A stretch of DNA of 64,000 nt from an uncultured Gemmatimonadaceae bacterium (GTDB lineage Bacteria > Gemmatimonadota > Gemmatimonadetes > Gemmatimonadales > Gemmatimonadaceae): contig CAVUDW010000003.1 of the NCBI GenBank assembly GCA_963740355.1, positions 128,001 through 192,000 of the forward strand, in the 5' to 3' direction. This document shows, one piece after another, positions 1 to 64,000 of this stretch. A program made the position numbers and the translations under genes. A model generated the notes under the pieces. That model did no database searches. It worked only from the letters and a program-made list of their open reading frames with translations, and was not told the DNA's origin. The first letter of the stretch is position 1, and each line of letters starts with the position of its first letter.

Positions 1-67
1 GCGGCCAGTTTCCGGCGATCTCTGCGCCGCCGGCGTGATAGTTGGGCTGGATGAAGACGAGACGCAT
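1..67 (-). CDS. bchE: Anaerobic Mg-protoporphyrin IX monomethyl ester oxidative cyclase (B12-dependent radical SAM), N-terminal 22 codons only; runs off the window
   Basis: Reverse complement of 67..1 translates to [22 protein letters not shown], the characteristic BchE N-terminus ([16 protein letters not shown]); AGGAG ribosome-binding site just upstream; not in the ORF track. Confidence 0.85.
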
Positions 68-132
68 GGAATCTCCTGGTGAGGGTGTGCTGGACTGACC
101 AGTGCACATTGCCCTCACATGCCGCGCTCGAC

Positions 133-174
133 TATCGGGGAAAAACGCTCTCCGTTGTCAGGAATCGCAGGACT
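133..174. promoter_or_regulatory. Degenerate tandem copies of the TGTCAGG-N5-CCTGACA operator-like motif upstream of bchE
   Basis: TATCGGG at 133-139 and TGTCAGG-AATCG-CAGGACT at 156-174, 23 bp apart, the same spacing as at 4594/4617. Confidence 0.4.
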
Positions 175-700
175 AGCGGCGCGGCGTTTCTCGGTTCTCT
201 TCCCGGCGGTCGCGATCGTCGCGCGGCCCCTCGGTGTGCGCGCGGCCACCCGTGCGCCAGTTCGAGACTGACGGCGCGTCCGCCTCGAGGGAGCGGAGGT
301 AGCGCACCAGTCGGTCGATTTCCTGCGGCGTGAATGGTCCGCCGAGGTCGACGTGATAGGCGCTCATCATGGTGCCGGGGATTCCACCGGCCACCAGCCA
401 GTAGAGCTGTTGATCGCTGGTGGTGTTGAGGAATTCGCGCGAGCCGAGTGTGGGTGCGACACCACCCCCGCTCGCATTGGGACCGTGACAGGCGGCACAG
501 TGCCGGCTGAAGGCTTCGCTGCCAAGCGCGATGGATTCCTTTTCCGCCGACTCGCGCGCCGCCTGCCGCCGCGCGGGCTCACCGATGCGATAGAGCGGGA
601 ATGCGACGATCAGGAGCGCCATGCAGCAGAGCCCGACGATGTAGTGGCGGTCGAGGCTCCGTTCCAGCGCTGGTGAGTCGAGTGGACGCGGCGTAGGCAT
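173..700 (-). CDS. Membrane-anchored mono-haem cytochrome c
   Basis: N-terminal TM helix, CAACH haem motif, distal Met in PGTMMSAY; ATG at 700 follows the Rieske stop at 702. Confidence 0.85.
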   Translation of the reverse strand: MPTPRPLDSPALERSLDRHYIVGLCCMALLIVAFPLYRIGEPARRQAARESAEKESIALGSEAFSRHCAACHGPNASGGGVAPTLGSREFLNTTSDQQLYWLVAGGIPGTMMSAYHVDLGGPFTPQEIDRLVRYLRSLEADAPSVSNWRTGGRAHTEGPRDDRDRREENRETPRR

Positions 701-701
701 G

Positions 702-1202
702 TCAGCCGACGACGTCGTTGCTGCAGACACCACCGCGGCCGGGCGTGTCGAAGCGGCGGGCACCGATGGCCGGCCCTTCCACTGGCTCAGCGAGGTTCAC
801 CACCACCTTCCCGTTTTCGATGGTGATCGGATACCGATCCATGCCACGCGGTGCCGGACCAGAGATATGCTCGCCCGCCATGTTGTAGATCGACCCATGG
901 CAGGGACACTCGAACCGGCCGCTCCCTTCACAGAACGGGACGCGACATCCGAGATGTGGACACTTCTGCGAAATGGCGAAGAGCTCACCCTTGGCGCGTG
1001 TGACGTAGAGGTGGCCCTCGCGCACGAAGGTCGCGCTGCCTTCCGGATAGGCGTCTTCCGGGCGCAGCAGCAGCTTGCCCGTGCCATCGAGGCTGGCGAG
1101 CGGCGCGAGGGCCTCGTAACTCGTCCATGCTGCGGCAGTGGCCAGAAGCCCGGTCCCCATCATCCAGGCACTCTTGAGGGTCTCGCGTCGCGTTGGACTC
1201 AT
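702..1202 (-). CDS. Rieske [2Fe-2S] protein of a Rieske/cytochrome b complex
   Basis: CPHLGC and CPCHGS boxes, Tat-like TRRETLK anchor, GPAPRG motif. Confidence 0.93.
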   Translation of the reverse strand: MSPTRRETLKSAWMMGTGLLATAAAWTSYEALAPLASLDGTGKLLLRPEDAYPEGSATFVREGHLYVTRAKGELFAISQKCPHLGCRVPFCEGSGRFECPCHGSIYNMAGEHISGPAPRGMDRYPITIENGKVVVNLAEPVEGPAIGARRFDTPGRGGVCSNDVVG

Positions 1203-1205
1203 CTG

Positions 1206-2480
1206 TTATGGCTCGAAGTAGAGGTGCTGCCACGGCAGGACGAACGCCCATCCTGGACCGCGGAACAACGCACCGATGATCGTGAGGACGACAGCCGTCA
1301 CGCCAACCACCATGAAGATCGAAATGGCTACACGGCGATCGCCGGGCAGGTACGCTGGATCGCGGTCGACGTAGGGCAGCGCCGCGAGCAGGAAAAGCAA
1401 TGCCGCCGGCGCCAGCACACCTGCCACCAGCGGATCGAAGTGCGCCAGTAATTCCTGGATGCCGACGAAGTACCACGGCGCCTTGGCTGGCTCAGGCGTC
1501 AGGTTTGCATTCGCGTGCTCCCGCAGCGGCGCATCGAAGAACACGCCCATCGCCAGCACAAGTGCGACCGTTGCCAGCGCGACCACCTGGTGCCGGATCA
1601 GCAGGTGTGGCCACGTGAACACCTCGTACTCCGGTGCGCGCGCGTGCGCCGCCATCGACGGTGATTCCACTTCACCAAGCAGCCGCACCCGTGGCGGCTC
1701 GACGGCCGACTGCTGGTCCGGGCTGGCCTCGGGCTCCGCATCGCCGACGATCCCGGACGGGGCAAAGCCATCCTTGCGCACACGCCAGATGTGCACCGAG
1801 AGCACCACCGAAAAGACTGCCGTCAGCACGGCGATGTGCAGCACGTAGAAGCGGAGCAGCGCCGACTGTCCGATGGTGGCACCGCCGAGGAGGACGTCGC
1901 GCATCCAGCCGCCGATCACTGGGACGTAGTGCACCAGGTCCGATCCGACGGTCACTGCCCAATAGGCGAGCTGGTCCCACGGCAGGAGGTAGCCGGTGAA
2001 CGAATAGACGAGTGTGATCACCAGCAGCGCGACACCGATGACCCAGTTGAACTCGCGTGGCTTCTTGTAGGCGCCGTCCCAGAAGACACGCGCCATGTGG
2101 AGCACGACCACCAGCACCATCAGGTGCGCGCTCCAGCGATGCACATTGCGAATCAGCTGTCCGAAGCCGACCATCGTCTTCAACCGCTGCATATCGCCGT
2201 AGGCCATCGTGACGGCCGGCGTATAGAAGAACATCAGGTAGGTGCCGGTCACCAACAACACGCCGAACAGCACCGTCGCGATGAACCCCAGCCGGTACGT
2301 ACTGCGGAGGGCGAGGATCCGAACCGGCACACGGACCGGATAGACATGCAGGAACACGTTGCCGAAGGCGCGCTGCGCGCGGCCGCGCGGCGAGTCGATT
2401 GGCGGAGTGCGCACCACGGAGCGATACAGCGCCGTGGCCTGCGCGCGTTCACGCCACGATAGGCGCGGAGTGTCAGACAC
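1206..2480 (-). CDS. Cytochrome b (b6-like N-domain fused to subunit IV-like domain)
   Basis: VHRW...LHMAR and LH...VH haem-ligand His pairs, GYLLPWDQLAYWA motif, KAPWYF at the PEWY position; GTG start at 2480 overlaps the upstream stop. Confidence 0.92.
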   Translation of the reverse strand: MSDTPRLSWRERAQATALYRSVVRTPPIDSPRGRAQRAFGNVFLHVYPVRVPVRILALRSTYRLGFIATVLFGVLLVTGTYLMFFYTPAVTMAYGDMQRLKTMVGFGQLIRNVHRWSAHLMVLVVVLHMARVFWDGAYKKPREFNWVIGVALLVITLVYSFTGYLLPWDQLAYWAVTVGSDLVHYVPVIGGWMRDVLLGGATIGQSALLRFYVLHIAVLTAVFSVVLSVHIWRVRKDGFAPSGIVGDAEPEASPDQQSAVEPPRVRLLGEVESPSMAAHARAPEYEVFTWPHLLIRHQVVALATVALVLAMGVFFDAPLREHANANLTPEPAKAPWYFVGIQELLAHFDPLVAGVLAPAALLFLLAALPYVDRDPAYLPGDRRVAISIFMVVGVTAVVLTIIGALFRGPGWAFVLPWQHLYFEP

Positions 2481-4230
2481 GGATGAGGTCCAGTGCGTGC
2501 GGAGGGCACCGATCGACACAGAGACCACACCGGATGCAGGCAGTCTCGTCGAGGGTCAGGGCAAAACGTCCAGCGTCCGCGGCAGCGACGTTGCCGTCGG
2601 CAACCTCGGCAAGCGAGATGCATCCATACGGGCAGACATCGACGCAGAGCGCGCAGGCAATGCAGCGCGGCGCATCGAGCACGATGTGCGTATCGCAGAG
2701 GAGGCACCGCGACGCCTCGCGCCGTGCGTCCTTGAGGGTCAGGACTTCTTCCACTTCCGAGTCCTGCGCCCGAGCGACGACGGGCAGCACCGGCAACTCG
2801 CGACGCGAAATGATGTCGTAGCCACTGTAGTAGCGTCGTTCGAGCGCGAGCGGCGTGATCGAAACCTGGCCAGTGGCCGCGGCAATCGGTTCGCCCGGCG
2901 CAGGTAACCAGGGCCCGGCGCACGACAGCTCCTGGCGAATGGTGTGCGCCGCCCGCTTGCCCGAGGCGATCGCATCGATCAAGTCACCGGGGCCGCTGCT
3001 CAAATCGCCGGCGGCGAAGATTCGCGGATGCGAGGTGCGCCCATCACGGCCCGCCACGACACCACCCCACCCGCCGCCCGAGAGACCAAGCTCGGCACTG
3101 AGGAACGACACATCCGACTGCTGCCCAACGGCGAGGATGACCGTGCCGACCTCGAAGGTTTCATCTCGACCCTCCTGCAGCGTAGGGCGAAAGCGGCCCT
3201 GCTCGTCGTGCAGCGACGCCACCGGCGCCACGACGACCCGCAACCCGTCCCGCGCCGCTTCGATCCGCCGGACGCCACTCCCAGCGCGTACGACGACGCC
3301 TTCCAGCCGCGCCTCATGCAGCTCCTCGACGGGTACCGGCAGGGATTCGAGCGCCTCCGGCGCCACCAGTTGCACAGCAGCTCTGGCGAGCGGATTCGCC
3401 GACGCGTCACCGAACAGCACGGCCAGGCGCTGCGCCGATCGCGCGGCGTCGAACGCGACGCTTCCACCGCCCACGATCAACGCCGGCAGCACGATCGACG
3501 TCACTGTGTCTGCGTTGAACTCGCGCAGGAAATCCACCGCGCGAATGACACCGGGCAACTCGCCGCCAGGCACGGGCAACTGGCGTCCCCGCGCACATCC
3601 CACCGTGAGCAACACACGCTCGTGCGCCGCGAGCAGGTCATCGAAAGATTTGTCGACGCCGATCCGGCAGTGCGTCACCAACTCGATCCCGAGCGACAGC
3701 AGCGCGGCGATCTCCTGACGCACCAACGCGCGGGGTAACCGAAAAGCGGGGATTCCCGTCAGGAGCATGCCACCGGCCTCATCTCCACTTTCGTAGAGTG
3801 TCACCGCATGACCAGCCAGCCGCAGTTCCGACGCGGCGGCGAGGCCCGCCGGCCCAGCACCGACGATCCCGATCGAAGGACGCGACACCGGGGGAATCGG
3901 TCCATGCGCCAGATGCCATCGCGAGGCAGTACCAGCCTCGACGCCACCGTGCTCGCAAATCACACGTTTCAGCGCGCGAATGGCGATCGGCGCGTCGATC
4001 ACACCGCGACGGCACGCCTTTTCGCAGGGAGCCGAACACACATGTCCGCAGACGCTCGGAAATGGATTGTGCGCACGCGCCAGGTCATAGGCGTCCGTGA
4101 GGCGCCCGTCAGCCACCGCTTGCACGTATCCCGCTGCATCCGTCCCGACCGGGCACGCAACGCGACACGACACGTTGCCCGCGAACCATGCAGCATCCGG
4201 TACCTGCGCAGCCGTCGACAGGCGCATCAT
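2473..4230 (-). CDS. NAD(P)H-dependent Fe-S flavoprotein (GltD/NfnB/DsrL-like) with C-terminal 2x[4Fe-4S] ferredoxin domain
   Basis: CRVACP and CGHVCSAPCEKAC cluster motifs, GAGPAG (FAD), GGGSVA (pyridine nucleotide), AAGD, EASRCLLC, CIACALCVDVCP and CIRCGLCVDRCP. Confidence 0.9.
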   Translation of the reverse strand: MMRLSTAAQVPDAAWFAGNVSCRVACPVGTDAAGYVQAVADGRLTDAYDLARAHNPFPSVCGHVCSAPCEKACRRGVIDAPIAIRALKRVICEHGGVEAGTASRWHLAHGPIPPVSRPSIGIVGAGPAGLAAASELRLAGHAVTLYESGDEAGGMLLTGIPAFRLPRALVRQEIAALLSLGIELVTHCRIGVDKSFDDLLAAHERVLLTVGCARGRQLPVPGGELPGVIRAVDFLREFNADTVTSIVLPALIVGGGSVAFDAARSAQRLAVLFGDASANPLARAAVQLVAPEALESLPVPVEELHEARLEGVVVRAGSGVRRIEAARDGLRVVVAPVASLHDEQGRFRPTLQEGRDETFEVGTVILAVGQQSDVSFLSAELGLSGGGWGGVVAGRDGRTSHPRIFAAGDLSSGPGDLIDAIASGKRAAHTIRQELSCAGPWLPAPGEPIAAATGQVSITPLALERRYYSGYDIISRRELPVLPVVARAQDSEVEEVLTLKDARREASRCLLCDTHIVLDAPRCIACALCVDVCPYGCISLAEVADGNVAAADAGRFALTLDETACIRCGLCVDRCPPHALDLIRV

Positions 4231-4559
4231 CGATCGGGGCGCATCGCAGAGGGCGCCGGCGTCGCAGGGGCGCGACCGAGGCGCGACGCAACCGCCAGCA
4301 GCCCGATCGACATCACCGCAATCCAGCTGGTAGCGATTCCGACGCGCACTGATCGGCTGACGGCCGGAATACGGGTCAGAATCCAGTGCGGGACAAGCAG
4401 CAGGAGCAGTGTCAGCAGCAGGCCAACCGCCAGGCCGATCGCAATCGCCGTGATCCAGCGACGCTGAGGGACAGGCAATTCGATGTGCGCCGAATTCCCA
4501 CCGTTCCGGGCAGGCTCAGCCACACGTCTCGCGTCTTCTGACGTCACATGATCGCTCAT
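4227..4559 (-). CDS. Small two-TM membrane protein, first gene of the flavoprotein-Rieske operon
   Basis: Two hydrophobic helices; stop overlaps the flavoprotein start (ATGA coupling). Confidence 0.6.
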   Translation of the reverse strand: MSDHVTSEDARRVAEPARNGGNSAHIELPVPQRRWITAIAIGLAVGLLLTLLLLLVPHWILTRIPAVSRSVRVGIATSWIAVMSIGLLAVASRLGRAPATPAPSAMRPDR

Positions 4560-4593
4560 GTGACACAGGATGCACGTCCGTGTATCGAGCGTC

Positions 4594-4635
4594 CGTCAGG
4601 GATTACACGGAAAAGACGTCAGGCCTCGCCCGACA
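4594..4635. promoter_or_regulatory. Operator-like palindrome upstream of the flavoprotein-Rieske operon
   Basis: CGTCAGG-CCTCG-CCCGACA at 4617-4635 plus a second CGTCAGG half-site at 4594-4600. Confidence 0.65.
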
Positions 4636-4655
4636 ACAGGCGCGCTCAGCGGCAA

Positions 4656-5726
4656 CTACCGGACGGCAACTCCCTCAGAGGCCTGCTTTTCCCGACTCAG
4701 GTCGGTCCGCAACTGGTCGCGCAGGCCATTCACGGCGCGCCCGCGAATGTTGAGGATGCCTCCGCGCGGGAGATTGTCGAATCGGAATCGCCGCTCCACC
4801 ACCACGTACGTCGACCCGGACGCGCCATCGCCGTCGCGATCGATCACACTCATGACCTCGAGTGCGGCCTCGAAGTAGTGGTTCGCGTAGATCTGCTTCG
4901 ACGTGACCACGGTCGTGCCGCTGAGTTCAGGCGGCGTGTACACGACCGCATGTGTCACGCTGAGGATGGGCCGCAACCGGGCCACCGCGTCCTCCGACCA
5001 GTACAGCACGTCGGATACACCACCGGGTCGTCCCCGGGGGAAGGTCTTGAGATATGATGCGATCGCAGGCGCAGCCTGATTGAGAAAGCTCGACTGTGCC
5101 AGGACTGCGACGAAAGCATCGCTGGCCCGAATGCTGGGGCGATCGTCATAGATCGGCATGGATGCATTGCCGTGATCGCGGTACTCCTCGACATACGTCA
5201 CCAGTCGCTGGCGGGCGATCGCGGTGATCCGCGCCTGCAGATCGTTCGCTGACCAATCGACCTCATCTTGCAGCTTCTGCATCGCCGTCGCGGGCAACTT
5301 CGTTGTGCAGTCTCCGGGCCGACACTTCCGCAGGTCGTTGGCGTCCTGCTTCGTGACCACCACCCCGTCCACATCGCGCAGCACGGCGGGATCACTGAAG
5401 ATCCCGAATCGCGTGCGTGTTGGCGTCCGAAGCCAGCTGCGGAAGTCCTGCACGCGTCGCAGGAAGACGTCACGCGAGACGTTCATGCGCACGATGCCGA
5501 ACACCGCCACGTCGCGCTGGTCCTGCGTCGGAACGACGCGCACCAGGACCTCTCCACGCTCGACGGTGGTGGCTTCAGCTGAATCGAGTCGGATCCCATG
5601 GCGTTGCAACGCAGCGACGGCAGACGGGACCTGCGCCCGCAGCGGAACGACCAGCGCTACGCCCACACACCAGAACAGCCCCAAGCGTCGTGCGCGTTTC
5701 ATCAATGTCATGAGCGAGGTAAGCAC
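4656..5726 (-). CDS. Secreted/periplasmic hypothetical protein
   Basis: 356-aa ORF with signal-peptide-like N-terminus (true start may be ATG 5702 or 5711) and a CRPGDC cysteine pair. Confidence 0.7.
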   Translation of the reverse strand: MLTSLMTLMKRARRLGLFWCVGVALVVPLRAQVPSAVAALQRHGIRLDSAEATTVERGEVLVRVVPTQDQRDVAVFGIVRMNVSRDVFLRRVQDFRSWLRTPTRTRFGIFSDPAVLRDVDGVVVTKQDANDLRKCRPGDCTTKLPATAMQKLQDEVDWSANDLQARITAIARQRLVTYVEEYRDHGNASMPIYDDRPSIRASDAFVAVLAQSSFLNQAAPAIASYLKTFPRGRPGGVSDVLYWSEDAVARLRPILSVTHAVVYTPPELSGTTVVTSKQIYANHYFEAALEVMSVIDRDGDGASGSTYVVVERRFRFDNLPRGGILNIRGRAVNGLRDQLRTDLSREKQASEGVAVR

Positions 5727-5930
5727 AAACCGTTGAAGTCGTCGAAGTGACCGCTTTCAGCACGTAGCAATCTGGGCAGGTGCGCAGCCGCGCGCCAATC
5801 CTGTTACGCGGCACCCTTCGTGCAAACACGACAATTGTGCGGTGGAGTTCGGTGCACTCGTCCCCATTCGGTATATAGCGGTGTACCACTCCGTGCAGCA
5901 CACGCGCCCGCGTGCTGCGCGACGCAGTCG

Positions 5931-5958
5931 GCCCTGTGCTCACCAGCCCTGTGCTCAC
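5931..5958. repeat. 13-bp direct repeat GCCCTGTGCTCAC x2 with a 2-bp spacer
   Basis: Copies at 5931-5943 and 5946-5958, read directly. Confidence 0.8.
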
Positions 5959-5993
5959 GCGCTGCGTCCACGAACCTTTCAAGAATACGTCAC

Positions 5994-6143
5994 ATGCTCA
6001 ATACGATTGTCATCATCCTGGTCGTCCTTTGGCTGCTCGGCATGCTGAGCGCCTACACCATGGGCGGGTTGATCCACATCCTGCTGGTGGTCGCCATCGT
6101 CGTCGTGCTCGTCCGCGTGATTCAGGGACGGAAACCGATTTGA
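5994..6143 (+). CDS. lmo0937-family (DUF5670-like) small membrane protein
   Basis: MLNTIVIILVVLWLLG...GGLIHILLVVAIVVVL family pattern, 49 aa. Confidence 0.85.
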   Translation: MLNTIVIILVVLWLLGMLSAYTMGGLIHILLVVAIVVVLVRVIQGRKPI

Positions 6144-6234
6144 GGCAAGGGCACGCTGTGTCAGCACGGTATCGAGGGGCCCCACGGCCTGACCGGATTC
6201 GCGTGGCACTGAACGACATGTCGCTGCGTCGCAC

Positions 6235-9200
6235 ATGAGCACGCGAGCGGAGCGCTCCCGTGCCGAGGCGGCTGACGAACTCCTCACCGGACCAATCGTC
6301 GGTGAGCTGCTGGGTGCTGATCACCTGGCGGCGCGCGCTCGCGCGGTTGCGCGCGGGCAGCGTCTCGTCACGACCCAGACGCCGTTACGGCCCGCACGCC
6401 TGCTGGCGCGCCTGGCCGATACACGACGCATCCTGACCGATGCGCAGGCAAGGCTGATCAGCGCCGCCGCCGCCGGAGTGGATGCCGGGCCAGCCGCAGA
6501 ATGGCTGCTCGACAACTACTACGTGGTGCAGGAGCACCTCCAGGAAGTGCGCGCCAGCCTTCCCGGAGGCTACTACCGTGAATTGCCGGAGCTGGCCACA
6601 GGTCCGCTCACAGGCTATCCGCGCGTCTACGAAATGGCGATCTCGCTCATTTCGCACACGGAAGCACGCGTCGACCTCGAGAATGTCGACCTGTATGTCG
6701 AGTCGTTCCAGAGTGTGACACCGCTCTCGCTTGGTGAGCTCTGGGCGATGCCGGCGATGCTGCGCCTGGGCCTGATCGAAAGCGTGCGGCGGATGACGCT
6801 GCGAACGATGCAGCGGCTCGATGAAATCGGGCTCGCGACGCTCTGGTCGGACCGCATCCTGGACGCCAGTGCACGCGGGGGCACCCCGCTGCGTGAAGCG
6901 CTGCGCGAGTTCGCCGACGCCGAACATGAACTGACGCCGCACTTCGTCTCCCGCTTCCTGCAGCTGCTGCGCCAGACCGAGGGTGCATCACCGCCGCTGG
7001 CCTGGCTCGAGCACTGGATGCGGGACGCCGGTGTCAGTCCGGAGACCGCGGTCGCACAGTCGACCCATCGTGTGACGCTGACGCAGATCATGATGGCCAA
7101 CAGCATCACGAGCCTGCGGGACATCGGACGCCGGGACTGGCGGATCTTCGTCGAGAAGCAGAGCGTGATGGAGACGGTGCTGCAGACCGATCCGTCGGGC
7201 CACTATCCGGTGATGACGTTCGCGACACGCGATCGCTATCGGCATGTGGTCGAGCGGATCGCGAAGAAGACCGGGCACCGTGAGACCTCCGTGGCGCAGT
7301 GGGCGATCGATCTCGCCCGCAGCCCAGTGTCTGATGCGAACGCACCGCTGGCGGATGTCCGCACACATGTCGGCTATTTCCTGATCGATGCCGGCGTCAC
7401 GGAGCTCGAGCGCGTCGCCGGGTATACGCCAACGCTGGGCGAGCGCATCGAACGCGCCGTGCACACCTACCCGAACGTGGTCTTTCTGGGTGGGCTGGGC
7501 ACGCTGGTGCTGCTCGCCACATCGTTCGTCCTGCTGCTGGTCGAACCGGATGCGCGGGAATCGATCTGGCTGCTGTTGCTGCTGGCCTTCCTGCCGGCAC
7601 TCGACATCGCAGTCACGATCCTCAATCAGCTCGTGACGGCCTTGCTGCCGCCGGATACGCTGCCGCGCCTCGACCTGTATACCAACGGCGTGCCCGCCGC
7701 GTACCGCACCGCGGTGGTCATTCCGACGTTGTTCGGCAGTGTGGGTGACGTGCACGACGCACTCGAGACCCTCGAAGTCCAGTTCCTCGCCAATCGCGAG
7801 GCGCACCTGCACTTTGCAATCCTCAGCGATTTCACCGACGCGGTGACGGAGACGACGGCGGCAGACGATGCCATCCTCGACGCCGCCCTCACCGGGATCC
7901 AGGAGCTGAACGATCGCCATGTGCACGAGCGGCACGTCGATGATGGCATCGGCCCCTTCCATCTCCTGCATCGTCCCCGGAAGTGGAATGCCCACGAAGG
8001 GGTGTGGATGGGCTGGGAGCGGAAGCGCGGCAAGCTGTCCGACTTCAATCGACTGGTGCGCGGCGAGTCGCTGAGCGCCTTCACGGTGATCGCTGGTGAC
8101 ACGAACGCCCTGATGGGTGTGAAGTACGTCATCACGCTCGACTCTGACACGGTGTTGCCGCCGGATGCGGCACCGTCACTGGTCGGCGCGATGGCGCATC
8201 CACTCAACCGAGCCGTCTACGACGCAAAGCGTGGCATGGTGCGCGGGTACGGCATCCTGCAGCCACGCGTGAGTGTGTCGCTTCCCAGTGCGCACCGTTC
8301 ACGTTTTGCGGCCATCGCCTCGGGCCATCCGGGTGTGGACCCGTATTCGACGGCCGTTTCGGATGTCTACCAGGACTTGTACGGCGAGGGCACGTTCACC
8401 GGCAAGGGGATCTACGACGTCGATGCGTTTCAGGTGGCAACGCACGGCCGCTTCCCCGAGAACACGCTGCTGTCGCACGACCTGATCGAGGGGAACTACG
8501 CGCGCGCCGGGCTCGCGACCGACGTGATCGTCTATGACGACTATCCGACGACCTATGTCGCGGCGACGCGGCGCAAGCACCGATGGATTCGAGGAGACTG
8601 GCAGTTGCTGCCGTGGCTCAGTCGCACGGTGCCCGGCCCGGACGGACCGGAGCGCAACCGGCTCTCGCTGGTGTCGCAGTGGAAGATCGTCGACAACCTG
8701 CGCCGCAGCACGGTCGAAATTGCACAGCTGATCTTTCTGGTGGGTGGCTGGACCCTGTTGCCCGGCTCCGCACTGCGCTGGACGCTTCTGGGCCTGGGTG
8801 CCATCGTCGCACCGTGGGTCACGGCACTGATCATCGCCGTGCTCAGGCCACCGCTCGACAAGTCATGGCGCGCGTACTACGAGGCGGTGGCGCAAGACGC
8901 CGTGGTGAGCCTCGAGCAAGCGCTGATTGCGATCCTCACCCTCCCGCATCAGGCGCTGGTGTCGGCCGATGCAATCTTTCGCACGCTGTATCGCCTGCTG
9001 GTCTCGCATCGGAAGATGCTGGAGTGGCAGTCGGCATCGTTGGTCGAGAAGTCGCTGACCGACATCAGTGCCATCACCCACCGTGCGATGCGCGCGAGTG
9101 TGCTGCTTTCCGGTTTCGGCATGCTGATGGTCGCAGCCAATGCGATTCGGCGCCAGCAGCAGCTCGGCTTGCCGCTGAGTGGGCTGGAAATGACGGCGTT

Positions 9201-12200
9201 CGTGGTTGGTGTGCTGACGATCTGCTGGCTGGTGGCGCCGCGTGTGATGGTGGCATTGAGTCGTCCATCGAGTGCCGCACGCCGCGTCCTGAGCAGCGGT
9301 GCCCGTGACGCAGCGATGCGCTACGCAGCACTCCACTGGCAGTACTTCGACACGTTCGTGACCGCCGAGACACACTGGCTCGCTCCCGACAACTTCCAGG
9401 CCGACCCGGACCCTGTCGTCGCGATGCGGACGTCGCCGACGAACATCGGATTGCAGTTACTGGCCACGGTGTGCGCGTACGACCTTGCCTTGATCAGCGC
9501 GTTGGAGATGACGAGTCGCCTCGAGCGCACCTTCGCCACCATGGCGTCGTTGCGGCGGTACCGCGGGCACTTTTACAACTGGTACGACCTCACGGACCTG
9601 CATGTACTGGAGCCGCCCTACATCAGTACGGTCGACAGCGGGAACATGGCCGGGCACCTGGTCGCGTTGCGGCAGGCGTGCCTTGCCATCGCTGGCGCCG
9701 AAGATGCCGTCCGCGAACGGCTGCATGCGCTGGCGAATGCCGCATACCAGTATGTCGTCGAGATGGAGTTCGGGTTCCTCTACGAGCCTGGGCGCAAGCT
9801 GTTCACGATCGGGTATCACCCGGAGTCGTTCACGCCGGACGACTCGTACTACGACCTGCTGGCGTCGGAGGCTCGCCTCGCAAGCTTCATCGCCATCGCT
9901 CGCAACGACGTGCCGCTGGAGCACTGGTTCCGCCTCTCGCGCAGCCTGAGCCGAACGGCTGGGTCGACGGCGCTGGTGTCGTGGAGCGGGAGCATGTTCG
10001 AGTACCTGATGCCGGTCCTGGTGATGCGGTCCCTGCCCTACACGCTGCTGGCGCAGACGTACGACGGCGTGGTCGAGCGTCACATGGCGTATGCGCGCAC
10101 GCGCAACGTGCCGTGGGGCGTGAGCGAAAGTGCGTACAACTTCCGAGATCGTCACCAGACGTACCAGTACCGCGCCTTCGGCATTCCGGACCTCGCGCTG
10201 AAGCGTGGCCTGGGGCGTGACCTCGTGGTCGCTCCATACGCCACGGCACTCGCCGCACAGGTGGATCCGACGCGCGCGATGAACAACCTCCGCACGCTCG
10301 AGGCGATGGGTGCCCTCGGTGAATACGGATTCTGTGATGCGATCGACTACACACGTCCACCCCAGGGTGGCCGGGTGGCCTTCGTGCGAGCGTACTTCGC
10401 CCACCACGTCGGCATGTCCCTCGTCTCGCTCACGAATGTGCTGATGAAGGACACGTGGCAGGACCGATTCCACGCTGACCCGCTGGTAAAGTCCGTCGAG
10501 CTGCTGCTGCATGAGCGCGTGCCGCGGCGCCTCATCCTGCAGGAGGCGCAATCGGCCCAACCCGACGAGGCGCGCCCGTCGCCCGAGACCGATCGCCCGG
10601 TGGTGCGCGAAGTGAACACGATGGTGCCATCGGCGCCACGTATCGCACTCCTCGGTTCAGTGCCGTACACCGTGATGCTCAATCACAACGGCAGCGGATT
10701 CAGCCGTTACGAGAACATCGCCGTCACACGCTGGCGTGCCGACAGCACGCTCGACGACACCGGCCAGTTCTGCTACATCAACGACATCACCGCCGGCCGC
10801 ATCTGGTCGGCCGCGCATCAGCCGATTGGTGCGCCGGCCGACTCGAGCCGTGCGTGGCTCGCCTCCGATCGCGTCACGCTTCATCGCGTTGACGGTGACA
10901 TCGAGACGCGGACCGAGATCACCGTCGTTCCCGCCGACAGCGCCGAGGTGCGGCGCGTCACGCTCACGAACACCGGGAGTGAGCCGCACGAGATCGAGCT
11001 GACGAGCTACGGTGAGGTCGCGATGACGACGCAGGGTGCCGACCTCGCACATCCGGCGTTCTCCAACCTGTTCGTCGAGACGGAATGGCATGGCTGGTGC
11101 ACTGCCATCACCGCCACCCGGCGTCCACGGATGCCGGACGACCTGCAGCTCTGGTGTGTGCACGTGGTGGATTCTGGCCGCGAGCGAATCGGTGCGGTGA
11201 CCTGTGAGACGGATCGAGCCCGATTCATTGGGCGAGGCAATACGGTTCGCGATCCTTCCGCGATGACCACCGCCGGTGAGCTCTCTGGAACCACAGGCCC
11301 GGTGCTCGACCCGATCTTCGCCCTCCGAACACGCGTCAGCGTCGCACCGGGACAATCGGTGAGCGTGGCATTCACCACGCTCGTCGCCACCACCCGTCAG
11401 GCGGCCTTCGAGTTGGCGGGCCGCTATCACGATTCACACGCAGCGCAGCGCGCCCTCGATTTCGCCTGGACGGCGACACAGGTCGAGTTGCAGGCCCTCG
11501 GCATCACGCCATCCAACGGCGCCGTCTTCCAGGAGCTTGCCAGCCAGCTGTTGTTCCTCGGCGGATCGCTTGCGCCACCGCACGATGAACTGCGACGCAG
11601 CCGCGGGTCACAGCCCCTGCTCTGGGCGCACGGCATCTCCGGCGACAACGCGATCGTCCTCGCGACGATCGATTCCATCGATGGCTTGCCGACCTTGCGC
11701 GAACTCTTTGCCGCGCACCGCTACTGGCGGCGACGCGGGCTCACCGTCGACCTCGTCGTGGTCAACTGCCATCAGGCCGACTACCTCCAGGAATTGCGGG
11801 ACGGGATCACGGAAGCGATGGTCGCAGCCAATGATGCGTCCCTCATGGATCGGCCGGGTGGCGTGTTCATCCGCCGCCGCGAGCTGTTTCTGGCGGACGA
11901 CTTCCTGATGTTGTCCGCCACCTCCCGCGTCCATGTGACCTGCGACGGCCGGTCGTTGACGCGCGTTCTGGCAAGCGCCGATACCTTCGCCGCCGATGAA
12001 GCGACGGGGGCCCTGTCGACCGCTGTAGCCCGCGCCGCTGATCGCGTCACACCGGCGCAGGTCGTGGTCATCGATCGCAGCGGACCACTGGCCACACTCG
12101 TCTCCGCGCTTCGTCCGCTGGTGGCGCCGCTGATTCCACGTGCCCCACGCCAGCGGCATCGCGCCGCCACTGTCGTCAGCAATGACCCGCCGCTCCAATT

Positions 12201-14601
12201 CGGTAATGGCATCGGCGGACTGGATGCGAACAACGACTACCGGATCGACGTCGACGACTCACGCCTCCCACCTGCACCGTGGGCAAACGTGATTGCGAAT
12301 GCAGCCGGGGGTTTCCTCGTCACGGAGCGTGGCGCTGGCTGCACATGGGCAGAGAACGCGTATTTCTATCGGCTGACGCCCTGGCACAACGATCCCGTCT
12401 CCGATCCGGTCAGCGACGCGATCTATCTGCAGGACGACGACACGGAAGATCTCTGGTCCGCGACGCCGGCCCCGGTCGACGGCGATGGCCCGTACCGCGT
12501 GACGCATGCGCCAGGTTGCTCCACATTCGAGCACGAGCATGATGGCATCCGCACCGAACTGCGACTGGGCGTCCCGACGCGCGAGGCCGTCAAGCTGTCA
12601 GCGCTGCGGATCACGAACCTGACGGCGCGTACGCGTCGCCTGACCGTCACTGCGTACGCGGAGTGGACGCTTGGTGCGCGTCGCGACGAGTCGCAGTATC
12701 ACGTCCGGACGCGGTTCGCGGCCGAGCATCAGGCGGTCTTTGCGCAGAACCTGTTCGATCCGCTGTTTGCGGAGTGGACTGCGTTCCTTGCCACCAGTGA
12801 GGCGGTCAGCAGCTTCACGACCGACCGGTTGTCCTTTCTCGGCCGCAACGGCCACGTGGGCGCGCCGGCGGGGTTGCGTGAACGCGGGCTCGACGGGAGT
12901 GCCGGTGTGGGTCTCGACCCATGCGCGGCCCTCCAGATGACCATCACGCTTGCTGCTGGTGAGTCACGAGACGTCAGCATCCTGCTGGGCGCTGCCAGGA
13001 CGCACGCTGAGGCGCGCACGACCCTCGAGAGGCTTCGGCCGGCCGCGCAATCGCAGGCCGCGATTTCGGATGCCGTCACGGAGTGGAAGACGCGGCTCGG
13101 CGTGATCACGGTGTCCACGCCGGATGCCGCGTTCGACGCCATGCTCAACAAATGGTCGCTGTATCAGGCCCTCTCCTGCCGGATGTGGGCCCGCATGGGC
13201 CTGTACCAGAGCAGTGGGGCGTACGGTTTCCGCGATCAGCTGCAGGACACGATGGCCTTCGTCTATGCCGAGCCAGCCATCGCGCGAGAGCATATCCTGC
13301 GTGCGGCGGCCCGACAGTTCGAGGAAGGCGATGTCCAGCACTGGTGGCACGCCCACAGCGGACGCGGCGTGCGGACGCGCTTTTCCGACGATCTGGCCTG
13401 GCTGCCATTCGTGGTCGAACGGTATGTGACCGTCACCGGTGACCTGAGCGTACTCGACGAGTACGTGCCGTTCATCACCATGCGCCAGCTGGCACCACAC
13501 GAGCATGAGCTGTACGACCTTCCGACGGTGACCGACGAGCATGGCAGCATTTACGAACACTGTCGCCGTGCCCTGCGCCGTGCCTGCACGTTCGGTCCAC
13601 ATGGATTGCCGCTGATCGGCACCGGCGACTGGAACGACGGCATGAGCCGCGTCGGTGCCGACGGCAAGGGCGAAAGTGTCTGGCTGGCGTGGTTCCTGAT
13701 CAAGACGATGCGGAGTTTCGCCTTGCTGGCCGACGCCCGCGCCGACACGGCCGAGGCGGAGTTCATGCGAACGATGAGCGACCGCTACGCTGCAGCGGTC
13801 GAGGTGAGCGGCTGGGACGGTGGCTGGTATCGTCGCGCCTATTACGACAATGGACAGCCGATCGGCTCAGCCACGAGCGACGAGTGCAAGATCGACTCGA
13901 TCGCACAAAGCTGGAGCGTGATTTCCGGCGCAGCACCCGAGGCACGTCAGGCGCAGGCGATGAGCGCGATGGACGAACAACTGGTGCGGGACGACGATCG
14001 CCTGATCGTATTGCTCACGCCGCCATTCGATGGGACGACCAACGATCCAGGCTACATCCGTGGCTACCTGCCAGGGGTGCGTGAGAATGGTGGGCAGTAC
14101 ACACACGCGGCGCTGTGGGCCGTGCTTGCGACGGCGATGCGTGGCGATGGTGATCGCGCCTTCGAGCTGTTCCAGATGCTCAACCCTCTCACGCACTCAG
14201 CCACACCAGAGGCGGTCGCGAAGTACAAGGTCGAGCCGTATGTGATTGCGGCTGACGTGTACACATCACCATCTCATGTGGGCCGCGGCGGCTGGACTTG
14301 GTACACGGGCTCGGCGAGCTGGATGTATCGTGTTGGCCTGGAAGCCATTCTGGGCTTCGAGAAGGTTGGTGACACGCTTCGGTTCGCGCCGTCGGTGCCA
14401 GCCGATTGGCCCGCCTACAAGCTGACATATCGGTATGGCCGCACGTCGTATGAAATCGAGGTCCGATCGCCCGCACGTGTGAAGGCACACGGGGCACGGA
14501 TCTCCGTAGGCGGAGTGAGGGTCGCCGGGAATGCCATCCGGCTCGTCGACGACGGGCAGTCACGTACCGTGATCGTGGAGCCTGAAACCAGCACGTCCTG
14601 A
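6235..14601 (+). CDS. cgs: Cyclic beta-1,2-glucan synthase (Cgs/NdvB/ChvB type; GT84 plus GH94 domains)
   Basis: 2788 aa; EWLLDNYY, WMGWERKRGK, ITLDSDT, LLSHDLIEG, RWIRGDWQL, SWSGSMFEYLMP, GFRDQLQD, GDWNDG, RENGGQYTH, WYTGSA motifs. Confidence 0.93.
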   Translation: MSTRAERSRAEAADELLTGPIVGELLGADHLAARARAVARGQRLVTTQTPLRPARLLARLADTRRILTDAQARLISAAAAGVDAGPAAEWLLDNYYVVQEHLQEVRASLPGGYYRELPELATGPLTGYPRVYEMAISLISHTEARVDLENVDLYVESFQSVTPLSLGELWAMPAMLRLGLIESVRRMTLRTMQRLDEIGLATLWSDRILDASARGGTPLREALREFADAEHELTPHFVSRFLQLLRQTEGASPPLAWLEHWMRDAGVSPETAVAQSTHRVTLTQIMMANSITSLRDIGRRDWRIFVEKQSVMETVLQTDPSGHYPVMTFATRDRYRHVVERIAKKTGHRETSVAQWAIDLARSPVSDANAPLADVRTHVGYFLIDAGVTELERVAGYTPTLGERIERAVHTYPNVVFLGGLGTLVLLATSFVLLLVEPDARESIWLLLLLAFLPALDIAVTILNQLVTALLPPDTLPRLDLYTNGVPAAYRTAVVIPTLFGSVGDVHDALETLEVQFLANREAHLHFAILSDFTDAVTETTAADDAILDAALTGIQELNDRHVHERHVDDGIGPFHLLHRPRKWNAHEGVWMGWERKRGKLSDFNRLVRGESLSAFTVIAGDTNALMGVKYVITLDSDTVLPPDAAPSLVGAMAHPLNRAVYDAKRGMVRGYGILQPRVSVSLPSAHRSRFAAIASGHPGVDPYSTAVSDVYQDLYGEGTFTGKGIYDVDAFQVATHGRFPENTLLSHDLIEGNYARAGLATDVIVYDDYPTTYVAATRRKHRWIRGDWQLLPWLSRTVPGPDGPERNRLSLVSQWKIVDNLRRSTVEIAQLIFLVGGWTLLPGSALRWTLLGLGAIVAPWVTALIIAVLRPPLDKSWRAYYEAVAQDAVVSLEQALIAILTLPHQALVSADAIFRTLYRLLVSHRKMLEWQSASLVEKSLTDISAITHRAMRASVLLSGFGMLMVAANAIRRQQQLGLPLSGLEMTAFVVGVLTICWLVAPRVMVALSRPSSAARRVLSSGARDAAMRYAALHWQYFDTFVTAETHWLAPDNFQADPDPVVAMRTSPTNIGLQLLATVCAYDLALISALEMTSRLERTFATMASLRRYRGHFYNWYDLTDLHVLEPPYISTVDSGNMAGHLVALRQACLAIAGAEDAVRERLHALANAAYQYVVEMEFGFLYEPGRKLFTIGYHPESFTPDDSYYDLLASEARLASFIAIARNDVPLEHWFRLSRSLSRTAGSTALVSWSGSMFEYLMPVLVMRSLPYTLLAQTYDGVVERHMAYARTRNVPWGVSESAYNFRDRHQTYQYRAFGIPDLALKRGLGRDLVVAPYATALAAQVDPTRAMNNLRTLEAMGALGEYGFCDAIDYTRPPQGGRVAFVRAYFAHHVGMSLVSLTNVLMKDTWQDRFHADPLVKSVELLLHERVPRRLILQEAQSAQPDEARPSPETDRPVVREVNTMVPSAPRIALLGSVPYTVMLNHNGSGFSRYENIAVTRWRADSTLDDTGQFCYINDITAGRIWSAAHQPIGAPADSSRAWLASDRVTLHRVDGDIETRTEITVVPADSAEVRRVTLTNTGSEPHEIELTSYGEVAMTTQGADLAHPAFSNLFVETEWHGWCTAITATRRPRMPDDLQLWCVHVVDSGRERIGAVTCETDRARFIGRGNTVRDPSAMTTAGELSGTTGPVLDPIFALRTRVSVAPGQSVSVAFTTLVATTRQAAFELAGRYHDSHAAQRALDFAWTATQVELQALGITPSNGAVFQELASQLLFLGGSLAPPHDELRRSRGSQPLLWAHGISGDNAIVLATIDSIDGLPTLRELFAAHRYWRRRGLTVDLVVVNCHQADYLQELRDGITEAMVAANDASLMDRPGGVFIRRRELFLADDFLMLSATSRVHVTCDGRSLTRVLASADTFAADEATGALSTAVARAADRVTPAQVVVIDRSGPLATLVSALRPLVAPLIPRAPRQRHRAATVVSNDPPLQFGNGIGGLDANNDYRIDVDDSRLPPAPWANVIANAAGGFLVTERGAGCTWAENAYFYRLTPWHNDPVSDPVSDAIYLQDDDTEDLWSATPAPVDGDGPYRVTHAPGCSTFEHEHDGIRTELRLGVPTREAVKLSALRITNLTARTRRLTVTAYAEWTLGARRDESQYHVRTRFAAEHQAVFAQNLFDPLFAEWTAFLATSEAVSSFTTDRLSFLGRNGHVGAPAGLRERGLDGSAGVGLDPCAALQMTITLAAGESRDVSILLGAARTHAEARTTLERLRPAAQSQAAISDAVTEWKTRLGVITVSTPDAAFDAMLNKWSLYQALSCRMWARMGLYQSSGAYGFRDQLQDTMAFVYAEPAIAREHILRAAARQFEEGDVQHWWHAHSGRGVRTRFSDDLAWLPFVVERYVTVTGDLSVLDEYVPFITMRQLAPHEHELYDLPTVTDEHGSIYEHCRRALRRACTFGPHGLPLIGTGDWNDGMSRVGADGKGESVWLAWFLIKTMRSFALLADARADTAEAEFMRTMSDRYAAAVEVSGWDGGWYRRAYYDNGQPIGSATSDECKIDSIAQSWSVISGAAPEARQAQAMSAMDEQLVRDDDRLIVLLTPPFDGTTNDPGYIRGYLPGVRENGGQYTHAALWAVLATAMRGDGDRAFELFQMLNPLTHSATPEAVAKYKVEPYVIAADVYTSPSHVGRGGWTWYTGSASWMYRVGLEAILGFEKVGDTLRFAPSVPADWPAYKLTYRYGRTSYEIEVRSPARVKAHGARISVGGVRVAGNAIRLVDDGQSRTVIVEPETSTS

Positions 14602-14640
14602 CGTCGTAGTGGAGGAAGAATCCACTATCTGCATGAGGAC

Positions 14641-15174
14641 GTGCTCGTGTTGCTTCTGACAAATACTCGCCGCGTTGCCTCGACACTGGCCGTTGCCGCC
14701 ATGACGGGGATGACTGCCTGTGGTGCGGATGGCACGACGGCCCCACGCCCGGTGCCAGTCGAGGATGGTCGCCTGACGCTGTCACAGGTTGGCGCCCAGA
14801 AGATTCCTGTGATGGTTGATGAGTTCAGCGTTGATTCCGGCGACGCGGCGCTGCGATACGAGACGTGGGTCGAAGGTGGCGAGCTCACCCTCACCTCGGT
14901 CGGTACGCCGCGTTATGAACTGAATGTGCGATACGCGACGTACGGCGTCACGTTCGTGGATGGCCAGAAGGTGCTGCGGTTGATTGGCACATCCCGCGAA
15001 CGCGACCACGGTCAGGTGCAGCATGACTCCCGGGGGGAGATGGTGCTGACGTCTGACTACATCGCACCGCTGGTGCACACGGCGAGTCCAGTGACGGGCG
15101 GTGTCCGCATGGCGTATCGCGTTCCCGGCGACGACGTGATCCGCGACCTCTTCTACCGTCGCGAGCCGGACTGA
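14641..15174 (+). CDS. Hypothetical lipoprotein
   Basis: Signal peptide ending in a lipobox-like MTAC; beta-rich mature region; start uncertain. Confidence 0.65.
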   Translation: MLVLLLTNTRRVASTLAVAAMTGMTACGADGTTAPRPVPVEDGRLTLSQVGAQKIPVMVDEFSVDSGDAALRYETWVEGGELTLTSVGTPRYELNVRYATYGVTFVDGQKVLRLIGTSRERDHGQVQHDSRGEMVLTSDYIAPLVHTASPVTGGVRMAYRVPGDDVIRDLFYRREPD

Positions 15175-15209
15175 CACGTTCTCGAAGCGCAGCCAGCATG
15201 ATCCCGTTC

Positions 15210-15247
15210 GATGATGATGATGATGATGATGGTGATGATAATGATGG
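15210..15247. repeat. Imperfect (GAT)n trinucleotide microsatellite
   Basis: 7 perfect GAT units (15210-15230) followed by GGT GAT GAT AAT GAT. Confidence 0.95.
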
Positions 15248-15281
15248 CGCCCTGAGCGACTTCTAGCTCGCGGCATGTCCA

Positions 15282-15333
15282 GCAACGAAGGCCGGCCAGT
15301 CTCAGGAAATCGAGACTGGCCGGCCTTCATTGC
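15282..15333 (-). terminator. Long hairpin between convergent lipoprotein and BLUF genes
   Basis: Perfect 17-bp arms GAAGGCCGGCCAGTCTC (15287-15303) and GAGACTGGCCGGCCTTC (15312-15328), 8-nt loop; extends via a G.U pair on the minus strand; no U-tract. Confidence 0.65.
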
Positions 15334-15386
15334 ATCAGGTGTGCGCGATCGTCGCACACACCATGATCGCCTTCTCCTGCGCGGCG

Positions 15387-15854
15387 CTAGCCGACGGTCT
15401 TCATCTCCCCAGACAAGCGCAGATCCTTTCGCCGTTCCACCTCGGCAAGCTCCGTCAGGAACGACAACGCCTGGCCGGCCGACATGGTCCATGGCTCGAA
15501 CGCCTGCATGCCCGAATGCCGCATCACCAACTCACGTCGCTGCGGCGTGTAGGCCTCATCGAAGCTGATCATCTTCATCGACCAATCGATGAAGCTCCGC
15601 ATGTCGATCGGGGTGCAGCTGAGAATCTCGGTATCGTGGTGTCGAGTGTCACGCACGATCCGGTTGTACAGCTGGTTGACGTGCACCCGGCGTCCCTCGA
15701 TGGCCTGCAGGAACGCGCCACCGCTGAAGCACAGAATTCCACTGATGCCGTTCGGCGTATTGAACGCCTTGGCCGACGCGCGAATCTGCCGGTAGTCATC
15801 GAGACTGAACCCGGGACGGGCGACGCTGGCGTAGATGAGTCGTATGATCTGCAT
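15387..15854 (-). CDS. Stand-alone BLUF blue-light photoreceptor
   Basis: RLIYAS (Tyr), N...GISGIL, FLQAIEG (Gln), DTRH, FIDWSM (Trp/Met) BLUF signature; short C-terminal helical cap, no output domain. Confidence 0.92.
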   Translation of the reverse strand: MQIIRLIYASVARPGFSLDDYRQIRASAKAFNTPNGISGILCFSGGAFLQAIEGRRVHVNQLYNRIVRDTRHHDTEILSCTPIDMRSFIDWSMKMISFDEAYTPQRRELVMRHSGMQAFEPWTMSAGQALSFLTELAEVERRKDLRLSGEMKTVG

Positions 15855-16251
15855 GCCTCGCAGTCTCGGTAGGCATTGGCATCAGGTTGAGTCTTGGTCA
15901 CGGCACGGCACGCCAGTCCTACCAGGATCCTGCATCGTTCATCGATAGCAGGGATCCTTGCAATTGGCACACGAGTCCATCGCGACGATTGCGGCGCATG
16001 TTTCTCGACGATCGGATATTCGGACCGGCTAGTCTCAAGAATGGCACCAAGATGAAGAGCAGCTCAGAAAACACGGGGATTCCCCTACAAACATGGCCGA
16101 TTCTGGCCTGTTTCGCACGCAAGATTGGAACGCCGCAACTCATTAAATGCCATACACATAAAGGCGTTACAGCTTCACCTGACAACTGCCGAGCATTGCA
16201 GGAACAGCGGACGATTCCGAGGCACATCCCGCTCCTCACTTCCTCACGAAG

Positions 16252-18513
16252 ATGGACGACCTCCTCAGGGACTTCCTGACCGAAAGCAGCGAGAACCTTG
16301 GCAAGCTCGATAACGACATCGTCGAACTCGAGCAGCATCCCGAGGACACCGCGCGCTTGAATTGCGTCTTCCGCACCATTCACACGATCAAGGGAACGTG
16401 CGGATTTCTTGGACTCGTTCGGCTGGAAGGCATTGCACATGCGACCGAGAACGTGCTCGACGCACTGCGCGCTGGCCGTCTGACGGTTCAGGAGGAATTG
16501 ATCGGCGACGTGCTCGCGGCCATCGACTGCATCAAGATGGTGCTGCAGACGCTCGAGACCACGGAAGTGGAACCGGAAGGTGACGACGCGGCACTGATCA
16601 CGCGGCTCGAGCGCTGGCTTCCCGCGTCGGAGCGTGTGCATGAGTTGCCTGACGCGAGCCAGATTGCCGCAATCGCAGCGGGGCCGCTGGTGCCGGTCGA
16701 GCGCGCCGCCATCAGTGCTGCGGAGGCGCCACTCGCTCCGAGCGCCGGAAGCGATGCGAGTGAGGCACAGGGGCGCGATGGTGCGTCATGGGATGGCGTC
16801 GAGCGTCGGAATGGCAAGCCCGAAGCGCACGTTGCCGAGAGCACGCTGCGCGTCGGCGTCGACGTCCTCGACAAGCTGATGAACCTCGTCGGCGAGCTGG
16901 CCCTCGGGCGCAACCAGCTGTTGCAACTCGCCGCCTCGGAGGAGGAGTCACCCTTCGCCAAGCCGGTGCAACAGCTGGATCGCGTCACGACCGACCTGCT
17001 CGAGGCGGTGATGAAGACGCGCATGCAGCCGATCGGGAATGCCTGGACGAAGTTGCCGCGGTTGGTGCGTGACCTGTCGCAGTCGAGCGGCAAGCACATC
17101 ACCCTCGTGATGCATGGCGCGGAGACCGATCTCGATCGGCAGATCCTGCAGGCGATCCAGGATCCCCTCACACACATGATCCGCAATTCCGCCGACCATG
17201 GCGTGGAATCGCCATCGGTCCGTCGTGAGGCGGGCAAGTCGGAGACCGGCACCATTCGTCTCAGCGCCCGCCATGAGGGCGGCCATGTGGTGATCGAGAT
17301 TGCGGATGATGGCGCCGGCATCAATGCGGCCCGCGTGCGTCGGAAGGCGGTCGAGCGCGGCCTGATCAAGGCGGACGTCGCCGATGCCATGCCCGACGCG
17401 CAGATCCTGCGCTACATCTTCGAGCCTGGCTTCTCGACCGCCGAGCAGGTGACCAACGTCTCGGGACGAGGTGTTGGGATGGACGTCGTCCGCAGCAATA
17501 TCGATGCGATCGGCGGCACGGTGGAACTGTCGTCCCAGATGGGGCTGGGCACGACGGTTCGGATCAAGATTCCGCTGACCCTTGCCATCATCTCCGCGCT
17601 GCTCGTCGGCACGGCGGGTGAATCGTTCGCGGTGCCGCAAATCGGCATCGTCGAGCTGGTCCGGGTGACGGAGGATCAGCAGCATCTAGTGGAAGACGTG
17701 CACGGTGCACAGTTCTATCGCCTGCGCGAAACACTGCTGCCACTCGTGCCGCTGCGCACGCTGCTCAACCTCGGCGCCGGCTCTCCGACCGCGACATACA
17801 ACATCGTGGTCTGTCAGGTGGGCGAGGCGCGATTCGGGCTCGTCGTCGAGGAGGTCTTCGATACCCAGGAGATCGTGGTCAAGCCGGTGGGCCGCTTGAT
17901 CAAGCATCTGTCGGCCTACGCCGGGTGCACGATCACCGGCGACGGGCGCGTGATCATGATCCTCGACACGACCGGCATCGCCAACATCGCGAACGTCGCC
18001 AGCAGCCAGACGCGCGACGAGGCGGAGCGTGCCTCGCAGCAGGCCGAGCGCGACCGTCTTGCCGCACAGGTCGATGCGAAGGAAAGTGTGCTGCTGTTCG
18101 ATGCCGGCCTCCCTGCCCTGCAGGCAGTGCCGCTCTCGCTGGTGGCTCGCCTCGAGGAGTTCCCGCTCTCCGCCATGGAAGAAGCGGACGGGCATTTCCT
18201 GGTGCAGTACCGCGGGGAGCTGATGCCGGTGATCGCATCGAGCCCGTCGGTCGACCTGCGAAGCATGGATCCGCGACCGGTGATCGTCTTCAGCGACCGG
18301 ACCCGGACCATCGGACTCGCGGTGAACGAGATCCGCGACATCGTCGAGGACCACGTCACCCTGCAACGACGCGCCACACGCGTTGGAGTGCTCGGCGTGG
18401 CAGTGATCGCTGGTCGTGCGACGGAAATGATCGACACCGACTACTTCCTGCGGCATGCGCACGGTGAAAGTGCCACCGCCACCGACTCCACTTCCATGAC
18501 GGTGGGCGCATGA
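16252..18513 (+). CDS. cheA: Chemotaxis histidine kinase with two C-terminal CheW-like domains
   Basis: Hpt IHTIKG, HMIRNSADHG, DDGAG, GFST, SGRGVGMDVV, tandem CheW-like domains. Confidence 0.96.
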   Translation: MDDLLRDFLTESSENLGKLDNDIVELEQHPEDTARLNCVFRTIHTIKGTCGFLGLVRLEGIAHATENVLDALRAGRLTVQEELIGDVLAAIDCIKMVLQTLETTEVEPEGDDAALITRLERWLPASERVHELPDASQIAAIAAGPLVPVERAAISAAEAPLAPSAGSDASEAQGRDGASWDGVERRNGKPEAHVAESTLRVGVDVLDKLMNLVGELALGRNQLLQLAASEEESPFAKPVQQLDRVTTDLLEAVMKTRMQPIGNAWTKLPRLVRDLSQSSGKHITLVMHGAETDLDRQILQAIQDPLTHMIRNSADHGVESPSVRREAGKSETGTIRLSARHEGGHVVIEIADDGAGINAARVRRKAVERGLIKADVADAMPDAQILRYIFEPGFSTAEQVTNVSGRGVGMDVVRSNIDAIGGTVELSSQMGLGTTVRIKIPLTLAIISALLVGTAGESFAVPQIGIVELVRVTEDQQHLVEDVHGAQFYRLRETLLPLVPLRTLLNLGAGSPTATYNIVVCQVGEARFGLVVEEVFDTQEIVVKPVGRLIKHLSAYAGCTITGDGRVIMILDTTGIANIANVASSQTRDEAERASQQAERDRLAAQVDAKESVLLFDAGLPALQAVPLSLVARLEEFPLSAMEEADGHFLVQYRGELMPVIASSPSVDLRSMDPRPVIVFSDRTRTIGLAVNEIRDIVEDHVTLQRRATRVGVLGVAVIAGRATEMIDTDYFLRHAHGESATATDSTSMTVGA

Positions 18514-18986
18514 GCACCAGAACCGCCGCACCCGGTACGAGCATACGCACCGGCCAGCTCGAGTACGTCACGTTCAGGCTCGCCGAGCAGTGGCTCGGCA
18601 TCCCGGTGATGGTCGTCCAGGAGGTGCTGGTGGCGATGCGCATTGCGCGCGTGCCGATGGCGCCGGATGCGATTGCCGGCTTTCTCAACCTGCGCGGGCA
18701 GATCGTCACGGCCGTCGACCTGCGCACCACGCTGCAGCTCGACGCCCGCGCCGCGGATGCAGAGATCATGAATGTCGTCGTCCAGCATGAGGGCGAGCTG
18801 TTCGCCTTCATGGTCGACGAAGTGGGTGATGTGGTGTCGGTGGAAAGCGACACCGTCGAACCTCCGCCAGCGACCCTCGACGCGCGTTGGCGAATGGCCT
18901 GCTCCGGCATCGTCCGTCGGGACCGCGGGCTGCTGCTGGTCATGAATGTTCACGAAGTGCTTCGCCTCGAGCACGTGTCCGGCTGA
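18510..18986 (+). CDS. cheW: Chemotaxis coupling protein
   Basis: VPMAPDAIAGFLNLRGQIVTAVDL; ATGA overlap with cheA. Confidence 0.95.
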   Translation: MSTRTAAPGTSIRTGQLEYVTFRLAEQWLGIPVMVVQEVLVAMRIARVPMAPDAIAGFLNLRGQIVTAVDLRTTLQLDARAADAEIMNVVVQHEGELFAFMVDEVGDVVSVESDTVEPPPATLDARWRMACSGIVRRDRGLLLVMNVHEVLRLEHVSG

Positions 18987-19082
18987 GCCCCCAGTGTGGC
19001 GGGCTCCCGACTGAGTTACAGAGGCGAGCCACACAGCAGCACATCCACCCATCGACACCACCATCCGCGCATCCCACTGACC

Positions 19083-21137
19083 ATGTCCACGAATCGAATC
19101 CCGACGCCCGGCACACGATCCACCAAGCTCGCTGGCAAGAGCCGCGCATCAGCCGGTGCGATCTCGCACGGTGACAGTGCTGCCAAAGACAGCGCAGAGA
19201 GTCTCGCCCTTGCCGCCAGGGTGGCGGATCTCGAAGCGCAGGTGGCGGCGATCAACACCTCGATGGCGGTGGTCGAGTTCGATCTCGATGGCACGGTGCT
19301 CACCGCCAATGCCAACTTCCTCAGCGTGATGGGCTACACGCTGCCAGAGATCCAGGGCCGGCACCATTCGATGTTCGTGGATGAGGCATACAAGGCGAGC
19401 GCGGAATACCGCGATTTCTGGGCGAAGCTGAACCGCGGCGAATTTGACGCGGCGGAATATCGTCGTGTCGCGCGCGGTGGTCGTGAGGTCTGGATCCAGG
19501 CGTCGTACAACCCGATCCGCGACCGGTCCGGGCGCGTCGTGAAGGTCATCAAGTACGCGTCGGACATCACCAGGCAGAGCACGGCGATGGCCGATTTCGA
19601 AGGACAGGTCTCGGCCATCGGCAAGTCGAATGCGGTGATCGAGTTCAACCTCGACGGCTCGATCCTCACGGCGAACGACAATTTCCTCGGGCTGCTCGGC
19701 TACACCCTCGATGAAGTGCGAGGCCAGCACCACTCCATGTTCGTCGACGAGGCGTACCGCAACAGCAACGCCTACAAGGAGTTCTGGGCCAAGCTCAATC
19801 GCGGCGAGTACCACTCCGACGAGTTTCGCCGTATTGGCAAGGGCGGCAAGGTGTGCCACATCCAGGCGACCTACAACCCGATCCGAGGCCGCGATGGGCG
19901 CCTGGTGAAGGTGGTCAAGTACGCCACCGACAGCACGGCGCTCGTGAAAATGCGCGCCGAGATGGCGCTCTTCAAGCCGATGGTGGAGTCCGCACGAGTC
20001 AACCTGATGCTCTGCGATCTCGATTTCAACATCAAGTACATCAACCCTGCGTCACTCGAGACGCTGACCCGCATCGAGAAGCACCTGCCGGTGAAGGCCA
20101 GCCAGGTCGTCGGCAGCAAGATCGACATCTTCCACAAGGATCCCGCGCACCAACGCGCGATGTTGTCGACCGACAAGAACCTGCCGCACAACGCCAAGAT
20201 CCGCGTCGGCCCGGAGACGCTCGACCTCAACGCCGTCGCCATCTACAACGAGGCCGGTGAGTACGTCGGCCCGATGGTGAACTGGTCGGTGATCACGGAT
20301 CAGGTGCGCATGGCAGACGACTTCGAGGCCACTGTGGCGGCGATTGCAAGCGTCGTCAGTTCCTCCTCGACCGAACTCGAAGCGAGCGCCCAGGGAATGG
20401 CGGCATCGTCCGAGGAGACGACGCGCCAGGCACAGGCAGTCGCCGCCGCGTCGGAACAGGCGACGCGCAACGTGCAGACCGTGGCCAGTTCCGCCGAGGA
20501 ACTCACGGCGAGCATCCGCGAGATCGCCGGGCGCGTGCAGGAAGCGTCACAGATCTCACAGGTAGCGGTGAAGCAGGCGAGCGATACGACCGAGACGATG
20601 GCGAAGCTCGGCATCTCCTCGCAGGAGATCGGCCAGGTGGTGAAGGTCATCACGTCCATCGCACAGCAGACCAACCTGCTCGCCCTGAACGCCACGATCG
20701 AGGCCGCCCGTGCCGGCGAGGCAGGAAAGGGCTTCGCCGTGGTCGCCAACGAGGTCAAGGAGCTCGCACGCCAGACGGCGCGCGCGACGGAGGAGATTGG
20801 CAGCAAGATCGCGGGCGTCCAGAGCGAAACCGCGTCGGCCGTGACTGCCATCCGCGAAATCACGAGCGTGATCAACAAGATCAACGAGATCTCGACCACC
20901 ATCGCGGGGGCCGTCGAAGAACAGAACGCGGCCACCAGCGAGATCTCGCGCAATGTCGGCGAAGCCGCCCGCGGCACGGCGGAGGTCAGTTCGAGCATCT
21001 CGACGGTCACGATGGTGGCCGCGGAAGGGGGCCGCACCGCCGAGAACATCCGCACGGCGGCGGGTGGCTTGTCGGTGGAGTCGGAGCGGCTGAACAGTGC
21101 GGTGACCGACTTCCTCACCAAGCTGCGGAAGATCTGA
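19083..21137 (+). CDS. Soluble triple-PAS methyl-accepting chemotaxis protein
   Basis: Two repeated PAS domains (HHSMFVD...FWAKLNRGE), a third Aer2-like PAS ([10 protein letters not shown]), MCP tip [30 protein letters not shown]; no TM segment. Confidence 0.92.
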
Positions 21138-21139
21138 CC

Positions 21140-21508
21140 ATGAAGCGCATTCTGGTGATCGATGATTCGGGGACCATCCGGAAGGCCATTCGCCGCATTC
21201 TGGAGCAGCTGAACTATGCGGTGACGGAGGCGGAGGATGGCGAGCAGGCACTGCACGTGCTTGCCGTGGGCGACAGGTTCGACGCCGTCCTCTGCGACAT
21301 CGACATGCCGAACATGGATGGCTTGCAGTTCCTGAGCGCTGTCTCGGCGCGACCGGCGCTGCTCCCGCCACCGATCATCATGTGCACGACGCACACCTCG
21401 TTCGACAAGATCCAGACCGCGCTCACGCTTGGGGCCTCCGAGTACATCATGAAGCCCTTCGACGCCACGATCATCGGCTCGAAGCTCGAGGCGTGCGGGG
21501 TTCTGTGA
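21140..21508 (+). CDS. cheY: Single-domain response regulator
   Basis: VIDD, DIDMPNMDG, KPF; position in che operon. Confidence 0.9.
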   Translation: MKRILVIDDSGTIRKAIRRILEQLNYAVTEAEDGEQALHVLAVGDRFDAVLCDIDMPNMDGLQFLSAVSARPALLPPPIIMCTTHTSFDKIQTALTLGASEYIMKPFDATIIGSKLEACGVL

Positions 21509-22593
21509 GCGTGCACGCCGACCCTATCCGTGTGCTGATCGTCGACGACAGCGCGGTGATTCGTGGCGCGCTTGGGCGCATCATCGACGCCGAGGCCGAC
21601 ATGACCGTGGCCACCACTGCACCGAACGGCAAGGTGGCGCTCGACGCGCTGCGGCACACCAAGATCGATGTCGTGCTGCTGGATGTCGAAATGCCGGAGA
21701 TGGATGGGTTGACGGCGCTGCCGTTGATCCTCGCCGCCTACCCCGACACGCGCGTGATCATGGCCAGTTCGCTCACGCAACGCGGGGCGGAGGTCACGAT
21801 GCATGCCCTCGCGATGGGTGCGGCGGACTACATCGCGAAGCCGGCGGCGAAGTCGGGCTCGGCGACCCTCGCCGCAATCAGCACCGAGATCGCCTCGAAG
21901 GTCCGAGCGATCGGGCGTGCTGCGCGTGGACGCCGGCCGGTGGTGGTCGGCGCGGCGAGACCGGCCTCACCTGCGCGCACCGAGCTCCTTGCCGCGCGCA
22001 GCAGTGACGCCCCGCCCCGGATCGTGGCCATCGCCTCGAGCACCGGTGGCCCCAATGCCCTGGCCGACGTGTTGTCCGCACTCCCGAAGGACTTCCCCCT
22101 GCCGATCCTGATCACACAACACATGCCTGCCGTCTTCACTGGCCTGCTCGCCTCGCGGCTCGAGCGCGACACCGGACGCACCTGCGTGGAAGCGAAGGAT
22201 GGCGACCTGATTCGTGCGAACTGCACCTACGTGGCCCCGGGCGAACACCACATGGTCGTCCTCACGAACGAAGGGCAACCATTTGTCCGACTGACGAAGA
22301 CGGAGCCTGAAAACTTCTGTCGTCCCTCTGCCGACCCAATGCTGCGTTCGATCGCGGCCGTCTATGGCGCATCGACGCTGGCGATCGTGCTGACCGGGAT
22401 GGGGGAGGATGGTTTGCGCGGCTGCGAGGAGGTGAAGCATCGCGGCGGTCGCATCCTGGTGCAGGATGAGGCGACCAGTGTGGTCTGGGGCATGCCTGGT
22501 GCCGTGGCGAACGCGGGGCTCGCATCCGCCGTGCTTCCATTGTCGAAGGTCGCCAACGCCATCATGGCCCAGTGTGGAGCGCTGGCCGCATGA
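21505..22593 (+). CDS. cheB: Chemotaxis methylesterase
   Basis: Receiver domain plus ASSTGGP, QHMP, LTGMGEDG, VWGMP; GTG start overlaps the cheY stop. Confidence 0.95.
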   Translation: MSVHADPIRVLIVDDSAVIRGALGRIIDAEADMTVATTAPNGKVALDALRHTKIDVVLLDVEMPEMDGLTALPLILAAYPDTRVIMASSLTQRGAEVTMHALAMGAADYIAKPAAKSGSATLAAISTEIASKVRAIGRAARGRRPVVVGAARPASPARTELLAARSSDAPPRIVAIASSTGGPNALADVLSALPKDFPLPILITQHMPAVFTGLLASRLERDTGRTCVEAKDGDLIRANCTYVAPGEHHMVVLTNEGQPFVRLTKTEPENFCRPSADPMLRSIAAVYGASTLAIVLTGMGEDGLRGCEEVKHRGGRILVQDEATSVVWGMPGAVANAGLASAVLPLSKVANAIMAQCGALAA

Positions 22594-23441
22594 TCACCCC
22601 CGACGAGTATGCCTTCCTTGGCGAGCTGCTGAAGAAGCACAGCGGCCTCGCACTTGGCCCCGGCAAGGAGTACCTGATCGAGAGTCGACTGCCGCCAGTG
22701 GCCGTCACGTATGGCCACGCGGACGTCACCGCGCTGATCGCGGCACTGCGCAAGGGGGCGCCAGCGGCCGTCGTGAAGAACGTGTGCGACGCGATGACGA
22801 CGAACGAGACGCTATTCTTCCGTGACAACAAGCCATTTGTCGCGCTCGAGAAGGAGATCCTGCCGGCGGCCGCCCGCCGCGCGCGCGAGCAGGGTCGGCC
22901 GGTGCGCATCTGGTGTGCGGCCAGCTCCACCGGTCAGGAGCCGTACTCGATCGCGATGATCGTCGCTCAGACGGAGTCGCAGTTGGGTGGTGCAAAGGTC
23001 GAGATCATCGCCACCGACTACTCCGCCGCAGCGCTGGCGCGCGCGAAGTCTGGCGTGTACAACCAGTTCGAGGTGCAGCGCGGGCTGCCGGTAACGCACC
23101 TGATGAAGTACTTCACGCCAGTGCCTGAGGGTTTCGAGCTGAAGCCGGAGATTCGCAATCGGGTGCAATACCAGGAGATCAACCTCCTCGATCCGTTTCC
23201 GGCGTACTGGCAGTTCGACATCATCTTCTGTCGCAATGTGCTGATCTACTTCGATGTGCCGACGAAGAAGGACGTCATCGACCGCATGGCGCGGACGATG
23301 ACGCGAGGGGCGAGCCTCTTTCTCGGCGGAACGGAGAGCACACTCGGTATCACCGATTCCGTGGTGCGCGTTCCGAACCACCCGTCAGGCGTCTTTTGCA
23401 AGCCGAACGAACTCGAGTTGCACACCTCGATCGCAGCCTGA
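22590..23441 (+). CDS. cheR: Chemotaxis methyltransferase
   Basis: TTNETLFFRD, IWCAASSTGQEPYS, FCRNVLIYF. Confidence 0.95.
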   Translation: MITPDEYAFLGELLKKHSGLALGPGKEYLIESRLPPVAVTYGHADVTALIAALRKGAPAAVVKNVCDAMTTNETLFFRDNKPFVALEKEILPAAARRAREQGRPVRIWCAASSTGQEPYSIAMIVAQTESQLGGAKVEIIATDYSAAALARAKSGVYNQFEVQRGLPVTHLMKYFTPVPEGFELKPEIRNRVQYQEINLLDPFPAYWQFDIIFCRNVLIYFDVPTKKDVIDRMARTMTRGASLFLGGTESTLGITDSVVRVPNHPSGVFCKPNELELHTSIAA

Positions 23442-23469
23442 CGCGCGTTCCAGCCACCGCACCAACGAC

Positions 23470-23501
23470 GACGCGCGACGGAAAGCATCCCGTCGCGCGT
23501 C
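23470..23501. terminator. Hairpin between convergent genes after cheR
   Basis: 12-bp arms GACGCGCGACGG and CCGTCGCGCGTC, 8-nt loop. Confidence 0.55.
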
Positions 23502-23549
23502 ATGTCGTTCGTCACCGCTACTCGAGAGTGGCGGGGTGTGAGTCTGGCG

Positions 23550-23864
23550 CTATTCGAGCCAGACCGTCACCTGCCGGTTGGGCTCGTCGAGCGTGAAGAT
23601 GGAGCGAGGATAGAGGACCTCCTGTCGATTGAGGTCCTCGGTGATGGCATCGAGCGGTATTTGCTCGGCCCGAATCTTCGTGACTACATCAGCAGGGATC
23701 AGTTCGATCAGCCATTTGGCACTGCGCGACGGCAGGGCTACCCGCACCCGCTCCTCACCATCGCGCACGACGCGGACCATCAGGTTCTTTGCCGGCGTGC
23801 CGGGCTCCGCCTTGGTGCCGGCGGAGAAGAAGCTGCGAACCCAGGTGTAGGGGCAGGCTGACAT
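23550..23864 (-). CDS. Hypothetical protein (104 aa)
   Basis: Protein-like composition from MSACPYTW; fills the gap between cheR and the thioesterase gene. Confidence 0.6.
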   Translation of the reverse strand: MSACPYTWVRSFFSAGTKAEPGTPAKNLMVRVVRDGEERVRVALPSRSAKWLIELIPADVVTKIRAEQIPLDAITEDLNRQEVLYPRSIFTLDEPNRQVTVWLE

Positions 23865-24087
23865 GCGGAATCCAGGGCTGAATGGTACGGGTGACGTGTC
23901 CGCGATCACGAGGAGAGTATCGTCACACTCACACCGATCGGTGAGCTGAATTCCGTGACGAATGATCAGCGCCTGCTGGGCTTCGAATGCTGCCACGCGC
24001 CGACTCGACGCCGGGTGCGAGTGCCAGCGATATTACGCGTGTCACACCATGTGATCGCCACAGCCGCTCTCGTCACTTTCGTGCACC

Positions 24088-25149
24088 ATGAATCTTTGGT
24101 TCCGCCTCATCTGGCTGTGGATCGTCGGCCGCTCGCGAACGCCGGTGCACTCACTCGGCCCGTGCCGAACACCCTTTCGTGTCAGCCTGTTCGACCTCGA
24201 CCTGTTTCGTCACATGAACAACGGTCGGTACTTCACCATCATGGACCTCGCACGGGTCGACCTCATGCACCGCTCGGGAACACTGGTGAAGCTCAATCGC
24301 GCGGGGCTTTATCCGGTGGTGACAGCCGAGTCGTTGATCTTCCGCAAGTCACTGAACTGGCGTCAACGATTCGAGATCGAATCGGAAGTCGTCGCATGGG
24401 ATGAGAAATCGATCGTGATGTCGCAGCGATTCTTCATTGGCTCGGACGAGGTGGCTGGTGCACTTGTGCAGGCACGCTTCCTTCGTCGCAGTGGTGGCAG
24501 TGTCCCAACCGCGGAACTGCTTGCGCTTCTTGGCGAGGAGATCCCGCATCCCCCCAAGCCCGCGTGGCTCGACGACTGGATGACGCTGTTCGGGAGTGGG
24601 ATCCCTCGCGCCGTTCGCGCGGCCTCGATGATACTGGCCCTGTCGATAGCGCTGCCTGGATGCGGGCATCCGCCTGCCTTCTCCCCCGCCCCGTTACCCA
24701 ACATCTCCCGAAGCGAGACGAGAATGCCGACAGACGACGCGATCTCAGCGATCGCCAGTGCGCGCGCGCGGTCGAATGCCGCCATCGCGGCGCACGACAC
24801 GAGTGCGATCGCACAAGAGTGGATGCCCGACATTCATGTCACGTCATCCACCAGCTCGCAAACCGCGGGCGCGGATGCAAATGTGCGTGCCATGGCCGCG
24901 CAGTTTGCACGCCGCCCCGACACCAAGTGGGTACGCACCCCACGAACGATCCGAGTCTTTGGAGCATGGAATGTCGGCGCCGAAGAAGGGGACTGGGTCG
25001 GGACCTGGACAGATCCGGATGGCGCGATTCGCGTCACCGGGACGTACCTCGCGCAGTGGCGCTTCACGGACGGTCGGTGGCGGATTCAGGCGGAGGTGTT
25101 CGTTCCGCTGGCCTGCGAAGGGGGTGCCTACTGCCGACAACATCCGTGA
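24088..25149 (+). CDS. Acyl-CoA thioesterase (hot-dog fold) in frame with an NTF2/SnoaL-like (DUF4440-like) domain
   Basis: DLDLFRHMNNGRY thioesterase motif; C-terminal SNAAIAAHD...GTYLAQWRFTDGRWRIQAE NTF2-like domain. Confidence 0.7.
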   Translation: MNLWFRLIWLWIVGRSRTPVHSLGPCRTPFRVSLFDLDLFRHMNNGRYFTIMDLARVDLMHRSGTLVKLNRAGLYPVVTAESLIFRKSLNWRQRFEIESEVVAWDEKSIVMSQRFFIGSDEVAGALVQARFLRRSGGSVPTAELLALLGEEIPHPPKPAWLDDWMTLFGSGIPRAVRAASMILALSIALPGCGHPPAFSPAPLPNISRSETRMPTDDAISAIASARARSNAAIAAHDTSAIAQEWMPDIHVTSSTSSQTAGADANVRAMAAQFARRPDTKWVRTPRTIRVFGAWNVGAEEGDWVGTWTDPDGAIRVTGTYLAQWRFTDGRWRIQAEVFVPLACEGGAYCRQHP

Positions 25150-25206
25150 GCCATGGTGGCACCCTGCCCTGATGTCCGCTGCTGGTGATGCGTGTGATGT
25201 GTCGAA

Positions 25207-26070
25207 CTACACGATCACCGATCGCACGGACAGCAGCGGGTCGATCAGGGTCGCATCGCCGTCCACGGATATTGCGCGTGCGGCAGTGTCTCGGTCGAGC
25301 GCATTGTAGAAGAGGCGCCAGAAATCGTCGGCGCTGAGTGTTGCTGATGCGTCTGGTGCCGGCACCGTGCCGGCGAACAGCCCCCAATGGCTTTCCTCGC
25401 GAACGAGCGTCCAGTGCGCCGTCGTTTCGCCGGTCACGCCAAGCGTGATGCTTGTTCCTGCCGCGGCCGTACGATTCGCGTACGCGACGGGCAATGCACG
25501 CGCGGAAAAATCGAGCAGGGGCTCGAACCACCGAGGGGCGAGCAACTGTTCGGCGCCGACGGCGTCACGGATTTGCGCTTGATGGTGCCAGCGCTCGGTG
25601 TATTCCCGCCCGGTATCCATCCAGTTTGCCGATTGCGCCTCCCCCGCCCAGCTCACAGGCCAGCGAGACGGGGCGTACGGATCGAGCGCCGCCACCACGG
25701 ACGCTGCCCAGCCGCCGCTGATCTCGAGCAGGTCGACCATCACGCGCGGACTCAACCGCCTCGAAAAGGCCACGCCTGTTGCGTTGACCTGATTGATGAA
25801 TTTTGCCAGATCGCCGGCATCGGTGATCGGCGATTCGGCGGGGAGCTGATGGTCGTCGCGAAAGACGGACACCTTGCGCAGCTCACCATCGAGCAAATGG
25901 GCCACGACGTCGCGCACGAGCCACGGTCCGGCGACGGTCGGGCGATCCCAGTCGGTCGGCGACAGTGCACGCAACATCGTCAGCAGCTCCCCCTGCAGCG
26001 GCAGGAACAGCTGAGCGACGTGGCGAGGGCCGAGCTTGTGGAGGCCGTGACTCGGTGCGTTGTCTGTCAC
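25207..26070 (-). CDS. Maleylpyruvate-isomerase N-terminal (DinB superfamily) protein
   Basis: WDRPT..W.VRDVVAHL and ERWHHQAQIRDA metal-binding motifs. Confidence 0.85.
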   Translation of the reverse strand: MTDNAPSHGLHKLGPRHVAQLFLPLQGELLTMLRALSPTDWDRPTVAGPWLVRDVVAHLLDGELRKVSVFRDDHQLPAESPITDAGDLAKFINQVNATGVAFSRRLSPRVMVDLLEISGGWAASVVAALDPYAPSRWPVSWAGEAQSANWMDTGREYTERWHHQAQIRDAVGAEQLLAPRWFEPLLDFSARALPVAYANRTAAAGTSITLGVTGETTAHWTLVREESHWGLFAGTVPAPDASATLSADDFWRLFYNALDRDTAARAISVDGDATLIDPLLSVRSVIV

Positions 26071-26124
26071 AGGAGGCCCACAAAGGGTGATTGGGCGTGC
26101 AGCGAGTAATCGCTACGGATGAGC

Positions 26125-26152
26125 TGTCAGGCGAAACCCGATGATAGTCGGG
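26125..26152. promoter_or_regulatory. Operator-like palindrome upstream of the USP gene
   Basis: TGTCAGG-CGAAA-CCCGATG at 26125-26143 plus AGTCGGG half-site at 26146-26152. Confidence 0.65.
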
Positions 26153-26208
26153 TGGCCCGGCTCGCAACTTCAACTCGTACCGTTTGATACCCTACGCTGG
26201 AGCCACGC

Positions 26209-27501
26209 ATGTCGACGTCTATGCACGCTACACCGGAAACGCTGGAAGCTCTCGAGCCGACGCTTCTTCCGGACGGTCCGATTCTCGTCGGCACCGACAC
26301 CGCCCCTGATTCCGATGCGGCCTTTCCGCTGGCAGCCGCCCTCGCAGCCCGAGCCAAGGTCGAGGCGATCGCCTTGACGGTGGTCGAACCGACCAACCTG
26401 CCGATCTACGGCGTGGATGGTATGGTGGTCTCGATGGAGACCGCTGCCGAGACCGAGTCGGCGCGCGAGTCAGCCACCCGTGCGCAGCTGACACGGATGG
26501 TCGCGGCCAACGCCGCGTGGCCGATCGTCGTCAAGACGGGCGAGCCAGCCCGCGAAATCGCCTCGGCCGCGGACAAGATGCACGCACGACTGGTGGTCGT
26601 CGGGCGAGGACGGCACCGTGGCATCGACCGCCTCTTCGGCGGTGAATCGGTGCTGCGAATGGTGCAGCTGGGTGATTCCCCGGTGCTCGCGGTCGAGGAG
26701 GGCCTGACCTCACCGCCGCGCCGCGTCGTGATCGCCACCGATTTCAGTCCATTCAGCCTCTACGCGGCGCAGGTCGCCATGAGTGTCGTGGCACCCGACG
26801 CAACGGTGTGGTTGCTGCATGTTGGCCCCCCGTTCGACGAAACCGTCCCCTACCTGAAGGAGCGCGCTGACGCATATCGCGAACAGTCGGCGGTGGCGTT
26901 CACGCGAATGAAGGCACTCCTGAACCGCAGTCGCGCGACGTTCCAGAGTGTGGTGCTCACCGGGAGCGCTCCCGACCAGCTGCTGAAGTACCTGGAAGAC
27001 CAGAAGGCCGACCTGGTCGTGACGGCAACACACGGATACGGGTTCATCCGGCGCATGGTGCTTGGGAGCGTTGCGGCGACGCTGATCCGGAACGCGCCCT
27101 GCTCGGTGCTGGTCGTCCCCGGTTCGGCGCGCACGATTGCGGCGGCACGTGCGCGCACGGCGCCGAATGCGCGGACACGCACATTCACCGCAGACTCGTT
27201 CGATGCAGAACTGGCAGCGTTCACATCCCGAAATGCTGGTCGACGTTGCCTGGTGGAGGTCGACCAGGATGATCTCGGAGCCCAGGTGCTTGGGCACGAG
27301 TTGCAGCTCGTCGGCGCAACCTACGATCGGCACGACAGCGGCGTCGCGCTGATGTTCGGCACCTCGACGCTGAAGGGACTCCATCTCACGCATGCGATCA
27401 CGGGCGTGACGGAGATCGACCTCGCGAGCAACGCCGGCGGGGAAGATCAGGTCCTGCGCATAGTCAACGCGAGCGGCCAGACCCTCGTGACGCTGTCCTG
27501 A
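26209..27501 (+). CDS. Tandem-domain universal stress protein with an extra C-terminal domain
   Basis: Two USP domains (ILVGTD...GGESVLR; VIATDFS...LGSVAATLIRNAPCSVLVV) plus about 110 aa C-terminal beta domain. Confidence 0.9.
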   Translation: MSTSMHATPETLEALEPTLLPDGPILVGTDTAPDSDAAFPLAAALAARAKVEAIALTVVEPTNLPIYGVDGMVVSMETAAETESARESATRAQLTRMVAANAAWPIVVKTGEPAREIASAADKMHARLVVVGRGRHRGIDRLFGGESVLRMVQLGDSPVLAVEEGLTSPPRRVVIATDFSPFSLYAAQVAMSVVAPDATVWLLHVGPPFDETVPYLKERADAYREQSAVAFTRMKALLNRSRATFQSVVLTGSAPDQLLKYLEDQKADLVVTATHGYGFIRRMVLGSVAATLIRNAPCSVLVVPGSARTIAAARARTAPNARTRTFTADSFDAELAAFTSRNAGRRCLVEVDQDDLGAQVLGHELQLVGATYDRHDSGVALMFGTSTLKGLHLTHAITGVTEIDLASNAGGEDQVLRIVNASGQTLVTLS

Positions 27502-27509
27502 TCAGCGCA

Positions 27510-28304
27510 TCACCGTGATGGCGGCTCCATCACGAATCGAAGCAGCGTCGGAACGGCGCAGCCAGCAACTCTCGCCGGCTGCGCCGTCATGCCCTTGAGC
27601 CGGTCGAGGAGCTGCGCCGCATAGCTCGGATCGGCAAGGGTGTACAGATCCACGGAGCCACGGCGCACCGTGCCTTGCGCCTCGATGATTGCAATGGCCT
27701 GCACCAGCGATCGCGCGTCACGGGTCGAGTCGGCCGCGGTGGCCGGCAGCGCGCCGGAGAAATTGCGATAGACCGGGAGCTGGAGCTCAGCCACATCCAT
27801 CCCGGCACGCAACGAATCGCCAACACCGAAGAACAGTTCGGCGACCAGTGAGATCTCGCGTCCCATGGTCGGTGGAAATGGCGCGAACGCCCGCTGGGAG
27901 CCGGCAGCCATCACGCCAGCCGCCAGGCTCGCATCGAGCGCGTCGGAGCCAGACCGCGACAACATGCCACGAATCTTCGCGGTCCCGTCAGACCGTGCAT
28001 CGAACAACAGGGTCGAGCGTGCCGTCACTGTTGCCGTGCCGGGCTCTCGGCCACCGACATAGGCAGCGAAAGCGAGATTCGGCGGCACAATGAAGCCTTG
28101 CCGAAGTCCATCCAACGCAGCCAGCGCCCACGTCGAGGGCAAGGGCGCAGACAAATCCGCGCGCCGCAGGAATACCCGCATCGTATCCAGCTGCATGCCG
28201 ACGGGCGCACGCAATGCCGCGGAGTCACAGGAGACGTTCGGTGCCTGGCCACGGGCGGACGTGGCGATCACGATCGACAGTGCGACTAGAATTGAAGCTT
28301 TCAT
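27510..28304 (-). CDS. Secreted hypothetical protein, possibly TonB-C-terminal-like
   Basis: Signal peptide MKASILVALSIVIATSARG; RSGSDALDAS...FAPFP segment resembles TonB_C. Confidence 0.55.
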   Translation of the reverse strand: MKASILVALSIVIATSARGQAPNVSCDSAALRAPVGMQLDTMRVFLRRADLSAPLPSTWALAALDGLRQGFIVPPNLAFAAYVGGREPGTATVTARSTLLFDARSDGTAKIRGMLSRSGSDALDASLAAGVMAAGSQRAFAPFPPTMGREISLVAELFFGVGDSLRAGMDVAELQLPVYRNFSGALPATAADSTRDARSLVQAIAIIEAQGTVRRGSVDLYTLADPSYAAQLLDRLKGMTAQPARVAGCAVPTLLRFVMEPPSR

Positions 28305-28383
28305 GCTCCCAAAGTACGCCACACCGTCAGCCAACCGTCAATCCGGTCGAAAGGTCAGCCGTCGATGCCAGGCACGCCTGCCG

Positions 28384-29205
28384 CTACGCGCCGGCCTTCA
28401 CGAATCGCAGCGGCTTGTCGCTGCCGGAATAGGTGATCAGCAGCGTGCTCCCCTGCACCTCGAAGCGCTGTGCTTGCTCGAGCGCCTTGAAGTACTTGGT
28501 CTCCTGATCCATGACCGCCGGCGTGCAGGCCATCCGGGTCGCGCCGAGCGCGCCAAACGTGATCATCTGGCCGGTGATCGTCGACGAGCCGAAGAACCGA
28601 TTGCAGGAGCCCTTCCCCGACACCCTTCCATCGGCTGCGAACTCGAGTGTCGCTTCGATGCGATCGACGACGCCGGCCCCTCCGAGATCCTCGAGGCGCC
28701 ATGCGGTGCCGGCGAGCGGAGTGCCGGCGCCAGCCGGGGAATCCGGTACGCTGCGCGAGACGAGGATGTTCACGTTGCCCGTGTTGCCGCCGGTGATGAC
28801 GGCGTATTCCTGCGTCGACGCGTAGAGCATCTCTCCACCCGACCGGATTGCAGCCTTGACGGCATACTTGTGGTCTGCCGCAATGCGCGATGGATCGTAG
28901 GTGACCTCGAACGGGATCGGCACCTGTCGACCGTTCGTCGACACCTTCGCCTCACCCACCAGCGCCATGGTCATCATCAGTCCTGGCGTCACGTCTGTGA
29001 TCCAGACTTCCACCACGGACTCTGGCGGCAAGGCCGAGCGATCGCGATAGGCCACCGTGCCGCGCACCACCGCAGATCCGGGCGTTGGCGTCACCTGAGG
29101 CGAGACTGGAGGGGTCATTTGTCCGCTGGGCTGCGCGCAACCGATCAGTGCGCCGGTCGCCACGACGATCAAGCGCTGAAGGGACTGCGGAAGACGAGTG
29201 GTCAT
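28384..29205 (-). CDS. Lipoprotein with YbaY-like and META (HslJ) domains
   Basis: Lipobox LIGC, GTVAYRDRSALPP and QVPIPFE (YbaY-like), GSCNRFFG and TRMAC (META). Confidence 0.88.
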   Translation of the reverse strand: MTTRLPQSLQRLIVVATGALIGCAQPSGQMTPPVSPQVTPTPGSAVVRGTVAYRDRSALPPESVVEVWITDVTPGLMMTMALVGEAKVSTNGRQVPIPFEVTYDPSRIAADHKYAVKAAIRSGGEMLYASTQEYAVITGGNTGNVNILVSRSVPDSPAGAGTPLAGTAWRLEDLGGAGVVDRIEATLEFAADGRVSGKGSCNRFFGSSTITGQMITFGALGATRMACTPAVMDQETKYFKALEQAQRFEVQGSTLLITYSGSDKPLRFVKAGA

Positions 29206-29450
29206 TGGATGCGAGAGTTCGGGAAGCGGAACACCGTCGAGTTTTGAGGCAACTTGCACCTCTGTCAACTGGAGATGCGCGAGCCTCGTTCCGATGCACA
29301 GACTCCGCCGACCGAGCCCTCAGCGAACTCTGCCGCACGGGCGTACTCAGAGAATGTCCACCTCAGGTGGCGAGCGAGGCTGCTCGGCCGCAGGTTCGTG
29401 GATACAGGAGCGGGGAGCCTCCCGCTCAGCCCTACCGTCCCAGCCCTCCG

Positions 29451-30680
29451 ATGACACTGTCTCTCGTACGTGTAGCCGCGACCGCCACGCTGGTCTGCCT
29501 TGCCCTGCCAGCCAGCCTGTCCGCCCAGGCTGCAATGGCCGCCACGCCCGCGTCGGATTCCGCCGATGCGATGATCCGCACGATGGTCTCCCGCCTCGAC
29601 TTCGATCGCTACAAGGCGACCGTGAAGGGGCTCACCGCGTTCGGCGATCGCCGCCAGGGCACCGACCGCAATCGTGCCGCCGTGGACTGGATCGAGGCAC
29701 AGCTGAAGAGCTACGGCTGCACCAACACGGAGCGCATCACCTACGACTACCAGCCGCCTGCTCCCGTCGCCCGTCCGGCTGGCCCGGCACCGGTGCCCGG
29801 TGCGGTGCGCAGAGAACAGGGCGGCGGACGCTCACGCGGCATGCGCACCCGGACTGGCGTCAACAACGACTCGCTCCGTCAGCCTGACGCCCGCCTGCGC
29901 GCCCTCAATTCGCAGCCCAGCACCCCAGGGCAGCGTCAAGAGGTCTACTGCACCAAGATTGGCACCACCCACCCGGAGGAGATGTACATCGTTGGTGCGC
30001 ACATGGATGGCATTGGGTGGGGCGAGGCCGCCAATGACGATGGCTCCGGCACGGCCCTGGTGATGGAACTGGCACGTGTCTTCAGCAGCCCCGATGTCAC
30101 GACCGAGCGTTCCATTCGCTTCGTGCTCTGGAACAACGAAGAAACGGGACTCAACGGCGCCCGAGCCTACGTCGAACAGCGTGCCGCGCTGCAAGGCAAG
30201 GAAATGCCAGCTGGTTCGGGCAAGTATCCTGAGCCGAAGTGGCTCGGCATGATCCAGCATGACATGATGATGTTCGATCATGGCATGCCGAAAGCCGACA
30301 GCTCCATCGCCAAGGAGCAGCGGCCGGAGGCTGACGTGAACATCGAGTTCCAGTCAGCCTCGAAGTTCGCGGCGCAGTCGGCAGCCCTCGCCTGGATCCT
30401 GCACGGCGCGAACGAAAAGTTCGCGACCGACTACCCAGCCTCAGTGGGCCCGCACATGACCAACACCGACTCCGGGCCCTTCCAGGATCTGGTGGCGTCG
30501 ATCAGCCTGCGCGAGAACGAACGCGGCACGCAGGTCGGTAGTGGTTGGGACCCGCATTGGCACCAGCCGACGGATCTGTTCTCCACGTTCACCGACAAGG
30601 ATTTCCGGCTTGGCCTGAACGCGGCGCAGACGACGTTTGGCGCGCTCGCCACGCTGACGGGTGCGAAGCTGACGCGCTGA
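29451..30680 (+). CDS. Secreted M28-family metallopeptidase
   Basis: Signal peptide; GAHMD, ANDDGSG, NEETGL, HDM, HWH zinc-ligand motifs. Confidence 0.88.
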   Translation: MTLSLVRVAATATLVCLALPASLSAQAAMAATPASDSADAMIRTMVSRLDFDRYKATVKGLTAFGDRRQGTDRNRAAVDWIEAQLKSYGCTNTERITYDYQPPAPVARPAGPAPVPGAVRREQGGGRSRGMRTRTGVNNDSLRQPDARLRALNSQPSTPGQRQEVYCTKIGTTHPEEMYIVGAHMDGIGWGEAANDDGSGTALVMELARVFSSPDVTTERSIRFVLWNNEETGLNGARAYVEQRAALQGKEMPAGSGKYPEPKWLGMIQHDMMMFDHGMPKADSSIAKEQRPEADVNIEFQSASKFAAQSAALAWILHGANEKFATDYPASVGPHMTNTDSGPFQDLVASISLRENERGTQVGSGWDPHWHQPTDLFSTFTDKDFRLGLNAAQTTFGALATLTGAKLTR

Positions 30681-30740
30681 CTTCTGGGGTGGGTGGCCGC
30701 CGGGGCTCAAACCCCTGCCTCGATCGCGGCATCCAATGTC

Positions 30741-31338
30741 GTGTCTACCGCCGCCACCCACTCCCGCCACGTGCCACTGGTCTCCGCCGCATCGATCGAC
30801 GCTACGATTCTCGCGGCCCAGCGCGGCGACGAGGTGGCGTTCGCGACGCTGTACGACACGCATGCACCGCGCGTGTACGCACTCTGCCTCCGGCTATCGG
30901 GAGACGGTGTCGCGGCCGAGGAGTTGGTGCAGGATGTGTTCGTGCGTGTGTGGGAGAGCTTGGCGTCGTACCGCAGCGACTCCGCCTTCACGACCTGGTT
31001 GCATCGTGTTGCCGTCAACACGGTGCTGCAGTCGCATCGTTCTGGCCGGCGCCGTTCACTGCGGGTGGCCATCGCTGCCGACCTGCGGCTCGATCGGCCG
31101 GACTCTCGGACGGGCCTCCCTGATGCCGTGACGAGCCGCCCGCGATCATGGTCTCGCCATCGATCTCGAACAGGCCATACGACAACTGCCCCCAGGCGCG
31201 CGGGCGGTGTTCGTTCTGCACGACATCGAGGGCTACCAGCATGGCGAAATCGGCGAACGATTGTCGATCGCCGAGGGGACATCCAAGGCCCAGTTATTTC
31301 GCGCGCGCCGCTTGCTTCGGGAGATGCTCGCCTCATGA
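30741..31338 (+). pseudogene. ECF sigma factor, frameshifted between regions 2 and 4 as sequenced
   Basis: Region 2 (AEELVQDVFVRVW...FTTWLHRVAVN) in one frame; region 4 (LPPGARAVFVLHDIEGYQHGEI...GTSKAQLFRAR) in the +1 frame from about 31141, stop at 31338; start uncertain. Confidence 0.8.
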
Positions 31339-31880
31339 CATGCCAGGACTTTGACGCCACGCTAGTCGCGTACCTTGCCGGCGAACTCAGTCGCACGGAT
31401 GCCGAATTGCTGGAACAGCACGCAGCGGAATGTGCGGCGTGTGAAGTGGCGCTCGACCGCGCCACGCGACGCCCATCGATCACCAACGTGCTCATGCCGC
31501 CGGTGACGCTGCGACAGGCCACGCTTGCTGCCGTCTCAGCGCGACGCGCGCAGACCTCGTCGCGACGCCGATGGGTTGGATCCGCCGTGCTGGCCGCCGC
31601 CGCAGGGTTCGTGTTCTGGATCGTACCGATGCGACCGACTCGACCTGAGTCGGCCGCTGTCCTGTCAGGCATCGACAGCACGGCTCGCACCGACTCCACG
31701 CCCGAGCGTCTGGCGGCGACACGGGCTCGCCCCGAATTCGAGGCACTCGACTCCGCCGCGCAGGAGTTGCAGCGCGCAATCGCGGCGTCGCCGGGAGACT
31801 CGCAACTGCGCGCCTTTCTGGCGTCAGTCACCTCACAGCGGAGCGAACTGCAGCGCTGCGTACAGGCGGCGAAGTCGTGA
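31335..31880 (+). CDS. Zinc-finger (ZAS) transmembrane anti-sigma factor
   Basis: MTC...HAAECAAC (HxxxCxxC) followed by a TM helix; ATGA overlap with the sigma stop. Confidence 0.85.
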   Translation: MTCQDFDATLVAYLAGELSRTDAELLEQHAAECAACEVALDRATRRPSITNVLMPPVTLRQATLAAVSARRAQTSSRRRWVGSAVLAAAAGFVFWIVPMRPTRPESAAVLSGIDSTARTDSTPERLAATRARPEFEALDSAAQELQRAIAASPGDSQLRAFLASVTSQRSELQRCVQAAKS

Positions 31881-32749
31881 GGAGATCGCGTCAGGTTGCC
31901 AGCCGTACGTACCTGATGCGACGAGTCGCTGTCGTCGCATTGCTGCAGGTCGCCTGGTCAGCGGGTGGGAAAGCACAGCAGCAGGTACATCGCGGAGTCC
32001 CCGCGTCAGCGTCAGTCGGCATGCGCATCTACGCGCCGGCGGGCTGCGTGAAGGTGCGCGTCTGGAGTCGCGATTCCATCGACGTGGCTGGGACGATCGC
32101 AGCTGGCGCGAGCCTCTTCGGCGGCGGGAGTCGAGACGCCGTCAAGTTTGGCGTCGAGGCACAACGGACCGGCGATACCCGGCTGCCGGCAGTCGATTGG
32201 GTGGTGACCGTACCACGCAACGCGCGAGTCTGGGTGAAAATGACGTCGGGAAGAATCGAGAGCGACGGCTCGTCGGGTGAACTGGAGTTGTATGCGGTGT
32301 CGGGAAGCATCACAGTGCGCGATGCGACCGGTGTCACCTCGATCGAGTCGATCGATGCGGACGTCGGCATTTCCTCGAGCAGCGGTGATGTCCGGATCCG
32401 AAGTGGCAAGGCGCGTGTCGAGTTGCGCGACATGCGCGGCACCGCCTCGATCACGACAGTCAATGGTCCGGTGTTCGTGCGCGGAGCCTCAGCGCCAGAC
32501 GGACGGATCGAGACGATCGGCGGTCCGATAAGCATCGAGGCGTCGCAACTGCGTGGTGCCGTGCTCGATCTGCAGACACACAGCGGGCCGATCACGGCCG
32601 TTGTCCCGCGACGCGCCGTTCCGCTGCTCGATCTCGTCTCGCGCACCGGAACCGTCACCAACCCTGCGCGAGGCGGTGCGGCGACATGGGGCAAGATCAC
32701 GGCGCGGTCATTTCGTGGGACGATCACCGTGCGCATCGCGCCGAACTGA
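31877..32749 (+). CDS. DUF4097-like beta-strand repeat secreted protein
   Basis: Signal peptide and repeated (T/S)xSGxI strands; usual third gene of such ECF operons. Confidence 0.75.
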   Translation: MRRSRQVASRTYLMRRVAVVALLQVAWSAGGKAQQQVHRGVPASASVGMRIYAPAGCVKVRVWSRDSIDVAGTIAAGASLFGGGSRDAVKFGVEAQRTGDTRLPAVDWVVTVPRNARVWVKMTSGRIESDGSSGELELYAVSGSITVRDATGVTSIESIDADVGISSSSGDVRIRSGKARVELRDMRGTASITTVNGPVFVRGASAPDGRIETIGGPISIEASQLRGAVLDLQTHSGPITAVVPRRAVPLLDLVSRTGTVTNPARGGAATWGKITARSFRGTITVRIAPN

Positions 32750-32876
32750 ACGCGACCAACGCCTCAACGGGGCGACGTCACGCTGCGACCAGTCACACTC
32801 GCATCAGTGCCGGTGAGCGGATGCACGTGCCCTCGGCACGACCATCGCGCACACCAGATTCACCGTGCTCCTGCGG

Positions 32877-33233
32877 TCAGCCTTTGTCCACCCAGTGCAG
32901 CCGGTGCATGATGCGGTGGATGAACGGCGCGAACAGCAGCCCTGACGCCGCAATCACGGCCAGCCCGCAATAGAGGGCATACAGACCGGCGAAGATCTTC
33001 GCGGCATCGGTCTTGAGGTCGGTCGCAACCGGTCCCATGCCACCAAGCAACATCGCGGAATTCAGGAAGGCATCGGTCATGCCCATGCCTGTCAGTGACA
33101 CATATCCAATCATCCCGACAGCCAGTGACGCCAGGATCAGGGCCGTCACGAATGCAAAATGCATCAGGACGCGGCGTCGAAAGAGCGCCGGTGTCAGTGG
33201 CGGCTTCGATTTCGGTTCGAATTTGTACAGCAT
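32877..33233 (-). CDS. Small two-TM membrane protein resembling an ion-channel pore module
   Basis: TM, DAFLNSAMLLGGMGP, TM; purine-rich RBS upstream of ATG 33233. Confidence 0.7.
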   Translation of the reverse strand: MLYKFEPKSKPPLTPALFRRRVLMHFAFVTALILASLAVGMIGYVSLTGMGMTDAFLNSAMLLGGMGPVATDLKTDAAKIFAGLYALYCGLAVIAASGLLFAPFIHRIMHRLHWVDKG

Positions 33234-33344
33234 GCCTTCGTTCCCCGGCTGACGAAGTGGAATGTCGTTCTCTGCCCCGTGCAAGTTGTACATGACTCGT
33301 CGCGCTTGCAGCCTCCGCCTCGTCGCCGCACGCACGCAGGTCGA

Positions 33345-34616
33345 TCAGCGACCAAGCCAGAGCCCTATCGCGCTTGCGATACCAAGAGCGGCCAAGCCGC
33401 CGCCGGCCACTCGGCGCATATCGCGCTGCCCAAGCACGAGCACCATCGTCGCCTTGAGTGCTGTGTTGGCCAGCATACCCACAGCGATGGCTCGAGCGGC
33501 AAGTTGCACGGAGTCAGGCGCTTGCCCATGGCGCGCCATCGAGAAAGTGAGCGCGTCCATGTCGGTCAGGCCGAGCAGGAATGCGGATGTCAGCACGCCA
33601 GCGCTGCCAAAGGTGTCCTTGGAGATTCTGATCGCAAAGATGGCCACCTGAAATGCGAGGGCCAGTTGCAAGGCTGTCCCGATGCGCAATGGTGAGTGCA
33701 ACTGCGCCGCCGCTTCGCCTTCCGGTCCTTTCGGCTGCCGCCACAGCACGATGCCGATCACCACGGCCCCAACCGCGAACGGTGGCAACAGGAATGGCAC
33801 GAGCGCACCGGCAATGGCCGGATTGAGGATCGTGGCCACGACGCTCACGCGCAGCACCAGCACGGTGCAGGCGGCGACCACGCCAAGGCCAAGGGCGCCG
33901 GCGAGCGCAGGCTCCGTCCTGCTCCGCCGCGCGAATTGCAACGCGACCGCTGTGCTCGACACCAATCCGCCGAGCAGGCCCATCGCGGCATAACCGCGAG
34001 ATGCGCCCACCCATCGCTGCAGCAGGAACCCGCCGTAGTTCACGCCGCAGAAGATCAGCACGATGATCCAGAGCTCGCGCGGATTGAGGCCGCCCCACGG
34101 TCCCCAGAGGACGTTCGGCAGGAGCGGCAGGATCACCAATGCCAGCACCGCGAACTGGAGTGCACCCATCAACTCGCGTTCGCCGAGTCGGTCCAGAATC
34201 GTGTGAATCTGCTGCTTGCTGACGAGCGCAGCGACCACCAGGGTGCCAACGCCGGCCGCAATCGCGCGGTGACCCATGCCCGCCATCGCGGCGAGCGCGA
34301 GAACGAGAATCGCGGCGGTTTCGGTGGTGCCGTCAGACGTCGAGCCAGGTCGGCGCACAGCCAGCGCGTAGGCGATCACGCTCAACACCCCACCTGCCGT
34401 GAGGAGGGCTACCGCTGCACCCGCGTTGCCTTCGGCGAGGAGGTGTCCCCCAACGCCGCCCAGCAGGCCAAGCATGAAGAAGGTGCGGACGCCGGCGAAG
34501 CGGCCATCGGGGCCTTCAGTCTTGCCACTCCGTTCACGCTCGAATCCGACCGAGAGTCCCACCAGCGCGGCGACAGCCAGGTTGGAGGCGAGAACGAGTT
34601 CGGAGTTGCCTTGCAT
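33345..34616 (-). CDS. MgtC/SapB-family membrane protein with DUF4010-like domain
   Basis: VGFERE, FAGVRTF, GTTE, ILPLLP, GGLVSSTA, GLTDMDA motifs. Confidence 0.88.
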   Translation of the reverse strand: MQGNSELVLASNLAVAALVGLSVGFERERSGKTEGPDGRFAGVRTFFMLGLLGGVGGHLLAEGNAGAAVALLTAGGVLSVIAYALAVRRPGSTSDGTTETAAILVLALAAMAGMGHRAIAAGVGTLVVAALVSKQQIHTILDRLGERELMGALQFAVLALVILPLLPNVLWGPWGGLNPRELWIIVLIFCGVNYGGFLLQRWVGASRGYAAMGLLGGLVSSTAVALQFARRSRTEPALAGALGLGVVAACTVLVLRVSVVATILNPAIAGALVPFLLPPFAVGAVVIGIVLWRQPKGPEGEAAAQLHSPLRIGTALQLALAFQVAIFAIRISKDTFGSAGVLTSAFLLGLTDMDALTFSMARHGQAPDSVQLAARAIAVGMLANTALKATMVLVLGQRDMRRVAGGGLAALGIASAIGLWLGR

Positions 34617-34647
34617 CAGGAGGCGCCGTACGCACGTCGCATACGCC

Positions 34648-35496
34648 CTAGCTCGCGGGCTTCCCGAGGATCGCGAAGTCCTCGCTCCCCTGTCCGGCTG
34701 CGATCTCTTCGTCCATTCGCGCGGCCAGTGCGGCCAACATGGGCGTGGGGGCCGGTGCCGCCGTCTCGAGCATCAGGCGCAGATCCTTGCGCGCGACGTC
34801 GAGCGTGAAATTCGGTTCGTAGTTACCAGACACCATCATCGTGCCGCGCAGGCCGAGGGGGCCGTTGAGATTCACCTTCGCCAGCATCTCGAGCACGCCC
34901 GCGCGGTCAACAGCTGCCGAATCCGCCAGGCGCATCACATCGGCCAGCACGCCGACCACCGACAACGAGGCCGCGTTGCCGAACAGCTTGTAGACAGCAG
35001 CGAGGTCGGCGCGCTCACCCACATGCCACAGCTCACCAGTCATCGCCGTGAGTGATTCGCGCACCGACTCGAAGCGCGCCGTTGGCCCGGCCACCAGCAT
35101 CATGCCTTTCGCGGTGCGCGCGGCACCGGGACCCATCATGACGGGGGCGTGCAGGTACTTGATGCCAACGGCGTCGAGCGCCGCGGCGCGTGCGGCGGTG
35201 CGCGCAGGCAACGTCGTGGTGTGATCGACGATGACGGCGTCGGGGTGCAACGCGGCCTGGAAATCCGCGATCACGGAATCAACGGTCTCGTCGTCGAGCA
35301 ACACCAGATGCACTCGTTCGGCACCACGGACCGCTTCGGCCGGCGACTCAGCAGCGGTGGCGCCCATCGCCACCAGCGATTCCGTCTTCGAGGCCGTGCG
35401 ATTCCACACGACGACTTCCGTACCACCGCGGCTCAACAGTCCCTCAGCGAACCCGCTGCCCAGCAAACCCATCCCAAGGACTGCGACCCGTGACAT
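34648..35496 (-). CDS. 3-hydroxyisobutyrate/6-phosphogluconate dehydrogenase-family oxidoreductase
   Basis: GMGLLG, VWNRT, APV, catalytic KLFGN, KDL. Confidence 0.88.
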   Translation of the reverse strand: MSRVAVLGMGLLGSGFAEGLLSRGGTEVVVWNRTASKTESLVAMGATAAESPAEAVRGAERVHLVLLDDETVDSVIADFQAALHPDAVIVDHTTTLPARTAARAAALDAVGIKYLHAPVMMGPGAARTAKGMMLVAGPTARFESVRESLTAMTGELWHVGERADLAAVYKLFGNAASLSVVGVLADVMRLADSAAVDRAGVLEMLAKVNLNGPLGLRGTMMVSGNYEPNFTLDVARKDLRLMLETAAPAPTPMLAALAARMDEEIAAGQGSEDFAILGKPAS

Positions 35497-35661
35497 ATGT
35501 GCGTGCTCTCTGGAAGTGTGCGCGGTGACCGACGCCCAAGTATAGCGGGGGCTTGTCACAGGGATCACGACCTCAGCCGTGTTCTGCCGGTCAGCATTGC
35601 CTGCCACGAGTGCTTAGCATGCATCGACACCACCCCCCGAACCCACCGACGAGTCGACCGC

Positions 35662-36183
35662 ATGCCTCCCACCCTGCCTCTGGTACTTCCGATCCTGCGC
35701 CGCGTCCGATTTTTCTCGGGTCAGCTGCTCACCGCAGAGGATTTCCAGCTCGAGCAGGAGTACCATCGTGAGCGTTCCCGGCTGCACAATCGGTTGCTGC
35801 ATGGATGGGGCGTCGTCGATGGTTTCGACGTTCGCAGTCGGGCCGGGATGATCATCGTCAGCCCGGGACTCGCTTTCGACCCATCAGGCGACGAAATCAT
35901 CCTGCCGCACGACACGCCGCTGAGCGTCGCGCCGGGCAGCAAGGGGGGTCCATCGCTCTACGTGATCGCGCGGTACGCTGAAGTCCTCACCGATCCCGTC
36001 GCGAGTCCTGGTGGCACCACCGACGGCACGGAATTCAGCCGCGTGGTGGAAGGTGCCGTGCTGGAGCTGCAGGACTCCGTGCCACGGACGCCGCACGCCG
36101 GCGTTGCCATCGCTCGGCTGCTCTGGCGCACGACGCAGTGGCGCGTGGACGCTCGCTACCGCCGGCGACGCATCAAGAAATGA
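35662..36183 (+). CDS. Hypothetical protein resembling N-terminal domains of contractile-injection/phage tail-associated proteins
   Basis: RVRFFSGQLLTAEDFQLEQEYH...LHGWGVVDG...VSPGLAFDPSGDEI pattern, recognised from memory. Confidence 0.6.
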   Translation: MPPTLPLVLPILRRVRFFSGQLLTAEDFQLEQEYHRERSRLHNRLLHGWGVVDGFDVRSRAGMIIVSPGLAFDPSGDEIILPHDTPLSVAPGSKGGPSLYVIARYAEVLTDPVASPGGTTDGTEFSRVVEGAVLELQDSVPRTPHAGVAIARLLWRTTQWRVDARYRRRRIKK

Positions 36184-36216
36184 TCGTCGCGGGCAGTCGC
36201 CCGCCGCGAATGTGGG

Positions 36217-36936
36217 TCAGAAGACGATGGTGCCAGCAGGACATTGCAGCACCACGCGCATCGCGGAGGCGCCCTTCGATACACTGACGGCAATTCCTGT
36301 GGAGGCGAGGAATCGCGTCAGTGGCGCCGGATCGGGCTCCGACATCTCGACGGAGGTCAACGCACAGCCCGTTGGAGACTGCGTGCTCGGATGCGCAGTA
36401 CTGGTGCCCCACTGGATGAAGAACGGCGCTGCGTTGAGGCTCGCCCCGCTCACCGACGCAGTCTGCCAACTCAATTTCACGCCATCCGGCCGCGTACGAG
36501 CGCCCGGCCGGACCGGTGACATTTCGAACCCAGCGCTTGTGACTGTGCGGACCACACGCGTGATGTCGGACGTATGTAGCGCCCAGCCCACCGGCTTCAG
36601 CGTGGCCGATGTCGTCATGGCGTCGATGGACGTTCCTGGTTCGTGCGAGGGGGCCATGATCTCGATGTAGCGCCCAGCGCCCAGCGATACGAGCGCGTTC
36701 TGCGTGCCTCGACCCGGATGCACGCCGCCCTTCACGGGTGCTACACCGGTGCGACGTGTGAACTCCGCCATCCCTTTCTCGAGATCATTGACCCCGAGGA
36801 TCAGGTGGTCGATGCCAACATCCGTTTCTGCCACCCCTGGTTGCGCATGGCCGGGTGTGGCGGCAATGAGCACGGTGAAACACAGAGCCAACCAGCGCGA
36901 CCTGTGCAGGGGGCTTGCGTGACTATCGAGTGGCAT
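36217..36936 (-). CDS. Secreted VOC/glyoxalase-like (Glyoxalase_3) protein
   Basis: IDHLILGV, GGVHPGRGTQNAL, YIEI, PFFIQW; signal-like N-terminus. Confidence 0.85.
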   Translation of the reverse strand: MPLDSHASPLHRSRWLALCFTVLIAATPGHAQPGVAETDVGIDHLILGVNDLEKGMAEFTRRTGVAPVKGGVHPGRGTQNALVSLGAGRYIEIMAPSHEPGTSIDAMTTSATLKPVGWALHTSDITRVVRTVTSAGFEMSPVRPGARTRPDGVKLSWQTASVSGASLNAAPFFIQWGTSTAHPSTQSPTGCALTSVEMSEPDPAPLTRFLASTGIAVSVSKGASAMRVVLQCPAGTIVF

Positions 36937-37207
36937 TCGACACCTCGGATGATGGGCGGATAGGCGCAGCGCGGTTTCGCATGCGACGAACAGCTTCGAG
37001 ACATCCCGTCGCATACTATCGGTGAAGCCACGCATTCCAGCCGCCAGCCACGGTGTGGGCGAACCGACGCGGAGTTCGGCACGGCCGAACTGCAAGCGAA
37101 CGCTTCAGCAGGCCCGGCCGCGACCGATACTGAAATATATCAGCGATACATCAGGCTTTGGCTCAGGCCGCCTGCCATTAACCGACTCGCCCAAGGCCGA
37201 CGTCAGC

Positions 37208-39769
37208 ATGACACAGCCACCCACCGCCGGCTCGCCGCGCGGTACCTCGCGATACGCACGAGCCGTGATGAGCTTCCGCCGCTGGCCAATCGCCAGAAAG
37301 CTGGCGCTGCTCTGCCTCGCCTTCGGCATCGTGCCGCTTGCACTCGCCTCCACCCTGCTGCTCAATCGCGCGGCATTGGCGGTGCGAGAGCGCGCCGCCG
37401 ACGGCCTGCAGAAGACCGCAGGTCACGTGGCTGACAAGATCGATCGCAACCTCTTCGAGCGATATGGCGACGTGCAGGCGTTCGGGTTCAACGACGCAGT
37501 GGAAGATCGCAGTCAGTGGTACAAGGTTGGAGCCGCAAACAACCGGATCGCGGATCGCACCAACGCCTACGTCGCAGCCTACGGCATGTACGTGCTGTCG
37601 ACGCTGGTGGACGCCGAGGGCAAGGTCATTTCCGTGAACGACAAGGACGCAACAGGCAAGCCGATCGCGACCAGCAGCCTGTATGAGACGAACTACCGCG
37701 ATGCCGCGTGGTTCCGCGCCTGCATGGCCGGGCAGTTCTCGCAAAGAATGCAGTACAGTGATTCCGCCAACACCAGCGCAACCGGCACCGTCATCACCCC
37801 CGCCGCGGCCGACGCGGACGTGCAGCGCGTGTACGGCCCGAGTGCCGCCGACGTGGTCGGTTTTGCCGCGCCACTCCGGAACCGCAGTGGCACAGCGATC
37901 GGGTGCTGGCGCAATCTCGCGACCGTCTCACTCGTCAATGCGATGCTTGGTGATGCCGCGCACGATCTCCGGACGGCCGGGTATGCAGGCGCCACGCTGC
38001 TGGTGGTCGACAGCACGGGACGGAAGTTGGCAGAAGGTGGACAGGCGCTCGCCGATTCCGTACTGCGTGTCGAACGCAGTCCGGAAGGCTCGCTGGTGTC
38101 GCTGCGGAACGGCGCCTCCGGACACCGCGAAGCCGTGATCGCCGGCACGACGATGCAAGTCGGGTACGCGCACCTCCACGGTGCACTCGGCTATCCCGGG
38201 ATGAACTGGGGGGTGCTGATCAGTGTACCGCAGGCGGAAATCGATGCCGCAGCGAACATCGGCCAACTGCGTTTGACAGCATTCGCGCTCTGTGTGGCAG
38301 TGGCCGTGCTGATCCTCGTCGTCGCATTCCGCATCGGCAGTCGGGTCGCGAAACCGATCCGCGAAATGGCCTCCATCGCGCAGGATGTCTCGGTTGGCCG
38401 ACTCGATCGCACCGCCGTCTACGCCTCGTACGACGAGATCGGCCAGGTCGGTGCCTCGCTCACACGCATCGTCACAGCGCAACAGGACCTTGCCGCGACG
38501 GCGCGCCAGATCGCAGCCGGCAATACGGCCGTCGAGATCGCGGCGCGCTCCGAGCATGACGAACTGTCACGCGCATTCATGTCGATGCGTGACACGCTGC
38601 GTGCATTGGTCAGCGAGATGGAGCAGTTGTCGATCGCGGCACAGGACGGGCACCTCGATGTGCGGGGCAGCGTCACGAAGTTCGACGGTGCCTTCCGTGA
38701 GCTGGTGTCCGGCGTGAATGCGACGCTCGAAGCAGGTGCCGCACCAGTTCGTGAAGCGCGTGACGTACTCGGCAAGCTTGCGCAGCGCGATCTTACCGCT
38801 CGCATGACGGGCGTCTATCGCGGCGATCATGCGGCACTGTCAGACAGTATCAACACCGCGATCATCGATCTTGGGGCCGCCTTGACCGATGTTCGCCGCG
38901 AATCCGATGGTATCTACGCCTCGGCCCAGGAAATCGCCTCGGCATCGCAGGAGCAGGCCAACGGTGCCACGCGACAGGCCGGGCTGCTGGAATCGATGAG
39001 CGGTGACATCTCCGAACAGCGGACACTGAGCGGCGGCGTCGCCGACCGCACTCGCGAGCTCAGTGACCTGGTGAGCAAGACGCGTGATGCGGCAAAGCTT
39101 GGCTATGATCGGGTCGGTGAAGTGGCGGGTGCGTTGGCGGAGATTCGTGAACGCGCCCTGATGACACAGAAGATAGCGCGGAAGATGGAGGAGATCGCCT
39201 CACAGACGAACCTCCTTGCGCTCAACGCCGCGGTGGAGGCGGCACGAGCCGGCGAATCAGGCGCTGGATTTGCGGTCGTTGCCGAGGAAGTCCGTGCACT
39301 TGCGTTGCGCGCGACGGAATCAGCGAAGGAAACACAAACCGTGATCGACAGCGCCGTGAAGAGCGTGATCACTGGCGTGCGCCTCGGTGAATCGGCGGTG
39401 GACGTGTTGCGTGGCATCGAGACGAATGCAGCCGATGCGGCGGCGGTGGTGATCGATATTGCGTCTTCCACCGGCGTACAGGCGAAGGGTCTGGAGACCA
39501 TCGATGGTGCTGCCGCCTCCGTCGCGACCTACACCAGTGCATCCGCTGCCAATGCGGAAGAAACGGCAGCGGCGTCCGAGGAGCTGTCCAGCATGGCCGG
39601 CACACTGGCGTCGCTGGTCGGACGCTTCAGGCTGGACGCGGCGACAGCAGGCGGACGGTCGGAGCCACAGTCGCGTGCACTCGTCGGGCGCGGGAAACCC
39701 ACGCGGTCACCGCGCGCCAGTCGTGCGGCGCGAGACGAGGCGGTCACCGCGCTGGCCGATGATAATTGA
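37208..39769 (+). CDS. Membrane-bound methyl-accepting chemotaxis protein (Cache-like sensor, HAMP domains)
   Basis: Two TM helices flanking a large periplasmic domain, HAMP repeats, [20 protein letters not shown]; start may be 37268. Confidence 0.92.
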
Positions 39770-39857
39770 GCGACTGGTAGCCACCGGGAATGACAGTCGA
39801 ACACAAACGCGCCTGCCAGAACCCTGGCAGGCGCGCTTCACATCCAACGGTGTGTGA

Positions 39858-40772
39858 CTACTTCGACGCGACCACGGCCTTCGGTGGCAGCGTCTTCAGG
39901 TAGAGATACAGCCCATGCAATTCCTCGTCTGACATCTTGCCCATTGCCTTCCACGGCATCAGGTCGATCAGCTGTCGACCATCGGGACGGATGCCTTCCC
40001 GGAAGACGCGCACGAACTCGGCCTCGCTCCAGCGGCCGATGTCACCGCTCGGCGTGATGTTCGCAGAGTGTTTCGCATCGGCGGGTTGACCGGGCACCGG
40101 CCCGCCGCCGTAGTCCACACCGTGACATCCAATGCAGCCCGAGCCGATGTATCGCCCCTGCTCGAGCGTACCGCCAATGGGGGCCTTTGCCAGCGTCTGG
40201 CGCGAATGATCGATGACATCATACGCCACCGGAATCTTGCCGGCGGCGATCAAGCCGCGCCCAATCGGACCGAGCGACGTCAGCGGAAGTTCGTGATCGA
40301 CTGGTGGCCGGGTGCGAATGTTCGCAATCAGCGCCGCGATGTCGTCGTCAGCCAGCGTCTGATACTCGAGCGACGGCATGATCAACAGCTTCCGGCCATT
40401 CCACGACACGCCATCGCGAATCGCCGCATCGAGTGCGGCGTCGGTGTAGTGTGACAACACTCCACCCTTGCCGGCCGTCAGGTTGCTCGACACCAGACGA
40501 CCGAACGCAGGATCGTCGGCCATCACCTTGCCAGCCAGGTTTTCGGTGTGACAGTCCTGACAGCCGTAGGTCTCGGTCAGCTTCCGGCCCTTGGCGAGGA
40601 GCGCCGAGTCGGCGACGACCTCGATCGCCTTTCGCGTCGGCGGGACGCCGGTCCGAGTGAGCGTCCACTGCGTCTGCGCGTACACCGCACCAATCGCCAC
40701 GACTGCAATTCCAAGCACGACTGCCAGCCCACGTCCAACCCAGCGTAAGGCACGCATCGCTGCCGCTCCCAT
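39858..40772 (-). CDS. Membrane-anchored di-haem cytochrome c
   Basis: CQDCH and CIGCH, each followed by N(L/I)T and MP distal-ligand motifs. Confidence 0.9.
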   Translation of the reverse strand: MGAAAMRALRWVGRGLAVVLGIAVVAIGAVYAQTQWTLTRTGVPPTRKAIEVVADSALLAKGRKLTETYGCQDCHTENLAGKVMADDPAFGRLVSSNLTAGKGGVLSHYTDAALDAAIRDGVSWNGRKLLIMPSLEYQTLADDDIAALIANIRTRPPVDHELPLTSLGPIGRGLIAAGKIPVAYDVIDHSRQTLAKAPIGGTLEQGRYIGSGCIGCHGVDYGGGPVPGQPADAKHSANITPSGDIGRWSEAEFVRVFREGIRPDGRQLIDLMPWKAMGKMSDEELHGLYLYLKTLPPKAVVASK

Positions 40773-40853
40773 GCATGAAGGGTGAATGACTCCCTACAGT
40801 ACGGAGCGGACCGGCGTTTTGTATCACTACGCCGAGCCGGCGGCCTCAGCTAT

Positions 40854-41978
40854 TCAGTCCGTCGCCGCTGGCAGTGTCAGGAGCGCCGACGTGCCGCGGC
40901 CGATCTCGCTCTCGAGCGACAGGGTGCCACCATGCGCCCGCACGATGCCGTGCGCGATCGCCAACCCCAAGCCCGCCCCTGAACGATCGGTGCGCTTGCT
41001 CTGCCAGAAGCGATCGAAAACGAACGGCAGGTCTTCGGCCGCGATGCCATCGCCGGTGTCCTGTACGATCACCAGGATGCCAGTCGGATGCCGCAGTGCA
41101 CGCATGCGCACCTGTCCGCCCTCCGGCGTGAACTTCACCGCATTGCCGACCAGGTTCGACAACACCTGCGCGATCCGATCAGGGTCGATGTCGACCATCG
41201 GCAATCCTGCCTCGAGTTCCGTCTCGAGGGTCACGCCACGAGCGGCCGCCAACGGGGCCAGCAGGTCGGCGGTCGTGGCCATCAACGCACCAATCGCCTC
41301 GGGACGCTTCGAAATGCGCAGCTGCCCGCGCTCGAGACGCGTCACATCGAGCAGGTCCTGGATCAGCGTATCCATCTGCGTGGCCGCCTGCAGCATGACG
41401 CTCGCGTGTTCCGAGGCCATCGGCGGCATGCGCGTCGCACTGGCATCACTCGGAATGCGCATCAGTGCCGACGCCAGCATCTTCACGGCGTTCACTGGGT
41501 TGCGAAGATCGTGCGACACGAGGCCAAGCAGGTCATCACGATCGCGGACTGCATTCTCCGCATCGGCCAGTGCACGCTGCACCAGCGCCTCGGTTCGGCG
41601 TTGCTCCGAGACATCGCGCATCACGACGGCGAACAAGGTGCCTTCATCCGTCACCACGCGCGCGATCGCTGCCTCGGCCGAGAATTCCTCGCCATTCTTT
41701 CGCAGCCCGAAGATCGGTGAGCGCTCCGACATCTTGCGCGCCTCGCTGTCACTGTGGCCAAAGGCGCGAATGTGCCCGCTGTGCGCGACGTGAAAACGGT
41801 TCGGCAGGAGCATCGAAAGCGATTGCCCAACCACCTCGGCCGGCGCATGCCCGAACATCCGGGTGGCCCCGTCATTGAAGAAGCAGATGACCTGACGCTC
41901 ATCGACGCAAATGATCGCATCGGAGGCGATGTGGAGGATGCGCGCGAGGACGCGGTCGGGAACGGTGGTATTTGGCAT
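40854..41978 (-). CDS. Soluble PAS sensor histidine kinase (FixL-like PAS)
   Basis: PAS DAIICVD...FN..A..MFG...MLLP..FHVAHSGHI; SHDLRNP, NAVKF, DTGDG, GAGLGL boxes; no TM. Confidence 0.9.
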   Translation of the reverse strand: MPNTTVPDRVLARILHIASDAIICVDERQVICFFNDGATRMFGHAPAEVVGQSLSMLLPNRFHVAHSGHIRAFGHSDSEARKMSERSPIFGLRKNGEEFSAEAAIARVVTDEGTLFAVVMRDVSEQRRTEALVQRALADAENAVRDRDDLLGLVSHDLRNPVNAVKMLASALMRIPSDASATRMPPMASEHASVMLQAATQMDTLIQDLLDVTRLERGQLRISKRPEAIGALMATTADLLAPLAAARGVTLETELEAGLPMVDIDPDRIAQVLSNLVGNAVKFTPEGGQVRMRALRHPTGILVIVQDTGDGIAAEDLPFVFDRFWQSKRTDRSGAGLGLAIAHGIVRAHGGTLSLESEIGRGTSALLTLPAATD

Positions 41979-42012
41979 TGGCGGGAATGGTACTTTCCTG
42001 CCAATGGAAAGG

Positions 42013-42031
42013 TGTCCGGCTTCGCCTGACA
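42013..42031. promoter_or_regulatory. Operator-like palindrome between the divergent kinase and regulator genes
   Basis: TGTCCGG-CTTCG-CCTGACA, extended by GG/CC flanks. Confidence 0.7.
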
Positions 42032-42080
42032 CCGCACGGGCCTCGAATGCTGCACTCTTGCGCCAGACCTGGAGGTCACC

Positions 42081-42752
42081 ATGGATAACGACGTAATCAC
42101 TGTGCTCCTGGCGGACGACCACGCCGTCGTGCGCTACGGGCTGAAAGCGGTACTGCAGACGGCGCCGGACATCACGGTGATCGGTGAAGCCCGCAACGGC
42201 CGCGAGGCGGTGGATGCCGCCATGCGGTTGAAGCCGGATGTGGTGGTGATGGACCTGAGCATGGATGGCATGGACGGCGCGGCCGCGACGAAGGAGCTGC
42301 AGCGCCTTCAATCGACGTCCCGCATCCTCGTGCTCTCGATGCACGCCGAGGATGAGCATCTCGTCCGGTTGCTGGAGGCGGGGGCGAGCGGCTACCTGGT
42401 CAAGAACGCCGCCGACCGCGAGCTGGTCGACGCCGTCCGCATGGTGGCGCGCGGCGACCAGTACCTGCGCCTGGGAGCCGTGCGGGCCCTCGCCAAGGAG
42501 CTCAAGAAGCGCGAACATCGCGCGGCTGAGCAGACACAATACGAATCGCTGTCAGATCGCGAACGATCGATCCTGCGACTCATCGCCGCCGGCTACACCG
42601 GGCCGGACATTGGCGCCCAGCTGAATATCAGTGCGAAGACGGTGGACACGTACAAGCAGCGGATCCAGGAAAAGATCGGCCTTGCCCATCGCCCGGATTA
42701 TGTCCGGTTTGCGGTCCGGCTCGGTCTCCTCGATGAAGAAGTGCGCATGTAG
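42081..42752 (+). CDS. NarL/LuxR-family response regulator
   Basis: LADDHAVVR, MDLSM, GYLVK, LSDRE...IGAQLNISAKTVDTY helix-turn-helix. Confidence 0.95.
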   Translation: MDNDVITVLLADDHAVVRYGLKAVLQTAPDITVIGEARNGREAVDAAMRLKPDVVVMDLSMDGMDGAAATKELQRLQSTSRILVLSMHAEDEHLVRLLEAGASGYLVKNAADRELVDAVRMVARGDQYLRLGAVRALAKELKKREHRAAEQTQYESLSDRERSILRLIAAGYTGPDIGAQLNISAKTVDTYKQRIQEKIGLAHRPDYVRFAVRLGLLDEEVRM

Positions 42753-42837
42753 GGCATCACCTGACGGCTGTGTAAGGCGCACTTCCGATCTTTTAGGGGT
42801 TACCCCGACATTACCTGACAGGTGTAAGGCGGAACTT
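42748..42837. promoter_or_regulatory. Array of operator-like sites upstream of ccoN
   Basis: TGTAGGG-CATCA-CCTGACG (42748-42766), TGTAAGG (42771), TTTAGGG-GTTAC-CCCGACA (42792-42810), CCTGACA (42814), TGTAAGG (42823). Confidence 0.65.
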
Positions 42838-42899
42838 AGGGACAGTCATTCGCGCGCTCTGCGCGTTGGCTGTCCCTTCTGCTTCCGAGGTCTTCGCCG

Positions 42900-45347
42900 A
42901 TGACCGCTGCCGCGGCTGCTCCCCCGAGCGCGACAACGCCCCTCGACGCGTTTTCTTACGACGACGCCATCGTCCGCAAATTCCTGGTCGCCTGCGTGGC
43001 GTGGGGCGCGATCGGCATGCTCGTCGGCGTGCTCATCGCGGCCCAGCTCGCCGACCCGATCTTCAACCTCGGCCTGCCGTTCACGAGCTTCGGACGGTTG
43101 CGACCGCTGCACACGAACGCGGTCATCTTCGCTTTCGGCGGCAACGCCTTCTTCTGTGGCTGCTACTACTCGACGCAGCGCCTGACGAAGGCCCGGATGT
43201 TCAGCGACACGTTGAGCAAGATCCATTTCTGGGGCTGGCAGGCCATCATCCTCGCGGCCGCCCTCACCCTGCCCTTCGGCTTCACGCAGGCCAAGGAATA
43301 TGCCGAGCTCGAATGGCCGATCGACATTGCGATCGCCGTCATCTGGGTCGTATTTGCCGTCAACTTCATCGGTACGCTGATCAAGCGCCGCGAGCGCCAC
43401 CTCTACGTGGCGCTCTGGTTCTATCTGGCCTCGATCATCACCGTCGCGATCCTGCACATCTTCAACAACCTGTCGATCCCGGCCGGTCCGATGAAGAGCT
43501 ACAGCATCTACGCCGGTGTGCAGGACGCCTTCATGCAGTGGTGGTATGGCCACAACGCCGTCGCGTTCTTCCTCACGACGCCGTTCCTCGGCCTGATGTA
43601 CTACTTCATGCCGAAAGCCGCCGAGGGCCCGGTGTTCAGCTACCGGCTCTCGATCCTGCATTTCTGGTCCTTGGTCTTCATGTACATCTGGGCCGGCCCG
43701 CATCACCTGCACTACACCTCGTTGCCGGAGTGGGCTGGTTCACTCGGCATGGTGTTCAGTGTGATGCTCTGGGCCCCAAGCTGGGGGGGCATGATCAACG
43801 GCCTGCTCACGTTGCGCGGCGGCTGGCACAAGGTGGTGAACGACCCCATCCTGAAGTTCTTCGTCATCGGCATCACCGCCTACGGCATGTCGACGTTCGA
43901 AGGCCCGATGCTCTCGATCAAGAGTGTCAACGCACTCGCGCACTACAGCGATTGGATCATCGCCCACGTGCACACCGGCGCGCTTGGCTGGAATGGCTTC
44001 ATCACGTTCGGCATGATCTACTGGCTGCTGCCACGGTTGTTCCAGACGCCGCTGTACAGCAAGCGCCTGGCCGAACTGCATTTCTGGATCGGCACCTTCG
44101 GCATCATCCTCTACGTCGTGTCGATCTACTCCGCCGGCGTGACGCAGGGCCTGATGTGGCGTGCCTTCGATGAAACCGGACGCCTCATGTATCCGGACTT
44201 CATCGAGACGGTGGTGCGACTGCTGCCGATGTACTGGGTGCGCGTGGTGGGTGGTTCGCTCTATCTCGTGGGCGTGTTGATGATGGCCTGGAACATCTTC
44301 ATGACCTGGAAGGCGCGACCCGCCGTGTACGACGTGCCGGTGATCCATGCCGCACCGCTGGCCAAGCAGTGGAAGGAGCCCGTCGTGCCGAAGCCGGCCG
44401 GCGAAGGCCTCATCGGCTGGGTGCGCGCCATGCGCTACCACCGCAAGTGGGAGGCGATGCCGGTGTTGTTCACGGTGCTCGTCACGGTGGCCGTGGCCGT
44501 CGCGTCGCTGTTCGAGATCATTCCGACGTTCCTCATCAAGTCGAATGTCCCGACCATCGCGAGTGTGCATCCGTACACGCCGCTCGAGCTCTACGGTCGC
44601 GACATCTACATCCGCGAAGGCTGCTTCAACTGTCACTCGCAGATGGTGCGACCGTTGCGCTACGAGACGGAGCGGTACGGCGAGTACTCGAAGCCGGGTG
44701 AGAGCGTGTACGATCACCCGTTCCTCTTCGGCTCGAAGCGCAATGGCCCGGACCTGGCGCGCGAGGGGAGCAAGTATCCGAACCTCTGGCACGTCACGCA
44801 CTTCAACAATCCGCGTGACATCGTCACCGGGTCGCTGATGCCGGCCTATCCGCACTTCGCGAAGAATCCGATCCCGTGGGCGGACATCCAGAAGCGCGTG
44901 GGCGTGATGGCGATGCTCGGCGTGCCGTACGGCTCCGCGGTGACGAACGCCGAGGCGATGGCGAAGCAGCAGGCCTCCGAGGTGGCGGCAGACATCGAGA
45001 AGAACGGTGGACCGGCCAATCTCGGCGACAAGGACATCGTGGCGCTGATCGCCTACGTGCAGCGTCTCGGGCAGGACATCAAGCTGGCGAATGCAGCGCC
45101 AGTCGCAGCGCCGGCGGCGAAGGTCGCCATCGCAACTCCCATCGACACGGACGGCACCATGAGCCTGACCGACATCATGAGCGGTGCTGGTCTATCCGGC
45201 TACGCGGTGGTCGCCTTGATCCTCTTCTTCGGATCGTTCCTCGCACTGGTGGGCTGGGTCTGGTGGCCCAGCCATCAGGCCTGGTGGAGCGAAGCCGCAC
45301 AGATCCCCCTCGATGACGCCACGACCAACACGACGGAGTCCCGGTGA
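42900..45347 (+). CDS. ccoN: cbb3-type cytochrome c oxidase subunits I and II fused, reading through into a CcoQ-like tail (45159-45347)
   Basis: RLRPLHTNAVIF, WWYGHNAV, GPHHLHY, HVH; CcoO REGCFNCHSQMVRP and GPDLAR; C-terminal TM plus AAQIPLDD typical of CcoQ. Confidence 0.95.
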   Translation: MTAAAAAPPSATTPLDAFSYDDAIVRKFLVACVAWGAIGMLVGVLIAAQLADPIFNLGLPFTSFGRLRPLHTNAVIFAFGGNAFFCGCYYSTQRLTKARMFSDTLSKIHFWGWQAIILAAALTLPFGFTQAKEYAELEWPIDIAIAVIWVVFAVNFIGTLIKRRERHLYVALWFYLASIITVAILHIFNNLSIPAGPMKSYSIYAGVQDAFMQWWYGHNAVAFFLTTPFLGLMYYFMPKAAEGPVFSYRLSILHFWSLVFMYIWAGPHHLHYTSLPEWAGSLGMVFSVMLWAPSWGGMINGLLTLRGGWHKVVNDPILKFFVIGITAYGMSTFEGPMLSIKSVNALAHYSDWIIAHVHTGALGWNGFITFGMIYWLLPRLFQTPLYSKRLAELHFWIGTFGIILYVVSIYSAGVTQGLMWRAFDETGRLMYPDFIETVVRLLPMYWVRVVGGSLYLVGVLMMAWNIFMTWKARPAVYDVPVIHAAPLAKQWKEPVVPKPAGEGLIGWVRAMRYHRKWEAMPVLFTVLVTVAVAVASLFEIIPTFLIKSNVPTIASVHPYTPLELYGRDIYIREGCFNCHSQMVRPLRYETERYGEYSKPGESVYDHPFLFGSKRNGPDLAREGSKYPNLWHVTHFNNPRDIVTGSLMPAYPHFAKNPIPWADIQKRVGVMAMLGVPYGSAVTNAEAMAKQQASEVAADIEKNGGPANLGDKDIVALIAYVQRLGQDIKLANAAPVAAPAAKVAIATPIDTDGTMSLTDIMSGAGLSGYAVVALILFFGSFLALVGWVWWPSHQAWWSEAAQIPLDDATTNTTESR

Positions 45348-45907
45348 CCAATCCGAATGAGCGCGATCGCCTGATCGAGCACTCGTACGACGGCATCCAG
45401 GAGTACGACAATCCGATGCCAGCGTGGTGGGTGTTCACGTTCTGGGTCACCATCGTCTTCTCGATCTTCTACTACGTCAATCCCGGCAACACGGGCGTTG
45501 GCAAGGGTCGCGTCGCGGAGTACGAGGAAGACATGGCGGCGTTCCGTGCCGCGCATCCCGTGAACACGGGCGGCGGCAATCCGGCCGCCCTGCTGGCCGC
45601 TGTTGCACGTCCTGCTGAGGTGAACCAGGGAAAGCTGATCTACGCCGGCAAATGTGCGGCCTGTCATGCGGTGGATGGCGGCGGCATCATCGGACCGAAC
45701 CTGACCGACGATGCCTGGCTGCATGGCGGCACCATCGACTCGATCTACAACACGGTCAACAACGGCGTGCTGGTGAAGGGCATGCCGGCGTGGGGCAAGC
45801 TGCTCAAGCCGGATGAACTGACGGAAGTGGTGGCGTACGTCTGGACGCTGCACGGGACCACGCCAGCGAAGCCGAAGGAGCCGCAAGGCGTGGTCGTGCC
45901 TCGGTGA
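45344..45907 (+). CDS. ccoP: cbb3 oxidase subunit III (short mono-haem form)
   Basis: HSYDGIQEYDNPMPAWW, CAACH, GPNLTD, KGMPAW. Confidence 0.93.
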   Translation: MTNPNERDRLIEHSYDGIQEYDNPMPAWWVFTFWVTIVFSIFYYVNPGNTGVGKGRVAEYEEDMAAFRAAHPVNTGGGNPAALLAAVARPAEVNQGKLIYAGKCAACHAVDGGGIIGPNLTDDAWLHGGTIDSIYNTVNNGVLVKGMPAWGKLLKPDELTEVVAYVWTLHGTTPAKPKEPQGVVVPR

Positions 45908-47331
45908 GCGCTCCGCGGGCCGCAGGCCGTGTATTGCCAACGTTGAACGAGGACGGATCGCGCTACTGGATCCGTCCCCGACCGTCGCAGGGTGCGTGGT
46001 GGACGAGGCGAATGGTGGTTGGCTATTCGCTGATCGCGTTCTTCATCACGCTGCCACACCTGCGCTGGATGGGGAAGCCGCTCATCCTCCTGAACGTCCC
46101 GCGGCGCGAGTTCACCTTGCTGGGCAGCACCTTCCTGCCGACGGACACGCTGCTGCTGATGCTGATCCTCGGTAGTGTGGTGATTTCCATTTTCTTGTTC
46201 TCGGCGCTGTTCGGGCGAGTGTGGTGCGGGTGGGGATGCCCGCAAACGGTCTACATGGAGTTCGTCTTCCGCCCCATCGAGCGCCTGCTCGAAGGTGGGC
46301 GTAGCGGCTCGCTGGCGATGGACAAGAAGCCGGGGATGATGGCCCCGCGCCGCATCCTCAAGTACCTCATCTACCTGCCGATCTCGTTGCTGCTCGCGCA
46401 CACCTTCCTCGCCTACTTCGTGGGGACGGACACGCTGGCGGAATGGGTTCGGCTGTCGCCTTACGAACATCCGACGCCATTCCTGGTGATGGCTGTGACG
46501 ACGGCGCTGATCTTCATCGACTTCGGCTGGTTTCGCGAGCAGACGTGCCTCATTGCGTGCCCATACGGCCGCTGGCAGTCAGCGCTGATCGACAAGCGCT
46601 CCATGATCGTCGCCTACGACGCCAAGCGCGGCGAACCGCGCCGCGCCGGCAGTGTGCGCGGTGACGCGGCTGGTGACTGCGTGTCGTGCAACGCCTGTGT
46701 CTTTACCTGCCCTACCGGTATCGACATCCGCAATGGCCTCCAGATGGAGTGTGTGCACTGCACGCAATGCATCGATGCCTGCGATCACGTGATGGAGGCG
46801 TTGAACAAGCCGAAGGGGCTGATTCGGTATGCCTCCCAGGAGGGGCTGGCCGGCAATGCCGGTGGGTTGCTGCGACCGCGCGTCGTCATCTACTCGGTCG
46901 CGCTCGCGATCGTGCTCAGTGGGCTCGCGATTGCGCTCTCGACTCGCGCCGACGCCGAAGTGATCGTGCTGCGTTCCAGTTCAGAGCCGTACCGTGTGGA
47001 AGACGATGGGCGCGTCGCCAATCAATTGCGGGTCAAGATCGTGAACCGGTCACATGCGCGGCAGAACTACACCGTCGCAGTCACAGGACTGGACGGCGGC
47101 ACCGTGATCGCCCCCGAACTACCGCTCGCGATCGAACCAGGGGGGCAGCGCACGACAAGTATCTTCGTGATTGCACCCTTCGCAGCGTTCTCGGAAGGTC
47201 GACACAAGGTGGTGCTGCGGATCAGTGACAACGCCGATTTCAACAAGGACTTTCCGTTCGTCCTGCTCGGCCCGTCGCACGAAGAGCGCCACGAGAAACC
47301 GGAGGAGAAGCATGAAACGCGGAATCGGTAG
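45904..47331 (+). CDS. ccoG: cbb3 accessory 4Fe-4S membrane protein (CcoG/FixG)
   Basis: GRVWCGWGCPQT, CPYGRWQ, two ferredoxin CxxCxxCxxxC motifs. Confidence 0.93.
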   Translation: MSAPRAAGRVLPTLNEDGSRYWIRPRPSQGAWWTRRMVVGYSLIAFFITLPHLRWMGKPLILLNVPRREFTLLGSTFLPTDTLLLMLILGSVVISIFLFSALFGRVWCGWGCPQTVYMEFVFRPIERLLEGGRSGSLAMDKKPGMMAPRRILKYLIYLPISLLLAHTFLAYFVGTDTLAEWVRLSPYEHPTPFLVMAVTTALIFIDFGWFREQTCLIACPYGRWQSALIDKRSMIVAYDAKRGEPRRAGSVRGDAAGDCVSCNACVFTCPTGIDIRNGLQMECVHCTQCIDACDHVMEALNKPKGLIRYASQEGLAGNAGGLLRPRVVIYSVALAIVLSGLAIALSTRADAEVIVLRSSSEPYRVEDDGRVANQLRVKIVNRSHARQNYTVAVTGLDGGTVIAPELPLAIEPGGQRTTSIFVIAPFAAFSEGRHKVVLRISDNADFNKDFPFVLLGPSHEERHEKPEEKHETRNR

Positions 47332-47791
47332 CATCCAGCGCTGGCCGGCGGCGATCGTTGCGGTGTTGGTGGCACAGATGGGCTTTGGGATCTGGATGGC
47401 GAGGCTGGCCAACAGCGATCCACATTTTGCCGTCGAGTCCAACTACTACAACAAGGCCGTGAACTGGGACGCGACGATGGCGCAGGCGCGCACCGATCGC
47501 GCACTCGGCTGGAAAGCTGCGACCACCCTGACACGAACCAGCGGTCGCGGTGCAGCGTTGCGCGTGACTCTGGTCGATTCGCTGGGCGGTGTGTTGCAGG
47601 CCGACTCCGTGCAGGTGGAGGCGCTCGCGATCGCACATGCATCACAGCCGGACTCGCTTGCGCTCCGTCCCGATGGTGTTGGCTATACCGCGCCGATCGT
47701 GGATGCCGGTGCCGGACTCTGGGAAGTGAACGTGCGGGCAGTGAAAGGACGCGATGTCTTCACCGCTAGGCTGCGGACTGAATTGCAGTGA
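47312..47791 (+). CDS. ccoH: FixH/CcoH-family protein
   Basis: WP plus TM, VESNYYNKA, LGW; position in operon. Confidence 0.8.
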   Translation: MKRGIGSIQRWPAAIVAVLVAQMGFGIWMARLANSDPHFAVESNYYNKAVNWDATMAQARTDRALGWKAATTLTRTSGRGAALRVTLVDSLGGVLQADSVQVEALAIAHASQPDSLALRPDGVGYTAPIVDAGAGLWEVNVRAVKGRDVFTARLRTELQ

Positions 47792-48489
47792 TGCTGCTGG
47801 CCGGCGTCCTCGTCGCGAGCTTGCTGGGCTCGATCCACTGCGGCGCGATGTGCAGTGCCTTCGCCTGCCTGGCGAACGGCAACGCCCGTCGCGGCGCGTG
47901 GTATCATGGCGGACGACTGGTGGCGTATGTGATGCTTGGCGTGGCGGCCGGCACGGTCGGGGCTGGGCTGGACAAGGCGGGCCTGATTGCGAACGTGCAA
48001 CGGACGGCCGCGTTGGTGACGAGCATCGCGCTGGTTGCGTGGGGGCTGATGCAGCTGCGTGAGGCCCGCCGCGCACGACAGTTCGCCGGCGCCACGGCCT
48101 GGGGTGGTACGCTCGCGACGCTGGTGGGTCGCACGGCCACGTGGGACCCACGGGCTCGCGCCACGGCCATTGGGCTGACCACGGGATTACTGCCTTGCGG
48201 CTGGCTCTGGGCCTTCATCGCGACTGCCATGGGCACAGGCACACCGCTTCGCGCGGCTACAGTGATGGTCGTGTTCTGGGCCGGAACCGTGCCGATGTTG
48301 CTCGCCGTCGCGGCGGGTTTGCGGCGTTTCGGCCCGATCACACGTGTGCGGTGGCCGCTCGCCAGTGCCTCGCTGGTGGTATTGCTCGGCCTTGGCGAAC
48401 TGGCATCGCACCTGCTGATGCCAACCATGAATGCAGACCCGCGCGCGACATCTGCTCATTCGAGTCACCTCCATCAGCCAACGCCCTGA
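47788..48489 (+). CDS. DsbD_2/TauE-SafE-like membrane protein of cco clusters
   Basis: GSIHCGAMC, YHGGRL..Y, GLLPCG, FWAGTVP. Confidence 0.88.
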   Translation: MMLLAGVLVASLLGSIHCGAMCSAFACLANGNARRGAWYHGGRLVAYVMLGVAAGTVGAGLDKAGLIANVQRTAALVTSIALVAWGLMQLREARRARQFAGATAWGGTLATLVGRTATWDPRARATAIGLTTGLLPCGWLWAFIATAMGTGTPLRAATVMVVFWAGTVPMLLAVAAGLRRFGPITRVRWPLASASLVVLLGLGELASHLLMPTMNADPRATSAHSSHLHQPTP

Positions 48490-50939
48490 TGTCGATCGCG
48501 ATCCGACCATCAGCCGTCTCGTCCATCCCGACGGTCGCGTGCACACACTGCGGGCTGCCAGCGCTGGGAGTCGAGCCGTCGGATGGCCCCGTCTTCTGCT
48601 GCAGCGCCTGCGCCACGGCGTACGCCATGATCACTGCGCATGGCCTCGGCGCCTATCATCGGTTCCCGGAGCGGCGCGGGGCGGCGGTTCGGCCATCCGG
48701 TCGCGCGTTCAGCGACTTCGATCATGAGGCGTTCCTCGCACGCTACGTCACCACCGATTCGTCCGGATTGGCGCATATCGAGCTGGCGCTGGAAGGGGTG
48801 CACTGCGCTTCGTGCGTCTGGCTGGTGGAACGAGTGCCGCTGCTCGTCACCGGTGTCGCCAGTGCCGTGCTCGACGTACGACAGAGCCGCGCCTCTGTAT
48901 CGTGGGACCCGCGCGCGACGACGCTCTCCGAGATTGCACGTACGCTCGACGCCCTCGGCTACACGCCACATCCCTACCGAGGGGGAGAACGCGCCAAGCT
49001 GCGGCGGCGTGAGGATCGCGCGATGCTGGTACGCATCGGCGTTGCCGGCGCCATCGCGACCAACGCAATGCTCGCCGCCCTTGCGATCTACGCGGGCGAG
49101 TTCAACACGATGGATAGTGGTTCGCTGACGCTGTTCCGCTGGATCAGTCTCTTCCTCACCATCCCGACGCTCGTCTGGCCAGGCCGGATCTTCTTCACCA
49201 GTGCATGGGCTGCGCTGCGCGCACGGGCCGTGCACATGGACGTGCCGATCGCGTTCGCGCTCGCCGCCGCCACCATCCGTGGCACGATCAATACGGTCAC
49301 TGGCAGCGGCCCGATCTACTTCGACGGCGTGTGCGTGCTGGTATTCCTGCTGCTGGTTGGGCGCTTCCTCCAGGCTCGTGGACAGCGTGCCGCCACCGAT
49401 GCCACGGAGCAACTGTTTGCGCTGACGCCTGCCACGGCGCGGCTGGTTCGATTCGACGGCTCGACAGAGGATGTGCCGGCAGATGCAGTCGCGGTCGGCG
49501 CACTCATCGCCGTGCATGCCGGTGAGACGGTTCCAGTGGATGGCGAAGTGATTGCCGGTGAGAGTCGCATCAATCGCGCGATTCTCACCGGTGAATCGGC
49601 CGACGTTCATGTCGACGTGGGCGATACGGTGTACGCGGGCACGCTCAATCGTACCGCTGAACTGCGTGTCAGCGTGAAGGCCTCGGGCGATGACAGCCGG
49701 CTGGCGCGGATCCTGGCGCAGGTCGACGAAAACTCACGCCGTCGCGCGCCGGTAGTCCTGCTCGCCGACCGCCTCGCATCGCGCCTGGTGCTGGTGGTCT
49801 TGTCACTGGCGGTGGCCACGTTCTTCCTCTGGCTTCGCCGCGACGCTGCCGCCGCCTGGGACAACACCATCGCGTTGCTGATTGCGACCTGTCCGTGTGC
49901 GCTGGCGCTGGCAACACCACTCGCCATGAGCACTGCGGTCGGACGCGCTGCCCGTGCGGGCATCTTCGTGAAAGGCGGCGACACACTCGAGTCGCTGAGC
50001 AGGCCGGGAACGCTGGTGCTGGACAAGACCGGCACCCTCACACTCGGTGAGACGACGCTGGTGTCGTGGGAAGGCGATGTCGCACTGCGACCGCTGATCC
50101 TGGCGCTCGAAGCGACCTCCACGCATCCGATTGCGGCCGGCTTTCGTCGCGCCTGGTCGGGTATCGCAGCGCCGGCCGCAACGGACGTTCGGCACACCAT
50201 CGGCGGCGGTATCATCGGGCAGGTGAACGGCCACCAGGTGTTGCTCGGTTCACCACGATTCGTGGCCGGGCAGTTGCCGCGTGCCACGGCCTCCCTGACG
50301 ATGGCATCGGACGGCTATACCCCAGTCATCATTGCCGTGGATGGGCAGATCGCTGGCCGTGCATCGTTTGGTGATGCGATTCGGCCCGATGCGGCAGACT
50401 CCCTCCGCACACTCCGCGCGCGCGGGTGGAAGACGATCCTCCTGTCCGGTGACGCATCGGCGGTGTCGGCACGAGTCGGCGCCGCACTGGGCTTTGCGCC
50501 GAGCGAGATCTTCGCCGAGTCGTCACCAGAGGACAAGGCGGCGCATGTACGTGCGCTGGTCGTGGCGGCAGGCGGCGGCAGGACGCCCCCATGTGTCGCA
50601 ATGGTTGGTGATGGTGTCAACGACGCGGCGGCGATTGCGGCTGCCACGGTTGGCATCGGCGTGCACGGAGGTGCGGAGGCGTCGCTGTCGACGGCCGACG
50701 TTGCGCTGACCCGTGACGGTCTTGCCGCGCTGGTGGCGCTGGACGACGGAGCGCGTCGCTCGATGGCTGTGATTCGGCGCAATATCCTCTGGGCGTTGGC
50801 CTACAACACTGTTGGTGTCGGGCTCTCGATGACGGGACATGTGACACCACTCGTCGCCGCAGTGATGATGCCCGTCAGCTCACTCACGGTCGTCCTCGCC
50901 AGCTGGTTCAGCACAACGTTCACATCGGAGAAAACATGA
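48489..50939 (+). CDS. ccoI: Cu-transporting P1B-type ATPase (CcoI/FixI)
   Basis: CTHCG, FCC..C, HCASC, TGES, CPCAL, DKTGT, GDGVND. Confidence 0.92.
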   Translation: MSIAIRPSAVSSIPTVACTHCGLPALGVEPSDGPVFCCSACATAYAMITAHGLGAYHRFPERRGAAVRPSGRAFSDFDHEAFLARYVTTDSSGLAHIELALEGVHCASCVWLVERVPLLVTGVASAVLDVRQSRASVSWDPRATTLSEIARTLDALGYTPHPYRGGERAKLRRREDRAMLVRIGVAGAIATNAMLAALAIYAGEFNTMDSGSLTLFRWISLFLTIPTLVWPGRIFFTSAWAALRARAVHMDVPIAFALAAATIRGTINTVTGSGPIYFDGVCVLVFLLLVGRFLQARGQRAATDATEQLFALTPATARLVRFDGSTEDVPADAVAVGALIAVHAGETVPVDGEVIAGESRINRAILTGESADVHVDVGDTVYAGTLNRTAELRVSVKASGDDSRLARILAQVDENSRRRAPVVLLADRLASRLVLVVLSLAVATFFLWLRRDAAAAWDNTIALLIATCPCALALATPLAMSTAVGRAARAGIFVKGGDTLESLSRPGTLVLDKTGTLTLGETTLVSWEGDVALRPLILALEATSTHPIAAGFRRAWSGIAAPAATDVRHTIGGGIIGQVNGHQVLLGSPRFVAGQLPRATASLTMASDGYTPVIIAVDGQIAGRASFGDAIRPDAADSLRTLRARGWKTILLSGDASAVSARVGAALGFAPSEIFAESSPEDKAAHVRALVVAAGGGRTPPCVAMVGDGVNDAAAIAAATVGIGVHGGAEASLSTADVALTRDGLAALVALDDGARRSMAVIRRNILWALAYNTVGVGLSMTGHVTPLVAAVMMPVSSLTVVLASWFSTTFTSEKT

Positions 50940-51076
50940 GCGTCCTGTATGTCGTCGTGCCGCTGGCGCTCGTGATCGTTGGTGTGGGCCTGGCTGGTTA
51001 TCTCTGGGCGGTGCGTGATGGGCAGATGGACGATCTCGAGACGCCCGGGCTCCGGGTGATTCGCGACGACGAGTAG
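50936..51076 (+). CDS. ccoS: cbb3 oxidase maturation protein
   Basis: MSVLYVVVPLAL...WAVRDGQMDDLETP (46 aa); below the ORF-track cut-off. Confidence 0.9.
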   Translation: MSVLYVVVPLALVIVGVGLAGYLWAVRDGQMDDLETPGLRVIRDDE

Positions 51077-51158
51077 TCACACACGATTCGTGAATGTGTG
51101 GTGCTGACGCCGGTTCAGGCGGTGGCTCTGAGTATGCTGCCCTCATGACGGAGGTGTC

Positions 51159-52010
51159 ATGAAGATCGCACTGATCGTGCTGGTCGTGGTCGCATGTGTG
51201 GGTGTATTGATCGTGGTGGTGCCGCGCCTGGCGGATCTGCGTCCGGGCAGCTATCGGTCGCAGTTCGCGCGGTCGCGTGACTCGCTCCTGGCGCGTCCCG
51301 TTGCGGCAGCGCCGATCGTCTCCGAAGCGGACATCACCGCGCTCCCGCCGTTGATGCAGACGTACCTGCGACGAGTCGGCGCGGTAGGCCGCGAGCGTCC
51401 ACACAACGTGCGACTCGAATTCGACGCGCAGATGCGCAGCAGCGCCACGTCGCCCTGGATGAAGTCCACGGCGAGTCAATACGAATTCTTCGTGACACCG
51501 GCTCGCCTGTTCTACATGAACGCATCGCTGGCCGGAATTCCATTCGACGTCTTCCACCGCTATGTCGACGGCGCAGCCACATTCCGCGTGCGCATCGGGA
51601 GCCTCTTCCCGATGGTGGACAAGAGTGGGCCCGCGCTCACAAACGACGAAACCGTGACGTTGATGAACGACATTTTGGTCTTCGCGCCCGCCGCAGTGTT
51701 GTCGCTGCCCTTCACCTTCGAGGCGACGGGCCCTCACACACTGCGTTCGACGTTCAGCAATGCGGGCTTCACCGTCGCCGCCGTCCTGACGTTCGACGAG
51801 CCCGGCGATCTGGTGGGCTTCACGTCGGACGATCGTGCCCATTCGAACGAAGCCGGCCCCGCGACCTGGTCGACGCCCTTGAGCGGCTATCGTGAGCTGA
51901 ATGGCATCCGTGTCAGCACCACTGGCGATGCGAACTGGATCGACCGGACCGGGGAATGGACGTATGGCAAGTTCGCGCTGCGCTCGATCGCCTACAACGT
52001 TGTGAAATAA
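51159..52010 (+). CDS. Membrane-anchored hypothetical protein (DUF6544-like)
   Basis: N-terminal TM, LPPLMQTYL, WSTP; GGAGG RBS. Confidence 0.75.
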   Translation: MKIALIVLVVVACVGVLIVVVPRLADLRPGSYRSQFARSRDSLLARPVAAAPIVSEADITALPPLMQTYLRRVGAVGRERPHNVRLEFDAQMRSSATSPWMKSTASQYEFFVTPARLFYMNASLAGIPFDVFHRYVDGAATFRVRIGSLFPMVDKSGPALTNDETVTLMNDILVFAPAAVLSLPFTFEATGPHTLRSTFSNAGFTVAAVLTFDEPGDLVGFTSDDRAHSNEAGPATWSTPLSGYRELNGIRVSTTGDANWIDRTGEWTYGKFALRSIAYNVVK

Positions 52011-52096
52011 GCACTTACGCCGCCCTAGCCATCTTCTGCCCGGCGGACATTAGTGGCATTCTGTCACGCGATCCGGGTTGCAGTCGTCGGAAGGGT

Positions 52097-52459
52097 ATGC
52101 CTGAGACACTGCTCTCCCGACCAGAGCTCATCCTCAGCCTGCCCGTCAGCGAGTTCGATGCGGGCACGTGGCGGAAGGATGAGCTGATCGCGTTCGCAAA
52201 GGTGCTTGGCGTGCCGATGAAGGGCACCAAGGCCGCAGTCACCGCCAGAATTCGCACGCAACTGCTTCGCCGCAACCCGCCGACGGAGAGCGTGGCGACG
52301 GGGGCAGTGGCATCCAGCGCCGCACCGCCCTCGCTCACGTCGTCAGTCACGCCACAGCAGCCCACCGATTTCTTTCGCGCCGAGCCGGGGCAGTCACGGG
52401 CGCAGGCGCTGGCGGCGTGGTTTGCGAGTCGCAAGGCCGCCGTGAAAAATCACGACTAG
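52097..52459 (+). CDS. Small SAP-like domain protein
   Basis: W.KDELIAFAK.LG...GTK...ARI pattern. Confidence 0.6.
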   Translation: MPETLLSRPELILSLPVSEFDAGTWRKDELIAFAKVLGVPMKGTKAAVTARIRTQLLRRNPPTESVATGAVASSAAPPSLTSSVTPQQPTDFFRAEPGQSRAQALAAWFASRKAAVKNHD

Positions 52460-53238
52460 TCAACGTCGTCGACCTCTTCGTCTTCCACTCCGGCGAATCC
52501 AACGGCGTGGCCGAAGCCAGAACCAGGGAAGTCGTGGTCGGCGAGGAGCAGCCATCCTCCGTCTGGTTGCCGACGGCAGCTCGCAGTCATCGCGTGCCAC
52601 CCACGCCCACGCTCCTTCGCCAATTCCTGCTCGTCCAACGGCAACGCGGCGAGCCGCTGCTGATGCGCTTCCAAGTCACGCTGATCACGCGCCGATAGCT
52701 TCACGGGCATGGTCGCGGGCTGGAAGTCGAAGCGGTAGACGAGTGTCGCGATTGGCCCATCCATCCCCACGCATCCCAGAGCCTTCAAGGGTGTTTCTGG
52801 AAAAGCTTGTACTTCGCCGCCGACCAGCACTTCGGCGGGAAGGTGTCCGTCGGCCACCATCTGCTCCATCTGCCGACGACTGGACCGTCCATCGAGGAAT
52901 GCCGAGAAGACCTCGTCAGCGTTCATCGCGCGAAGCGCATCGATCGACGGTACACCAGGGAGCTGTCGAGATAGTTGGCCATGCCGATCAAGATGTGCAT
53001 TTCGCCGTTTCAGCTCGTACTCCGCCACCTCGATCGGCATGTCGGGCTCGTAACGACGAATCTCGTCCACAGTCTGCGGACGGTAATTGCTCGGACCGCT
53101 GAACTGCTCGATGAGTCCGCGCTGAAACGCTCGCAGGCTCACTGGGTCGCAGCACTTCGCGACACCCAGATAGTCGCCAGCGTTCTTGCGTTCGATCGCC
53201 ACTCGAAAGAGTTCGAGCGGATCCGAGAATGCAATCAC
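52456..53238 (-). CDS. Hypothetical protein
   Basis: Open frame with protein-like composition from GTG 53238; the upstream part of the listed ORF overlaps ocd and is discounted. Confidence 0.6.
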   Translation of the reverse strand: MIAFSDPLELFRVAIERKNAGDYLGVAKCCDPVSLRAFQRGLIEQFSGPSNYRPQTVDEIRRYEPDMPIEVAEYELKRRNAHLDRHGQLSRQLPGVPSIDALRAMNADEVFSAFLDGRSSRRQMEQMVADGHLPAEVLVGGEVQAFPETPLKALGCVGMDGPIATLVYRFDFQPATMPVKLSARDQRDLEAHQQRLAALPLDEQELAKERGRGWHAMTASCRRQPDGGWLLLADHDFPGSGFGHAVGFAGVEDEEVDDVD

Positions 53239-53324
53239 GCCCGTACCCCTCGGCGCAGTGTATTTAGAGCTAAAGTGAACTCTGAAATACTTACGACACG
53301 AAGGCAGTCGGCGCAATCCCGCTG

Positions 53325-54344
53325 CTACTTCACCCCCGCAATCACCCCATACAAATCCGTCGGATCCTTCAGGTCCGGGACCAGATCGATCTGCGCCGCA
53401 CCACCATCCCGCTGCGTCAGGTCGTACAGATACCTGAGCATCGAGAAGTCCTCGATCGCAAAGCCGACGGAATCGAAGATCGTGACGTCGCTGGCACTGG
53501 TGCGCCCAGGGGCACGCCCGGTCAGCACCTGCCACAACTCGGTCACCGCAAACTCGGCGGGCATCTGCTGCAACTCTCCCTCGATGCGCGACTGGGGCTC
53601 GAATTCGACGAAGACACGCGCCGCCTTCACCACCGCCGCTTCGAGCTCCGTCTTGCCTGGGCAATCGCCGCCGATCGCGTTCAGGTGCACACCGGGCACG
53701 ACGTGCTGCGGACCGAGCACTGCGGCCCGCTTCTTTGCGGCCGTGGCGGTGGTGATGATGTCGGCGCCCTGCACCGCGTCTTCCACCGACGAGGCCTGGA
53801 TCAACTCGAGGCCTGAACCGGCAAGGTTTCGCGCAAACTTCGCGTAGGCCGCCGGATTGATGTCGAACGCGCGGATGGTGCGCACCGGCGTCGCGGCCAG
53901 AAAGGCGAGTGCCTGAAATTCCGACTGCGCCCCCAAGCCGATCAGTGCCATCACCGTCGAATCGGGACGCGCGAGGTGGCGCGCCGCCATCGCTGACGTC
54001 GCGGCGGTACGCAGCGCGGTGCTCACGGTCATCTCGCTCAACAACAGCGGATAGCCGGTCGCGACATCGGCCAGTACACCGAGTCCCGTCACGGTCAGCT
54101 TGCCGACGGGTGCGTTCGCCGGATGGCCGTTCACGTACTTGAACGAATACAAGGTCGCATCCGATGTCGGCATCAACTCGATCACGCCCTGCGCCGAATG
54201 GCTCGCCAGTCGCGCGCTCTTCTCGAACTGCTCCCAGCGACGGAAGTCACTCTCGAGATACTCCACCAGGCCGGCCAGGAACGGCACCGGGCCGATGCGC
54301 GAAACGAGGCGGGCGACGGCCGGCACGTCGAGAAATTGCACCAT
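53325..54344 (-). CDS. ocd: Ornithine cyclodeaminase
   Basis: GVIELMP, FKYVNGHP, TALRTAATS, IGLGAQSEFQ, GGDCPGKTEL, FDSVGFAIED. Confidence 0.93.
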   Translation of the reverse strand: MVQFLDVPAVARLVSRIGPVPFLAGLVEYLESDFRRWEQFEKSARLASHSAQGVIELMPTSDATLYSFKYVNGHPANAPVGKLTVTGLGVLADVATGYPLLLSEMTVSTALRTAATSAMAARHLARPDSTVMALIGLGAQSEFQALAFLAATPVRTIRAFDINPAAYAKFARNLAGSGLELIQASSVEDAVQGADIITTATAAKKRAAVLGPQHVVPGVHLNAIGGDCPGKTELEAAVVKAARVFVEFEPQSRIEGELQQMPAEFAVTELWQVLTGRAPGRTSASDVTIFDSVGFAIEDFSMLRYLYDLTQRDGGAAQIDLVPDLKDPTDLYGVIAGVK

Positions 54345-54456
54345 CAGAACGGAGCTCCAGTCGAACGGGACAGGGGACGCGGCGTGATTGGTCGCGTCCT
54401 GCAGTGTAATCGCGATATGTCAGACCAACTGCCTCGTCTCCATGACGAGCCGCCCG

Positions 54457-55131
54457 CTACCAGATCACAAGCACCGTGTCTGCAGTCGGGGCCGATTCGG
54501 CGCGCATCCGCGGCGCATCGGGCTCGGGCACGGTCGTGAATCGCCCCGGATCGGGAAGCGCCGCCCACGCCCATTCGGTGTGCGCCGGATTGGCCGGGTC
54601 GCGCCAACAGCTGGCGTCAGTCAGCGTGGGCCGACTGTGCGCTCGCAGCACCTCAGGCAGGGCCTTCCGCTGTGTCGCGATCAAGGCGGGACAGACCACC
54701 ACCCGGGTCACACTGTCACCAACACTCACGAATCGGAACGCCATGCGCGTGTAGGCGGCCTCGAATCGCACCGCCTCGCCGAGGCAGACCAGCAGGCTAT
54801 CCCGGCCACGGCCCTCGGTCTCACGACAGAACAGCTGTGCGCCAGTCATGGTCGCCCGCACCATCCGCAGGCTCGGCGTCGGACCGATCTGCTTCCGCAG
54901 CAGTCTCTCGGCGGTCGACGCCTCACGGGTTTTGGCGAACTCGACCGGAACTGTCGGCCGATTGTCGGGGATCTGCGCGATCAGTGCGATGGCCGAGGCG
55001 AGCAACGCGCTGACCCCGATCGGGATCGCGAGCCGACGACGCCGAGACACCGGGCGCAGGACCAGTGCCACCGCCGGCTCCTCCATAAACCACTGATTCG
55101 GATCCCGGGGCGGGCTGGAGAAGGCGACCAT
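54457..55131 (-). CDS. Hypothetical membrane-anchored protein
   Basis: One TM helix followed by a Cys-containing soluble domain; start uncertain. Confidence 0.5.
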   Translation of the reverse strand: MVAFSSPPRDPNQWFMEEPAVALVLRPVSRRRRLAIPIGVSALLASAIALIAQIPDNRPTVPVEFAKTREASTAERLLRKQIGPTPSLRMVRATMTGAQLFCRETEGRGRDSLLVCLGEAVRFEAAYTRMAFRFVSVGDSVTRVVVCPALIATQRKALPEVLRAHSRPTLTDASCWRDPANPAHTEWAWAALPDPGRFTTVPEPDAPRMRAESAPTADTVLVIW

Positions 55132-55175
55132 GGTCGGAATGTGCCTCGCGGCTCGAGCGGCCGATACTCCCCCCC

Positions 55176-56282
55176 ATGCGGTCTCCTGCGCCATACGTTT
55201 GCCTCGCCTTCGCGCTCGTCGGCCCCGCCACCCTGGCGGCGCAGGACCGTGCGCCACTCGTTGCCGGCCGCCCCGAAGCGGACTGGCGAGATGACCTCCG
55301 AAATCCGCAACCAATCGTGCGGCAGGCGGCCCTCGAGGCACTGGTGCAGTTCTCGGATGTCACCACCACCACGATCCTCTACCTCACGCCGCTGATCGGC
55401 GACCCGGATGTGGCCGTGCGCCGCACCGCGATTCGCGCAATCGGCCACGGTGGCAAGGCAGCGCGGAAGGCGTCCCCTGCCCTCTGGCGCGCCTGGCGCG
55501 ACGATGACCCGCTGGTCTCGGCCGACGCGGGCATCGCGCTGGTGCAGATCGGCGATGAGAACATCCGGCTCTTTCGCAATCGGCTCGGCGTCGGTGATGC
55601 ACGCGATCGTGCGCGCGCGGCAGCCGCCCTGGCAAACGCCGGTGTCGCCGCACGCAATGCGATCCATGCGTTGCGCGATCACGTGGGCGACGAAGACGCG
55701 CGCGTCCGCGGTGCGACACTCACCGCGCTGGTGGCGCTGGATGAGACGCCGGGAAAGAAGACGGCCACGTTGGTGGGCAAGAGTCTCGCGCGCGAACTGA
55801 GCGACTCGCCACAGTTGGATGGAAGTGATGCGATTGCGCGTGCGCGCTCGGCGCTCACGATCCTCACGCGGGCCGGCCGAAATGCCAGTGGGGCACAGCA
55901 GCCGCTGCAACTCATCCTCTGGGACGGGCCGGCGCCATTGCGCGCGAATGCCGCGCAGGTCTTGGGCAAGATGCCTGGTGACGGCGACAAGGCGCTCGTT
56001 CGTGCACTCGCCGCCGGCGACGAGCGTGTGCGCGAAGCTGCGCTGCTCGGTCTCCTCGCCGATCGGAGTCGTCGACGTCCGCTCCCCGCAGTGGTGGACT
56101 CGCTGCAGAAGATGGACCCGTCGGCGGACACCGCCCGCGCTCGTGTGTTCGTCGAGGCGCTCGGTTACGTGGGCACCAGAAGTCGGGGCCTCGATCGTGC
56201 GCTCAATCGCGCAGTGCAGCGTGCGCCGTCGCTCGGCCCCGCAGTGACGCTGGCGCGCCGTCGCCTGACGATCGGATTCTGA
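55176..56282 (+). CDS. Secreted HEAT-repeat protein
   Basis: Signal peptide and repeated D.D..VR..A..AL units. Confidence 0.8.
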   Translation: MRSPAPYVCLAFALVGPATLAAQDRAPLVAGRPEADWRDDLRNPQPIVRQAALEALVQFSDVTTTTILYLTPLIGDPDVAVRRTAIRAIGHGGKAARKASPALWRAWRDDDPLVSADAGIALVQIGDENIRLFRNRLGVGDARDRARAAAALANAGVAARNAIHALRDHVGDEDARVRGATLTALVALDETPGKKTATLVGKSLARELSDSPQLDGSDAIARARSALTILTRAGRNASGAQQPLQLILWDGPAPLRANAAQVLGKMPGDGDKALVRALAAGDERVREAALLGLLADRSRRRPLPAVVDSLQKMDPSADTARARVFVEALGYVGTRSRGLDRALNRAVQRAPSLGPAVTLARRRLTIGF

Positions 56283-56300
56283 TCCATTTGACGTGTGCCG

Positions 56301-56329
56301 TTGCCGCGGGCCCCATTACGGGGTAGCAT
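56301..56329 (+). promoter_or_regulatory. Sigma70-like promoter, probably giving a leaderless transcript
   Basis: TTGCCG-N17-TAGCAT ending 6 nt before ATG 56336. Confidence 0.5.
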
Positions 56330-56335
56330 CGCGGC

Positions 56336-57145
56336 ATGGTGATTGAGAAGCTGTCGACACACGAAAACGACGCGCGGGCTGACCCGCTCGCCCGCTTTCG
56401 CGCGCAGGACCTGGACGCGGCGATGGCCGACGCGACCCGCAAGCAGGGTGTCGTGACGCCGATGTTCGACGTCATCGCGCCACGCTACGATGCCTTCACG
56501 CGACTCTTCTCGTTCGGGATGGACGCCACGTGGAAGGCGGACCTGGTGGACGCCGTGGTCGCGCGAAGCGCCGCCGCCACCCGCGCACTCGATGTCGCAT
56601 GCGGCACAGGGGACATCGGGTTTGCCCTGGCGAGTCGCTTGCCATCGCTGCAGATGACAGGGGTCGACCCGTCAGCTGAAATGCTCACGATTGCGAGCAC
56701 CCGCATTCCCGCTGCTGACGCGACGCGTGTGCGGTTCCACCTCGGCGAGTTCGCGGCCCTGCCCGCCGAGTCGGCGAGCGTCGACGTGCTCACCGCGGGT
56801 TATGGCTTTCGCAATGTGCCGAACCTGGAAGCGGCGGTGCGTGAATGCGCTCGTGTCATCAAGCCAGGGGGGACGCTTGGATCACTCGACTTCTTCATCC
56901 CACACAATCGCCTCTGGCGTGCGCTGTTCCTCTGGTACCTGCGCACCGCAGGCAACGTCGTGGGCTGGTGGTGGCATCGCACGCCAGCAATTTACGGCTA
57001 CATCGCACGATCGATCGCGGCCTTCGTGACCGCCGAAGAGTTCACCGCACTGCTACAACGCAACGGCTTCCGGGTGATCGAAACACCACGCATGCTGTTC
57101 GGCGGCATCGCGCTTCACCTGGCCGTTCGCGAGGGAAATCCATGA
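56336..57145 (+). CDS. UbiE/MenG-family SAM-dependent methyltransferase
   Basis: MFD.IAPRYD...SFGMD..W, LDVACGTGD, GFRNV, RVIKPGG. Confidence 0.85.
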   Translation: MVIEKLSTHENDARADPLARFRAQDLDAAMADATRKQGVVTPMFDVIAPRYDAFTRLFSFGMDATWKADLVDAVVARSAAATRALDVACGTGDIGFALASRLPSLQMTGVDPSAEMLTIASTRIPAADATRVRFHLGEFAALPAESASVDVLTAGYGFRNVPNLEAAVRECARVIKPGGTLGSLDFFIPHNRLWRALFLWYLRTAGNVVGWWWHRTPAIYGYIARSIAAFVTAEEFTALLQRNGFRVIETPRMLFGGIALHLAVREGNP

Positions 57146-57822
57146 ATACGCTGGTCCTTGGTGCGAACGGCCCACTCGGGCTGGCGTGCATTCGCCAGGT
57201 GCTGTCTGGTGGCGCATCCGTCGTCGCGGCAGTGCAGGCGCCGCATCGCATTCCACCTGCCTTGCACGACCTGCGTGAAGAATTTCCCGCGCAGCTCACC
57301 TCAATCGCATGGCAGGCCGGCAAGTGGCCGGCGATACCTGCAGTCGAACGCGCGATCGTGGCAGAATTGCCGATCCCGCCAGCGCAGACAGACGAAGCAG
57401 ACGATCCTGTCGCGGATATCCGGGCGCTGACGATGGACGCCGCACTGGCCGAGTTGCGTGCCCTGCTCGCGCCGACGCTGGCGGCGATTCAGTTGATCTC
57501 GATCGTGCGACCGCAACGCGTGCTCATCCAGGCCAGCTGGCTCGGATCGATCGAGGAGAAGATCCGCGGCGGCGGCTACGCGCTGAGCGTTGCCTACGCC
57601 GCCCAGCTGATGCTCGTGCGCACCGCAGCGCTGGACCTGCACCGCGCCGGAATCGCGACCGTCGTCGGAAACGCGGGCCGCTACAAACTCGACATGGCTG
57701 GCCCAGGCTTCCACGCCGACGTCGACGACGTCGCCCGCGGCCTGATTGGCGTGCTCGACAATTGTCAGTCAGGGTCGGAGCCGGAGTACCGGGACTGGCG
57801 AGGCAACGTGCGGCGCTGGTAG
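57142..57822 (+). CDS. Divergent SDR-like Rossmann-fold protein
   Basis: LVLGANGPLG, SWLGSI, GGGY..S, C-terminal DWRG..W; ATGA overlap with the methyltransferase. Confidence 0.65.
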   Translation: MNTLVLGANGPLGLACIRQVLSGGASVVAAVQAPHRIPPALHDLREEFPAQLTSIAWQAGKWPAIPAVERAIVAELPIPPAQTDEADDPVADIRALTMDAALAELRALLAPTLAAIQLISIVRPQRVLIQASWLGSIEEKIRGGGYALSVAYAAQLMLVRTAALDLHRAGIATVVGNAGRYKLDMAGPGFHADVDDVARGLIGVLDNCQSGSEPEYRDWRGNVRRW

Positions 57823-57922
57823 CACTGCGCCGCTCACGGTCCAGCTCGGCAGAGTGAACATTCGGCGGTAAACAGCCGATCCTTTCCCGGATGGACCGCC
57901 CGTTTCCCACTGTGCCACGCCG

Positions 57923-59017
57923 ATGAACATTCCGCCCCTGCAGGGGACGGGGGCCGGTATGCCGCCGTTCCGCGTGCCGGTGCTGACTGCGCCGATCAGC
58001 ACCGGCGTACCACCGCTCATCGGTGACGACGAACTGGCCGGTGTGCCGCTGGGCGCACCGAGTGCCCCGCCTGGCGGGAGCGCGCGGCAGGACCCGCCGA
58101 TCTCCCTGGCGGGACGTCTCGATACCGGCAACGTCCTGCCGGAAACCACCAAGCTCGCGCTCGCGCTCGAATCGGCGACGCGCGCACTGCAGCACGGGCG
58201 CGTCGATCAGGTGCTGACGGAGCTGGACGCGGTCTGGTCCAACCAGCTGGCATCCGACTCGCCATGGTACCTGCGGACCGCGGCGCTCCAGGTGCTGGGT
58301 CGACTCGGCGATGCCGAGCAGGTGATGCGCGATGCGATCGAACGACTGCCCCGCTCTGCCGCGCTGCTGTATCTGCTCGGCGTCCATACGGCGTTTCGCG
58401 GCCAGCCCGACGCGGCGCGGCTGGCGAACGATCATGCCCTCGCGCTCCATCCGGCGGAGCCGCTGCTCTGGTTGCAACGTGCGGCGCTCGCTGAGCGTGG
58501 ATCGATGGCGGACGGCGCGGCCGCGATGCTGGCCCATGTGGAAGCGATGGAGCCAGCCTTTCCCGCGTCGCAGTGGCTCGCGACGCTGATGCGCCTGGGC
58601 GAGGGATCGGCGCGCACACCGACGCCGGTGATGCAGCGCGCGATCGCGCGGCTCACGCCGTCATCGATTCCGGTCGTCAGCGACCAACCGACCGCAACGC
58701 CGCCATCGGCATTGCCCATTCCCCCGTCGGTGCTCGAGCATGCCGTGCGATATGGGCTCACGCTGCTCGAGTCACCGACCCAGAGCGCACGCACCGCGAC
58801 GCAGGCATCATCAGCGAGCAGTCGTTCCGGGAACTACGCGGGCATCATCACCGGCCCTGCGCCATTGCCGCCGGTGCGCGCCGAGCTCCCGTCGTGGGAC
58901 ACCCTGATTCTCGCGGCGGGCGTGATCGTGATCGTCGTCATACCGCCGCTGCGGATTCCGGCCATGATGATCTGTGGTGCCTGCGCCATGTTGATCATCG
59001 CGCGCAAGCTGCGCTGA
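57923..59017 (+). CDS. Hypothetical TPR-like protein with C-terminal TM hairpin
   Basis: Helical repeats (LG...DAEQ, ALALHP) and a hydrophobic C-terminus. Confidence 0.65.
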   Translation: MNIPPLQGTGAGMPPFRVPVLTAPISTGVPPLIGDDELAGVPLGAPSAPPGGSARQDPPISLAGRLDTGNVLPETTKLALALESATRALQHGRVDQVLTELDAVWSNQLASDSPWYLRTAALQVLGRLGDAEQVMRDAIERLPRSAALLYLLGVHTAFRGQPDAARLANDHALALHPAEPLLWLQRAALAERGSMADGAAAMLAHVEAMEPAFPASQWLATLMRLGEGSARTPTPVMQRAIARLTPSSIPVVSDQPTATPPSALPIPPSVLEHAVRYGLTLLESPTQSARTATQASSASSRSGNYAGIITGPAPLPPVRAELPSWDTLILAAGVIVIVVIPPLRIPAMMICGACAMLIIARKLR

Positions 59018-59122
59018 CATGACAGTCGGCGTCCATCGCGACGCCGTCGGTCAATCGTTCGTGTATTCGGCCAGGTGATCTTTCGCCCGATCGGGCGTCG
59101 AACCGACGCGCCGCTGCAGCTG

Positions 59123-60358
59123 TCAGCGCGCGTGGTGCAGGCGGTGCGCCACGACCTTCACATGTGCGCGCTGCAGATGATAGAGTCCCGCGCCGTACAT
59201 CGCCGCGCCGACGGACAACACCGCCCGCACCAGCGACGCCCCTTCATAACCGAAGAAGCTGCGTGAGGTCTCGCTGGCGATCAGCGTCAGGCAGACCCAG
59301 AACAAGACACGTGAGCTCCCCGCGCGGAACGTTGTCTCGGCGCGGCCATTGAACTCGGCGATGATGTAGCCCAGTACCGTGGCCGCGATCCCGGCCTCCA
59401 GCAACGGCAATGACAGCGCATATCCGGCTTCGGACGATGGCATGCCGATGTGCACCAGTGGAAAGCTGCGGAAGCTGTGCCCAGGCCACACGCCGGCGCC
59501 GACGAAGTAGCAGACTATGAACGGGGATGCCGCGAACAGCGACGGTACCTCGAAGCGTCGCTCGACGAACATCGGTGCGGTCCAACGCCCACGCCACGAT
59601 GCGTATGCCGTGACGGCGACGATCGAGCCCAGTGCAATGCGCCAGTCGATGAAGACGGACGGCAACATCCCGATCGAGATCCAGGTTGCGGCGACGGTCG
59701 GCACGATCCACCAATCACGATCTGGCGTATGGGCACGAATCGCGCGGGCGATCGAGCCGATGATCGAGGCGCCCATCAGGCCAATGCAGAGCGTGAGGCC
59801 AAGTCGCGCGGGATCGTCCTGCGCGGCGGCGCCACTGGCCCACATCAACGGGATCATCAGGTAGACGAGTCCCATCAGCGGCAACTGCAACAGCATGGCA
59901 TTGAGCGTGTTGGCCGTGCCGTTGGCATCGACGTGCGCACGTTCACAAAGGTTCGCGCCGACGGTCGCGCCGGCGATCGCGCCAAGCAGGTCCCATGGCG
60001 AGGGCGAGTGTGATGCCTCGAACAGCTGCGCCGTCTCCAGGGCCAGGGCCAGCATCGCGGCCGACAAGGCGATCGAGATCAGGTGCTGGCCTCGCGCACC
60101 GGTCCGCGCGCGCCGCGTGAGAAAGCCGTATGGCACGAACATGGCCATCGTGGCGATCGTCCCCAGCGGTTTCAGGCCGAGGTCGAAGGCAAATTTCTCC
60201 GGGACCGCGAACTCGAATGGCAGCAGGAGCATGGCCGCGATCAGGACCACGAGATAGCTGAGCAGGGCGCGTGAAAGCTTCGCCCCGCTGTCGAGCGGCA
60301 CGGCGTGTTCATGCCCACGTTCGGAAACGTGGACCTCCTGCCCAATCGTGGTGGCCAT
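59123..60358 (-). CDS. Multi-pass membrane protein with VanZ-like N-terminus
   Basis: MFVPYGF, ETAQLF, DLL motifs; many TM helices. Confidence 0.7.
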   Translation of the reverse strand: MATTIGQEVHVSERGHEHAVPLDSGAKLSRALLSYLVVLIAAMLLLPFEFAVPEKFAFDLGLKPLGTIATMAMFVPYGFLTRRARTGARGQHLISIALSAAMLALALETAQLFEASHSPSPWDLLGAIAGATVGANLCERAHVDANGTANTLNAMLLQLPLMGLVYLMIPLMWASGAAAQDDPARLGLTLCIGLMGASIIGSIARAIRAHTPDRDWWIVPTVAATWISIGMLPSVFIDWRIALGSIVAVTAYASWRGRWTAPMFVERRFEVPSLFAASPFIVCYFVGAGVWPGHSFRSFPLVHIGMPSSEAGYALSLPLLEAGIAATVLGYIIAEFNGRAETTFRAGSSRVLFWVCLTLIASETSRSFFGYEGASLVRAVLSVGAAMYGAGLYHLQRAHVKVVAHRLHHAR

Positions 60359-60460
60359 GGAAGCCAATGTCGGCGAATCATGCGATTACTTGAGCACGCC
60401 ATATTGCGCCGGGTGGGCCAGGAATTTCTGTTTCTCACCGGCCACCCCTCATCTTTCCGT

Positions 60461-60955
60461 ATGCCCAACGCCTCCGTGGTGCTCCGCACCGCCACCGAAA
60501 CAGACGTTCCCGACATCCTCGCCCTCATCGAGGCGCTGGCCGACTACGAGCGCCTTCGTGACGCCTGTGTGGCCACGGAGGAGTTGCTGCGCGCGACACT
60601 CTTCGGCGCGGCGCCGAAGGCCGAGGTGATCATCGCGGAAAGTGATGGCGTGGTGGCTGGATTTGCCCTGTTCTGCAGCAACTACTCCACGTTCCTCGCG
60701 CAGCCTGGCATCTGGCTCGAGGACCTCTTCGTGCGTCCAGAGTTTCGCGGTCACGGCATCGGCCGATCGCTGCTGGCACACCTCGCGCGGCTGGCGGTCG
60801 AGCGCAACTGTGGTCGCGTCGAATGGGCCGTGCTCGACTGGAACACGCCGTCCATCGGCTTTTACGAATCACTCGGCGCCCGCGGCATGACGGAGTGGAC
60901 GACATTCCGTCTGACCGGCGACGCCATGCACACTCTCGCCTCGAGCGACGCATGA
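60461..60955 (+). CDS. GNAT acetyltransferase (spermidine/diamine acetyltransferase-like)
   Basis: LADYE, YSTF..GIWLEDLFV.PEFRGHGIG, WAVLDWN..SIGFY. Confidence 0.9.
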   Translation: MPNASVVLRTATETDVPDILALIEALADYERLRDACVATEELLRATLFGAAPKAEVIIAESDGVVAGFALFCSNYSTFLAQPGIWLEDLFVRPEFRGHGIGRSLLAHLARLAVERNCGRVEWAVLDWNTPSIGFYESLGARGMTEWTTFRLTGDAMHTLASSDA

Positions 60956-61539
60956 CCACACCGCTGCCCCCACACACGCCGAAACCGACCGCGCGTGAGC
61001 GCATCCCCCTGCCCAAGGCGGTCTCGGCCACCGAGCAGGACGTCAAGGCGATCGTGGCCCTCAACAATCAGTTCTCGGCCGATGGGCTGACGCTGCCGCG
61101 AACCGAGGAGTTCGTGGCCAACCATCTCAGCGACTACCGCATCGTGCGCGGCCCTGACGGCTCGCTGTGGGGCCAGGTGGCGCTGGACGAGTACTCGCCC
61201 TCCCTCTGTGAGCTTGTCTCGCTGGCGGTGGCACCAGCGGCGCAGGGCAAGGGTCTTGGCCGGCACCTGATCGCCGCCGCCGTCGATCTTGCCAACCGCC
61301 GCGGGTATCCGCAGCTCTTTGCCGTGTCGTTGGCGGACACGCTGTTTCTTGGTGCCGGCTTCCTGCAGCGTTCGATCGACGAATATCCCGAGAAGATCTG
61401 GCGCTACCGCGCGATTTCCCGGTCGGAGTTGTCGATCGGCAAGAAGTTTCTGTTCGTGCGTGACCTGCCACCGAAGCCAGCCCGCAAGCCGGCCAAGACA
61501 CGCTCCCGTCGGCCGCGGGTGCGCGGCACGCGGAAATAG
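60952..61539 (+). CDS. GNAT acetyltransferase (short ArgA-like)
   Basis: LPRT, ELVSLAV...QGKGLG, PEKIW; resembles short N-acetylglutamate synthases. Confidence 0.7.
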   Translation: MTTPLPPHTPKPTARERIPLPKAVSATEQDVKAIVALNNQFSADGLTLPRTEEFVANHLSDYRIVRGPDGSLWGQVALDEYSPSLCELVSLAVAPAAQGKGLGRHLIAAAVDLANRRGYPQLFAVSLADTLFLGAGFLQRSIDEYPEKIWRYRAISRSELSIGKKFLFVRDLPPKPARKPAKTRSRRPRVRGTRK

Positions 61540-61628
61540 CGCGGTCGCAGGCGCGGCATCCTGACGAGACGCGTGGTGTGAGTGGCGGTGCGGCTGACTT
61601 TGGCCGGTTTACATCGGCGCCGCTGGTC

Positions 61629-61657
61629 TTGACTCCCTGCCTCGGGGTTCGTACCCT
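61629..61657 (+). promoter_or_regulatory. Sigma70-like promoter for the riboswitch-metX transcript
   Basis: TTGACT-N17-TACCCT. Confidence 0.6.
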
Positions 61658-61672
61658 CCGTTCACAACCGTC

Positions 61673-61724
61673 GACGTGGTGATTTGCCGCCTGATTGCAG
61701 CCACGCTAAACAACTCGCTAAAAT
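61673..61724 (+). ncRNA. SAM-II (SAM_alpha / long-loop type) riboswitch
   Basis: CGTGG-TGATTTG...TTGCAG-CCACG-CTAAACAACTC-GCTAAA: P1 CGTGG/CCACG with conserved TGATTT, TTGCA and GCTAAA; lies upstream of metX. Confidence 0.85.
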
Positions 61725-61767
61725 GGACGCGCCTGGCGGCTTTCGATCGCACAGGCGCGCTGTGTTC

Positions 61768-62770
61768 ATGCCCGTATCAGCAGCAGAGTCGTACCTCGCG
61801 CATCAGCCGATCGGTCGCTTCGTCTTCGAAGACGGCACCGTGGTCGAGCAAGCCGCCTTCACGTATGCGCTGCGCCAGCCAGAGGGCATCAGCGAAGGCC
61901 TGGTGATCATCTGCCCGTCGCTCACCGGCACACCGCAGATCCTGCAGGACTGGTGGGCCGATGTTGGACCGGCCCTCGCCCGAGAGCGATACACCACGCT
62001 CTATCCGCATGGCTTCAGCGAGAGCGACGCTGCGCCCCCTGCACCGCAGCCGTCCGCCGAGCATTCGGGATCTGGCGCGCGGCATCGTTGCCTTGGCGCG
62101 CGCGCTTGGCTTGCCAAAGGCGACCTTCGTCACCGGCGGATCCCTCGGTGGAATGCTGGCACTGGAAGTTGGTGTGGAAAGTGGTGCGCCGACCCACGCG
62201 CTGGTGATTGCGGCGCCCGCGACCCAGACCGCCTGGGCCGCCGGCTGGAACGCGATCCAGATTCAGGCGATGGAAGTTGCCGGCGACGAGCGCGGCATGC
62301 TCATCGCTCGCGCGGTCGGCATGATGACGTATCGCACCGAGCGCGAGTTCGAATCACGCTTCGGCGTTGACGCGGAGGCGAACGATGGTCGCACCATGGC
62401 TGGGTATCTGGCGCATCATGGCCGCAAGCTGGTGGACCGGTTCGATCCGCTGGAGTACGAGCGGCGCGTGCGCGCGATGGATACACACGATGTCGGCCGC
62501 AATCGCGGCGGCTGGCGCGAGGCACTCGCCGCCCACGCCGACCGTCTGACAGCGGTCGGCATCGCCGGCGATGCGCTCTACAGCGCCGAGATCGTGGAGC
62601 GATGGGCGTTGGCCGTGGGCGCCGGTTTCGCACTCATGACTTCCATTCACGGGCATGACGCATTTCTGCTCGAACGTGAGCAGATGCGGGCAGTGATCGA
62701 GGCCGCATTCGAGCGAGCCGTGACCTCGATCAGCGCGTCGACCCAGCGCCAGCGATCACTCGCTGGTTGA
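61768..62770 (+). pseudogene. metX: Homoserine O-acyltransferase, frameshifted near 62015-62050 as sequenced
   Basis: N-part (FVFEDG...ICPSLTG...WW) in one frame; SIRDLA, GGSLGGM, GMMTYR, HGHDAFL in the +1 frame; SAM riboswitch upstream. Confidence 0.8.
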
Positions 62771-64000
62771 GGAGTCGGACGACGTGCGAGCGGTTGGTAA
62801 GGCGGAGGAAAGTGTGGCCCACCCGTTGCGGAACGGGTGTTGTGCCACGACACCGCCGATGACCGGCTTGTCGCGGCCGCGATCGTAGCGCAGCAGCAAT
62901 CCATTCGCATGCGACTGCAGCCACGCGGGCGCATCCTGCTTGGCAATCGGTTCGATGCGGACGTCGCGCAGCTGGCCTTCGAAGTGATACTCACCGTTGT
63001 AGGCCCCCACCATCGCCACCGGGTGCCCAGCGGCCAGCGCTGCCTTCACGGCGGCCGCCATCGGCGCGGTGTCGTACGGCACGGTGCCGGCACGCGCGGC
63101 GGCCAGTTGCAGGCCAACGAGCAGCACCGTGACGCTCACGGCAATCGCGTGCACCGCCGCGTTGCGCGTGATGCGTCCGCGTTGCCATGCCACCAGCATC
63201 ACGGCCGCGCCGATCGGCACCAGCACCCATCCCCAGACGATCGGTCCGTGCGGCCACCAGATCGCCTTTGCCGCCAGATTGGTCGTGGCAGCCGCGATGA
63301 TCACACCGCACAGCACCACGATCCCTGCGGCAACGACCCACGGCCGACCAAGCGGCGCGGCTTCACGCAGACTCAAGCCACGCGAGAGCAACAGTGCGAT
63401 CGCAGGGACCAGCGGCAACAGATAGTGCAACTGCTTGCCGCTGACGAGTGAAAAGGCAACGAAGCCTGACGCCGCCCAGACGAGACAGAAACGCACGCCC
63501 GCATCACGCGGCGCGAGTCGCAACGCACCAAGGGCACGCCACGACTCCGGCCACATGAACCAGGGGAAGAGCAGCGCCGGCAACAACGGCACGTACCAGA
63601 GCAGGCCACGACGGTGCGCGAAGCTCTGTGTCATGCGACCGGTCGTCTGGCCAAGGAAGATCGCGTGCTGATAGGCTGGCCCACCGGAGATGCCGGCAGG
63701 AATCGCCCACAGCAGTGCCCCAGCCGCGCCGAGCAGCACCGCACCGAGCAGCGAGGCGTACCAGGTGCCCCATCGGCGGTCGGCGCGCGGCGTCGCCCAC
63801 CATGGCGCAGCCAGTGCCACCGGCAGCACGTGGATGAAGATCACGGGCCCCTTCGACAACACACCAAGCGTGATGCCGGCCGCAAGCAGAAAGATTCCGC
63901 GGCGCTGTCCCCGCTCCACGGCGCGCACGATGCCGAGCAACGCCAACAGCGAACTGCAGGCCAGCAGCGTGTCGAACATGAACAACGAGCCGAATGATGC
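62756..64000 (-). CDS. ArnT/PMT-family (GT83/GT39-like) membrane glycosyltransferase, 5' end outside the window
   Basis: FD.LL, LGVLSKGPV, FAH, FPW, FSLVSGKQLHYLLP motifs. Confidence 0.85.
   Translation of the reverse strand, partial: ASFGSLFMFDTLLACSSLLALLGIVRAVERGQRRGIFLLAAGITLGVLSKGPVIFIHVLPVALAAPWWATPRADRRWGTWYASLLGAVLLGAAGALLWAIPAGISGGPAYQHAIFLGQTTGRMTQSFAHRRGLLWYVPLLPALLFPWFMWPESWRALGALRLAPRDAGVRFCLVWAASGFVAFSLVSGKQLHYLLPLVPAIALLLSRGLSLREAAPLGRPWVVAAGIVVLCGVIIAAATTNLAAKAIWWPHGPIVWGWVLVPIGAAVMLVAWQRGRITRNAAVHAIAVSVTVLLVGLQLAAARAGTVPYDTAPMAAAVKAALAAGHPVAMVGAYNGEYHFEGQLRDVRIEPIAKQDAPAWLQSHANGLLLRYDRGRDKPVIGGVVAQHPFRNGWATLSSALPTARTSSDSSTSE

Follow-up and report, generated by a model that had tools for sequence, protein, structure and literature searches.

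The way in which short BLUF proteins hand on their signal has been worked out for few partners, and blue-light sensing for swimming in phototrophs other than cyanobacteria is largely open, for instance as regards the partner of PYP. In haloarchaea, sensory rhodopsin is a separate photoreceptor which signals to a methyl-accepting transducer (Htr), and HemAT is a soluble haem-based (globin-coupled) MCP which drives aerotaxis. A BLUF gene next to chemotaxis genes has been described in Spongiibacter nanhainus CSC3.9, where I6N98_15960 lies immediately upstream of a che/motAB cluster; deletion of the gene led to a loss of the blue-light induction of che and to an altered motile distance in soft agar, and blue-light information was proposed to flow to CheA, CheW, CheY and CheR (PMC8805636). 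What this sole published case suggests is that the BLUF acts on the transcription of che rather than on signalling. The initial annotation of the present locus had considered the coupling of a BLUF protein to a Che array as undescribed, which is too strong in view of this published neighbourhood with BLUF-dependent motility (PMC8805636). In a 2026 preprint, MCPs of Achromatium with a fused BLUF domain are presented from domain annotation. Among open-access papers and bioRxiv, no paper on the module below was found for Gemmatimonadota.

The window, that is, the whole stretch of 64,000 nucleotides that was analysed, belongs to the genome of a phototrophic (bacteriochlorophyll-containing) and flagellated member of the Gemmatimonadaceae, in which pufLM, flhA and fliA are present. 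Three Che systems exist in this genome: the operon linked to BLUF (che3), a separate cluster among the flagellin genes (flagellar/che1 cluster) and a che2-type cluster with a Roadblock protein and DUF4388 proteins, the latter confined to that cluster. DUF4388 is taken here to be the PATAN domain, as in PixE. The BLUF gene and che3 together are a good but unproven candidate for light-guided swimming.

The BLUF gene (15387..15854, minus strand) is monocistronic, stand-alone and encodes a PixD-type protein of 155 aa. Its match to PF04940, with E 8e-28 and a score of 96.8 bits (cut-off 25), covers profile positions 2-92 of 92 and is the single BLUF match of the source genome, which makes it the sole BLUF gene. 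At its 3′ side, a convergent lipoprotein-like ORF (14641-15174) is located, downstream of a 2788-aa cyclic-glucan-synthase-like gene. Tyr8, Asn32, Gln50, Trp91 and Met93 are all found in a gap-free alignment to PixD; in PixD numbering, Tyr8, Gln50, Met93 and Trp91 are assumed to be the photocycle residues and Asn32 a flavin contact. Among 30 relatives, Y8, N32 and W91 do not vary, and the conservation of Q50 and M93 is at least 90%. Flavin photochemistry is predicted for the protein. PF04940 is the only domain that Pfam finds in the 155 aa, without a DNA-binding domain, in agreement with the initial annotation of a BLUF protein with intact Tyr, Gln, Trp and Met and no output domain. No fused, longer BLUF forms were scored in a word-based search, which is weak evidence.

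The closest solved structures are PixD Slr1694 (phmmer E 6e-32, residues 1-142) and TePixD, and far weaker matches are BlsA, BlrB and AppA (1e-15 to 5e-13). The AF2 model of the protein (pLDDT 89.1) has 2hfo as its best Foldseek match (TM 0.87/0.95, rmsd 1.3 Å over 140 columns, 41% identity). The protein is, therefore, of PixD type over its whole length, the C-terminal helical extension included.

On the plus strand, the six core Che components are encoded in a single operon, each with its diagnostic domains in Pfam and in the order cheA-cheW-MCP-cheY-cheB-cheR, exactly as had been initially annotated. The cheA gene (16252..18513, 753 aa) has the Hpt, dimerisation, HATPase and CheW domains; the last ~170 aa resemble a further domain of CheW type, and in relatives two stretches of CheW are matched by Pfam. 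It is followed by cheW (18510..18986, 158 aa, PF01584 with E 2.9e-31) and, after the MCP gene, by cheY (21140..21508, 122 aa), which consists of a single receiver domain (PF00072, E 1.8e-28), has CheY as its best NCBIfam model with a score under the cut-off, and is 66-88% identical over 13 aligned related operons. The cheB gene (21505..22593; receiver and methylesterase, matched by Pfam on ORF 21382-22593) probably starts at the GTG at 21505, overlapping the cheY stop, and cheR (22572..23441; PF01739 with E 9e-55, and PF03705) closes the operon.

A seventh gene of the operon, ORF 23502-23861 of the plus strand, was rejected, as stops are found in that frame in the relatives and the opposite strand carries a conserved gene of 104 aa (23550..23864, minus strand). 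This gene is convergent with cheR, shows 60-78% identity in BLUF-linked loci and accompanies the BLUF-che block in most relatives. It was found in 11/251 genomes of the family, that is, in 8/9 BLUF carriers, immediately 3′ of cheR, and in three further genomes where it lies elsewhere and its neighbours provide no clue. No Pfam or NCBIfam family matched its product, whose relatives form 95 clusters with Gemmatimonadota as each displayed source name. The pLDDT of its model, 62.9, did not warrant a fold search, and its structural look-alikes are unnamed clusters.

The receptor of the operon is an MCP of 684 aa (19083..21137, plus strand) with the ATG at 19083 as its probable start, within an ORF (18996-21137) that opens at a GTG. 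By Pfam it contains two PAS_3 domains and the MCP signalling domain; a third PAS is of the Aer2 haem type. The soluble PAS receptor that had been initially annotated is thus confirmed: no transmembrane segment was detected, the top Kyte-Doolittle 19-mer being 0.98 versus 3.01 in a membrane MCP located elsewhere in the window (37022-39769). Residues ~330-430 match the Aer2 PAS of Vibrio cholerae and Pseudomonas aeruginosa (6ceq, 1e-20; 3vol, 6e-19; 4hi4), and the haem-PAS motifs FHKDPAHQR and NW are retained, as a predicted haem site. Two methylation-consensus motifs are present. Pfam gave no match for a HAMP domain, and the NCBIfam Aer2 model scored 155 bits versus a cut-off of 1200. Counted from the hairpin tip, the C-terminal signalling arm has 138 aa, against ~126 aa in class 36H.

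The BLUF and cheA genes are separated by a divergent intergenic region of 397 bp (15855..16251) with 54.7% G+C versus 65.0% in the window; the roughly 400-bp, relatively AT-rich promoter region proposed initially was in this way borne out by measurement. In the related loci it measures between 141 and 463 bp, and its conservation is slight apart from a short stretch beside the BLUF start and a sigma-28 (FliA)-like motif. The promoter scan found no match to the sigma-70 consensus in the region. The sigma-28-like motif, TACAGCTT-N12-GCCGAGCA (16168..16195, plus strand), lies 56 nt upstream of the cheA ATG. Against the consensus that was assumed, TAAAGTTT-N11-13-GCCGATAA, it has 12/16 matches, a score reached by 3% of 300 shuffles. 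In 10/14 related loci the best sense-strand match is at a similar distance (42-69 nt), with scores of 15/16 in L005 and L006 and 13/16 in L012. In the remaining four (L001, L002, L003 and L014) it is displaced (146-320 nt), and 9-65% of shuffles equal it. A motif of 15/16 is found inside the flagellar/che1 cluster of the source genome. Upstream of fliC, and in several of the relatives, the scores do not exceed chance. The motif before cheA is only suggestive of a flagellar link.

The divergent BLUF/cheA pair was found in 12/14 related loci, along with the rest of the operon wherever the contig permits. In the family, 9/251 sampled genomes carry the BLUF orthologue at full length, and in 9/9 of them the che3 cheA is located 145-397 nt away on the opposite strand; synteny across genomes, which had been proposed as a check of the module, is therefore conserved. 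The glucan-synthase flank is retained solely in the two closest loci (L001 and L002), and the outer flank otherwise varies. The pairing persists even though sequence divergence is greater in the BLUF than in the che proteins: identities of the former are 39-54% in sampled genomes outside G000 and 43-73% in the related loci, versus 64-89% for the che proteins. In locus L013, with a BLUF 45% identical, the 743 nt upstream contain no cheA, and the second BLUF copies of G151 and G184 are distant from che genes. Only 1/42 BLUF loci of other lineages has a CheA-CheW-CheR set close by. The BLUF/che adjacency, which recurs in the related genomes, exceeds chance.

In the phylogeny, BLUF-linked CheAs form one clade (support 100/99), and the 14 such CheAs require a single change on the tree, which makes this a single gain with subsequent retention in this family. 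Since the pairing arose once, the many loci represent one event plus retention, and adjacent genes are lost or kept together irrespective of function, which limits the weight of the synteny. For instance, in three genomes of the same genus without BLUF, che3 and the 104-aa gene are missing as well; the flanks in same-genus genomes are too poorly conserved to tell whether the block was cleanly inserted or removed.

Outside this phylum, a comparable pairing is found in a lineage of the Rubrivivax family. There, 2/3 genomes with that BLUF orthologue show the divergent BLUF/che arrangement, with the operon order MCP-cheY-cheA-PAS_3 MCP-cheW-cheR-cheB, and the BLUFs of the two are 48% identical; che genes are absent near the BLUF of the third. 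The Rubrivivax-family genome contains five BLUF genes, so that the position of one of them next to che genes is less remarkable.

The receptors of the related operons differ with the presence of BLUF. All complete BLUF-linked MCPs (11/11) have PAS_3 and lack a globin. On the contrary, among eight che3 operons without BLUF the MCP has a globin in five, PAS_3 only in one and GAF in two; one of the five globins is a weak match in an MCP with two PAS_3 as well. The PAS_3 region occupies the place of the globin domain in related operons. Since PAS_3 is found in 11/11 and mostly globin without BLUF, the sensor end of the receptor has changed in the clade that gained the BLUF.

As far as the hosts are concerned, all nine BLUF carriers are flagellated and have pufLM (9/9 versus 33/251 overall). 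They belong to four phototroph-rich genera, and the link to phototrophy may be phylogenetic inertia. The evidence on flagellar output is mixed. The flhA gene is present in 26/26 genomes with a che3-type CheA versus 85/251 overall, whereas the source genome has its separate flagellin-embedded che cluster and the 12/16 motif is weak. Five flagellated genomes yielded no CheA of che1 type; in them the che3-like CheA is the only one not of che2 type, being the best match in four and the sole CheA in G080; the che3-like system is, for this reason, the likely controller of the motor there. Judged by these genes, che3 looks flagellar in type.

According to the mechanism proposed here, the PixD-type flavin BLUF would sense blue light specifically for the che3 pathway encoded beside it. 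In its dark or light state, it would bind a cytoplasmic component of the array, most likely the MCP at its PAS_3 sensor region or, alternatively, CheY, by analogy with the binding of PixD to the receiver protein PixE. Blue light would then shift the kinase output of CheA and, through CheY, the reversal frequency of the flagellum, with adaptation by CheB and CheR. At the centre of che3 is a soluble and methylatable receptor with one or two PAS_3 and an Aer2-type haem PAS as a presumed gas or oxygen sensor, and its operon family is probably the chemotaxis system of flagellar type in related genomes. A joint tactic response to light and oxygen would help an aerobic phototroph to avoid blue light plus oxygen. 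That the BLUF feeds blue light into the che3 array with output to the flagellum is proposed tentatively, at somewhat less than an even chance. The blue-light input into the Che array that had been initially suggested gains from the conserved adjacency, the flagellar-type che genes and the phototrophic hosts, and is weakened by the single origin of the pairing in the family. The more specific version, where the free BLUF docks on the PAS_3 region and the array integrates blue light and oxygen to steer the cell from photo-oxidative conditions, is rather unlikely when taken as a whole. A three-chain complex prediction (MCP 30-445, CheY and BLUF) gave a score of 0.00 and a mark of 0.32; the complex is unlike the calibration of the tool, and the result weighs neither way.

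The same gene arrangement could also reflect a slower, transcriptional route. Light-dependent pairs of BLUF proteins and regulators include AppA/PpsR, BluF/BluR and BlsA/Fur, and short BLUF proteins are established as anti-repressors (topic reviewed in PMC5812497). The BLUF would in this case set the transcription of the divergent che3 operon, and with it the amount of array, by binding or releasing an unlinked DNA-binding protein in response to light, rather than take part in fast signalling. The common divergent promoter region would suit such a role, and so would the abolished blue-light up-regulation of the adjoining che genes in the Spongiibacter deletion (PMC8805636). However, no DNA-binding gene lies in or beside the conserved block within the window, the BLUF lacks a DNA-binding domain and the 141-463 bp between the genes are little conserved, and transcriptional control is judged quite improbable. 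The sequencing runs listed for the locus are of metagenome DNA only, with small shares. A partner outside che3, either the che2-type DUF4388 proteins or a regulator of the photosynthesis cluster, would reduce the adjacency to inherited synteny. It is favoured by the PATAN-CheY partner (PixE) of PixD, the closest protein, by the DUF4388 proteins beside a Roadblock protein in the second che cluster, and by the phototrophy of 9/9 carriers, the single origin of the pairing and the paralogous BLUF copies located elsewhere. Such a partner is nevertheless unlikely: the pairing persists across four genera despite a changing outer flank, a similar one is found in a second phylum and in the published case (PMC8805636), and Pfam finds no receiver domain in the DUF4388 proteins of this genome. 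Moreover, 24/33 phototrophs in the 251-genome sample have no BLUF orthologue, so the protein is not a general regulator of photosynthesis.

The remaining alternative accepts the input and places the output elsewhere, with che3 governing a stress or developmental response like the F7 systems with Aer2 that are found in Vibrio and Pseudomonas. The Aer2-type haem PAS of the receptor and the separate che cluster among the flagellin genes are in line with it, and stages 1 and 2 of the Aer2-type F7 systems are described as of unclear function and tied to stress response (PMC7184735). Nonetheless, the confinement of che3-type CheA to flhA genomes (26/26), the five flagellated relatives without a che1-type CheA, the plain single-domain CheY together with CheB and CheR, and a gene order and receptor architecture different from F7 stages 1 and 2 make this output distinctly improbable.

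If true, the more specific version, with the BLUF docked on the PAS_3 region, would provide the first flavin photoreceptor shown to act in trans on a methyl-accepting transducer, and a soluble bacterial counterpart of sensory rhodopsin/Htr. The module offers a small and defined set of candidate partners, encoded beside the sensor. Its genus has cultured, flagellated and phototrophic strains, so that direct genetic and biochemical testing is possible; a flagellum is present in cultured phototrophic Gemmatimonas and, by the figure legend, is drawn in polar position (PMC9862903). The sensor end of the operon varies between relatives, being a globin, a GAF domain or PAS_3 accompanied by a BLUF gene of its own, which makes it a useful case for the evolution of sensory input. 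If the genes are merely neighbours by descent, the value lies only in an improved annotation of the Gemmatimonadaceae che cluster.

Compared with the known systems, the BLUF protein is closest to PixD (Slr1694) and TePixD, with which it shares the fold from end to end, the two C-terminal helices and 41% and 40% identity, respectively. A mark of the PixD type is a decamer in the dark state which lets go of its partner on illumination. As in PixD/PixE, a short BLUF is genetically tied to motility signalling of the CheY type, but no PATAN-CheY (pixE) gene adjoins it, its neighbours being the lipoprotein-like ORF and cheA. PixD/PixE is also a cyanobacterial system of the type IV pilus pathway, whereas here the operon is of the flagellar CheA/W/MCP/Y/B/R type in a Gemmatimonadaceae host. 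Similarly to Spongiibacter, the BLUF gene adjoins a chemotaxis cluster; by the description of that locus the cluster lies downstream of the BLUF, whereas the arrangement here is divergent, with a soluble PAS_3/haem-PAS MCP inside the operon and phototrophic hosts. The receptor, in turn, recalls the Aer2/F7 systems of stages 1-2 (P. aeruginosa Che2 and V. cholerae cluster III; PMC7184735), which also have an in-operon soluble haem-PAS MCP and whose FHK..PAHQR and W motifs are retained here. It differs from them in the two additional PAS_3 domains, the lack of HAMP repeats and of STAS, cheD and mcpA-like genes, and another gene order (PMC7184735); on these grounds and that of the 138-aa arm, membership in the F7/Aer2 system was rejected. 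The sensory rhodopsin/Htr pair and HemAT serve as the working analogy, with the likeness to HemAT lying in the globin-coupled MCPs of che3 relatives without BLUF, and with the differences that the chromophore would here be a flavin instead of retinal and that all components are soluble.

The BLUF gene lies on the minus strand (15387-15854), and its 155-aa product matches PF04940 at residues 4-94 (Pfam profile, E 8e-28; score 96.8 bits, cut-off 25). Tyr8, Asn32, Gln50, Trp91 and Met93 are all kept and Pfam found no second domain, in agreement with the initial annotation, which described intact Tyr, Gln, Trp and Met and no output domain. Among solved structures, the nearest by phmmer are the PixD proteins Slr1694 (E 6e-32) and TePixD (5e-30), with alignments spanning residues 1-142 or 3-139, C-terminal helices included; BlsA, BlrB and AppA are much weaker (1e-15 to 5e-13). 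Aligned with the PixD structure, the AlphaFold2 model (pLDDT 89.1) gives TM 0.87/0.95 and an rmsd of 1.3 Å, with 41% sequence identity. PixD, a cyanobacterial phototaxis regulator, is the closest known relative of this protein, which is encoded by the only BLUF gene of its genome. The gene is convergent with a lipoprotein-like ORF of no family (14641-15174) and is therefore probably transcribed alone. The latter ORF follows a gene for a 2788-aa cyclic-glucan-synthase-like protein (6235-14601, plus strand) with GT2, glucoamylase-like and GH94 domains, the architecture of cyclic beta-1,2-glucan synthases (NdvB/Cgs).

Divergent from BLUF, six genes assigned by Pfam are all located on the plus strand: cheA (16252-18513), cheW (18510-18986), an MCP gene (ORF from 18996, probable ATG 19083, to 21137), cheY (21140-21508), cheB (21505-22593, from a probable GTG that overlaps the cheY stop) and cheR (22572-23441). 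The gene order and the shared AT-rich region of about 400 bp previously proposed are thus both borne out, the region measuring 397 bp with a G+C content of 54.7% vs 65.0% for the window. CheA ends in a second CheW-like region, as read from the translation (Pfam scores two CheW stretches in relatives). No hydrophobic segment was found in the MCP, which is therefore soluble. It carries two PAS_3 domains (Pfam) and a third PAS at about residues 330-430, which matches the haem-binding PAS of Aer2 from V. cholerae and P. aeruginosa (6ceq 1e-20, 3vol 6e-19) and keeps the FHKDPAHQR and NW motifs. Identity as an F7-type Aer2 receptor was rejected, as HAMP repeats are missing and the signalling arm is 138 aa, compared with about 126 aa for a 36H arm. 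The operon also differs from F7 stages 1 and 2, which are defined by STAS, cheD and mcpA-like genes (PMC7184735), all missing here.

Scanning with a BLUF alignment (one genome per species) gave 56 loci, 14 of which are the closest relatives (BLUF 43-73% identical) and 42 derive from other lineages. The synteny of BLUF and che genes, a check suggested by the initial annotation, is kept: cheA lies directly upstream of BLUF on the opposite strand in 12 of the 14, and the same operon continues from there to whatever extent the contig covers it. L004 has just 160 nt upstream of BLUF, too short to judge, and L013, possibly a paralogue, is a miss, as cheA was not found in its available 743 nt upstream. 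Only L001 and L002 retain the glucan-synthase flank; BLUF is therefore linked to the che operon rather than to the neighborhood as a whole. In an evenly sampled set of 251 genomes of the family, the window BLUF matched in 12 at E 1e-10, nine of them over the whole protein. In all nine, BLUF is divergent from cheA at 145-397 nt, and the adjacent CheA is 68-100% identical to that of the window. Second BLUF copies in two genomes (L068 in G151 and L069 in G184, 39-45% identical to the window BLUF) are away from che genes; one adjoins SnoaL, DinB and PTPS genes and the other is in a 387-aa ORF by methylmalonyl-CoA mutase genes. Seventeen further genomes carry a CheA of this operon type (che3; 47-67% identical, matched through the end of the second CheW-like region) without a BLUF orthologue.

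After cheR, a conserved 104-aa gene of the minus strand (23550-23864, ATG 23864, within ORF 23550-23996; 60-78% identical across relatives) is found in eight of the nine carriers and elsewhere in three other genomes; no known family was found for its product. Three same-genus genomes lack BLUF, che3 CheA and this gene jointly. The plus-strand ORF 23502-23861 (119 aa) was rejected as an operon gene, being interrupted by stops in relatives and a shadow of the 104-aa gene. Further along the plus strand are a 353-aa ORF joining a 4HBT thioesterase to DUF4440 (24088-25149), whose match falls into two parts, with TGA stops, in two same-genus genomes and covers only DUF4440 in another two, and a gene (26209-27501) for a 430-aa fusion of DUF5335 with two universal stress protein domains. 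In a cbb3-type oxidase cluster (42900-47331, plus strand), a single 815-aa ORF covers both ccoN and ccoO and is followed by ccoP and a ccoG-like gene; beside the cluster are a PAS histidine kinase (40854-42539, minus strand) and a membrane MCP with HAMP domains (37022-39769, plus strand).

The maximum-likelihood CheA tree comprised 24 sequences: the window, 13 BLUF-linked and eight BLUF-less loci, and the two other CheAs of the genome as outgroups. Loci with no cheA or only part of it (L004, L006 and L013) were left out, as was L066, which is the same place as L014. All 14 BLUF-linked CheAs form one clade (support 100/99) and the BLUF label needs one change, which indicates a single gain retained through four genera and not many independent events.

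The receptors of this operon family are variable. Among BLUF-linked operons, 11 MCPs are complete; each has PAS_3 once or twice, and globin is missing from all of them. The Aer2-type PAS is kept in 12 of the 13 aligned BLUF-linked MCPs, being missing in L065 and with its His replaced in L001. The eight BLUF-less operons include five globin-coupled MCPs (L060, L061, L063, L064 and L059, the last with a weak globin and also two PAS_3), one with PAS_3 only and two with two GAF domains (L070 and L071). Given these globin or GAF receptors, the sensor end of one che operon family was swapped several times. The MCPs of L060, L061, L063 and L064 are soluble, with an N-terminal globin and a PAS domain, an architecture resembling HemAT. 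BLUF is thus confined to operons with PAS_3, and globin is missing throughout the BLUF clade; this co-occurrence favors the PAS_3 region of the receptor as the candidate partner of BLUF.

The host genome (5.45 Mb, 94.5% complete) has pufL and pufM and is therefore that of a bacteriochlorophyll phototroph. It carries flhA, with fliA above the cut-off 1.1 kb away, and three CheA genes. The second che cluster (che1), among fliC, fliD and fliS, includes cheA, cheR, cheD and a receiver gene. The third (L058, contig C2, about 2156000-2167400) consists of cheY, cheA, cheC/cheX, TPR genes, two DUF4388 genes and Roadblock/LC7, without MCP, CheB or CheR. A CheA dimerization-domain match exists in 221 of the 251 genomes vs flhA in 85, and many of these CheA frames are about as long as that of L058, so this cluster type may be a widespread non-flagellar pathway. 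Cultured phototrophic Gemmatimonas is flagellated, and a figure legend shows the flagellum as polar (PMC9862903).

Phototrophy accompanies the pairing, with pufLM in all nine BLUF carriers vs 33 of 251 genomes overall and only three of the 17 BLUF-less che3 genomes. Both phototrophs of genus g50 carry the BLUF-che block, and its other genomes with flhA (G050, G109, G214 and G242) are in none of the BLUF, che3 CheA and pufLM match lists. Since the carriers are kin and 24 phototrophs of the sample have no orthologue, this is an association and not a rule.

A PixD-type sensor feeding blue light into an oxygen-sensing cytoplasmic array by protein binding, with flagellar rotation biased, is the reading we tentatively adopt, at somewhat under an even chance. 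BLUF would most likely bind the PAS_3 region of the MCP, or alternatively CheY, in the way PixD binds PixE, and the array would then bias flagellar rotation, with CheB and CheR adapting. The proposal of the initial annotation that BLUF may feed the che array is thus partly supported, in that the comparative evidence for a functional link is strong and the mechanism is a proposal. That the BLUF partner is outside che3 and the adjacency is inherited synteny seems unlikely; BLUF has diverged to about 40% identity and the outer flank differs between loci, yet the pairing is kept, which argues for selection on it.

We regard as still less probable that BLUF input reaches a che3 system whose output is something other than motility, which has been proposed for Aer2-type F7 systems. 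All 26 genomes with a che3-type CheA have flhA, vs 85 of 251 overall (three genomes flagged as unpublished, G134, G033 and G007, are counted in the overall flhA and CheA totals alone, and the BLUF and che3 claims are independent of them). Each of the nine carriers has three CheA genes, against two in each of two same-genus genomes that lack the block. Five flagellated relatives (G191, G051, G072, G028 and G080) yielded no che1-type CheA; in four of them the top match is a che3-like CheA, nearly tied in G191 with a CheA of the size of that in the DUF4388 cluster, and in G080 it is the sole CheA. In several of these genomes the che3-like CheA lies 20-57 kb from flhA. Together, the flhA counts, the che1-less relatives and this proximity are most simply explained if the che3 family is a flagellar chemotaxis system, present as a second copy in the window's genome.

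A sigma-28-like motif (16168-16195, 56 nt before cheA) matches 12/16 positions of a sigma-28 consensus, a score reached by 3% of shuffles. The best sense-strand match is 42-69 nt before cheA in 10 of the 14 loci (15/16 in L005 and L006, 13/16 in L012), and the flagellar cluster of the genome has a 15/16 motif; scores are at chance level in several loci and upstream of fliC, and a sigma-28 promoter before cheA is suggestive only. Transcriptional control of the che operon by BLUF via an unlinked DNA-binding partner is, in our judgment, as improbable as the non-motility output. In Spongiibacter nanhainus, a BLUF gene is immediately upstream of a che cluster, and its deletion abolished blue-light induction of che genes and altered the soft-agar motile distance (PMC8805636). 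Given this published neighbor, the initial statement that such a coupling was not known to be described is too strong.

Outside the closest relatives, a CheA-CheW-CheR set near BLUF is found in one of 42 loci, L017 of a Rubrivivax MAG, where the pairing recurs independently and the operon divergent from BLUF comprises a short soluble MCP, cheY, cheA, an MCP with two PAS_3 and HAMP, cheW, cheR and cheB. The source genome of this lineage has five BLUF genes, which makes the neighborhood less surprising. The family contributed 201 genomes, two more of which hold this BLUF; in the one whose BLUF is 48% identical the arrangement is L017-like, and in the other no che genes were found near BLUF. In L075, a BLUF-linked operon of the same family (G402), the PAS_3 domains of the MCP (4318-5028) are 54-57% identical to those of the window MCP, and CheA only 39%; the sensor module may have passed between phyla, or PAS_3 domains of this type may simply be strongly conserved. 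For Achromatium, a 2026 preprint reports BLUF-containing MCPs by domain annotation. Overall, the window's module is of a known kind, in which a short BLUF protein is linked to motility signalling and for which a BLUF-che neighbor has been published. What is new is that the protein is of PixD type, the receptor soluble with PAS_3 and haem PAS, the operon of flagellar type and the module limited to phototrophic Gemmatimonadaceae.
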